A DNA stretch of 36,915 nt from Bacteroidota bacterium (lineage in GTDB: Bacteria; Bacteroidota; Bacteroidia; Bacteroidales; VadinHA17), in assembly GCA_021816545.1 (NCBI GenBank), contig JAKAXP010000001.1:1-36915 (forward strand), read 5' to 3'. Shown one piece after another: positions 1 through 36,915 of this stretch. Position numbers and translations under genes: made by a program. How positions within the stretch are numbered: position 1 is the first letter of the stretch; each line of letters starts with the position of its first letter. The notes under the pieces were generated by a model. It searched no databases, was not told the origin of the DNA, and worked only from the letters and a program-made list of their open reading frames with translations.

Positions 1-1
1 C

Positions 2-1381
2 TGCTCAGGTGCCATCGGTTATTCGAACCTTGCCGACAGCACACCGGTAACGGTCTCCACCGCTTTCCGGGCTGCCTCAATGACCAAGAGCTTTACGGCG
101 CTGGCGATACTCAGGCTGCGTGACGAGGGTAAACTCCGGCTGGATGACCCGGTAAGCAGGTGGTTGCCGGAGATTGACAGCCTGCGGTACCTGTCTGACG
201 ATGCACCTGTGCTGACCATACGTCATCTCCTGACACATACCGGCGGTTTCCCGCAGGATGACCCCTGGGCTGACCGGCAGCTCGGAACGACTGAGGAAGA
301 GCTCAGCGAAATGATACGCGAAGGGCTGTCAATGTCGAACGTTCCGGGAATCACCTATGAGTACAGCAACCTGGGTTACACCCTTCTCGGAAGGATAATA
401 AAGGCAGTCACCGGGAAATCATACCAGTCGTATATCGACTCAGTGGTTTTCAAACCGCTGGGGATGAGGAGCACGGTATGGGAATACGATGATCTGCCGG
501 AGGGAGTCATGGCGCACGGCTACAGGTACCGGGAAGGTGAATGGAGTGAAGAGGAGCTGTTGCATGACGGCCCCTTCGGGGCGATGGGAGGACTGATATC
601 TACAGCAGGCGATTTCGCCCGCTATGCCATAATGCACCTCTCGGCGTGGCCGCCCCGCAACAGAACGGGGGTCCGGCCGCAGGGTGACGGTCCCGAAGGC
701 ATACTTACAGTAGACAAAACTGGGGGTGTACCGCTAAAAAGGAGCTCACTTCGGGAGATGCAGTCTCCTTCTTCGGGCGTCAGCTACAGCAGCAGCACAC
801 TTTACCCCGGAGGGCCGGAATGTCATGTAATCGTGGCGTACGGGTATGGCCTCAGATGGTCACTCGACTGCCGGGAAAGGAGAAAGATTTACCATAACGG
901 CGGGCTTCCGGGTTTCGGCAGCAACTGGACCATCATGCCTGATTACGGCGTCGGGGTGGTTGCCTTCAGCAACCGCACATATGGCTCCACCTATACTGTC
1001 AACCAGAAGGTGCTTGAGCTCCTTATAGCCTCTCTGGAGCTCAAACCGCGAAGTCCCGCGATAACTGATATCCTGAGGACAAGAAAGAACGATCTGCTTC
1101 GTATAATGCCGGAGTGGAACGCGGAAGGAACCGGGGAAATTTTCTCAGACAACTTCTTTATTGACAACCCGGTGGAGGAGCTGCGAGAAGAAACTGCCAG
1201 GATTTTCCAGGCAGCAGGCACGATAACTGATGTGAAAGAGATCATCCCCGAGAACAACCTGAGGGGCTCATTCGTGATGGATGGTATGAACGGCACCATC
1301 ACCGTAAGGTTTACCCTGACGCCGGAGCGGTCACCGAGGATACAATCGTTCAGCATATCACTAAACAAAAAAAACAATTGA
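2..1381 (+). CDS. Serine hydrolase, beta-lactamase (class C-related) fold; 5' end lies outside the window
   Basis: Frame 2 is open from the window edge. Translation upstream of the track's Met reads ...FRAASMTKSFTA, so the S-x-x-K active-site motif (SMTK) straddles the listed start. YSN motif (ITYEYSNLGY) and HNG (KTG-equivalent) box follow. Confidence 0.8.
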   Translation, partial: CSGAIGYSNLADSTPVTVSTAFRAASMTKSFTALAILRLRDEGKLRLDDPVSRWLPEIDSLRYLSDDAPVLTIRHLLTHTGGFPQDDPWADRQLGTTEEELSEMIREGLSMSNVPGITYEYSNLGYTLLGRIIKAVTGKSYQSYIDSVVFKPLGMRSTVWEYDDLPEGVMAHGYRYREGEWSEEELLHDGPFGAMGGLISTAGDFARYAIMHLSAWPPRNRTGVRPQGDGPEGILTVDKTGGVPLKRSSLREMQSPSSGVSYSSSTLYPGGPECHVIVAYGYGLRWSLDCRERRKIYHNGGLPGFGSNWTIMPDYGVGVVAFSNRTYGSTYTVNQKVLELLIASLELKPRSPAITDILRTRKNDLLRIMPEWNAEGTGEIFSDNFFIDNPVEELREETARIFQAAGTITDVKEIIPENNLRGSFVMDGMNGTITVRFTLTPERSPRIQSFSISLNKKNN

Positions 1382-1382
1382 A

Positions 1383-2507
1383 ATGAGATCTGCTTTGCTC
1401 CTGTCGGTCTGCCTTCTGGCGGTTTCATGTTCAACAAAACAAACCGGAAATTTCATGTTTAAATCACTTGACTCACTGCTTACAGCCGAATTCGTTGCCG
1501 GAGAACCCGGAGGTGCAGTCCTCGTAATGAAGGGTGACAGCACGGTTTACCTGAAATGCTTCGGCCTGGCCAACATGGTGACCGGCGAAAAGATAACGGA
1601 TAACACCCTCTTCAACCTCGGATCGATATCCAAAACATTCGTTGCCAACGGGATACTGATTCTACAGGAAGAAGGGAAACTCTCGGTGACAGATCCGCTC
1701 AGCAAATACTTCCCTGAATTTAAAAACAGGGAGATAGCAGGCAAGGTGACTGTTGCGCATCTCCTGACCCATACTTCAGGACTTCCTGACAACAGGCCGG
1801 TGAGTGAAAATCCTGAGTTCTTCATTACCGCAAAGGACTATGAGAACTGGGCACCGGTGATGCAGGCGGAAAAACTGGAATTTGAACCAGGCACGAAATA
1901 TGAGTATTCCAATCCCGCCTTTAACGGCCTGGCACTGATAATTGAGAAGGTCAGCGGGCAGAAGTGGCAGGATTTCATTGCAGGGAGGATATTCAAACCT
2001 GCCGGTATGGTGACGAGCACAATCACCGACGGTCCGCACCCGGAAACGGGTGTATCGCACGGCTATGAAGCGATGAACGGCCGGTGGGAGGAGTCTGACT
2101 ACGGTGAGTTTCCGACTTTTCCGGCAGCGGGCAACGGAGGGGTATGGAGCTCTGTCAGAGAGCTGGTCCTTTATGAGAAGGCAATCAGACAGAACATCTT
2201 CCTGAGCAAAGAACTCACGGAAAAATCAAGGACAATCTTCCGTCCTGACACCTGGGCAGATACAGTGCCACCTTTCATCGGTTACAGCTGGTTCATCGGT
2301 GAAAACCAGGTTCTCGGCAAAGCCAACGAATTCGGCGTGCGTTTAGTATATCACACCGGTGACCAGGGCGGGTTCAGGGCATTCTTCTTTTCAGTGCCCG
2401 AAAAGGACCTGGTTTATGTCGGATTATTCAACAGCCCTCCGGCCGACCTTGACCGGATCATACTGTCCGGCCTCTCTATAATGAAAGAAAATAACTGGCT
2501 GGAATAG
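1383..2507 (+). CDS. Serine hydrolase, beta-lactamase fold, lipoprotein
   Basis: Lipobox-like N-terminus (LLAVSCSTK). S-x-x-K (GSISKTF), YSN (KYEYSNPAF) and HTG (YHTGDQGGF) motifs. Starts 1 nt after the stop of the preceding paralog. Confidence 0.8.
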   Translation: MRSALLLSVCLLAVSCSTKQTGNFMFKSLDSLLTAEFVAGEPGGAVLVMKGDSTVYLKCFGLANMVTGEKITDNTLFNLGSISKTFVANGILILQEEGKLSVTDPLSKYFPEFKNREIAGKVTVAHLLTHTSGLPDNRPVSENPEFFITAKDYENWAPVMQAEKLEFEPGTKYEYSNPAFNGLALIIEKVSGQKWQDFIAGRIFKPAGMVTSTITDGPHPETGVSHGYEAMNGRWEESDYGEFPTFPAAGNGGVWSSVRELVLYEKAIRQNIFLSKELTEKSRTIFRPDTWADTVPPFIGYSWFIGENQVLGKANEFGVRLVYHTGDQGGFRAFFFSVPEKDLVYVGLFNSPPADLDRIILSGLSIMKENNWLE

Positions 2508-2509
2508 CA

Positions 2510-4378
2510 TCACATCTGTGGCGGATATGCTCCCACCCAGGGTATCGGTTTCTTCTTCAGCCTGAATGATGACCACAGCTCCTGAGGAACAGGTGCTGCA
2601 GCAGCATTGCCGGCGAATGACGGTAGCAGCCTGAAGTTCTTAAGTTCAGGACTGAGGAAAACCTGATTGTCAGTCACCAGGATGCTTTTAGTCTCGAACT
2701 GAGGAAGCCTGACGTTAAGTTCTGCCGGAGAATTCAGCGCCACGATGCACTGCTCCTCCTGTGCCGGGCTCCAGAGGATCAGCGGCATGGCCCTGCGGTC
2801 CCCGTTTTTCACATAGACATTATTGTCGATAACACTGAACTGAGGATCACGCAGCCTGTCACACAGCATTGCCCGCTGCCACACAAAGAGGTGCGGCCTG
2901 TTGAGACTGGCGTCAGCCACCATAAGGTTGTTGACAAAAATGTGTCCGTCGCGCTGATCCACATCCGGTCCGGTTGCAGGGTGCCATCCGAAGTGATCAC
3001 CAACGGCGCTGCGCTCGCTCCGGCTGACACAGGCAGTGCTGTTGACGAGAGTGTTGTTGTACATCTTCGCATCGCAGCTGTTGAGGATATGGATGCCGAG
3101 CTCGCAGTTGACGAAGACGTTACCTGCGCAGAGAGCCCCTTTTGAGATCTCGAAGAAGAAGCCGCTCTCGTTGGGCCAGGTCTGCAGGTAAGAGACTGCC
3201 CTGCTGATCAGCCCGACATTTTCCACCCAGTTGTTTGTAAAAACGGCATCGACGTTGCCGACATCGTACCAGATTCCGTTTGAAAATGGCAGATCGGTCA
3301 CAAGATTGTCGTTGCAGGTGACACGGTAGCACTGGTTGAATATCTTGACTGCAGCCGGGTAATAGCCGGTAATTCGTTCAATATTGTTCCGGGTGAATAT
3401 ATTCCTTTCGAGAAGTACGTCCGAGGAGCTGAGAATATAGATTCCCTCAGTGCTGGTGTCGCTCACACGGCAGTTGCGAATTGTAAGCCTGTCACCGCGC
3501 AGGTATGCCGCCACGCGGGAGCAGTAGGATATTGTGCAGTGTTCGAGGGTGGTACCCACCACATCCTTGCCGTGTTCCGCCTCGGGTGAAATACCTTCAG
3601 GGTCCTTGCCGTCAACCTCCAGCGCCCTGTACGCGTACTGGGTGAAAGTCAGCCCCCTGATCACCGGTCCGCGGCCATCTGACGGTCTTCCGTGACATTC
3701 GCCGGTTACTCGGTGAATAGCCACATTGCGAGCTGTTATCTCAACAAGCCTGTCTTTCGGATCCACCCCGATATATACCAGGCCGGTCTTATAGTCGATG
3801 AAGAAAGTGTTTTCATCAACCTCTCCCTCAAATCCTGCTGACTGCAGGAACCTGCCATCGATAAAGACCATGTCATCATTGAACCTATGGAGAGGCGTCT
3901 CCTTTCCGCTTCGCAGGCGCTGCCACCAGTCGGCCGGTGCCGAGGGGAATAGCCGGTCCCATTTCGTCACCCAGAGTCCGTTGCCCAGGTTCATCCACTC
4001 TGTCGCAACCATTGTCCCCTTTAACACAGGCAGTTCATCGCCGTATGGCTGGATTGTTATTCCCTGGTTCAGGAGCAGGTCGCCCGTCCGGTAAGTTCCG
4101 CCCCTCATCACAATCACATCTCCGGTTACAGCTTTCGCGATTGCGGCTTCGATTGTTGACGGAGAAGTGATGTTTTCACCTGGTACTCCGGCATCGCCGT
4201 CAGGCGCAACATAAATCACCCTGCCTCCCTTTTCAGGTACAGGCCACGACTGACGTACCGGGCCGTACGGTCCGCCCGAAGGCTGCGCTCCGGCGGGGTT
4301 CAACAGACCAATAAACAGTGCGGCAACTGCTGCCGTCCGGAAAAAAGCAGTTAACTTTAATGTGCGATCTGTGTTCAT
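2510..4378 (-). CDS. Secreted right-handed parallel beta-helix repeat protein (possible polysaccharide lyase/glycosidase-like)
   Basis: 622-aa ORF with N-terminal signal peptide (AALFIGLLNPAGAQ). Repeated short N/G/V/I-rich turns (NNIERI, NDNLV, TNNWVENVG, GNVFVNC, YNNTLVNS) typical of beta-helix coils. No catalytic residues identified. Confidence 0.55.
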   Translation of the reverse strand: MNTDRTLKLTAFFRTAAVAALFIGLLNPAGAQPSGGPYGPVRQSWPVPEKGGRVIYVAPDGDAGVPGENITSPSTIEAAIAKAVTGDVIVMRGGTYRTGDLLLNQGITIQPYGDELPVLKGTMVATEWMNLGNGLWVTKWDRLFPSAPADWWQRLRSGKETPLHRFNDDMVFIDGRFLQSAGFEGEVDENTFFIDYKTGLVYIGVDPKDRLVEITARNVAIHRVTGECHGRPSDGRGPVIRGLTFTQYAYRALEVDGKDPEGISPEAEHGKDVVGTTLEHCTISYCSRVAAYLRGDRLTIRNCRVSDTSTEGIYILSSSDVLLERNIFTRNNIERITGYYPAAVKIFNQCYRVTCNDNLVTDLPFSNGIWYDVGNVDAVFTNNWVENVGLISRAVSYLQTWPNESGFFFEISKGALCAGNVFVNCELGIHILNSCDAKMYNNTLVNSTACVSRSERSAVGDHFGWHPATGPDVDQRDGHIFVNNLMVADASLNRPHLFVWQRAMLCDRLRDPQFSVIDNNVYVKNGDRRAMPLILWSPAQEEQCIVALNSPAELNVRLPQFETKSILVTDNQVFLSPELKNFRLLPSFAGNAAAAPVPQELWSSFRLKKKPIPWVGAYPPQM

Positions 4379-4434
4379 ATATAGAGAGCGTTTATTATGA
4401 AACCGATTTCATAAAGTTATGAAACTTCACTTTA

Positions 4435-5280
4435 ATGCGAGATAGAATTATGCTGAAAAGATTCATGCCGGCCATGGCAATATTCTTGCTGCCAGTCTAT
4501 GCTGCAGGGCAGTCAGTCACCCTTACAGATTCATTGCCGGCAGATGCCTGGAGCTGCAAAACCGTTGCTTCCGGGGTAATGCTCAGATCGGTTCAGACCC
4601 GGCTGTTCAATTCAGATCAGGCTATTTATGTGGTTGACATCGATACCACAGCCGGAGATTTTGAATTTGGGGTAGCAGCTGCTGATACAACGCTGATAAC
4701 CAGCAGATTTGCTGCTGCGGAGGGTGTTCTTGCCGCCATCAACGGCACTTTCTTCAATATGCAGGAGGGGTACAATGTACACTTCGTCAGGGTGAACGGC
4801 TCGGACATAGCTGCCACAGATGAAAAGGAATTCGGAGTCCGTGCAACGGGAGTGTTCTCTGCAACAGGTGAGAGAACTGACATTTCGGGATGGGGGCCGG
4901 AGAGAGAGGACGCAGGAGCTATTCAGGCTGAAGATGCAATTGTAAGCGGGCCACTGCTCATGGATGACGGAATGGAGATAGCTCTTGACAGCACTGCCTT
5001 CAATAAAAACCGTCACCCGCGTTCACTCGTAGGCATCACAGACCAGGGCCATGTTCTCCTTATTGCAGTTGACGGCAGGCAGCCGGGTTATGCTGACGGT
5101 ATGAGCCTGTTTGAGCTGAGGGCGCTGGCGCAGAGCCTCGGATGCACCGAAATACTCAACCTTGACGGCGGCGGTTCAACAGCCCTGTATGTGAAGGAAG
5201 AGGGTAACAACGGCATAGTGAACAGGCCCTCCGGAAAAGTCGAGAGACCGGTTCCAAGCATCGTATTTGTAAAAAAATAA
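4435..5280 (+). CDS. Phosphodiester glycosidase family protein (DUF2233/NAGPA-like), exported
   Basis: Signal peptide. INGTFF and NLDGGGSTALY motifs are characteristic of the family. The start could instead be Met6 at 4450. Confidence 0.7.
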   Translation: MRDRIMLKRFMPAMAIFLLPVYAAGQSVTLTDSLPADAWSCKTVASGVMLRSVQTRLFNSDQAIYVVDIDTTAGDFEFGVAAADTTLITSRFAAAEGVLAAINGTFFNMQEGYNVHFVRVNGSDIAATDEKEFGVRATGVFSATGERTDISGWGPEREDAGAIQAEDAIVSGPLLMDDGMEIALDSTAFNKNRHPRSLVGITDQGHVLLIAVDGRQPGYADGMSLFELRALAQSLGCTEILNLDGGGSTALYVKEEGNNGIVNRPSGKVERPVPSIVFVKK

Positions 5281-5301
5281 ATCATTAAAACACGAAAAAC
5301 T

Positions 5302-5883
5302 ATGAGTTATACACTTCAACCCGGCCAGAAAGCCATCAGTTTCAGGCTTCCGGCCACCGACGGGAAAGAATACAGCCTGTCGGACTTTGATGAATACCCG
5401 TACCTGGTTGTTTTCTTTACCTGCAATCACTGTCCTTATGTGATCGGCTCGGATGAGGTCACCAGGGCAACCGCGGAGAAGTTCCGTGATAAGGGAGTTG
5501 CATTTGCGGGCATTAATTCAAACAGTGAGCACACCTATGAGGAGGACAGCTTCCCGAATATGGTAAATAGGATGAAGGAGCACAACTTCCCGTGGAAATA
5601 CCTCTATGACAGGGATCAGACGGTGGTGAAGGCATACGGCGGGCTAAAGACCCCGCATTTCTTCGTCTTCAACCGTGCCCGGGAACTTGTATATACCGGC
5701 AGGGGTGTCGATTCGCCGAGAGATACCTCGCGGATGACTGTAAATGACCTCGACAGGGCGCTGGATGAACTCACCTCAGGGAGGAAGATAAGCGTTCCGG
5801 TGACAAACCCGATAGGATGCAACATAAAATGGGAAGGCCGGGATGCCAAATGGATGCCCCCGGAAGCCTGTGACCTGGTATGA
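5302..5883 (+). CDS. Thioredoxin-fold protein (redoxin/AhpC-TSA-like) with CxxC
   Basis: [10 protein letters not shown] active-site-like CxxC in a roughly 190-aa thioredoxin-like layout. No signal peptide seen. Confidence 0.7.
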
Positions 5884-5917
5884 GTAATGCTGCTGCCATC
5901 AAAGCACGTGACAAATT

Positions 5918-6805
5918 ATGAGCGAACCCGCCATACAGATCTCGGGACTTACCAAGAAGTACGGCAGGGACCGTGGAATCGAGAATATCAGTTTGCAGGT
6001 TGAAGAGGGCGAAATATTCGGTTTCATCGGCCCGAACGGGGCCGGAAAATCAACAACGATACGTGTTCTCCTGAATCTCCTGTTCCCTACCAGCGGCAGC
6101 GCCCGGATAATGGGTTATGACATCGTTAAGGATTCGAAAAATATCAGGACTCAGACAGGCTACATCCCCTCCGAGGCGAACCCGTATCCCGATATGTCCG
6201 CCAGGGAGTTCCTGCGCTACTGTGCATCGTTTTACGGCGTCGCGGATGCGGAAAAGAGAACCGGTGAGCTGATGGAGATGTTCGAGGCGGAGCCAGGAAG
6301 AAGGATATCGGATCTCTCATCGGGTAACAGGAAGAAGCTCTCTATCATTCAGAGCTTCCTTCACAGGCCAAGGCTGCTTATTGTTGATGAACCCACCACC
6401 GGTCTCGATCCGCTGATGCAGTCGAGATTCTTTGACCTGCTGCGCTCTGAAAACCGTAATGGGATGACGGTTTTCTTTTCCTCGCACACCCTCAGTGATG
6501 TTCAGATGCTTTGCAGGCGTGTGGCAATAATCAGGGAAGGGAAGATTGTCAACGTTGAAGAGATTGAGAGCCTGAGGAAGAAGCAGCTACGGAAGATACG
6601 GGTTGAATTCGCTGAAAAGTCAGGCGACAGCCTTGCGGGGCTGCCGGGAATTGAGAACCTGATTGCAGTTACAGAGAGGACCGTGGAGTTCATCTTTTCA
6701 GGAGATATAAACATACTCCTTTCCGCCCTGCGCGGAATGACTGTCTCTGACCTGACAATCGAGGAGCCCTCGCTTGAGGAGATTTTCATGCATTATTACA
6801 ATTAA
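5918..6805 (+). CDS. ABC transporter ATP-binding protein
   Basis: Walker A GPNGAGKST, signature LSSGNRKKL, Walker B LLIVDEPTTGLD, H-loop SSHTL. Confidence 0.9.
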   Translation: MSEPAIQISGLTKKYGRDRGIENISLQVEEGEIFGFIGPNGAGKSTTIRVLLNLLFPTSGSARIMGYDIVKDSKNIRTQTGYIPSEANPYPDMSAREFLRYCASFYGVADAEKRTGELMEMFEAEPGRRISDLSSGNRKKLSIIQSFLHRPRLLIVDEPTTGLDPLMQSRFFDLLRSENRNGMTVFFSSHTLSDVQMLCRRVAIIREGKIVNVEEIESLRKKQLRKIRVEFAEKSGDSLAGLPGIENLIAVTERTVEFIFSGDINILLSALRGMTVSDLTIEEPSLEEIFMHYYN

Positions 6806-6819
6806 CCCGGGATGCAATC

Positions 6820-7629
6820 ATGAACAGCAACCTGTTTCTGAGGGAGTTAAGGAGCAACCTTAAAAGCCTGATTGTGTGGACCGCAATTATTACCTTCCTC
6901 ATCACAGCGACAATGTCACTTTACAGCATTTTCCTCGAGAACAACTCGAAGATTCTTGCCATGATAAGCATCCTTCCGGAGGGGACATTGCAGTTCAAAG
7001 GCGTTTCCGATGTCAATGACCTCTTCTCAGTGCTTGGATTTTACTCTGCCAACAATGTGATCTACATGCTGGTGCTTGGCAGCATTTATTCAATAGTACT
7101 CTCTTCCAACATTTTGCTTAAGGAGGAGTACGGCAGGACGGCTGAATTCCTGCTGGCATGGCCGGTTACAAGAAGCCAGGTATATTTCAGCAAGCTGTTC
7201 GTAGTGGTCCTCAATATACTGGTACTGAATGCCATAACCACCGTTGCCGGGTACATATCACTTGAGACGTGCAAGAAGGAGCCCTATAACGTTGATGCCT
7301 TCCTTATCATGTCATTGTATACACTCCTGCTCCACCTTTTCTTCGCCTATCTTGGCATGTTCCTGTCAGTACGTGTGAAAAAGCCAAGGCCGATCACAAC
7401 AGTGAGTGTTGCCCTGGTAATGGTTCTCTATTTCATCTTTACAATTTCAAATATTACTGACAATCTCTCGTGGGCAGGGTATATAAGTCCGTATAAGTTC
7501 ATTGATCTTGATGTGGTTAACCCGGAATACCGGATTAACCTGATCAACATCGTGTATTTTACCGGTTTTTCTTTTCTGTTTCTTGGCGCTTCGCGAAGCA
7601 TGTATATCAGGAAGGATATTTATCTTTAA
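6820..7629 (+). CDS. ABC-2 type transporter permease
   Basis: 269-aa protein with about 6 hydrophobic helices, 14 nt downstream of the ABC ATPase. No specific motif recognised. Confidence 0.65.
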   Translation: MNSNLFLRELRSNLKSLIVWTAIITFLITATMSLYSIFLENNSKILAMISILPEGTLQFKGVSDVNDLFSVLGFYSANNVIYMLVLGSIYSIVLSSNILLKEEYGRTAEFLLAWPVTRSQVYFSKLFVVVLNILVLNAITTVAGYISLETCKKEPYNVDAFLIMSLYTLLLHLFFAYLGMFLSVRVKKPRPITTVSVALVMVLYFIFTISNITDNLSWAGYISPYKFIDLDVVNPEYRINLINIVYFTGFSFLFLGASRSMYIRKDIYL

Positions 7630-7642
7630 TATTATTATACCT

Positions 7643-7918
7643 GGTGAGGAAGGGGCTGCTGCGATACAGCCGTCCGGGCCATGAAGCAGCAGGTGCGGCG
7701 GGTGATGGGGCTGCTGCGATGCGGTCGTCAGGTCATGAAGCAGCATGTGCGCTGGAGGAAGGGGCTGCTGCGATACAGCCGTCCGGGCCATGAAGCAGCA
7801 GGTGCGGCGGAGGAAGAGGCTGCTGCGATGCGGCCGGGAGGCCATTAAGCAGCTGGAGCCGCGGAGGAAGAGGCTGCTGCGATGCGGTCGGCAGGTCATG
7901 AAGCAGCATATGCGGTGG
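7643..7918. repeat. Tandem array, 5 units of 54/55 bp, with 109-bp higher-order structure
   Basis: GCTGCTGCGAT core recurs at 7655, 7710, 7764, 7819 and 7873. Units 1 and 3 are identical over 56 bp (7646-7701 = 7755-7810). Every unit carries the inverted pair GCTGCT...AGCAGC. Confidence 0.9.
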
Positions 7919-8012
7919 CAACAGGTGCCAGAAGGCAAAAGATCCGGAGCCGAAACATCCGCTGCATGGCTCCCGGTGCCTCAAGGCAGCAAATGACTAA
8001 AAACAAGTAACC

Positions 8013-9551
8013 ATGAGTTTGAAGACAAAAACAACAATTTTCCTGGCAATGACACTTATGATATCAGGCCCACTGCGGTCACAGCAATATGCGGCAAACA
8101 TTTTTGACGGAAACCTGGACATAGGCAGATGCAGCATCCGCGGATCGGTGGAGTATGACCCCGCAGCGCAGCAATATACCCTGGCGGGATCAGGTGAAAA
8201 CATCTGGTTCAGTGCAGACCAGTTTCACTTCGCGTGGAAGAAGCTTAGCGGTGATTTTATTCTCAGTGCTGATGTCAGGTTCATCGGCGAGGGGAACCAT
8301 GCACACAGGAAGGTTGGATGGATGATCCGTAACAGCCTTGACGCGTCTTCGGCGCATGTCAGCGCTGCCGTGCACGGTGACGGGCTGGCATCACTGCAAT
8401 ACCGGTTGTATGATGGCGGTGAGACACTCGAGAACAGGTCCCCGGTAAAGGCACCTGATGTAATTCAGCTTGAACGGAGGGGTGACCTGTTCATCTTCTC
8501 TGCCGCTGTGAGGGGCGAGCCGTTCCGGACTGTGGAGGTCAGGCAGTCCTCACTGACCGGCGAAGTGTTTGCAGGGCTTTTCATCTGTTCTCATGACAAC
8601 AACTTTTCAGAAAAGGCTGTCTTCAGCAACGTGAGGATCACAAGGCCGGCATGGCCCGACCTGGTGCCATACCGCGACTACCTCGGCAGTAACCTTGAGA
8701 TCCTTGATGTTGAAACGGGGCACCGCCAGGTTGTCTTCCAGGCGCCTAATTCAATACAGGCGCCCAACTGGACACCGGACGGCAGGTACCTGGTTTACAA
8801 CAGTGACGGGTTGCTGTACCGGTTTGACCTTGAAACGGGTATGCCGGAGGTTATAAATTCAGGGTTTGCCCGAAGCAACAACAATGACCATGTCCTCTCG
8901 TTTGACGGGATGATGATAGGAATAAGCAACCATGTGGCTGAGGAGAACAACCGATCAATAATATTTACAATGCCCCTTGAAGGAGGCACCCCGGAGCGTA
9001 TCACCGCCCTCGGTCCCTCCTATCTCCATGGCTGGTCGCCTGACGGCAAGTGGATGACATACACCGCAGAGCGAAAAGGTGATTATGACCTCTACAAAAT
9101 ATCATTGGAAAAGAAGAAAGAGATCAGGCTGACTGATGCCCCCGGGCTTGATGACGGGTCAGAGTATTCACCTGACGGGAAATACATTTATTTTAACTCG
9201 GTACGCTCCGGTAAAATGAAACTGTGGAGAATGAAGCCTGACGGCTCACAGCAGGAGCAATTGACATTTGATGAATATAACGACTGGTTCCCGCATATCT
9301 CACCGGACGGCAATTGGATTGTCTTCCTCTCATTCATGCCGGATGTAAGACCTGATGATCATCCTTTTTACAAACATGTATATATCAGAAGGATGGCCAT
9401 CCCGGAAACGAAAGCCGACCTCCATGATTATACATCCGGAACACCGGAGGTAATTGCCTATCTTTACGGTGGGCAGGGAACTATTAATGTTCCGGGCTGG
9501 TCTCCTGACGGGAAAAAAGTGGCTTTCGTCAGCAATTCCGGAGTTCTTTAA
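8013..9551 (+). CDS. Exported two-domain protein: N-terminal concanavalin/DUF1349-like domain plus C-terminal PD40 (TolB-like) beta-propeller
   Basis: Signal peptide. Five PD40-type repeats (WTPDGRYLVY, WSPDGKWMTY, YSPDGKYIYF, ISPDGNWIVF, WSPDGKKVAF). The N-terminal roughly 210 aa (GENIWFSADQFHFAWKKLSGDFILSADVRF) resembles LamG/DUF1349 jelly-rolls. Confidence 0.7.
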   Translation: MSLKTKTTIFLAMTLMISGPLRSQQYAANIFDGNLDIGRCSIRGSVEYDPAAQQYTLAGSGENIWFSADQFHFAWKKLSGDFILSADVRFIGEGNHAHRKVGWMIRNSLDASSAHVSAAVHGDGLASLQYRLYDGGETLENRSPVKAPDVIQLERRGDLFIFSAAVRGEPFRTVEVRQSSLTGEVFAGLFICSHDNNFSEKAVFSNVRITRPAWPDLVPYRDYLGSNLEILDVETGHRQVVFQAPNSIQAPNWTPDGRYLVYNSDGLLYRFDLETGMPEVINSGFARSNNNDHVLSFDGMMIGISNHVAEENNRSIIFTMPLEGGTPERITALGPSYLHGWSPDGKWMTYTAERKGDYDLYKISLEKKKEIRLTDAPGLDDGSEYSPDGKYIYFNSVRSGKMKLWRMKPDGSQQEQLTFDEYNDWFPHISPDGNWIVFLSFMPDVRPDDHPFYKHVYIRRMAIPETKADLHDYTSGTPEVIAYLYGGQGTINVPGWSPDGKKVAFVSNSGVL

Positions 9552-9601
9552 ACATTGACTACAGATACACAGGAATACCAACCTGAATTTAATCTCTTCT
9601 G

Positions 9602-11536
9602 ATGAACAGACTTTATACTGCAGTTATCATTATGCTTGCCGTCACCTCCGGGTGCGTCACCACAAAAACAGTTAACATGTCCAGTCCGGATGGAAGGATA
9701 ACGGTGGCATTCACCCTGGATAAGGCCGGACAGCCTGCCTACTCGGTCAGTTATCTTGATACGGCTGTCATGACAAACAGTGCCCTCGGCCTGAAAAGGA
9801 AGGATGCAGATTTTACAACTGGTCTCAGGCTTGATTCAGTTACCGGACCAGAGGCTGTAAGAGAGAGCTATACCCTTTTGCACGGAAAGAAAAGGGAAGC
9901 TTCCTATAATGCACTGAGGCATACTGTTCATCTTTCCGGTTCCTCCGGCGAACCAATGGATATTATCTTCCAGGTTTCGGATGAAGGTTTTGCATTCTGC
10001 TACCGTTTCCCAGGTGCATCCGCAGAGGTAAAATTCATAACAGAAGAAGGGAGTTCATTTGGCTTCGCCGAAGGCGCACTTGCCTGGATCCAGCCCCGTG
10101 CCGCCTCCAAGTCAGGATGGAACATGACAAATCCCTCCTATGAGGAAAACTACATGATGGAAGTTCCGCTGGCAACTGTGGCTGCCGACACGAACGGCTG
10201 GGTCTTCCCTGCCCTTTTCCGCTCAGGTAACTGCTGGGTGAACCTGACAGAGAGCTGGCCTGACAGAAACTACTGCGGCAGCCACATGGCGAAGGGCAGC
10301 GGGGCCAATGAGATGAAGATTGCTTTCCCGGAGCTGACTGAGGGTTATACCGGCGGTTCCGTTCTGCCACAGTCAGGGCTTCCCTGGCAGACCCCCTGGC
10401 GCATAGTGACCATGGGACAAACACCAGGAATCATCGCGGAGTCTACCCACGGCACAGACCTTGCTCTGCCTGCACGTGAGGGTGATTTCAGGTATGTCCG
10501 GCCGGGAAGGGCGGCATGGAGCTGGGCACTGATGAAGGACAGGTCAGTCAATTATGAGATGCAGAAGAGTTTCATCAGCTATGCATCGGAGATGGGATGG
10601 GAATACTGCCTGATTGACGTCAACTGGGACAAGACAATCGGATGGGATAAGATAGCTGAACTGGCCCGGATGGCCGAAGAGAAAAAGGTCGGACTGATAC
10701 TCTGGTATAACTCTGCAGGCGACTGGAATACTGTCACTTACCATCCAAAGGACCGGCTTCTGACACATGAATCGAGGGAGGAGGAGTTCGGCCGGCTGGA
10801 GAGCATTGGCATAAAAGGAATAAAGGTCGACTTCTTTGGCGGAGACGGCCAGTCGATGATGAATTATTACCAGGACATCCTTTCCGATGCGCACCGGCAT
10901 AAACTGGTCGTGAACTGCCACGGTTCAACATACCCCCGGGGGCTGCAGCGAACCTGGCCAAACCTTGTCTCTATGGAAGCAATCCGAGGTTTCGAGTTCG
11001 CAACATTTGACCAGGCTACGGCTGACCTCGTCGCTTCGAAAGCAACCACACTCGCCTTTACAAGGAATGCATTTGATCCGATGGACTTCACCCCGGTCTG
11101 CTTCACACAGTATGACAATTTCGAACGGAGAACAGGCAACGGTGCGGAACTGGCTCTGGCTGTGCTGTTTTTGTCCGGAGTTCAGCATTATGCCGAGACT
11201 CCGATGGGGATGGCAACAGTTCCGGACTATGTAAAGAATATGATGAAGGAAATACCAGTGAGCTGGGACGAGACCCGGTTCATTGACGGGTACCCGGGCA
11301 GATACATCGTGCTGGCGAGGAGATCTGGAGACAGGTGGTACATCGCCGGGGTTAATGCTGAAAAGATGCCGTTGAGGCTTGCGGTCCGGTTACCCTTTCC
11401 GGTGGCCGGATCAGGAACACTCATTACCGAGGGAGATACCCTGCCCTCCTTCTCAACAGCCAGCGTCACACCTGACAACGCAGGGAAGATAAACATTGAA
11501 ATCCAGCCCTCAGGCGGCTTTGTGACAAAGTTTTAA
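9602..11536 (+). CDS. Glycoside hydrolase family 97 (alpha-glucosidase/alpha-galactosidase type), lipoprotein
   Basis: Lipobox LAVTSGC. GH97-typical block GIKGIKVDFFGGDGQ...VVNCHGSTYPRGLQRTWPNLVSMEAIRGFE. Length 644 aa. Confidence 0.85.
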   Translation: MNRLYTAVIIMLAVTSGCVTTKTVNMSSPDGRITVAFTLDKAGQPAYSVSYLDTAVMTNSALGLKRKDADFTTGLRLDSVTGPEAVRESYTLLHGKKREASYNALRHTVHLSGSSGEPMDIIFQVSDEGFAFCYRFPGASAEVKFITEEGSSFGFAEGALAWIQPRAASKSGWNMTNPSYEENYMMEVPLATVAADTNGWVFPALFRSGNCWVNLTESWPDRNYCGSHMAKGSGANEMKIAFPELTEGYTGGSVLPQSGLPWQTPWRIVTMGQTPGIIAESTHGTDLALPAREGDFRYVRPGRAAWSWALMKDRSVNYEMQKSFISYASEMGWEYCLIDVNWDKTIGWDKIAELARMAEEKKVGLILWYNSAGDWNTVTYHPKDRLLTHESREEEFGRLESIGIKGIKVDFFGGDGQSMMNYYQDILSDAHRHKLVVNCHGSTYPRGLQRTWPNLVSMEAIRGFEFATFDQATADLVASKATTLAFTRNAFDPMDFTPVCFTQYDNFERRTGNGAELALAVLFLSGVQHYAETPMGMATVPDYVKNMMKEIPVSWDETRFIDGYPGRYIVLARRSGDRWYIAGVNAEKMPLRLAVRLPFPVAGSGTLITEGDTLPSFSTASVTPDNAGKINIEIQPSGGFVTKF

Positions 11537-11559
11537 TACATCAGAAAAACCTCAGATAA

Positions 11560-13986
11560 ATGAAGATTACCAAAGTACTGCCGCTCCTGATCGGCGCACT
11601 CGTGTCCGGCTGCAGCTCCGGGCCGGGCTCAACCGGTAAATATGTTATGTGGTATGACAGGCCTGCCGCCCAATGGACAGAAGCCCTGCCAGTAGGAAAC
11701 GGGCGCCTTGGCGGGATGATCTTCGGTAATCCGGCGGTTGAACGCCTGCAGGTAAATGAGGAGTCGTTATGGGGCGGTGTGAATATTCCAAACAACAATC
11801 CCGGAGCGCTTGCAAACCTGCCGGAGATAAGGAAACTTATTCTCGACGGGAAGATCCCTGAGGCATATGAGCTTTCGGAAAAATACCTGGCCGGAATACC
11901 GGGAAAAACATGGACGTACCAGACTGTGGGGGACATCTTCTTCAGATTTGCTGATACCACTGAGGTGACCGATTACCGACGCGGGCTGGACCTGGCCACC
12001 GGTATTGCCTCGGTCAGTTTTGAAAGGAACGGGAACAGGGTTTCATATGAAGTTTATGTGCCTGCCGGCGAAGACCTTATGGTAATCACAATGAAGTCAG
12101 AGGATGAGGGCGGCCTTAATATGGATATTTCTCTGGCAAGGCCTCAGGATGCTTTGATAACAGTCACCGACAACAGGATTGACATGGAAGGACAGATAAT
12201 CGATCCCGAGGATCCAGAAAGAGGTCCCAGCGGAGATCATATGAAGTTCTTTGCCTCGCTGATTGTAATGAGCTGTGACGGTGAACTGAAGAAAGGTGAA
12301 AACAGCCTTAATTACACTGGTGGTAAGGAAATGACGCTATTTTTCAACGCACACACTGACTATAATGTTGACCTGCTGAATTTTGACAGGACGATTGACC
12401 CGCGGGAAAAATGTACCGATGCAATAAGCAAAGCATCCTGGAAGTCATTCGCAAAGATCAGGAAAGAGCATATAGCTGAGCACTCGTCGATGTTCAACAG
12501 GGTCAGTCTTACCCTGGGCAGCGGACCTCATGCGGGCAGGTCCGGGACCACTGCGGAAACCTCAGTTGAAAAGCAATCGTCTGAAGATTACAGAGACCTT
12601 GACGGGCTGCCAACTGATGAGCGGCTCAGGAGGTTCCAGGCAGGCGGTGATGACCCGGAGCTTATTGCGACTTATTTCCAGTATGGGCGATACCTCCTGA
12701 TGGGATCATCGCGCCGGCCGGCGCAACTGCCTGCAAACCTGCAGGGTATCTGGAACAAGGACCTTGCCGCACCGTGGAACTCAGATTATCACACAAACAT
12801 AAATCTCCAGATGAACTACTGGCCGGCAGAGGTCTGCAACCTTACAGAGACCGTTGAGCCGCTGACACGGTTCATGGAGGAGATGACCGGCCCTGGAAGT
12901 GTGACAGCGCGCGAAACATACGGTGCGAAGGGGTGGACTATGCATCACACTACGGATGTCTTCGGCAAGACTGCGGTGATAGACGGAGTTTACTGGGGCA
13001 TGTTCCCCCTCGGTGGTGCCTGGATGACTCTGCCACTATGGGAACACTATGAGTTTACAAATGATACAGCATATCTGCGTGACCGGGCTTACCCCGTAAT
13101 GAAGGGAGCTGCAGAGTTTATCACGACATTCCTGGTACCGGACAGCCAGGGCCGTCTTGTGACAGTCCCCTCCTACTCTCCGGAAAACAGCTACATTGAC
13201 CCCGTATCCGGCAAGGAATTCAAGCTGACATATGCGCCTTCGATGGATAACCAGATCATCCGCGAGGTTCTCGGCAACTGCCGCAAGGCTGCATCAATAC
13301 TTGGTATTGACAGGGAGTGGGCAGATTCGCTTCAGCTGATCCTTGAAAGGGTTCCTGCTGACAGGGTGGCCTCCAACGGCACTATCATGGAATGGATTGA
13401 GGAATTCAGTGAGGCCGAACCCGGTCACAGGCACATGTCGCATCTTTTCGCCCTTCATCCCGGGACTCAGATAACACCCCGGACACCGGACCTGTACGCT
13501 GCGGCGCGCCGGACACTTGAGAGGCGTCTGGAGAACGGCGGCGGACATACAGGCTGGAGCAGGGCATGGATAATCAACTTCTATGCAAGGCTTTATGACG
13601 GCGAAGAAGCTTACAAACATCTGAGGCTGCTCCTTGAAAAGTCAACGCTCCCGAATCTCTTTGACAATCACCCTCCGTTCCAGATAGACGGCAACTTTGG
13701 CGGTACAGCCGGCCTGGCCGAGATGCTTCTTCAGAGCCAGAACGGAACAGTTTTGATACTCCCCGCCCTGCCGGCAGCATGGCCGGAGGGAGAGGTAACG
13801 GGACTGAAGGCGAGGGGCAATTTCGAGGTCGGCATCAAGTGGCGCAACGGTGTAGCAGAGAAGATCAATGTGAAGTCGCTCTCAGGCGCACCGCTGAATC
13901 TTTCGTACCGCGGAAATATCAATTCTATGGAGACGTCAAAAGGAATTGTATACAAATTTGACAGCAACCTGAAATGGATAAAGTAA
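11560..13986 (+). CDS. Glycoside hydrolase family 95 (alpha-L-fucosidase type), lipoprotein
   Basis: Lipobox ALVSGCSS. N-terminal WYDRPA..WTEALPVGNGRLGGMIFG..ERLQVNEESLW, then ANLQGIWN and WNSDYHTNINLQMNYWPAE, are GH95 hallmarks. 808 aa. Confidence 0.85.
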   Translation: MKITKVLPLLIGALVSGCSSGPGSTGKYVMWYDRPAAQWTEALPVGNGRLGGMIFGNPAVERLQVNEESLWGGVNIPNNNPGALANLPEIRKLILDGKIPEAYELSEKYLAGIPGKTWTYQTVGDIFFRFADTTEVTDYRRGLDLATGIASVSFERNGNRVSYEVYVPAGEDLMVITMKSEDEGGLNMDISLARPQDALITVTDNRIDMEGQIIDPEDPERGPSGDHMKFFASLIVMSCDGELKKGENSLNYTGGKEMTLFFNAHTDYNVDLLNFDRTIDPREKCTDAISKASWKSFAKIRKEHIAEHSSMFNRVSLTLGSGPHAGRSGTTAETSVEKQSSEDYRDLDGLPTDERLRRFQAGGDDPELIATYFQYGRYLLMGSSRRPAQLPANLQGIWNKDLAAPWNSDYHTNINLQMNYWPAEVCNLTETVEPLTRFMEEMTGPGSVTARETYGAKGWTMHHTTDVFGKTAVIDGVYWGMFPLGGAWMTLPLWEHYEFTNDTAYLRDRAYPVMKGAAEFITTFLVPDSQGRLVTVPSYSPENSYIDPVSGKEFKLTYAPSMDNQIIREVLGNCRKAASILGIDREWADSLQLILERVPADRVASNGTIMEWIEEFSEAEPGHRHMSHLFALHPGTQITPRTPDLYAAARRTLERRLENGGGHTGWSRAWIINFYARLYDGEEAYKHLRLLLEKSTLPNLFDNHPPFQIDGNFGGTAGLAEMLLQSQNGTVLILPALPAAWPEGEVTGLKARGNFEVGIKWRNGVAEKINVKSLSGAPLNLSYRGNINSMETSKGIVYKFDSNLKWIK

Positions 13987-14522
13987 TCTTTTTCATTGCA
14001 CTTAGCATTCCGGTGATTTTCTTCTCAAAGCAAAGCCTGTTTGAGCCGCGCAGCCACGGATTCACGAGGTTCTTTAGCTGGGAGTGCATAATTATCCTGT
14101 TTGTATTCAATTATACCAAATGGTTCAGCGAGCCATTTTCTGCCAGGCAGATTATTTCCTGGCTCATGCTATGTGTTTCACTGTGGTTTGTAATAGAATC
14201 GGTTGTAAGGTTAAGAAGGGCCAGGAAGCCGGGTGTTGTGCGGGTGGATGAGAAGCTGTTCAGGTTCGAGAAGACAACGGAACTGGTCACTTCAGGGATT
14301 TACAGGTACATCAGGCATCCAATGTATTCTTCCCTCCTGTTTCTTTCCTGGGGCATATGGCTCAAACAGCCCCTTTGGTACACTTTTCCCGTAGCGCTGC
14401 TTGCATCATGGCTGCTCTGGCTGACCGCCCGCCGCGATGAAATTGAGTGTATCTCCTATTTCGGGGAGAAATACAGTGAGTATATGGAAGGGACGAAAAG
14501 GCTCATCCCGTTCATACTGTGA
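13974..14522 (+). CDS. Membrane methyltransferase, ICMT/PEMT-like family
   Basis: Polytopic 182-aa protein with GIYRYIRHPMYSSLLFLSWG, the family's SAM-binding loop signature. Overlaps the GH95 stop by 13 nt. Confidence 0.7.
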   Translation: MDKVIFFIALSIPVIFFSKQSLFEPRSHGFTRFFSWECIIILFVFNYTKWFSEPFSARQIISWLMLCVSLWFVIESVVRLRRARKPGVVRVDEKLFRFEKTTELVTSGIYRYIRHPMYSSLLFLSWGIWLKQPLWYTFPVALLASWLLWLTARRDEIECISYFGEKYSEYMEGTKRLIPFIL

Positions 14523-14600
14523 GTGCGGCTCAAATTGAATTCCCTTTTGGGCAATCAATCTGCCCTGAGCAAATACTTAACAATTCATCAGTGGCCGTGA

Positions 14601-16199
14601 TTATCTCCAGGAATCAATTTTGTCCAGCGGATAGATCGGCCTGGGAATATTGACATAGTTCAGCGCAAACGGATCGATGCTGCTGAATCCGGGTGACATC
14701 ACATTGACAGTCTTCCTGTTATATAGCAGGTAGTTATATCTGAACGGGAACAGGTTTTTAACCGCAACAATATCCGCTTTCCAGACTGAGAGCCCGAGAT
14801 TTTTGAAATCAGACGGTTCTTTCAGTGCCATCGGAAGTTCTGAGAGAATAAGATGTACTCCGTCATGTTTCAGGATGACCGTTTTGCCATACGATGTCTC
14901 CTGTTTTGAGGCAACAACACCGGTAAATACAAACGGTTTATCGTAGACAGTATCAAGCTTGCCTCCGACAGAGATTGTTATTTCATCCCCGGTGTTGTAC
15001 TGCCATGCCTCACCGGCTGCAACTGCGTCGCGCACCGAGACATATGACACAAGGTTGCTCCCCTTTTCAACAAGGGCTTTCAGAATCCATGTGCTTTCGC
15101 CCGGAGTTCCGGCTGAAGGAGCATCGGCCACATCGCAGAAAACCACTGTTCCAAGCGCGCGGGCAATTTTTTTGTCACGGGCTATAGCCACTGCTTCCTC
15201 GGGACTGTTTCCGGCCGGCTGGGGCACATCACGGACAGCCCAGGCCATGTCGGCTATGCTGTCAGCCAGTTCCTGCGCCAGGTCTTTCTTCCCGTCTGTT
15301 ATGGCGACCGTGCTGTATCCCAGTTCAGGCTCATCGATCCATATGTGTACCGGGAAGAAGGAGACAGAGAGTACATCCGGCTGCTTCTCCATCTTCTTCA
15401 TTGAAGAGAAAATCTTTCTGAAGGGAGGAAGGAAGTCGACGTTCATACCGCCACCCTTGAGCAGTTTCATCTTGTTTACAACCATTACCGGCTTTATTTC
15501 GCCAAGGACGGTACGTACGAGCAGGTCGCCGGCCCTGAGGGCAGTTTTGAAATGGTCACGGTGAGGATTTGTATGGTAGCCCACAATGATATTTGCATTT
15601 TCCGTCCTGCGTTTGGTAACGTTGGCATGGAGGTCAAAGGAAACTGCTATCGGCACATCAGGGCCAACAACTTCCCGAAGTGCAAGGATAAGGTTACCCT
15701 CCGGATCGAACATTCCCTGAACGCCCATGGCACCATGCAGTGAGAGGTATATTCCGTCAACCTGAGGCTGGCTCCGGACAGCATCCAGCATCGTGTTTTT
15801 GATCTTCGCATAGAAGAGGCTGTCGACCGGTCCGCCTGACATTGATTTGGCCTGCACCATTGGGACAGTTCTGATCCTTCCCTTTCCGGTTTTTTCAACT
15901 GCGGTGAGAAAGCCTGCCAGCTGTTTGTCTTCTTCAATGGCTGATGCAGGAACATCCTCACCGTAGAAGAGATGGTCAGCCTTGAAATTAACTTCACCGG
16001 TAATGACCGGTGAGAAACTGTTGACCTCATGCATGAATTCCCCATAGAGGATAACCTTCTGATTTGAAGGATTGTCAGTGTTTTGTTGTCCTGTGTTGAC
16101 AGAAGTACCCTGCCTTGAACATGATATAATCGCAAGAATCGTCAGCAAAAAGAACGCCTTGGTCAAAATCAACCTGATGGATTGATACTTTTGGGTCAT
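14601..16199 (-). CDS. M81 family metallopeptidase (MlrC-like), lipoprotein
   Basis: Lipobox LAIISCSR. N-terminal GEFMHEVNSFSP (HETNTF-like). VDGIYLSLHGAM...FDLHANVT...VGYHTNPHRD block is typical of MlrC N-domains. Confidence 0.8.
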   Translation of the reverse strand: MTQKYQSIRLILTKAFFLLTILAIISCSRQGTSVNTGQQNTDNPSNQKVILYGEFMHEVNSFSPVITGEVNFKADHLFYGEDVPASAIEEDKQLAGFLTAVEKTGKGRIRTVPMVQAKSMSGGPVDSLFYAKIKNTMLDAVRSQPQVDGIYLSLHGAMGVQGMFDPEGNLILALREVVGPDVPIAVSFDLHANVTKRRTENANIIVGYHTNPHRDHFKTALRAGDLLVRTVLGEIKPVMVVNKMKLLKGGGMNVDFLPPFRKIFSSMKKMEKQPDVLSVSFFPVHIWIDEPELGYSTVAITDGKKDLAQELADSIADMAWAVRDVPQPAGNSPEEAVAIARDKKIARALGTVVFCDVADAPSAGTPGESTWILKALVEKGSNLVSYVSVRDAVAAGEAWQYNTGDEITISVGGKLDTVYDKPFVFTGVVASKQETSYGKTVILKHDGVHLILSELPMALKEPSDFKNLGLSVWKADIVAVKNLFPFRYNYLLYNRKTVNVMSPGFSSIDPFALNYVNIPRPIYPLDKIDSWR

Positions 16200-16442
16200 T
16201 TCCTTAATAAATTTATAACAAAAGTAACAAAGTATTTCCCTTCTGCCATCATTTCAGCAACGAACATGAAATTAACAGGTACGAATAGGATGAGATGTCA
16301 GTAATGTTGATTCAGACAGCAGGTGTTGTCATGGCCAAGGATGGAGAAAGGCCATCCGGCGAAGCTCCGGGTACAGGAATACGAATCAAGTTCTGACAAT
16401 GAAAGTAGTCAGCAATCAAAACCAAAAACGCAAAAGCATAAA

Positions 16443-17879
16443 ATGAAGATTCTCCTTACCGGTGCTACAGGGTATATTGCCAAGAGGCTGCTTCCCTCAC
16501 TCCTTGCAGGCGGGCATGAGGTAATCTGCTGCGTGCGTGACAGGCAGAGATTTGATACTTCGAGATTCAAGAATGATCAACTGTCAGTAATAGAGGCTAA
16601 TTTCATTGATTATGATTCACTTGCAGCAATACCCGATGATATTGACGCTGCCTATTACCTGATCCACTCCATGTCAGCCTCCACCGGGAGCTTTGACGAA
16701 ATGGAGCGGACCTCCGCAATCAACTTCCGGGAGCGGATCAGCAAGACCCGTGTCAGACAGGTAATATATCTCAGCGGGATTGTAAACACCGGAAAACTGT
16801 CAAGGCACCTGGCTTCCCGAAAGACAGTTGAGGACGAACTTGCAAAGGGATCATGCCATTTAACAACTCTCAGGGCCGGGATAATACTCGGAGCCGGAAG
16901 CGCGTCCTTTGAGATAATACGCGACCTGGTAGAGAAGCTTCCCGTGATGATTGCCCCAAAGTGGCTAAATACCAGGTCGCAGCCCATAGCAGTAAGGAAT
17001 GTTATAGAGTTCCTTGGCGGAGTCCTGATGAAGGAGAGCAGTTTTGACAAAAGCTTTGACATAGGCGGCCCTGATATCCTTACCTACAGGGAAATGTTGC
17101 TGAGGTTTGCTGCAGTAAGGAACCTCAAACGTAAAATATTTGTAGTTCCTGTCATGACACCCAGGCTCTCCTCCTACTGGCTCTATTTTGTAACCTCCAC
17201 ATCCTACAAGCTTGCAGTCAACCTTGTCGACAGCATGAAGGTTGAGGTGATATGCAGGGAAAACAACCTGCACAAGGAACTGGGGATCACCCTGATGAAT
17301 TTCGATGAATCAGTCAGGAGTGCGTTTGAAAGGATAGAGCAACATGAGGTGACCTCGAGCTGGACAGACGCTTTGTCCGGTCCGGTACTGGAGAGGGGTG
17401 TGTCTGATCTTGTCAGGGTACCGGTTCACGGCTGCCTGAAGGATATAAGGAAGAGACCGTTTACTGACCGGGAAACAGTTATTGACCGGATATGGTCTAT
17501 AGGTGGTAAGACCGGCTGGTATTATGCAAACTGGCTCTGGGGACTGAGGGGATTTATGGACAAACTCTCGGGAGGCGTGGGTCTGCGACGGGGAAGAAAG
17601 AATGACAGGAAAATATCACCGGGCGATGCACTTGATTTCTGGCGTGTTCTGTATGCTGACCGCCATGAGGGCAGGCTCCTACTATATGCTGAAATGAAGC
17701 TGCCGGGAGAAGCGTGGCTCGAATTCAGGATAGAGGATGGCGCCTTGATCCAGACTGCCACCTTCAGACCCCTGGGACTGAAAGGGCGGCTCTACTGGTA
17801 CTCCGTGATGCCGTTGCATGAGTTTGTATTCAGAGGGATGATAAACAGGCTGACAAAGCAAGTAAACTCGACTGAATGA
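16443..17879 (+). CDS. NAD(P)-binding SDR-type protein with C-terminal DUF2867-like domain
   Basis: MKILLTGATGYIAKRL Rossmann GxxGxxG at the ATG at 16443. The track's upstream GTG extension (16323) adds a low-complexity non-Rossmann leader, so it is not used. Confidence 0.7.
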   Translation: MKILLTGATGYIAKRLLPSLLAGGHEVICCVRDRQRFDTSRFKNDQLSVIEANFIDYDSLAAIPDDIDAAYYLIHSMSASTGSFDEMERTSAINFRERISKTRVRQVIYLSGIVNTGKLSRHLASRKTVEDELAKGSCHLTTLRAGIILGAGSASFEIIRDLVEKLPVMIAPKWLNTRSQPIAVRNVIEFLGGVLMKESSFDKSFDIGGPDILTYREMLLRFAAVRNLKRKIFVVPVMTPRLSSYWLYFVTSTSYKLAVNLVDSMKVEVICRENNLHKELGITLMNFDESVRSAFERIEQHEVTSSWTDALSGPVLERGVSDLVRVPVHGCLKDIRKRPFTDRETVIDRIWSIGGKTGWYYANWLWGLRGFMDKLSGGVGLRRGRKNDRKISPGDALDFWRVLYADRHEGRLLLYAEMKLPGEAWLEFRIEDGALIQTATFRPLGLKGRLYWYSVMPLHEFVFRGMINRLTKQVNSTE

Positions 17880-17921
17880 GGCAAACCCTGCCAAAATAAG
17901 AAGGATCCGGATTGGAATGCA

Positions 17922-18833
17922 TTACCTGAGGGGCCGTGACCGGAGCCAGGTAACGCCTTCATCCGAAACCAGGGTCCGGTTGAATACCGCCCCCTGCTCC
18001 TTCTCCCCTTTCAGGAAGCAGTCGAGCCAGGGGATGACATACCTTGAAAGAATGGCCGTCTGCTCTTCTGTACCCAGACCGCCTTTGCACCCTGCCAGTT
18101 TTTCAGCAGTGAAGCATTTGCGCAATGCTCCCATGCCGCAATGTGATCCGTTAATGATTGAGATATAGGTTTTATCCTCTGCAACTGACCGCTCATACAT
18201 GGGAAGATGGTTCTTTTCAGGCGGGGTGATGCAATCAGCCGTGCCCGAGAAGATAAGTGTCGGCACACTTACCATACCTGCCGCTTCGATGGCAGAAGGG
18301 CGGATTTCATAGGGAGTAAGGGCAACCAGGGCATCCACGTCACTGTTGCCGGCGGCTGCGATGAATGATGCTCCTCCTCCCATGCTGTGCCCCATCAGGC
18401 AGACGAGAGTGTCTGCAATTCCGTATAACGGTGAAAGTGTATCACTCCCCATACCGGAAACGGCACCGGACAGGAACCTGACCTCCTCAGCATATCCCCT
18501 GTGTGAAGGAAATGGTCCCTCAAAGGTGGTCAGGCTTATCATAATATAGCCTGCCGGAACAATCATTCCAACCAGGTTGCCGTACCGGTCACCGGGGTGC
18601 TGGTATCCGTGGGCGAAGCATATCACCGGAAATTTCTGCGGCAGCGTTGCTCCGGCGGTTACAGACTGGTCAGGTGGCACAACCGGATACCATAAATCGG
18701 CGGTTACCCTCCTGTTTCCCCTGGCCGGATCCCTCAGTTCAATGGATGAGCTGCCAATTTCATACTGGCCGGCTGAGACAAGGGTGAAACTTATCATTAC
18801 CGCCGAAAGCAACTGTTTCCTGAAGGAGATCAT
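17922..18833 (-). CDS. Secreted alpha/beta hydrolase of the dienelactone-hydrolase/cutinase/PETase-like type
   Basis: Signal peptide. Nucleophile elbow GHSMGGG (Ser150, codon at 18384-18386), VPTLIFSGTADCI (Asp200), INGSHCG (His231). Confidence 0.75.
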   Translation of the reverse strand: MISFRKQLLSAVMISFTLVSAGQYEIGSSSIELRDPARGNRRVTADLWYPVVPPDQSVTAGATLPQKFPVICFAHGYQHPGDRYGNLVGMIVPAGYIMISLTTFEGPFPSHRGYAEEVRFLSGAVSGMGSDTLSPLYGIADTLVCLMGHSMGGGASFIAAAGNSDVDALVALTPYEIRPSAIEAAGMVSVPTLIFSGTADCITPPEKNHLPMYERSVAEDKTYISIINGSHCGMGALRKCFTAEKLAGCKGGLGTEEQTAILSRYVIPWLDCFLKGEKEQGAVFNRTLVSDEGVTWLRSRPLR

Positions 18834-18863
18834 ATTTTACCCGTTTATTATGCTACGGAAATT

Positions 18864-18990
18864 AATTACCGCAGTGAAGACCAAATTGCACAACAGATCA
18901 AATTTTGCCTCTGGCTTTGACAATTGCCGCCGTGAAGACCAAACAATTTTACCTGTGGCTGTTACAATTGCCGCGGCGAAGGCCAAATTA
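18864..18990. repeat. Three direct copies of a ~25-bp motif AATT(A/G)CCGC-N-G(T/C)GAAG(A/G)CCAAA in a divergent intergenic region
   Basis: Copies start at 18864, 18923 and 18966 (spacings 59 and 43 bp). They lie between the minus-strand hydrolase start (18833) and the plus-strand reductase start (19126). Confidence 0.6.
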
Positions 18991-19125
18991 CTGAAAATTT
19001 CAATTTATGCCAAAGGCGATGGACAGGGGCACTGTCATTATGTTGAAATGAATGCTATTTTTACTTCCCGGGAACGGCAGGAGTTGAAATGTCCGAACAA
19101 ACTGCCGCCCCGGCTTAACTGAAAT

Positions 19126-19887
19126 ATGGAAAAAACTCTTTTCGGTCTGCTCGTCTGGATCTGGATATCCGTCGCGGTCATTATCTTCATCGTCCTGCTG
19201 TTTGTGACAGCCCCTTACGGCAGGCACTCGAAGAGGACATGGGGTGTGACAATCCCCGACAGGCTCGGATGGTTCCTTATGGAGATACCCGGGCCGGTCA
19301 TCTACCTGATGCTCGTAATCACCGGCGGCGGTCCAAAAACCGTGACCATATGGGTTATCACCGGGCTATACCTGGCGCACTATCTGAACCGGGCAATTAT
19401 CTATCCGCTGAGGATCAGAACAAAAGGCAAGGAGATGCCCCTGCTGGTAGCCCTGATGGCTGTCTTTTTCAATTTTGTGAACGCCGGTTTCCTCGGGTAT
19501 TTTGCCGGCACGCTTCAGACACATTACACTGAATCCTGGATGACAGATCCCCGTTTCATTGCCGGCCTGTTGATTTTCCTGGCAGGGATGGCAATAAACA
19601 TGAGCTCGGATGAAAAGCTGATTCACCTGCGTAAAAAGAGAAACGGCAACGATTATGTCATTCCACACGGTGGCCTGTTTGAAAAGATCTCCTGCCCCAA
19701 CTTCTTCGGTGAGATACTTGAATGGAGCGGTTATGCCATACTCTGCTGGTCATTGCCGGCTTTGTCATTTTTCATCTGGACCTTCTGCAACCTGGTCCCG
19801 AGGGCACTTTCCCACCACAGGTGGTACAGGAGCCATTTCACAGACTACCCGGCGGAGAGGAAGGCAATTATCCCATATATTTTATAA
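19126..19887 (+). CDS. 3-oxo-5-alpha-steroid 4-dehydrogenase (steroid 5-alpha-reductase/polyprenol reductase) family membrane protein
   Basis: Polytopic 253-aa protein with the C-terminal signature HGGLFEKISCPNFFGEILEWSGYA. Confidence 0.75.
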   Translation: MEKTLFGLLVWIWISVAVIIFIVLLFVTAPYGRHSKRTWGVTIPDRLGWFLMEIPGPVIYLMLVITGGGPKTVTIWVITGLYLAHYLNRAIIYPLRIRTKGKEMPLLVALMAVFFNFVNAGFLGYFAGTLQTHYTESWMTDPRFIAGLLIFLAGMAINMSSDEKLIHLRKKRNGNDYVIPHGGLFEKISCPNFFGEILEWSGYAILCWSLPALSFFIWTFCNLVPRALSHHRWYRSHFTDYPAERKAIIPYIL

Positions 19888-19911
19888 CTTGAAGCACAAA
19901 AGTCCAATAAT

Positions 19912-20655
19912 ATGAAGGATAATCACCTGGGATGGAAAGGCCGGTTCCTGTGGCTGGCTGTTTTTGCAGCCGCGATGGGATTCCTGGAGGGGATAGTTGT
20001 CATCTACCTGCGTGAGCTTTACTACCCTGACGGATTTGAATTCCCGTTGAAACTCATGTCGGCAGACCTGGTCACTGCCGAGTGGATCAGGGAGATAGCC
20101 ACATTGGTGATGCTGGCAACTGTCGGAATCATCACAGGCAGAAACGGTCTCCAGAGGCTGTTCTACGCCCTTTTTGCATTCGGGGTTTGGGACATATTTT
20201 ATTATGTAGCTCTCAACCTGCTGACCGGCTGGCCTGAAACACTACTCACATGGGACCTTCTTTTCCTGATACCTGTTTCATGGCTTGGGCCCGTGCTGGC
20301 ACCCGTGATCAACTCGCTAACCATGATCCTCATGGCGCTGCTCTTTATCGGCAGGCAGGAAAAGGGCTATTATGTCAGGCCGGGTGTGTCTGACTGGGTC
20401 CTGATATTCGGAGGAGCCCTCGTTATTCTTTATACTTACCTTATTGACTACTCACGCCTTCTGTTTGAAAGCGGTGCACTGAAGGCGAAGGGTTCGCCGG
20501 AGGCAGGAGAACGCTTTATTGCCATGATAACCACCTACATACCTGAACATTACAGGTGGAAGCTGTTTGTCCTCGGCGAGGTCCTCATAATTGCCGCAAC
20601 AATCAATGTAATGATAAGAAGTCGTAAATATTCAAAAGATGAAACAGTTAAGTAA
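19912..20655 (+). CDS. Polytopic membrane protein of unknown function (about 6-7 TM helices)
   Basis: Long ORF with coding-like composition and repeated hydrophobic helices. 24 nt after the reductase gene and overlapping the next gene by 17 nt. No motif recognised. Confidence 0.55.
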   Translation: MKDNHLGWKGRFLWLAVFAAAMGFLEGIVVIYLRELYYPDGFEFPLKLMSADLVTAEWIREIATLVMLATVGIITGRNGLQRLFYALFAFGVWDIFYYVALNLLTGWPETLLTWDLLFLIPVSWLGPVLAPVINSLTMILMALLFIGRQEKGYYVRPGVSDWVLIFGGALVILYTYLIDYSRLLFESGALKAKGSPEAGERFIAMITTYIPEHYRWKLFVLGEVLIIAATINVMIRSRKYSKDETVK

Positions 20656-22735
20656 CCTGATTGCATTCATTATGCTTTTACTGATCTTACCCGGATGCGG
20701 GGAAAAGAAAAACAAAGGTGCGGAAGACACCGATCAATATCTCTGGCTCGAGGAGGTGGAGAGTGAGAAATCACTTGCCTGGGCGCGCGAGCAGAACAGG
20801 CTCTCCGATGAAGTGCTGACGACAAAGCCGGTATTCACTGAACTCCGTGACAGGTACCTCGAGGTATTCAATGACAGGGACAGGATCATTTTCCCGGATA
20901 TAACCGGGGATATGAGCTACAACCTGTGGCAGGATGAGAAAAACGAGAGAGGACTCTGGAGGAGGATGACAAAGAAGGATTACCTCGCCGGCAAAAATGA
21001 ATGGGAACCGGTTCTTGATCTTGACGCCCTGTCAGCAGCGGAGGGAAAGAAATGGGTGTTTGGCGGTGCATCGTGGCTTGCACCAGAGAACCGTTATTGC
21101 CTGCTCTATATCTCCGACGGGGGTAAGGATGAGACCTTTATCCGCGAGTTTGATGCCGTTGAGAAGAAGTTTGTGGAGGGCGGATTTTCCATTCCTGAAA
21201 GCAAGGGAAGTGCAGCCTGGATAGATAAAGACCGGATTCTTGTGGCAACCGGTTACGGACCCGGTACCATGACATCTTCAGGCTATCCTGCCATTGCAAA
21301 AATCTGGAAGAGAGGAGAGGATCCGGCAAATGCCGTTACCGTCCACCAGACTGATACAACAAACATGGGGATCTTCGTGAACAGCAGCGAAGTCAACGGG
21401 AAACGTTATGTCATCCTGAATGAGAGCAAAGGGTTCTATGAGTCAACGATGTATCTCCTCACCCCTGACGGGCTGAAGGCCCTTGACATACCAAAGGATG
21501 TGGAGACCAGGGGAATATTCAGGGATCAGCTTCTCCTTTACCTGCAGTCAGACTGGAATATCAACGGTGCAACCTGGAAAACCGGTACCCTGGTCAGCTA
21601 TGACCTGCCGTCATTCCTGGCAGGTACACCGAAGATAATGACCATTTACGAACCGGGCGAAAGGGAGAGTCTCGGAGGCGTCATGACAACCCGTGACTTC
21701 GTTGTGCTGTCAACCATGGAGAATGTCCAGGGAAGACTGAAGATCGTTCGTCCCGCTGACGGGAAATGGTCTGTGGAGGAGGTAGCGGTGCCAGGCATCG
21801 GAACCGTCGGGCTGGCCGGTTCGGATGATCTGTCGAACGACTGGTTCTTCACCTTCAGCAACCCGATTACCCCGACAACCCTTTATCACGGTGACGGGAA
21901 AGATATAAAGCCCATAAAGAAGCAGAAGGATTATTTCAATGCACAGGGGGTTAAGGTTGACCAGTATGAAGTTGCTTCAAAAGACGGCACAATGATCCCC
22001 TATTTCATTGTTTACCCGGCTGACATGGTCTTTGACGGGAGTAATCCCACACTTGTTTATGCATACGGCGGGTTCAACAGTGCAACCCGTCCGGGTTACA
22101 GCTCCATCACCGGTATCGGGTGGATTGAAAAGGGAGGTGTCTATGTGATTGCCAACATACGCGGCGGAGGTGAGTTCGGTCCCGAATGGCACAAGTCGGC
22201 CCTGAGGGAGAAGAGGCAGAATGCATATGATGACCTGTTTGCAGTAGCAGGGGATCTGATTACAAGAAAGGTCACCTCGCCTGAGCGGATGGGATTTTAC
22301 GGCTGGAGCAACGGCGGTTTGCTGGCAGGTGTGGCAATGACACAACGGCCTGATCTCTGGAATGCGGTTGTCATCGGAGCTCCGCTGCTTGACATGAAGA
22401 GATACAACAAGCTGCTAGCAGGTGCCAGCTGGATGGATGAGTACGGCAACCCTGATGTTCCGGAAGACTGGGCATTCATCAGCAAGTATTCTCCTTATCA
22501 GAATGTAAGGGAGGATGTGAAATATCCGGAGCCCTTCATCATTACCTCAACCAAGGATGACAGGGTGCATCCGGGTCATGCCCGCAAGATGGCGGCAAAG
22601 ATGATTGACATGGGACACCCGGTTCTGTACCATGAGACAATAGAGGGCGGCCACGGGGCAGCATCAACCAATGCACAGGAGGCGGAGATGTGGGCACTGA
22701 TGTATACCTATCTCAATATGAAGCTCGGAAAGTAA
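20639..22735 (+). CDS. Prolyl oligopeptidase family (S9A) serine peptidase, lipoprotein
   Basis: Lipobox LILPGCGE. N-terminal propeller-sized region. Catalytic GWSNGGLL (Ser), TSTKDDRVHP (Asp) and EGGHGAAS (His). Confidence 0.85.
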   Translation: MKQLSNLIAFIMLLLILPGCGEKKNKGAEDTDQYLWLEEVESEKSLAWAREQNRLSDEVLTTKPVFTELRDRYLEVFNDRDRIIFPDITGDMSYNLWQDEKNERGLWRRMTKKDYLAGKNEWEPVLDLDALSAAEGKKWVFGGASWLAPENRYCLLYISDGGKDETFIREFDAVEKKFVEGGFSIPESKGSAAWIDKDRILVATGYGPGTMTSSGYPAIAKIWKRGEDPANAVTVHQTDTTNMGIFVNSSEVNGKRYVILNESKGFYESTMYLLTPDGLKALDIPKDVETRGIFRDQLLLYLQSDWNINGATWKTGTLVSYDLPSFLAGTPKIMTIYEPGERESLGGVMTTRDFVVLSTMENVQGRLKIVRPADGKWSVEEVAVPGIGTVGLAGSDDLSNDWFFTFSNPITPTTLYHGDGKDIKPIKKQKDYFNAQGVKVDQYEVASKDGTMIPYFIVYPADMVFDGSNPTLVYAYGGFNSATRPGYSSITGIGWIEKGGVYVIANIRGGGEFGPEWHKSALREKRQNAYDDLFAVAGDLITRKVTSPERMGFYGWSNGGLLAGVAMTQRPDLWNAVVIGAPLLDMKRYNKLLAGASWMDEYGNPDVPEDWAFISKYSPYQNVREDVKYPEPFIITSTKDDRVHPGHARKMAAKMIDMGHPVLYHETIEGGHGAASTNAQEAEMWALMYTYLNMKLGK

Positions 22736-22777
22736 ATATACGGAGTACATATTACGCAGGCGCAGTTATTAAAAGTG

Positions 22778-22810
22778 GAAGACTGCCGGATTGGGGCGCC
22801 GGCAGTCTTC
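22778..22810 (+). terminator. Perfect 12-bp stem / 9-nt loop hairpin downstream of the S9 peptidase gene
   Basis: GAAGACTGCCGG-attggggcg-CCGGCAGTCTTC, 43 nt after the stop at 22735. There is no U-tract, so the intrinsic-terminator role is inferred from position only. Confidence 0.5.
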
Positions 22811-23091
22811 GCTGCATTAAAACGGACTTATGGAAAGAAAGAATGATTAAAGTATATGCCCCGGACGACAGTTGTCCAATAAGGCACCATTGAAAAGAAC
22901 CACGCGGAAATCTAATAATCCGTTTATGAAGATTTGATGAAGAAACCTGTTTAGGATGCCCCTTGCACGTATTTTGGTGAATCGGACGCCAGCTTACCTC
23001 TATGATTTTTGATCAGTTCCGTATTGCCCGTGTTAAATTTTTATATATTTATAGGGCCTGTTTTTTTTATTCTAACCTAACCGATAAGATT

Positions 23092-23445
23092 ATGACCAGA
23101 ACAAAACTTACCCTAAGTCTTCTTCTGTGCCTGGTGATCATTGCGGCCTCCTGCGGAGGCGGCAAAGGCAAAGGGGCACAGGAAACACCTGAAACTCCTG
23201 CCGCAACGGCAACCGTAAGCCTGGCCATCGAGGGGATGACCTGCACCGGCTGCGAGAACACAATCTGTACCAGCCTGGAAAAAGTACCTGGTGTAAAGTC
23301 CGTCACCGCCTCCTTTTCTGACGGCAAGGCAGTCATTGAGTATGAACCCGGCAAGGTTGATACCGCAAAGCTCAAGGAGGCTGTGGATGCTTCAGGATAC
23401 AAGGCACTGAAAGTCAGTGCTGTAGAAGGCGAAGAAAAACAGTAG
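23092..23445 (+). CDS. Exported heavy-metal-associated (HMA) domain lipoprotein, MxCxxC
   Basis: MTRTKLTLSLLLCLVIIAASCGGG lipoprotein signal from the ATG at 23092. GMTCTGCENTI metal-binding loop in a roughly 70-aa ferredoxin-like HMA domain. Confidence 0.75.
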   Translation: MTRTKLTLSLLLCLVIIAASCGGGKGKGAQETPETPAATATVSLAIEGMTCTGCENTICTSLEKVPGVKSVTASFSDGKAVIEYEPGKVDTAKLKEAVDASGYKALKVSAVEGEEKQ

Positions 23446-23489
23446 CCTGGCATTTAAGACGAATTTTTTATATATCAAGCTGATTACCA

Positions 23490-24467
23490 ATGTCCAGAGA
23501 CAAGAAGGAAGAGGGTAATCGCAGCGATGACCTTGACAGGACAATTGAAAACTCCAGGCGTGATTTTCTGAGGAAGGTCACACTGGCAGGAGCGGTTACT
23601 GTCACGGGAGCAGCAGCGATATACTCGGGTCACCGATTTGAGAAAGCCAAGCACCGGGAGGGCTACGTGAAGGTGCTCACCGAAGACAACCGGCTGGTTG
23701 AGATCCCGGTTGAACAGATGCGTGACTTCAAGCCTGACCTGAAGATGCTTCAGAGCCAGGGAAGGGAAGGAATTGCCGGCAGAAGATGGGTCATGGTTAT
23801 AGACCTTTCAAAGTGCCGCAATGCCAGGAAATGCGTTGAGGCATGCCAGGCTGCGCATCATCTACGGCCTTATGAATATCATATAAATACCCTTGTGATG
23901 CAGGAGTCTGTCAATACCCCTGCATACTTTATGCCCAAGCCCTGCCAGCACTGTGACAATCCTCCGTGTGTCTCGGTATGCCCGGTGGATGCCACCTTCA
24001 AGAGGCAGGACGGGATAGTACTGATAGACAATGAGAGGTGCATCGGCTGCCGGTTCTGCATGGCTGCCTGTCCTTACTCGGCAAGGATGTTCCACTGGCA
24101 GGAGCCATCGCAGAGCGAGACAGACAAAGGCAGCGAGTATAATGTTGAACTGAACGTCCCCCAGAAAAAGGGTACCATCAGCAAATGCCTGTTCAGTGCC
24201 GACAGGCTGAGGGAGGGGATGCTTCCATACTGCGTCTCGGCCTGTCCCAACGGTGTGTTTTACTTCGGAGACGAGAACGAAGATGCCGTCACCAACGGAA
24301 CCACGAAGCAGACCGTCCGTTTCAGCGAGCTGATTGAGAAGAACGGAGGTTACAGGCTGATGCCGGAACTCGGAACCCAGCCAAGGGTATACTATCTCCC
24401 GCCCAAGAACAGGATCTTCGATTTTGAGCAGGGGGAAAAGAGAGAGTACAAGGAAGAAAAATCATAA
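23490..24467 (+). CDS. Tat-exported four-cluster-type Fe-S protein (NrfC/DmsB/ActB2-like electron-transfer subunit)
   Basis: Twin-arginine motif SRRDFLRK. Cys groups are C109-x5-C-x3-C, CQHCDNPPCVSVCP, CIGCRFCMAACP and C233-LF-S...C248-VSA-CP. Confidence 0.8.
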   Translation: MSRDKKEEGNRSDDLDRTIENSRRDFLRKVTLAGAVTVTGAAAIYSGHRFEKAKHREGYVKVLTEDNRLVEIPVEQMRDFKPDLKMLQSQGREGIAGRRWVMVIDLSKCRNARKCVEACQAAHHLRPYEYHINTLVMQESVNTPAYFMPKPCQHCDNPPCVSVCPVDATFKRQDGIVLIDNERCIGCRFCMAACPYSARMFHWQEPSQSETDKGSEYNVELNVPQKKGTISKCLFSADRLREGMLPYCVSACPNGVFYFGDENEDAVTNGTTKQTVRFSELIEKNGGYRLMPELGTQPRVYYLPPKNRIFDFEQGEKREYKEEKS

Positions 24468-24479
24468 ACAGGCGCCATT

Positions 24480-25823
24480 ATGGATGAATTTCGCTTCAAT
24501 ACTCCCCGTGAGAAGGGGAAGATCGATTCCCTGGCCGCTGACATCCTTAAAAACGTCAGGATCAATGCCTCGTTCCTCCTGTGGATGGGATTTCTATTCA
24601 CACTTCTGGCCGCCTGTCTGTTCGCCTACACAATACAGCTCAGGAAGGGACTGGGCGTAACCGGGCTTCGTGATTTTACAAGCTGGGGCATGTATATTGC
24701 CAACTTCGTATTCTTCGTGGCTACCAGCCTCTGCGGGATGCTGATCAGCTCGGTACTCGGGCTTATCGGGTACAGGTGGGTCAAACCCATTTCGCGAATA
24801 GCGGAGATAATTGCAATAGCATTTGCAGCCGTGGCCGGACTTGTCATCATCTCTGACATGGGTCGCCCTGACAGGCTTCCCTATGTCTTCATGTTCGGAA
24901 GAGTGCAGTCGCCAATACTGTGGGACGTGACTGTTGTTACAACCTACTTCGTGCTGAGCATGCTGCTGTGGTTCTTCCCGATGGTTCCGGACCTGGCAAT
25001 TGCAAAGGACAGGCTTGAAGGGAGGCCAAAGTTCCTTGTGAAGGCATATGAGATACTTTCTGTCAGGTGGATGCATCATGAAAAGCAGTACCATTTACTG
25101 GGCCAGGCAGTAAGGATACTTCTGATACTTATTATTCCCACTGCCTTTGCAATACACACCGTCACCTCATGGCTTTTCGCGGTGACGCCGCGTACAGGCT
25201 GGGACAGCACGATCTTCGGGCCCTACTTCATCTCCGGAGCCTTTGTATCAGGCACCGCAGCGGTGATTATTGCCATGTACTTCTTCAGGGTGAACTACAG
25301 GCTTGAGAAGTACCTTAATACCGAGACCTTTGAGAAGATGGGAAGGGTGATGGTACTTGTGGCTATAGTTTATTTCTATTTTAACCTCAATGAGTTTCTT
25401 GTTCCGGGCTACAAACTTAAGACCGGTGATGCCATTCATCTGCGTGAGCTCTTCACAGGCCACTACGCTGCCCTTTTCTGGGGCATCCAGCTGTTCGGGC
25501 TTATTATTCCGGCCATACTGCTGTTATTCAAGCAGATTCGCCGGCCGCTCCCCATGATGGTCATCTCACTCTTCGTGCTGGTTGGCTCCTGGTTCAAGAG
25601 ATTCATAATCGTTGTTCCTCCGCAGGGGCATCCCAACCTCCCGATACAGAATGTGCCGGTTGAGTGGGTGGTTTACAAACCGACTCTCATCGAGACGGCA
25701 GTGACAGTGGCTTCAATAGTCCTGGTGCTGATAATAATTACAATACTCTCCAAACTGTTCCCGGTTATCCCCATCTGGGAGATGGCGGAGGAAGAGAACG
25801 GAAAAGATAAAATTTCGGAATAA
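24480..25823 (+). CDS. NrfD/ActC-like polytopic quinone-interacting membrane subunit
   Basis: 447-aa protein with roughly 10 hydrophobic helices, 12 nt after the Fe-S subunit gene. That is the canonical NrfC-NrfD gene order. The family call is by architecture and context, not by a specific motif. Confidence 0.7.
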   Translation: MDEFRFNTPREKGKIDSLAADILKNVRINASFLLWMGFLFTLLAACLFAYTIQLRKGLGVTGLRDFTSWGMYIANFVFFVATSLCGMLISSVLGLIGYRWVKPISRIAEIIAIAFAAVAGLVIISDMGRPDRLPYVFMFGRVQSPILWDVTVVTTYFVLSMLLWFFPMVPDLAIAKDRLEGRPKFLVKAYEILSVRWMHHEKQYHLLGQAVRILLILIIPTAFAIHTVTSWLFAVTPRTGWDSTIFGPYFISGAFVSGTAAVIIAMYFFRVNYRLEKYLNTETFEKMGRVMVLVAIVYFYFNLNEFLVPGYKLKTGDAIHLRELFTGHYAALFWGIQLFGLIIPAILLLFKQIRRPLPMMVISLFVLVGSWFKRFIIVVPPQGHPNLPIQNVPVEWVVYKPTLIETAVTVASIVLVLIIITILSKLFPVIPIWEMAEEENGKDKISE

Positions 25824-25841
25824 CAGTAAATCCAGAGTATT

Positions 25842-26786
25842 ATGAGATTTTTCACGGTTTTGATATTGAGCCTTTTGCTGGTTCCATCGATGGCCCAGGA
25901 CCCTGATTGGGTTGTTCCGGAGGACAGGAAGGGCAGGCTAAGCACCTTCCCCTTCACCGATGAGACCAGGAAAGAAGGTGAGCGGCTGTACCAGGTTAAC
26001 TGTCACTCATGCCACGGTGACCCCGGGAGGAACAACTACATAGCTCTGCAGCCCCCTCCCGGAGACCCGGCCACGGAAAAGATACAGAATAACAGTGATG
26101 GTGAAATATTCCACAAGGTAACCACGGGTCGCGGTCCGATGCCATCATTCCGCAGTGTGCTTACCACCGAGGAAATCTGGAAGGTTGTATCATATATAAG
26201 AAGTTTCAACCGCAACTATGTCCAGAAAGTGATGCAGGTTATTACGTCCTCAGCGTACCCGGGTGCGGTGATCAGTATGAAGCTTGCCTGGGATGATGCG
26301 GCAAAGCTGGTATCAGTGATTGCCACGGCAACCGGCGAAACCGGCAGCGTGCCTGTGACAGGTGCCGGGGTAAGACTGATGGCGGGAAGATATTTCGGCA
26401 TGATGCAGGTTGATGAGGAGAAGGTCACCGACAACAGCGGAACAGCCCTCTTTGCCACACCTGAAGGATTGCCCGGAGACACGGCGGGAAACATCCGCTT
26501 TAGTGCCCAGTTCACTGATGAGCAGACCTTCGGAAGCGTTTCAAAGGACACAGTTCTGAGGGCCGGTGTGGTAACCGTTCCTGTTAGCCTCACGGCAAAG
26601 AGAGCCATGTGGAACACAGTCAGGAAAGCCCCCGTGTGGGTCATACTTGCATACGGTCTCGGCGTGCTTGCAGTGTGGGGATTCATACTCCTTGTAATGC
26701 TGAAACTGAGAGACATCTTCACTGTGGGCACAGCTCTTCAGGAGCGGCTCCAGGCATCAGGCAATGAAACAACAACAAACAACTGA
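25842..26786 (+). CDS. Monohaem class I cytochrome c with a C-terminal extension domain and TM anchor
   Basis: Signal peptide. Single CHSCH haem site (26001-26015) and GRGPMPSF distal Met region. About 120-aa beta-rich extension, then the TM helix VWVILAYGLGVLAVWGFILLVML. Confidence 0.75.
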   Translation: MRFFTVLILSLLLVPSMAQDPDWVVPEDRKGRLSTFPFTDETRKEGERLYQVNCHSCHGDPGRNNYIALQPPPGDPATEKIQNNSDGEIFHKVTTGRGPMPSFRSVLTTEEIWKVVSYIRSFNRNYVQKVMQVITSSAYPGAVISMKLAWDDAAKLVSVIATATGETGSVPVTGAGVRLMAGRYFGMMQVDEEKVTDNSGTALFATPEGLPGDTAGNIRFSAQFTDEQTFGSVSKDTVLRAGVVTVPVSLTAKRAMWNTVRKAPVWVILAYGLGVLAVWGFILLVMLKLRDIFTVGTALQERLQASGNETTTNN

Positions 26787-26791
26787 CCAAT

Positions 26792-27181
26792 ATGAAACAA
26801 CTTGCCCCGTTAGGCCGCATCCTCTTCGCACTGCCCTTTGCAGTGTTCGGTATCAACCATCTGGTAATGAAGGATTTTTACCTGGGTATGCTGACATCAT
26901 TCATCCCCCTGGGGGCGTATACGATCATCCTGACAGGACTGATAATGATAGCCGTCAGCATCAGCATCATCACCAAAAAGTTCATCAGGCTCTCCACCCT
27001 GGTACTTGCAGGGCTGCTGCTTATTTTCATACTGACAATCCATATCCCGCACCTTCTTGCTGACGGTACGGACAAGACACCCATCCTGATAGCATTGCTG
27101 AAGGACATCTCGCTTATGGGCGGATCGCTGATGATCGCAGGTTACTGCGCTGAAGAAGAATTAAAAAAAGCTGAAAAATGA
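26792..27181 (+). CDS. DoxX family membrane protein
   Basis: 129-aa, 4-helix protein. The N-terminal LGRILFALPFAVFGINHL resembles the DoxX signature region. Confidence 0.55.
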   Translation: MKQLAPLGRILFALPFAVFGINHLVMKDFYLGMLTSFIPLGAYTIILTGLIMIAVSISIITKKFIRLSTLVLAGLLLIFILTIHIPHLLADGTDKTPILIALLKDISLMGGSLMIAGYCAEEELKKAEK

Positions 27182-27960
27182 AGATACTGAGAGTTGCAGC
27201 CGTCGTGACGGGCATCTTTATCCTTTCGCCTTCAGGCGCACAGGAGATAAAGACTGCAGGCTATAAACAGCCCGAACCGGAAATAGGTGTTGTAGAGCAC
27301 CTTGGCGACACCATTCCGCTTGACCTGTGGTTTTACAATGAAAACAGTGAGCAGGTTACCCTCAGGTCTCTTATTGACAGGCCGACGATAATGAGTTTCG
27401 TCTACTTTGACTGCCCCAACCTCTGCAGCCCGCTGATGGATGGCATTGCAGATGTGGTCAGCAAGATGGACATGACACTGGGGACCGACTTCAGGATCAT
27501 CACTATCAGTTTCAACACGAGTGATACGCCGGAGAAGGCCAGGGAGAAAAAACAGAATTTTGTACAGAGGATCAGCAAGGAGAACCAGAAAGACTGGATT
27601 TACCTGACTGGAACCCAGGAGAATATAAGTGCCATAACGGCGGCGGCAGGATATAAATACACGCCCCAGGGGCTTGACTTTGCGCATCCGTCGGTGATTA
27701 TGGTGGTAAGCCCTGCAGGGAAGATCACCCGGTACCTGTACGGACTCACCTATCTTCCCTTTGACGTCAAGATGGCAATAATTGAGGCCCAGAAGGGTAT
27801 TGCGAGGCCCACCTCGAACAAGATACTTGAATACTGTTTTGCATATAACCCGGCAAGCAAGACTTATACTCTCCAGGTTACAAGGATTGTAGGCATCATA
27901 ACAATCTTCTTCCTGGTTCTGATTATGATCGTACTGCTTGCCAGGAGAAGGAAAAAATAA
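27178..27960 (+). CDS. SCO1/SenC family copper chaperone (thioredoxin fold), with C-terminal TM anchor
   Basis: FVYFDCPNLCSPL CxxxC motif and downstream His (FAHPSVIM). ATGA start/stop overlap with DoxX. C-terminal IVGIITIFFLVLIMIVLLARRRKK. Confidence 0.8.
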   Translation: MKILRVAAVVTGIFILSPSGAQEIKTAGYKQPEPEIGVVEHLGDTIPLDLWFYNENSEQVTLRSLIDRPTIMSFVYFDCPNLCSPLMDGIADVVSKMDMTLGTDFRIITISFNTSDTPEKAREKKQNFVQRISKENQKDWIYLTGTQENISAITAAAGYKYTPQGLDFAHPSVIMVVSPAGKITRYLYGLTYLPFDVKMAIIEAQKGIARPTSNKILEYCFAYNPASKTYTLQVTRIVGIITIFFLVLIMIVLLARRRKK

Positions 27961-27964
27961 GAGG

Positions 27965-29590
27965 ATGACTATGGGAAACGACACACAGCCAAGTTACCTG
28001 GAATACCAGGGCAAGCACAAGGGGTTGGCAGGATGGCTGCTAAGCACCGATCACAAGCGGATAGGGCTCCTCTATCTCTATGCCATTATAGTATTTTTCT
28101 TCGTTGCGGCGTTCCTGGGTCTTCTCATGCGCATCGAGCTGATAGCGCCGGGAAAGACCATCATGGAACCCCAGACCTATAACGGGTTGTTCACAATTCA
28201 TGGGATCATCATGATCTTCGTGATAGTGATACCTGGTATGGCGGCAGTCTTCGGGAACTTCTTCCTGCCGATCATGATCGGTGCAAGGGATGTGGCTTTC
28301 CCGAAGCTGAATCTCTTCTCATGGTACCTGTATATCACGGGGGCTCTGCTCGGAGTGCTTTCACAGTTCATAGGCAACGGGCCGCCTGATACCGGGTGGA
28401 CTTTCTACGTGCCTTACAGCGTGGAGTCTGACACAAGCGTTATCTGGGCCCTTACGGCAGCTTTCATACTCGGATTTTCATCCATTCTGACCGGGCTTAA
28501 CTTCATAGTTACTATTCACAGGCTGAGGGCCCCGGGGATGAAATGGATGAGAATGCCACTTTTCCCATGGGCAATATATGCAACTGCTTGGACGCAGGTA
28601 CTGGCAACGCCAATTATCGGGATAACCCTGCTTATGGTGATTGCAGAGAGGGTCCTCAACATCGGCTTTTTTGACCCGGCGCTGGGTGGTGACCCGCTGC
28701 TGTACCAGCATCTGTTCTGGATTTACTCTCATCCGGCCGTTTACATTATGATACTGCCTGCTATGGGAGTTGTAACCGAGATTTTCCCCACATTCAGCCA
28801 GAAGCCGGTATTCGGTTATACTGCTATTATGATCTCCAGCCTTGCAATTGCACTTGTCGGCTATTTTGTCTGGGGGCATCATATGTTCACGGCCGGGATG
28901 AGCTATTACGCACGGTGGTTCTTTTCATTCCTCACCTTCATTGTGGCAATACCAAGCGCCATCAAGGTATTCAACTGGATATCCACCATGTACGGCGGAT
29001 CAATTGACCTCAAGCCGCCATTGCTGTACGCAATTGCATTCATTTTCCTGTTCATGATCGGTGGGTTCACCGGTCTGGTGCTGGGTTCACTTGCAACAAA
29101 CGTGCAGACACATGACACAGCGTTTGTGGTGGCTCATTTCCATTATATAATCTTCGGGGGGATGGGATTTGCGTTCTTTGCAGGGATTCACTACTGGTAC
29201 CCGAAGATGTTTGGAAAGATGTACAATAACCGGGTGGCAAACATTGCCTGGGGATTCAATTTCATCGGGTTCAACTTGCTTTACTTCCCCCATTTCATCC
29301 TGGGAATACAGGGAATGCCAAGACGGTCATATGATTACCTGCCGCAGTTCCATACGGGGCACTTCATTTCGACGATAGGGGCATTCATACTTATTGCCGG
29401 TATGTTGTTAATGCTGTTCAATTTCATCAGGGCAGGCAGGCGGGGCATCAAGGCTCCGGCCAACCCATGGCACGGTGTGACCCTTGAGTGGAAGATACCC
29501 TCTCCCCCGCCCCATGAAAACTTTGAGGAGATTCCTGAAATAACCTCCAAACCGTATTTCTTCGGAAGCAGCGATAAAACCAAACAGTAG
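27965..29590 (+). CDS. ctaD: Cytochrome c oxidase subunit I, A2-type haem-copper oxidase
   Basis: Canonical HCO blocks (GNFFLPIMIGARDVAFPKLN, HFHYIIFGG, GMPRR). Helix VI reads WIYSHPAVY. Start taken at the Met 4 nt after the SCO stop. The track's 27938 start would overlap SCO by 23 nt. Confidence 0.9.
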   Translation: MTMGNDTQPSYLEYQGKHKGLAGWLLSTDHKRIGLLYLYAIIVFFFVAAFLGLLMRIELIAPGKTIMEPQTYNGLFTIHGIIMIFVIVIPGMAAVFGNFFLPIMIGARDVAFPKLNLFSWYLYITGALLGVLSQFIGNGPPDTGWTFYVPYSVESDTSVIWALTAAFILGFSSILTGLNFIVTIHRLRAPGMKWMRMPLFPWAIYATAWTQVLATPIIGITLLMVIAERVLNIGFFDPALGGDPLLYQHLFWIYSHPAVYIMILPAMGVVTEIFPTFSQKPVFGYTAIMISSLAIALVGYFVWGHHMFTAGMSYYARWFFSFLTFIVAIPSAIKVFNWISTMYGGSIDLKPPLLYAIAFIFLFMIGGFTGLVLGSLATNVQTHDTAFVVAHFHYIIFGGMGFAFFAGIHYWYPKMFGKMYNNRVANIAWGFNFIGFNLLYFPHFILGIQGMPRRSYDYLPQFHTGHFISTIGAFILIAGMLLMLFNFIRAGRRGIKAPANPWHGVTLEWKIPSPPPHENFEEIPEITSKPYFFGSSDKTKQ

Positions 29591-29597
29591 CCGTTCC

Positions 29598-30212
29598 ATG
29601 ACAGAAAATCACACTCACACAGAACATATTGACAGCGAGACTGGTAAGCTGGGGATGTGGATATTCCTCTTCACCGAGCTGTTCCTGTTCGGGGGGCTAT
29701 TCCTGGTCTATGCTATCTTCAGGGCAAAGTATTCGGCTGATTTCCATCACGGTGCGGCGGAACTGAATGCCTTCATCGGGGCAATAAACACAGTCTTCCT
29801 GCTGATAAGCAGTATGACTGTTGCCGGGGCACTGACGGCAATGCAGAAGGGCGACAGACGGATGACCATGCTTCTGCTTACAGTGACACTCATGCTGGCT
29901 GCGCTGTTCCTCCTAAACAAGTATTTCGAGTGGTCTCACAAATTTGAATATCACATCTGGCCGGGTTCACCTGTACTTAAGAATATGCCTCAGGGAGAGT
30001 TGCTCTTCTTCGGTCTTTACTACATGATGACAGGTCTGCATGCATTGCACGTGATTGTAGGTATGGTGCTGCTGTCAATCAATCTGGTGAAAGTAAAGGC
30101 GGGTACGGTTAACGCCGGGAGGTACGTGATACTGGAGAACAGCGCCCTTTACTGGCATCTTGTTGACCTGATCTGGATATTCCTTTTCCCGCTTCTGTAC
30201 CTTATAACATAA
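29598..30212 (+). CDS. ctaE: Cytochrome c oxidase subunit III
   Basis: FFGLYYMMTGLHALHVIVG and YWHLVDLIWIFLFPLLYL are subunit III hallmarks. Confidence 0.85.
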   Translation: MTENHTHTEHIDSETGKLGMWIFLFTELFLFGGLFLVYAIFRAKYSADFHHGAAELNAFIGAINTVFLLISSMTVAGALTAMQKGDRRMTMLLLTVTLMLAALFLLNKYFEWSHKFEYHIWPGSPVLKNMPQGELLFFGLYYMMTGLHALHVIVGMVLLSINLVKVKAGTVNAGRYVILENSALYWHLVDLIWIFLFPLLYLIT

Positions 30213-30219
30213 CCGACTG

Positions 30220-30504
30220 ATGAAAGACGAAAAGCAACATATATCATCATATGCGTCACTTACAGTGGTGCTTGTGATACTTCTTACCCTGACAACAATT
30301 TCAGTGCTTGTCACGGGGATTCATCTGGGTCCGGTTACGGTTGCAGTTGCACTGGTCATTGCCAGTGTCAAGGTAGCAATAGTCATAACCCAGTTCATGC
30401 ATCTCAGGTTCGAAAACCTGTTCCTGAAGCTGGCAGTCTCGGGGGTGTTCACACTCTTCGCGCTTGTCATCCTGATAACATTCATAGATTACTTTTTCAG
30501 ATAA
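30220..30504 (+). CDS. Cytochrome c oxidase subunit IV (prokaryotic small subunit family)
   Basis: 94-aa, 3-helix protein with AIVITQFMHLRFEN (CyoD/CtaF-like FMHL motif), placed right after subunit III. Confidence 0.6.
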   Translation: MKDEKQHISSYASLTVVLVILLTLTTISVLVTGIHLGPVTVAVALVIASVKVAIVITQFMHLRFENLFLKLAVSGVFTLFALVILITFIDYFFR

Positions 30505-30516
30505 ACATTTGAAATT

Positions 30517-31464
30517 ATGTTCACAGGTGCATCAAATCTTGCAGAGGGAGTAGACAAGGCGTTCCTGTTCATCTTCATAATCGCCTTCATCTTTATAATC
30601 GGTATCACTGTATTTATGATCTGGACAGTGATACATTTTTCAAGGAAGAAGGGAAAGGAGGCGAAGCAGTTCAGAGGCAGCATGAAGCTGGAGGTGCTGT
30701 GGACTGGCATACCGCTTATCCTTGTAATGCTGATGTTCTGGATCGGATGGAAGGGTTTTGCCCCGATGCGCAAGGTTCCTGCCGATGCGATGGTTGTAAA
30801 GGCCATTGGGAGGATGTGGGAATGGGAGTTCGTGTACAGCGACAGCCTCCGTTCGAAAGAACTGGTGTTGCCTATCAATAAACCGGTTAAGCTTGACCTG
30901 GTTGCGGAGGATGTGAATCACAGCCTCTTCATTCCGGCGTTCAGGGTAAAGGAGGATGTCGTACCCGGGTATGACAACTGGTTATGGTTCACGCCAAACT
31001 ACATAGGCAACTACGAGATACTGTGCACTGAATACTGCGGATTGCTCCACTCAGCCATGGTGTCACAGACGCGAATCGTGGAGCAGGATGAGTATGACAA
31101 ATGGTTCGAGGAGCTTAAGGCTGCATCGTTTGTGCCGGAGCCCGATGGGCTGAAGCTGCTCAGGAGCACAGGCTGCCTGGCATGTCATTCGCTTGACGGA
31201 TCGAAGCTGGTAGGTCCTTCGTTTGCGGGCTTCTACGGGTCGCAGCGGACGGTGACTGCCGGCGGGGCACAGAAAACGGTGACTGCTGATGATGCCTACA
31301 TTAAAAGGTCAATCTATGAACCCAACGAGGAGGTTGTCGAGGGTTACGCGAGGAACCTGATGCAGTCTTACCGGACTCTGCTCACAGAGGAGCAGATAGG
31401 GATCATAACCGAATATCTGAAGACGCTGGTGAAGAATGAAGGAACGCAGGGGGCCGGTCTCTGA
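30517..31464 (+). CDS. ctaC: Cytochrome c oxidase subunit II with fused C-terminal cytochrome c domain (caa3 type)
   Basis: Two N-terminal TM helices. CuA site H135...C170-TEY-C-GLL-H-SA-M (31024-31059). C-terminal CLACH haem c site (31174-31188). Confidence 0.9.
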   Translation: MFTGASNLAEGVDKAFLFIFIIAFIFIIGITVFMIWTVIHFSRKKGKEAKQFRGSMKLEVLWTGIPLILVMLMFWIGWKGFAPMRKVPADAMVVKAIGRMWEWEFVYSDSLRSKELVLPINKPVKLDLVAEDVNHSLFIPAFRVKEDVVPGYDNWLWFTPNYIGNYEILCTEYCGLLHSAMVSQTRIVEQDEYDKWFEELKAASFVPEPDGLKLLRSTGCLACHSLDGSKLVGPSFAGFYGSQRTVTAGGAQKTVTADDAYIKRSIYEPNEEVVEGYARNLMQSYRTLLTEEQIGIITEYLKTLVKNEGTQGAGL

Positions 31465-32344
31465 CATTGCGGAGCTCTCCCGGTGGAAGCTTTCGCTGGC
31501 GGTTGCTTTCTCAGCAGTGACGGGGTACCTGCTGTATGCCGGCAGTGGCAGGGGGAGTGCCTTGCTTCCTGGCTATCATCTTTACGATTCTGCCGTGACG
31601 GTTGGCGTTTTGCTGGCGGGTGCGGGCGTATTCCTTCTCTCTGCCGGTGCATCGGCGCTGAACCAGTACACGGAGAGGAGGAGTGACGCGGTTATGGAGC
31701 GCACTGCCGGCAGGCCGTTGCCTTCGGGGCGTATGGCGCCGCCGGCCGCCATGGTGACGGCGGTGATCATGCTGGCCGCAGGGATTGTTGTTCTGGCCCG
31801 CGGCGGCACGTGGCCGGTGTTGCTAGGTGCCTTCAATGTCATCCTCTACAACCTCATCTACACCGGCCTCAAGAAGAAGACCACACTTGCAATCATACCC
31901 GGTGCCCTCGTAGGGGCCGTGCCGCCGCTGATAGGCTATACCGCGGCCGGCGGCGCCATGACCGACACCCGCCTCCTGCTGTTCGCACTGTTCATGTTCC
32001 TCTGGCAGATGCCCCACTTCTGGCTCCTGCTTGTAAGGTACGGCGAGGAATATGAAAAGGCAGGCATCAAAACGCTTCGTCAGCGGATGGATGACAGATC
32101 AATAAGGCGCCTGATAATGGCCTGGATCACCGGATCATCCCTCCTTCTCTGGATACTGACCGCCATATTAATGCCCTTCAGCAGCATAGCAGCACTGACC
32201 CTGCTACTCCTGAATGCAGTCTTCATAATCGCTTTTTCAGTAATCACCAGGGCGGACTTTGCCGGCACACGGTCAAAGTATGCTTTTGTAGCCTTCAACT
32301 CCTTTACGGCCCTGGTAATGATAATACTGATTGCATTTGCCTGA
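31436..32344 (+). CDS. cyoE: Protohaem IX farnesyltransferase (haem o synthase)
   Basis: UbiA-superfamily polytopic protein with SAGASALNQYTERRSD (NxxxD-type prenyl-diphosphate motif). Overlaps the ctaC end by 29 nt. Confidence 0.85.
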   Translation: MKERRGPVSDIAELSRWKLSLAVAFSAVTGYLLYAGSGRGSALLPGYHLYDSAVTVGVLLAGAGVFLLSAGASALNQYTERRSDAVMERTAGRPLPSGRMAPPAAMVTAVIMLAAGIVVLARGGTWPVLLGAFNVILYNLIYTGLKKKTTLAIIPGALVGAVPPLIGYTAAGGAMTDTRLLLFALFMFLWQMPHFWLLLVRYGEEYEKAGIKTLRQRMDDRSIRRLIMAWITGSSLLLWILTAILMPFSSIAALTLLLLNAVFIIAFSVITRADFAGTRSKYAFVAFNSFTALVMIILIAFA

Positions 32345-32625
32345 CCCCAGGACTGTCATCAGTTGGATACTTAGTGCATTCCTTTGCACCTCGGGCCGGC
32401 AATTATCAGATAATAATTACATTCCCATGCCCCCGGGGCAGGAAGCTGTCCTATACAGATTGCATTTGCCTGACCCCAGGACTGTCATCAGTTGGATACT
32501 TAGTGCATTCCTTTGCACCTCGGGCCGGCAATTATCAGATAATAATTACATTCCCATGCCACGGGGCAGGAAGCTGTCCTATACAGATTGCATTCCCCTG
32601 CCCCCGGGCTGGAAGCCTTAAGAAA
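32332..32625. repeat. Tandem array with 43-bp periodicity (7 units) organised as two near-identical 129/128-bp higher-order units plus a degenerate partial unit
   Basis: 32332-32460 and 32461-32588 differ only at catgcccccgggg versus catgccacgggg. Subunits beginning TGCATT/TACATT start at 32332, 32375, 32418, 32461, 32504, 32547 and about 32589. The first unit includes the last 13 nt of cyoE. Confidence 0.9.
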
Positions 32626-32659
32626 ATACGAAATCCTTCAACAAATCAGGAGAGCGACT

Positions 32660-33688
32660 CTACATCTGCCGGTAATATACTGACATTGCAAGATGATCAA
32701 TGATCCGCCTAGCGAAATACATCTCTCTCATCGGGCCCGACAGCTCTTTCAGTATCTCAAGCGAAGGTCCCATAAGTTCACTAAGCTTTGCTGTGGTGCC
32801 ATCATCATATGTCAATTCCAGATCCCTGTGACGGCAGACTGATCCCTCTTCAGCATCCTCGTCAGTAATAACAGCTGCCGCATTTTTCTGAAGTACCCCG
32901 TCAAGGTAAACCTCGATTGAGTCAACACCTGACATTCTTACTATCTGAACATCCCCGATTGTGAGGACATATTTCCGCTCCACGGTTCTGAAACCACTGT
33001 GGACAAAGTAGTTTTCCTCTCCCATGAGCAGATCATCCCCGTCCATCAGAGCCATGGAAGAAACGGAGGTATCACCCCTGGTGAAAGCCACCCCGAGGCT
33101 GTATTCATCGGTGAAACTGTACCTGGAGCTGTAGCTCTTCCCTGCAAAGGATTCACCCGTTGAAGCCACTTCCAGCCTCCCTATGTCTTCTCCCTTAAGT
33201 GTGAATCCGGCATCAAGCAGGTAATCAAACCTGTTCAGGAATGAATAATAATAATGATACTTCGATGCAGTGACTGTAAAATCATTCTCCGCTGCGGTCT
33301 CCTCCGGATCCGGGTAGAACAGATACCTGGGATGGACAACAAGCTTTTGCGGCATATTCATTATGAGCTTGTCGCTTTCATCGGTCTTTTTGAACTTCCA
33401 CACCGGCAGTGAGAAATGCCGGCATTCATAAGTTTCGCGGGTAAAATCATATACTCCCGCTATCTGCTCAAGGTCTATGCTGTCACTGTAACCGTCACCT
33501 GATTTGGTCATATCGTTTACAGTCATCAGTTCGTACCCTTTTGTTTCAGAGATCACGCTGACAGCCTTGTTGATCCTGTCAATCCCTTCATCAAGTGAAC
33601 TCTTGAGTGAGACATCCGGTTCGGTACCGGAACATTGCCACATCAGCAATCCGGTCAGCAGTGCAACAGATAACACGTCCCTTTTCAT
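32660..33688 (-). CDS. Hypothetical lipoprotein, no recognisable domain
   Basis: Long ORF. The best start is Met14 of the track ORF (MKRDVLSVALLTGLLMWQCSG, signal plus Cys). Acidic, beta-rich sequence with no motif I recognise. Confidence 0.55.
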   Translation of the reverse strand: MKRDVLSVALLTGLLMWQCSGTEPDVSLKSSLDEGIDRINKAVSVISETKGYELMTVNDMTKSGDGYSDSIDLEQIAGVYDFTRETYECRHFSLPVWKFKKTDESDKLIMNMPQKLVVHPRYLFYPDPEETAAENDFTVTASKYHYYYSFLNRFDYLLDAGFTLKGEDIGRLEVASTGESFAGKSYSSRYSFTDEYSLGVAFTRGDTSVSSMALMDGDDLLMGEENYFVHSGFRTVERKYVLTIGDVQIVRMSGVDSIEVYLDGVLQKNAAAVITDEDAEEGSVCRHRDLELTYDDGTTAKLSELMGPSLEILKELSGPMREMYFARRIIDHLAMSVYYRQM

Positions 33689-33856
33689 ATACCCCTTGTT
33701 TTTAGTTTTTACCGGAAAACGACCCAAAATTTATGAAATTTTTCATGAAGATCTGATGAAAATCGGGTTAAATCCTTAATCCCGATGCAAAAAAGAAAAA
33801 TTCATACATTTGAGTTCCGCACAGGCGGAAATTAATATTCTCTAAACCATTAAGAA

Positions 33857-34747
33857 ATGAAGTTACTTCTCGTTGTAATGATCTCCATGATTCTTGCGCT
33901 TCAGTCGGGGAGTCTTTTTTCACAGGATGACCTGGCAATCAGTCCTTCATCGCAGCCGGGGATTGCGGCCGGTGTCACAGCCGGTCCTGCATCAGGATCG
34001 CTGGTAATAGCAGGCGGCGGAAGGTTGTCAGATACCATAATTAAGAGGTTTATTGATCTTGCCGGGGGTCCGGAAGCCAGAATAGTGCTGGTTCCCACTG
34101 CAGAGGGATCTGGCACTTATCCTGAAAGTGCTGCTGAATTCCTGAAATCGCGGGGGGCAAAAAATGTAACCATAATACATACCGGCAGCAGGGATACAGC
34201 GAACAGTGAAGTCTTCACGAAGCCCCTGGAGAACGCAACCGGCGTATGGTTCGGCGGCGGACGGCAATGGCGCCTTGTTGACTCCTACGGTGGCACGAGA
34301 ACAGAAGATATGATGCGTCGGGTGCTGGACCGTGGCGGTGTCATCGGCGGATCTTCTGCCGGTGCAACAATCCAGGGCTCTTTCCTTGTCAGGGGAGACA
34401 CAAAGAATAACCAGATCATGATGGGCGACCACCAGGAAGGATTCGGATATATCAGCAACATAGCGATTGACCAGCATGTGCTTGCCAGGAACAGGCAGTT
34501 TGACATGTTTGAAGTTCTGAGGGCCCATCCCGGTCTTCTCGGCATCAGCATCGACGAAAATACCGCAGCAATTGTCATGGGTGATACCCTGGAAGTTCTC
34601 GGAGCCTCATACATCCTGGTCTACGACGGGAATTTCTGGTCGCGCGAGGGAACCGAACTGAAGAAGGTTCCGGGAGAGGATTCACGCTTTTTTATGATCC
34701 GCCAGGGTGACAGGTATGATATCCGGCAGAGGAAAGTGATTGAGTGA
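33857..34747 (+). CDS. Cyanophycinase-like peptidase (family S51), secreted
   Basis: Signal peptide. VIAGGG...IVLVPTA, GGGRQWRL (GGNQ-like), the GGSSAGATIQG nucleophile motif and IDQHVLARNR block match the cyanophycinase layout. Confidence 0.75.
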   Translation: MKLLLVVMISMILALQSGSLFSQDDLAISPSSQPGIAAGVTAGPASGSLVIAGGGRLSDTIIKRFIDLAGGPEARIVLVPTAEGSGTYPESAAEFLKSRGAKNVTIIHTGSRDTANSEVFTKPLENATGVWFGGGRQWRLVDSYGGTRTEDMMRRVLDRGGVIGGSSAGATIQGSFLVRGDTKNNQIMMGDHQEGFGYISNIAIDQHVLARNRQFDMFEVLRAHPGLLGISIDENTAAIVMGDTLEVLGASYILVYDGNFWSREGTELKKVPGEDSRFFMIRQGDRYDIRQRKVIE

Positions 34748-34837
34748 GATTCCTGTTTATTCCGTTCTGACAATGGGTAATTCAGCAATCGCTGAGCCGA
34801 GGTCACTTTCCGGATCCGTTGCGAAATAAGCCAGTGG

Positions 34838-34955
34838 CCGCCGGGCAATCGGCGGGCAGCCGGGCAATCGCCGGCCAGCCGGGTAATCGCCGGGTAATCG
34901 CCGGGCAGCCGGGTAATCGCCAGGCAACCGGGTAATCGCCAGGCAGTCGGGTGAC
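34838..34955. repeat. Minisatellite, about 6 units of 19 bp (CCGGGYAATCG + CCRGSCAR)
   Basis: CCGGG(C/T)AATCG starts at 34841, 34860, 34879, 34890, 34909 and 34928 (spacings 19, 19, 11, 19, 19). A degenerate tail follows at 34947. Confidence 0.85.
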
Positions 34956-35101
34956 AGGTTAAGAAGGCCTCTGGTTATATGTGCAATAAAAGCCGGCAAT
35001 GTTACAGACCCGGTTTTTGATACACCCAGACCGGATGTACAACAGGATGCCTTTTTCGGGCAATTGTGCTAACTTTATTCTCTCAACAAACTGATTTTTC
35101 C

Positions 35102-36664
35102 ATGAAGAAGATCCTATTGATTTCGTTAGTGCTGTTCAGCTGCCTGGCAGCCCGGACGCAGCCACTTAAGTCAGATGAAATAGACAGGCTGGTCAACCGT
35201 ACCCTTGAGACCTTCAATGTACCAGGCATTGCCGTAGCCGTGATAAAGGATGACCAGGTGGTGCACATGAAGGGGTACGGGGTCAGTTCAATTGCCACCG
35301 GCAAAAAGACTGATGAAAACACCCTTTTTGCAATCGCATCAAACTCGAAGGCTTTCACCTCGGCAGCACTGGGAATCCTTGTTGACGAAGGTAAACTCAC
35401 CTGGGAGACAAAGGTCACTGACATCATACCTGAGTTCAGGCTGTACAATTCATATGTGACAGAGGATTTCAACATAAAGGACCTCCTCTCCCATCGCAGC
35501 GGGATGGGACTGGGTGCAGGCGACCTGATGCTGTGGCCTGACTCATCAGCCTTTACAAAGGAAGAGATAATCCACAACCTGAGGTACCTGAAGCAGACCT
35601 CGCCCTTTCGGACGAAATACGATTATGACAACCTTCTTTATCTTGTTGCCGGGGAGGTTGTGGCCAGGGTCTCAGGGCAGAGTTGGGAGGACTTCGTGGA
35701 GTCAAGGATAATGAAACCGCTGGGAATGGAAAACTCGGCTGCATCATTCAGCAGGGTCAGGAACAGGTCAAACATTATCGATCCCCACATCCCGGTCAAC
35801 GGAGTGCTTCAGGTGGTGCCGATGTACCAGAGCAGCCTGTTCAACTCGGGAGCAGGAATCATCAGCAGTGTTTCAGATATGAGCAAATGGGTGATGATGC
35901 AGATCAACCGTGGCAGGTACGGTGAAAACAACGGCATGCAATTGCTGAAAGAGGCTACACAGCGTGACATGTGGACCCCGCAGACAATAATCCCGGTGCG
36001 CAATCCAGGTCCCTACAGGACTCACTTCTCTGCATACGGCCTGGGCTGGGGTCTGACGGATGTGGCAGGGTACCTGCAGGCATCTCATACCGGCGGACTG
36101 GGAGGCGTTGTTACCCAGGTTACAATAATCCCCGAACTGAAACTCGGGATCATAGTATTCACGAACCAGCAGGAAGGGTCTGCCTTTACCGCAATCACAA
36201 ACACAATCAAGGACGGTTACCTCGGGATCAAGGGGAATGACTGGCTTAAAACCCTGAAGGAAAATGTTGACAGGAACCAGGCCGAGGCGAAGAAGATAAC
36301 CGATGAAGTATGGTCAAAGGTTGAGGCACAGCGATCAAAGAGCGTATCTCCGGTTGATTATGCACAATACACAGGCACCTATACCGACAGCTGGTTCGGC
36401 GACATAATTATTGCTGAAGTGAACGGGAAGCTGCGGTTCCGGTCCGTAAAGTCTCCACAGCTCAGAGGTGATATGCTGTTTTACACCGCCAACACCTTCG
36501 TCGTAAAGTGGGACGACAGGTCGATGGATGCCGATTCATGGGCGGTCTTTTCACTCGATAAGGATGGTAAGGCGCAGTCATTTACGATGGATGCCATCTC
36601 TCCCCTCACCGATTTCAGTTATGATTTTCATGATCTCAGCCCGAAGCGTAAGGAAGTCAGATGA
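35102..36664 (+). CDS. Serine hydrolase, beta-lactamase fold, with extra C-terminal domain; exported
   Basis: ATG at 35102 gives the signal peptide MKKILLISLVLFSCLAARTQ. S-x-x-K (ASNSKAF), YDN and HTGGLGG motifs. About 130-aa C-terminal lipocalin-like extension (DUF3471-like). Confidence 0.8.
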   Translation: MKKILLISLVLFSCLAARTQPLKSDEIDRLVNRTLETFNVPGIAVAVIKDDQVVHMKGYGVSSIATGKKTDENTLFAIASNSKAFTSAALGILVDEGKLTWETKVTDIIPEFRLYNSYVTEDFNIKDLLSHRSGMGLGAGDLMLWPDSSAFTKEEIIHNLRYLKQTSPFRTKYDYDNLLYLVAGEVVARVSGQSWEDFVESRIMKPLGMENSAASFSRVRNRSNIIDPHIPVNGVLQVVPMYQSSLFNSGAGIISSVSDMSKWVMMQINRGRYGENNGMQLLKEATQRDMWTPQTIIPVRNPGPYRTHFSAYGLGWGLTDVAGYLQASHTGGLGGVVTQVTIIPELKLGIIVFTNQQEGSAFTAITNTIKDGYLGIKGNDWLKTLKENVDRNQAEAKKITDEVWSKVEAQRSKSVSPVDYAQYTGTYTDSWFGDIIIAEVNGKLRFRSVKSPQLRGDMLFYTANTFVVKWDDRSMDADSWAVFSLDKDGKAQSFTMDAISPLTDFSYDFHDLSPKRKEVR

Positions 36665-36915
36665 AGCGCACGGTTTCAATCATTTTTGTCTTTGCCCTTG
36701 CGGCAACTGTTCTGGGTCAGCCACTGTCGGAACGGAAGATTGACAGGCTGACGGAGCGGGTGATGCAGGAATTCAATGTCCCCGGCATTGCCGTGGCGGT
36801 GGTTAAGGATAACCGTGTGATCCACATGAAGGGCTACGGGGTTCGCTCCATCGCCACAGGCGAAAAGACAGATGTACACACCCTGTTCGCCATTGCCTCA
36901 AACACCAAGGCCTTC
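36661..36915 (+). CDS. Serine hydrolase paralog, 3' end outside the window
   Basis: ATGA overlap with the preceding stop. My translation reads MKRTVSIIFVFALAATVLGQPLSERKIDRLTERVMQEFNVPGIAVAVVKDNRVIHMKGYGVRSIATGEKTDVHTLFAIASNTKAF. It is open to the window edge and collinear with the N-terminus of the upstream gene. It is not in the ORF track because it has no stop. Confidence 0.8.
   Translation, partial: MKRTVSIIFVFALAATVLGQPLSERKIDRLTERVMQEFNVPGIAVAVVKDNRVIHMKGYGVRSIATGEKTDVHTLFAIASNTKAF

Follow-up and report, generated by a model that had tools for sequence, protein, structure and literature searches.

A three-gene Fe-S/NrfD/cytochrome c module in a Bacteroidota caa3 oxidase operon: a candidate minimal menaquinol:cytochrome c oxidoreductase

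Electron transfer from menaquinol to cytochrome c is normally carried out by the bc1 complex or by alternative complex III (ACIII). ACIII gives electrons directly to caa3 oxidase (PMC5928083), and Nap can receive electrons from a complex III (PMC6195509). Among smaller assemblies, a quinone:cytochrome c oxidoreductase role has been proposed for Cbc4 of Geobacter sulfurreducens (10.1101/2025.04.14.648717), and SirCD is an NrfCD-type pair that acts as a quinol dehydrogenase and serves several carriers (PMC8524038). DsrP and QrcD belong, as ActC does, to a 10-TMH branch of membrane subunits (PMC6303296). The present analysis concerns a 36.9-kb stretch of Bacteroidota DNA (the window) in which genes for an Fe-S protein, an NrfD-type membrane protein and a cytochrome c-containing third subunit form part of a caa3 oxidase cluster. 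This trio is a member of a family of small membrane complexes that is widespread and, apparently, undescribed. We consider it fairly probable that the trio constitutes a minimal menaquinol:cytochrome c oxidoreductase, a functional complex III analogue for the downstream caa3 oxidase; it would best be read as analogous to ACIII, yet outside ACIII membership.

The oxidase cluster comprised 11 tightly packed genes, with the trio (23490-26786, + strand; intergenic gaps of 12 nt, then 18 nt) near its 5' head, behind an HMA-domain gene:

23092..23445, + strand: HMA-domain (CopZ-like) lipoprotein (Pfam HMA, E 1.4e-15)
23490..24467, + strand: Tat-exported four-cluster-type Fe-S subunit, 325 aa (Fer4_11, E 9e-24)
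24480..25823, + strand: NrfD-family 10-TMH membrane subunit, 447 aa (Pfam NrfD, E 6e-34)
25842..26786, + strand: third subunit, cytochrome c + Ig-like + TM, 314 aa (Cytochrome_CBB3, E 2e-14)
26792..27181, + strand: 4-TM protein, 129 aa (weak DoxX/MauE-like similarity)
27178..27960, + strand: SCO1/SenC copper chaperone, CuA assembly (Pfam SCO1-SenC, E 4e-10)
27965..29590, + strand: cytochrome c oxidase subunit I, CtaD (Pfam COX1, E 3e-149)
29598..30212, + strand: cytochrome c oxidase subunit III, CtaE (Pfam COX3, E 9e-20)
30220..30504, + strand: caa3-type oxidase subunit IV (TIGR02229, 49.6 bits, cut-off 37.25; Pfam COX4_pro)
30517..31464, + strand: subunit II, CtaC, with C-terminal cytochrome c domain (TIGR02866, 160.7 bits, cut-off 147.7)
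31436..32344, + strand: haem O synthase, CyoE/CtaB, UbiA family (Pfam UbiA, E 6e-44)

An earlier note on this DNA had described three co-directional genes with these same gaps, and the ORF coordinates agreed exactly. Its identification of the products as a Tat Fe-S protein, an NrfD-type protein and a monohaem cytochrome c was borne out by the Fer4_11, NrfD and Cytochrome_CBB3 profiles, as was the continuation of the trio into same-strand caa3 genes (SCO1, CtaD, CtaE, subunit IV, CtaC and UbiA all matched). Its 'DoxX' gene did not hold: the 129-aa 4-TM protein had no Pfam or NCBIfam match at E <= 0.01, and its DoxX/MauE matches, although spanning the whole profile, were sub-threshold (E 0.014-1.8 across 5 homologues). 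This protein was found in 12 loci, about half of the caa3-linked ones. The genes downstream of the trio, on its strand, were spaced by -29 to +12 nt, and from spacing we infer co-transcription of the trio with the oxidase genes.

The HMA lipoprotein, recognizable by a GMTCTGC motif and an AASC lipobox, is probably a periplasmic copper chaperone encoded by the first gene of the unit. Its ORF was listed from 23002, while homologues and a public gene call (contig L002, 100% identical) led to a 117-aa protein; a homologue also lay 5' of the trio in L001, L004, L005, L007, L009, L010, L013 and L044. For CtaD, the true start is probably ATG 27965 and not the listed TTG 27938, because the resulting 541 aa agree with homologues; its TIGR02891 score (664.9 bits) was marginally below the cut-off of 670.75. 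CtaC (CoxB) matched Pfam COX2, COX2_TM and Cytochrom_C and carried the haem motif CLACH; its cytochrome c domain presumably takes up the electrons that leave the trio. The position of SCO1 was kept in 25 loci and that of haem O synthase, the last gene of the unit, in 24. The cluster thus had the make-up of an A-type (caa3) oxidase operon: subunits I to IV, cytochrome c being fused to subunit II, together with SCO1 and haem O synthase.

The earlier note had reported the window to be without a molybdopterin or other catalytic subunit, pentahaem ActA, or a Rieske/cytochrome b gene, and Pfam and motif scans agreed. Pfam was run on the ORFs, all 140 ORFs were scanned for haem and Rieske motifs, and for ORFs 13974-14522 and 14601-16199 the Pfam families were those precomputed for the matching contig L002. 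Nowhere in the 36.9 kb was there an ORF for a molybdopterin, multihaem, Rieske or cytochrome b protein. Among the 140 ORFs, CxxCH occurred in only two gene-like ones, those of the third subunit and CtaC (one motif each), and once each in three short spurious ones. Pentahaem ActA was not encoded in the window, and no multihaem ORF adjoined the trio in the mapped oxidase-linked loci. The window held one NrfD-family ORF, hence no second NrfD-like subunit ActF. For ActD, which has no Pfam model, topology was the guide: no 2-TMH ORF was conserved beside the trio. dsrMKJ and qrcAB were absent from the window, and no sulfur-metabolism genes neighboured the trio.

Homologous loci were examined in 80 GTDB species representatives, all Bacteroidota, with at least 593 matching stretches in total. 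Every sufficiently long locus contained the complete trio, which led us to reject the reading of the locus as a remnant, and adjacency of the Fe-S and NrfD genes was kept in 80/80 loci. Recurrent neighbours were the third subunit, cytochromes c and oxidase genes. A recurring catalytic subunit was seen neither in the 80 loci nor in three distant relatives, whereas a c-type cytochrome recurred in all of them. Isolates that carry the trio include Marinifilum flexuosum DSM 21950, Maribellus sp. CM-23 and Saccharicrinis sp. FJH62. Orthologues consistently beside a catalytic subunit would have told against the earlier note, and none was found: NapA, the only molybdoenzyme seen (2/80 loci), each time brought its own napGHBD genes. 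Additional NrfD genes in other loci always belonged to complete tandem trios.

The survey of other genomes called for by that note revealed a co-directional caa3 block in about 19 loci besides the window, with gaps usually < 50 nt, and this operon-like packing was maintained at 59 to 85% identity. In five loci the trio had a divergent caa3 operon on one side and ccoNO(P) on the other, in four it was directly upstream of ccoI-ccoNO-ccoP-ccoG, and in two it was 42 nt upstream of napAGHBD. Linkage to cytochrome-c-dependent terminal enzymes thus recurred with three unrelated ones (caa3, cbb3 and Nap), in varying gene orders, and in the NrfD tree the caa3-, cbb3- and Nap-linked loci together made up a single monophyletic subclade (n=37). 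Some features of these neighbourhoods run against an oxidoreductase. Copper-handling neighbours (HMA, SCO1, ccoI/copA) recur, making an oxidase-biogenesis role equally conceivable on that observation, and the Nap loci have napGH already. Additionally, the family includes an aerobic-Bacteroidota clade without adjoining oxidases. Since its neighbours are EB_dh, a DUF5777 outer-membrane barrel and extra cytochromes, with frequent tandem copies, the partner of the family is not always an oxidase.

The 447-aa NrfD-type protein displayed 10 hydrophobic segments, and its sole PDB matches were four ActC chains, over the full length (E 1e-45 to 2e-41); no PsrC- or NrfD-type PDB chain was matched at E <= 0.01. 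Functional residues of ActC were mapped from a published list (PMC5928083). The quinol-pocket residues W82, I86, F89 and D169 were kept family-wide (W69, I73, F76 and D149 in the window protein), as were most half-channel residues (R119, E122, D191, Y176, S180, H247, E450, R395, Y270 and E326). Conversely, ActC His139, Asp253 and Glu394 corresponded to Asp126, Leu232 and Lys. The periplasm-side menaquinol site is only putative, because ActC coordinates quinol through His139 and Asp253, where the window protein has Asp and Leu. In a neighbour-joining tree of 187 sequences, built without bootstrap support and with two named references only, a Bacteroidota clade (n=88) stood apart from the ActC clade (n=29, with 6btm_C and 6f0k_C). 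In this tree the family is thus a clade apart from ActC, and it has quinol-site residues and an Fe-S signature of its own. The possibility that the trio falls within an already characterised complex was not borne out, either by this tree or by the curated models for DsrO/DsrP, NrfC, QrcC/D and HybB, below whose cut-offs the trio family scored.

The 325-aa Fe-S protein, an NrfC/PsrB/DsrO-like subunit with only Fer4-type domains, carried a twin-arginine motif (SRRDFLRK) and aligned to ActB residues ~740-960 only. With the cofactor-less, polytopic NrfD-family subunit encoded next to it, this Tat-exported four-cluster ferredoxin had the composition of an NrfC/NrfD-type dimeric redox module, which is CISM-related. 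Alignment to PsrB (2vpw_B) and ActB showed Cys groups II and III to be complete and groups I and IV each to be without the second Cys, giving 14, not 16, cluster Cys. The group I ligand was lost in 76/78 family members and that of group IV in 36/78, and group III, CIGCRFCMAACP, had four Cys, invariant across the 78 members. The two membrane-distal three-Cys sites probably hold [3Fe-4S] clusters of higher potential. It is worth noting that the membrane-proximal cluster is four-Cys, unlike the +140 mV [3Fe-4S] of ACIII, and that low-potential [4Fe-4S] clusters could hinder uphill or downhill steps; both points weigh against an oxidoreductase.

The third protein was indeed an anchored cytochrome c, as the earlier note had it, with an Ig-like domain before the TM helix that had been overlooked. 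It consisted of a Sec signal peptide, a class-I cytochrome c, an Ig-like beta-sandwich (~143-239), a juxtamembrane helix and a C-terminal TM segment (263-299), which serves as its anchor in a protein without lipobox. In the AF2 model, both the beta domain and the TM helix reached pLDDT 80-90. The single haem site, C54HSCH58, together with Met100-Pro101, invariant in 42 homologues, indicates a class-I His/Met haem, the usual electron-donor type for oxidases. In the PDB, the cytochrome domain was closest to cytochrome c552 (E 3e-12), ActE being weaker (6btm_E, E 1.7e-6; 6f0k_E, 5e-6). The C-terminal half was homologous to the C-terminal extension of an NrfD fusion, P0124 (E 2e-10). In the window clade this Ig-TM module was joined to cytochrome c; P0124, P0127, P0131 and P0146 carried it at the C-terminus of NrfD, and in clade 2 it stood alone, next to a distinct cytochrome c of ~135 aa. 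In one relative (P0137), NrfD and Fe-S proteins were themselves fused. These module fusions indicate one physical complex.

A scheme for the proposed oxidoreductase can be outlined. Menaquinol would bind in the pocket lined by W69, I73, F76 and D149, with D126 in place of ActC His139. Electrons would move to the proximal [4Fe-4S] cluster in the Fe-S subunit, travel down the four-cluster wire and arrive at the third subunit's His/Met haem c. This haem would in turn reduce the cytochrome c domain carried by subunit II of the oxidase, with CcoO/CcoP of cbb3, or NapB, as the recipient in other lineages. The Ig-like domain and TM helix would tether the third subunit to the membrane subunit, a docking in which they may raise the haem domain toward the distal end of the wire. 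Quinol protons would be let out to the periplasm and, as ActC-type half-channels are partly kept, energy coupling by additional proton translocation is possible. The earlier note had put forward such an oxidoreductase, pared down and able by itself to pass quinol electrons to the cytochrome c of the oxidase, a proposal to which composition, conservation, fusions, neighbourhoods, the ActC relationship, the cytochrome type and the SirCD, Cbc4 and ACIII precedents lend support. Its term 'ACIII-like' may stand as regards function and the membrane subunit's fold; it fails for ACIII membership, given the separate clade and missing subunits.

Electrons may also run in the opposite direction, from periplasmic donors via cytochrome c to menaquinone as in Qrc, whose related 10-TMH subunit belongs to a quinone reductase (PMC6303296), or the trio may be a general quinol dehydrogenase (CymA/SirCD-like) that supplies diverse periplasmic acceptors, with no specific caa3 coupling. 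The diversity of neighbouring enzymes (caa3, cbb3, Nap) and the oxidase-free surroundings of the aerobic-Bacteroidota clade, with EB_dh, barrel and extra cytochromes, would fit such a role. We nevertheless regard it as unlikely: all identified neighbours in the window subclade are electron sinks fed by cytochrome c, the loci of that subclade show no linkage to a periplasmic dehydrogenase or hydrogenase, and packing with caa3 genes persists over the identity range given above. It would be very unlikely that the trio is the electron-transfer module of a larger enzyme whose molybdopterin or multihaem catalytic subunit is encoded elsewhere, its place in the oxidase operon being incidental. NrfC/NrfD modules do generally work for a catalytic partner, only ~20 kb per genome were inspected and napA adjoins the trio in two loci, but the catalytic subunit recurs in none of the 80 loci or three distant relatives, Cys group I, which faces the catalytic subunit in Psr-type enzymes, is minus one ligand nearly throughout the family, and the Ig-TM subunit is a family-specific addition.

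A redox module for oxidase biogenesis, in which quinol electrons keep the Cys of Sco/CuA reduced or convert Cu(II) to Cu(I) for caa3/cbb3, appears quite unlikely, even though in the window the HMA lipoprotein, the DoxX-like protein and SCO1 flank the trio, in L015, L034 and L026 the Cu-ATPase gene ccoI follows it immediately, and in L003, a locus without oxidase genes, copA and HMA precede it. Oxidase clusters ordinarily include ccoI and SCO1, whose closeness to the trio therefore follows from the trio's closeness to the oxidase. For mere maintenance, an ActC-like subunit of 10 TMH with conserved half-channels, plus a four-cluster wire and a His/Met cytochrome c of its own, would moreover be heavy equipment, and the same subclade precedes napAGHBD, a molybdoenzyme system without copper centre.

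Compared with described systems, a minimal oxidoreductase of this kind shares features with several and coincides with none of those considered. DsrO/DsrP and QrcC/QrcD provided the best-scoring curated models, all scores lying beneath the equivalog cut-offs. Identity with DsrMKJOP was contradicted by these scores (DsrO, the best NCBIfam model for the Fe-S subunit, 186 bits, cut-off 200; DsrP 124, cut-off 350, over the N-terminal ~140 residues only) and by the absence of Dsr genes, that with QrcABCD by QrcC (122 bits vs 400) and the lack of qrcAB, and that with NrfABCD by TIGR03149 NrfC (112.7 bits vs 377.6) and the lack of multihaem ORFs. NrfBCD, SirCD and MccCD are likewise NrfC/NrfD-type pairs without molybdoenzyme that pass quinol electrons to periplasmic c-type cytochromes; however, their NrfD proteins are of the 8-9-TMH branch (PMC6303296), and they serve multihaem nitrite or sulfite reductases.

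The make-up of cytochrome c, Fe-S and NrfD-type proteins is as such not new, Cbc4 (CbcSTU) combining an Fe-S protein of four-cluster type with a membrane-anchored c-type cytochrome and an integral membrane subunit that lacks cofactors (bioRxiv 10.1101/2025.04.14.648717). Compared by published description, the trio is not of Cbc4 type: CbcS is a tetrahaem NapC/NirT-type protein with an N-terminal anchor, whereas the trio cytochrome is class-I with a single CxxCH; CbcT is described with four [4Fe-4S], against 14 cluster Cys here; and Cbc4 has no Ig-TM module and acts in extracellular electron transfer, not with O2 reductases.

ACIII (ActABCDEF; 6F0K, 6BTM, 6LOD, 8K9E) differs by its pentahaem ActA, molybdopterin-like ActB1 domain, ActD and second membrane subunit ActF, all missing from the trio, and by an ActB of ~930-1040 aa with B1 fused to Fe-S B2, in contrast to a 325-aa Fe-S protein. 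The three-Cys site of ActB is in group III (CxxTxxC, proximal [3Fe-4S]), those of the trio in groups I and IV (distal); ActE has an N-terminal lipid anchor, the trio cytochrome a C-terminal TM helix reached via the Ig-like domain; His139, Asp253 and Glu394 of ActC are Asp, Leu and Lys, and the membrane subunit belongs to a separate clade. Shared with ACIII are nonetheless a 10-TMH NrfD-fold subunit for quinol oxidation, with pocket residues W82, I86, F89 and D169 and most half-channel residues, a four-cluster Fe-S module exported by Tat to the periplasm, adjoining caa3 oxidase genes and a presumed quinol:cytochrome c oxidoreduction in which a monohaem class-I cytochrome c would be the exit.

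The earlier note had described three co-directional ORFs in the window, an Fe-S protein, an NrfD-type protein and a third subunit bearing one haem, and the ORF listing and profile searches bore this description out.

The trio and its immediate surroundings in the window
23092-23445: HMA-domain lipoprotein gene, 44 nt upstream of the trio
23490-24467, plus strand: Fe-S protein, 325 aa, SRRDFLRK twin-arginine motif, Fer4_11 four-cluster fold
24480-25823, plus strand: NrfD-family protein, 447 aa, ten hydrophobic segments
25842-26786, plus strand: third subunit, 314 aa, signal peptide, one CHSCH in a class-I cytochrome c domain, C-terminal TM helix
3' of the trio, in order: 129-aa 4-TM protein, SCO1, CtaD, CtaE, caa3 subunit IV, CtaC, haem O synthase

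CtaC carried a fused cytochrome c domain, and spacings downstream of the trio ranged from -29 to +12 nt. The lipoprotein ORF was listed from 23002, its likely start being 23092 (117 aa) as called on an identical public contig; for CtaD, listed from a TTG at 27938, the ATG at 27965 is the likely start (541 aa). The absence of molybdopterin, multihaem, Rieske and cytochrome b ORFs, also reported by the earlier note, held across the 36.9-kb window, where the remaining genes encoded GH95, GH97, beta-lactamase-family and peptidase proteins; together with the names given in databases to near-identical proteins, these genes indicate a Bacteroidales-type genome. Three beta-lactamase-family (serine hydrolase) ORFs, two of them adjacent, were located in 80-2507 and 35066-36664 and are unrelated to the trio.

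A perfect hairpin at about 22778-22810 (12-bp arms GAAGACTGCCGG and CCGGCAGTCTTC, 9-nt loop) was situated directly 3' of the S9 peptidase gene; devoid of a T-tract and followed by a 356-nt gap and then the HMA gene, it probably delimits the transcription unit of the oxidase on the upstream side. On the other side, the unit gave way to a 129-bp tandem repeat and a convergent gene. This repeat (32324-32605, 2.2 copies, 96% match) lay directly 3' of the cyoE stop codon and gave rise to two overlapping repeated ORFs. Between 22500 and 33000, sigma-70 promoter-like sites numbered 17 against 11.2 +/- 3.6 in shuffled sequences, with a consensus unsuited to Bacteroidota, and terminator-like sites 7 against 8.5 +/- 2.8, i.e. 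near expectation; a TAnnTTTG motif was looked for upstream of the operon and not found. Since both scans were close to the shuffled expectation, the operon structure was deduced solely from gene spacing.

When one genome was scanned for each GTDB species, at least 593 stretches matched. The 80 best loci came without exception from Bacteroidota, among them isolates of Marinifilum, Saccharicrinis, Ancylomarina, Draconibacterium, Maribellus, Pinibacter, Chryseolinea and Flavobacterium. Trio-bearing genomes included those of Marinifilum flexuosum DSM 21950 (NZ_RAPQ01), Maribellus sp. CM-23 (NZ_JADWYJ01) and YY47, Draconibacterium aestuarii, Saccharicrinis sp. FJH62 and Ancylomarina sp. DW003, as well as a closed MAG (OZ257140.1). 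Neighbourhoods were read over +/-10 kb per locus. With the eleven window proteins mapped onto all loci by BLASTP, homologues of the Fe-S, NrfD and third proteins stood next to each other in every sufficiently long locus; for the third subunit, one close homologue alone was found on 374 public contigs. The earlier note had considered that such pairs might consistently adjoin a catalytic subunit elsewhere. Clustering of all neighbouring ORFs revealed no recurrent large catalytic subunit, and the trio was conserved. A remnant of a Psr- or ACIII-type (alternative complex III) operon was rejected on account of this family-wide conservation and of the family's own conserved signatures. In databases, genes of this kind now go by names such as 'polysulfide reductase NrfD', 'molybdopterin oxidoreductase membrane subunit' and 'HybB-like'.

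In a neighbour-joining tree built from 187 sequences of NrfD type, a single subclade (n=37) took in all loci linked to a terminal reductase. Its members also had in common the cytochrome-Ig-TM fusion and, in Fe-S group IV, a Ser at the position of the second Cys. In the survey that the earlier note had proposed, the proximity to cta genes was not peculiar to the window: a co-directional SCO1-ctaDE-IV-ctaC-cyoE block recurred in about 19 other loci, with NrfD identities of 59 to 85%. In five loci of Prolixibacteraceae the trio had a divergent caa3 operon on one side and a fused ccoNO(P) gene on the other, and in four loci, including Marinifilum flexuosum, it was directly followed by ccoI-ccoNO-ccoP-ccoG. 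Downstream of the trio in Ancylomarina sp. DW003 (locus L021) and Draconibacterium aestuarii (L027) was napA-napG-napH-napB-napD (12.2-17.6 kb), only 42 nt away in the latter, and napC was absent from both loci. The caa3 and cbb3 oxidases and NapAB alike take electrons from c-type haem proteins. The Nap system of Campylobacter is fed by a complex III (PMC6195509).

The C-terminal half of the window's cytochrome was modelled by AF2 as an Ig-like beta-sandwich, a juxtamembrane helix and a TM helix, with pLDDT values of 80-90, the cytochrome domain being of low confidence. A Foldseek search of this model against the PDB matched no respiratory-complex subunit, the matches being generic Ig-like, macroglobulin and GH2 beta-sandwiches as well as spurious Kir channels. 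The Ig-TM module was homologous (E 2e-10) to a C-terminal extension of longer NrfD proteins, themselves relatives at 35-45% identity, and the modules were joined differently among relatives.

Module arrangements among relatives of the trio
L003, L084 and L085 (loci of relatives): Fe-S protein, NrfD-Ig-TM fusion, separate small cytochrome c
L086, 1825-4122 (protein P0137): NrfD and Fe-S in one 765-aa polypeptide, then a Big-domain protein on its own and cytochromes c
Aerobic Bacteroidota, about -4 kb to +2 kb around NrfD: EB_dh-domain protein, 128-aa cytochrome-like protein, DUF5777 barrel, small cytochrome c, Fe-S, NrfD, haem-less (Ig)n-TM protein

The NrfD-Ig-TM fusions of the first three loci were 624-698 aa long, each with at least one separate cytochrome c behind it. 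Among aerobic Bacteroidota, the third gene encoded one or two Ig domains and a TM helix without haem, and a cytochrome c of about 135 aa, 33-34% identical to the window's haem domain, was encoded alongside. Met100 and Pro101 were invariant in the cytochrome domain of the third subunit. Because the four modules are kept together and fused in different pairs, these gene arrangements constitute strong evidence that NrfD, Fe-S, Ig-TM and class-I cytochrome c form one physical complex. Some of the fusion-bearing relatives (L086, L003, L084, L085) were unlike Bacteroidota in the look of their composition. In L003 (5872-8524), a distant locus without oxidase genes, the module came after genes for a Cu-ATPase of the copA type and for a small HMA protein, an arrangement reminiscent of the copper-gene neighbourhood of the window.

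The other main clade of the family (Chitinophagales, Cytophagales, Flavobacteriales) did not adjoin oxidases. Its neighbours were an EB_dh protein, a small cytochrome-like protein and a DUF5777 outer-membrane barrel, sometimes with YceI or multihaem proteins, and its trios often occurred in two or three tandem copies. The EB_dh/DUF5777 cluster was found in L039, L041, L045, L046, L059, L065, L069-L075, L081 and L082, some of these loci with additional YceI-like or six-CxxCH multihaem ORFs, and L046 with three tandem copies. The cluster suggests an electron path to the outer membrane. With oxidases beside one clade and not beside the other, the partner of the family varies.

The Fe-S subunit could be aligned to PsrB and, within ActB, to the B2 domain. 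Its Cys groups II and III were complete; group I read C-x5-C-x3-C, the second Cys being replaced in 76 of the 78 family members, and group IV read C-x2-S in 36 members, all of the oxidase-linked clade. We take groups I and IV to build the two clusters farthest from the membrane, following the NarH/PsrB-type ligand scheme. In ACIII, by contrast, the three-Cys site lies in group III, adjoining the quinol (PMC5928083).

In the reading judged most likely, the NrfD-type subunit would oxidise menaquinol in its periplasmic pocket. The electrons would follow the wire of four clusters, reach the His/Met haem carried by the third subunit and end up on the cytochrome c domain of CtaC. Both distal three-Cys sites are predicted to hold [3Fe-4S] clusters (two in the window's clade, one in the clade of the aerobic Bacteroidota), which would raise their potentials towards that of cytochrome c, and the Ig domain and TM helix may keep the haem domain level with the distal cluster.

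Other roles can be envisaged. The HMA, SCO1, DoxX-like and ccoI/copA neighbours suggest a copper or thiol redox module for oxidase biogenesis, a role that would leave both the Nap linkage and the size of the machinery unexplained. Operation in reverse (Qrc-like) or as a generalist (SirCD-like) is a further rival, better suited to the neighbourhood of the aerobic clade than to that of the window. It is unlikely that the trio serves a detached catalytic partner encoded elsewhere, as 80+3 loci were without one.

The broadest version of the quinol-oxidation reading, which we consider less likely than not, is put forward only tentatively. The family would then rank beside bc1/b6f and ACIII as a third class of respiratory quinol:cytochrome c oxidoreductase with a structure of its own. 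No more than four modules would make it up: a proton-conducting subunit resembling ActC, an Fe-S wire with 14 Cys, the Ig-TM part as a strut, and a class-I cytochrome c. It would conserve energy by proton translocation and, in Bacteroidales and Marinilabiliales living microaerobically, would alone connect the menaquinone pool with the caa3/cbb3 oxidases and with Nap. To our knowledge, the route from menaquinol to cytochrome c has rarely been addressed in members of these orders with such oxidases. Cytochrome c oxidases occur in many of them that are regarded as anaerobic or microaerobic (e.g. PMC5760507). Three polypeptides would then do the job of the six- or seven-subunit ACIII. [quoted passage not shown] Respiratory-chain annotation would also have to be revised for many environmental and gut-related Bacteroidota.

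No published description of the trio was found in the openly accessible literature, and an earlier one in subscription journals is possible; the family is not listed in a review of NrfD proteins (PMC8076601). The Melioribacter genome paper (PMC3534657) names an orphan NrfCD pair as a possible quinol:cytochrome c reductase, which anticipates no more than the concept. Another candidate precedent, PSRLC3 from green sulfur bacteria, was rejected as an unrelated, sulfite-oxidising system. NrfBCD is a known NrfCD-type module working with c-type cytochromes. So are SirCD (PMC8524038) and Cbc4 (10.1101/2025.04.14.648717). Among curated models, DsrO and DsrP came top for the window proteins, both under their cut-offs (186 vs 200 bits and 124 vs 350 bits, respectively). 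In the neighbour-joining tree, 29 sequences with the signature H-D-E made up the ActC clade and 88 with the signature D-L-K a separate clade of Bacteroidota; several unnamed groups lay in between, and the tree contained no DsrP, QrcD, HybB, PsrC or ActF references. None of 10 representatives sampled from these intermediate groups reached the DsrP cut-off, all scoring far below, so that no true DsrP was available there as a reference.

At E <= 0.01 the membrane subunit matched four ActC chains over their full length (E 1e-45 to 2e-41) and nothing else in the PDB, neither PsrC nor ActF. Residues 52-451 of R. marinus ActC were rebuilt from the PDB alignment, with a numbering that fitted 30 of the 30 residues named in PMC5928083. 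Pocket residues W82, I86, F89 and D169 were conserved in the trio family, as were R119, E122, D191, Y176, S180, H247, E450, R395, Y270 and E326 of the half-channels, whereas the whole family has D, L, I, L and K, respectively, where ActC has H139, D253, P136, H97 and E394. The trio family is distinct, widespread and uncharacterised; its third subunit, its Fe-S signature and its quinol-site residues are its own, and it has a genomic tie to O2 reductases. Given the conserved pocket and half-channels and the differing composition, it shares the fold and probably the chemistry of ACIII, yet departs from that complex on every point of composition.
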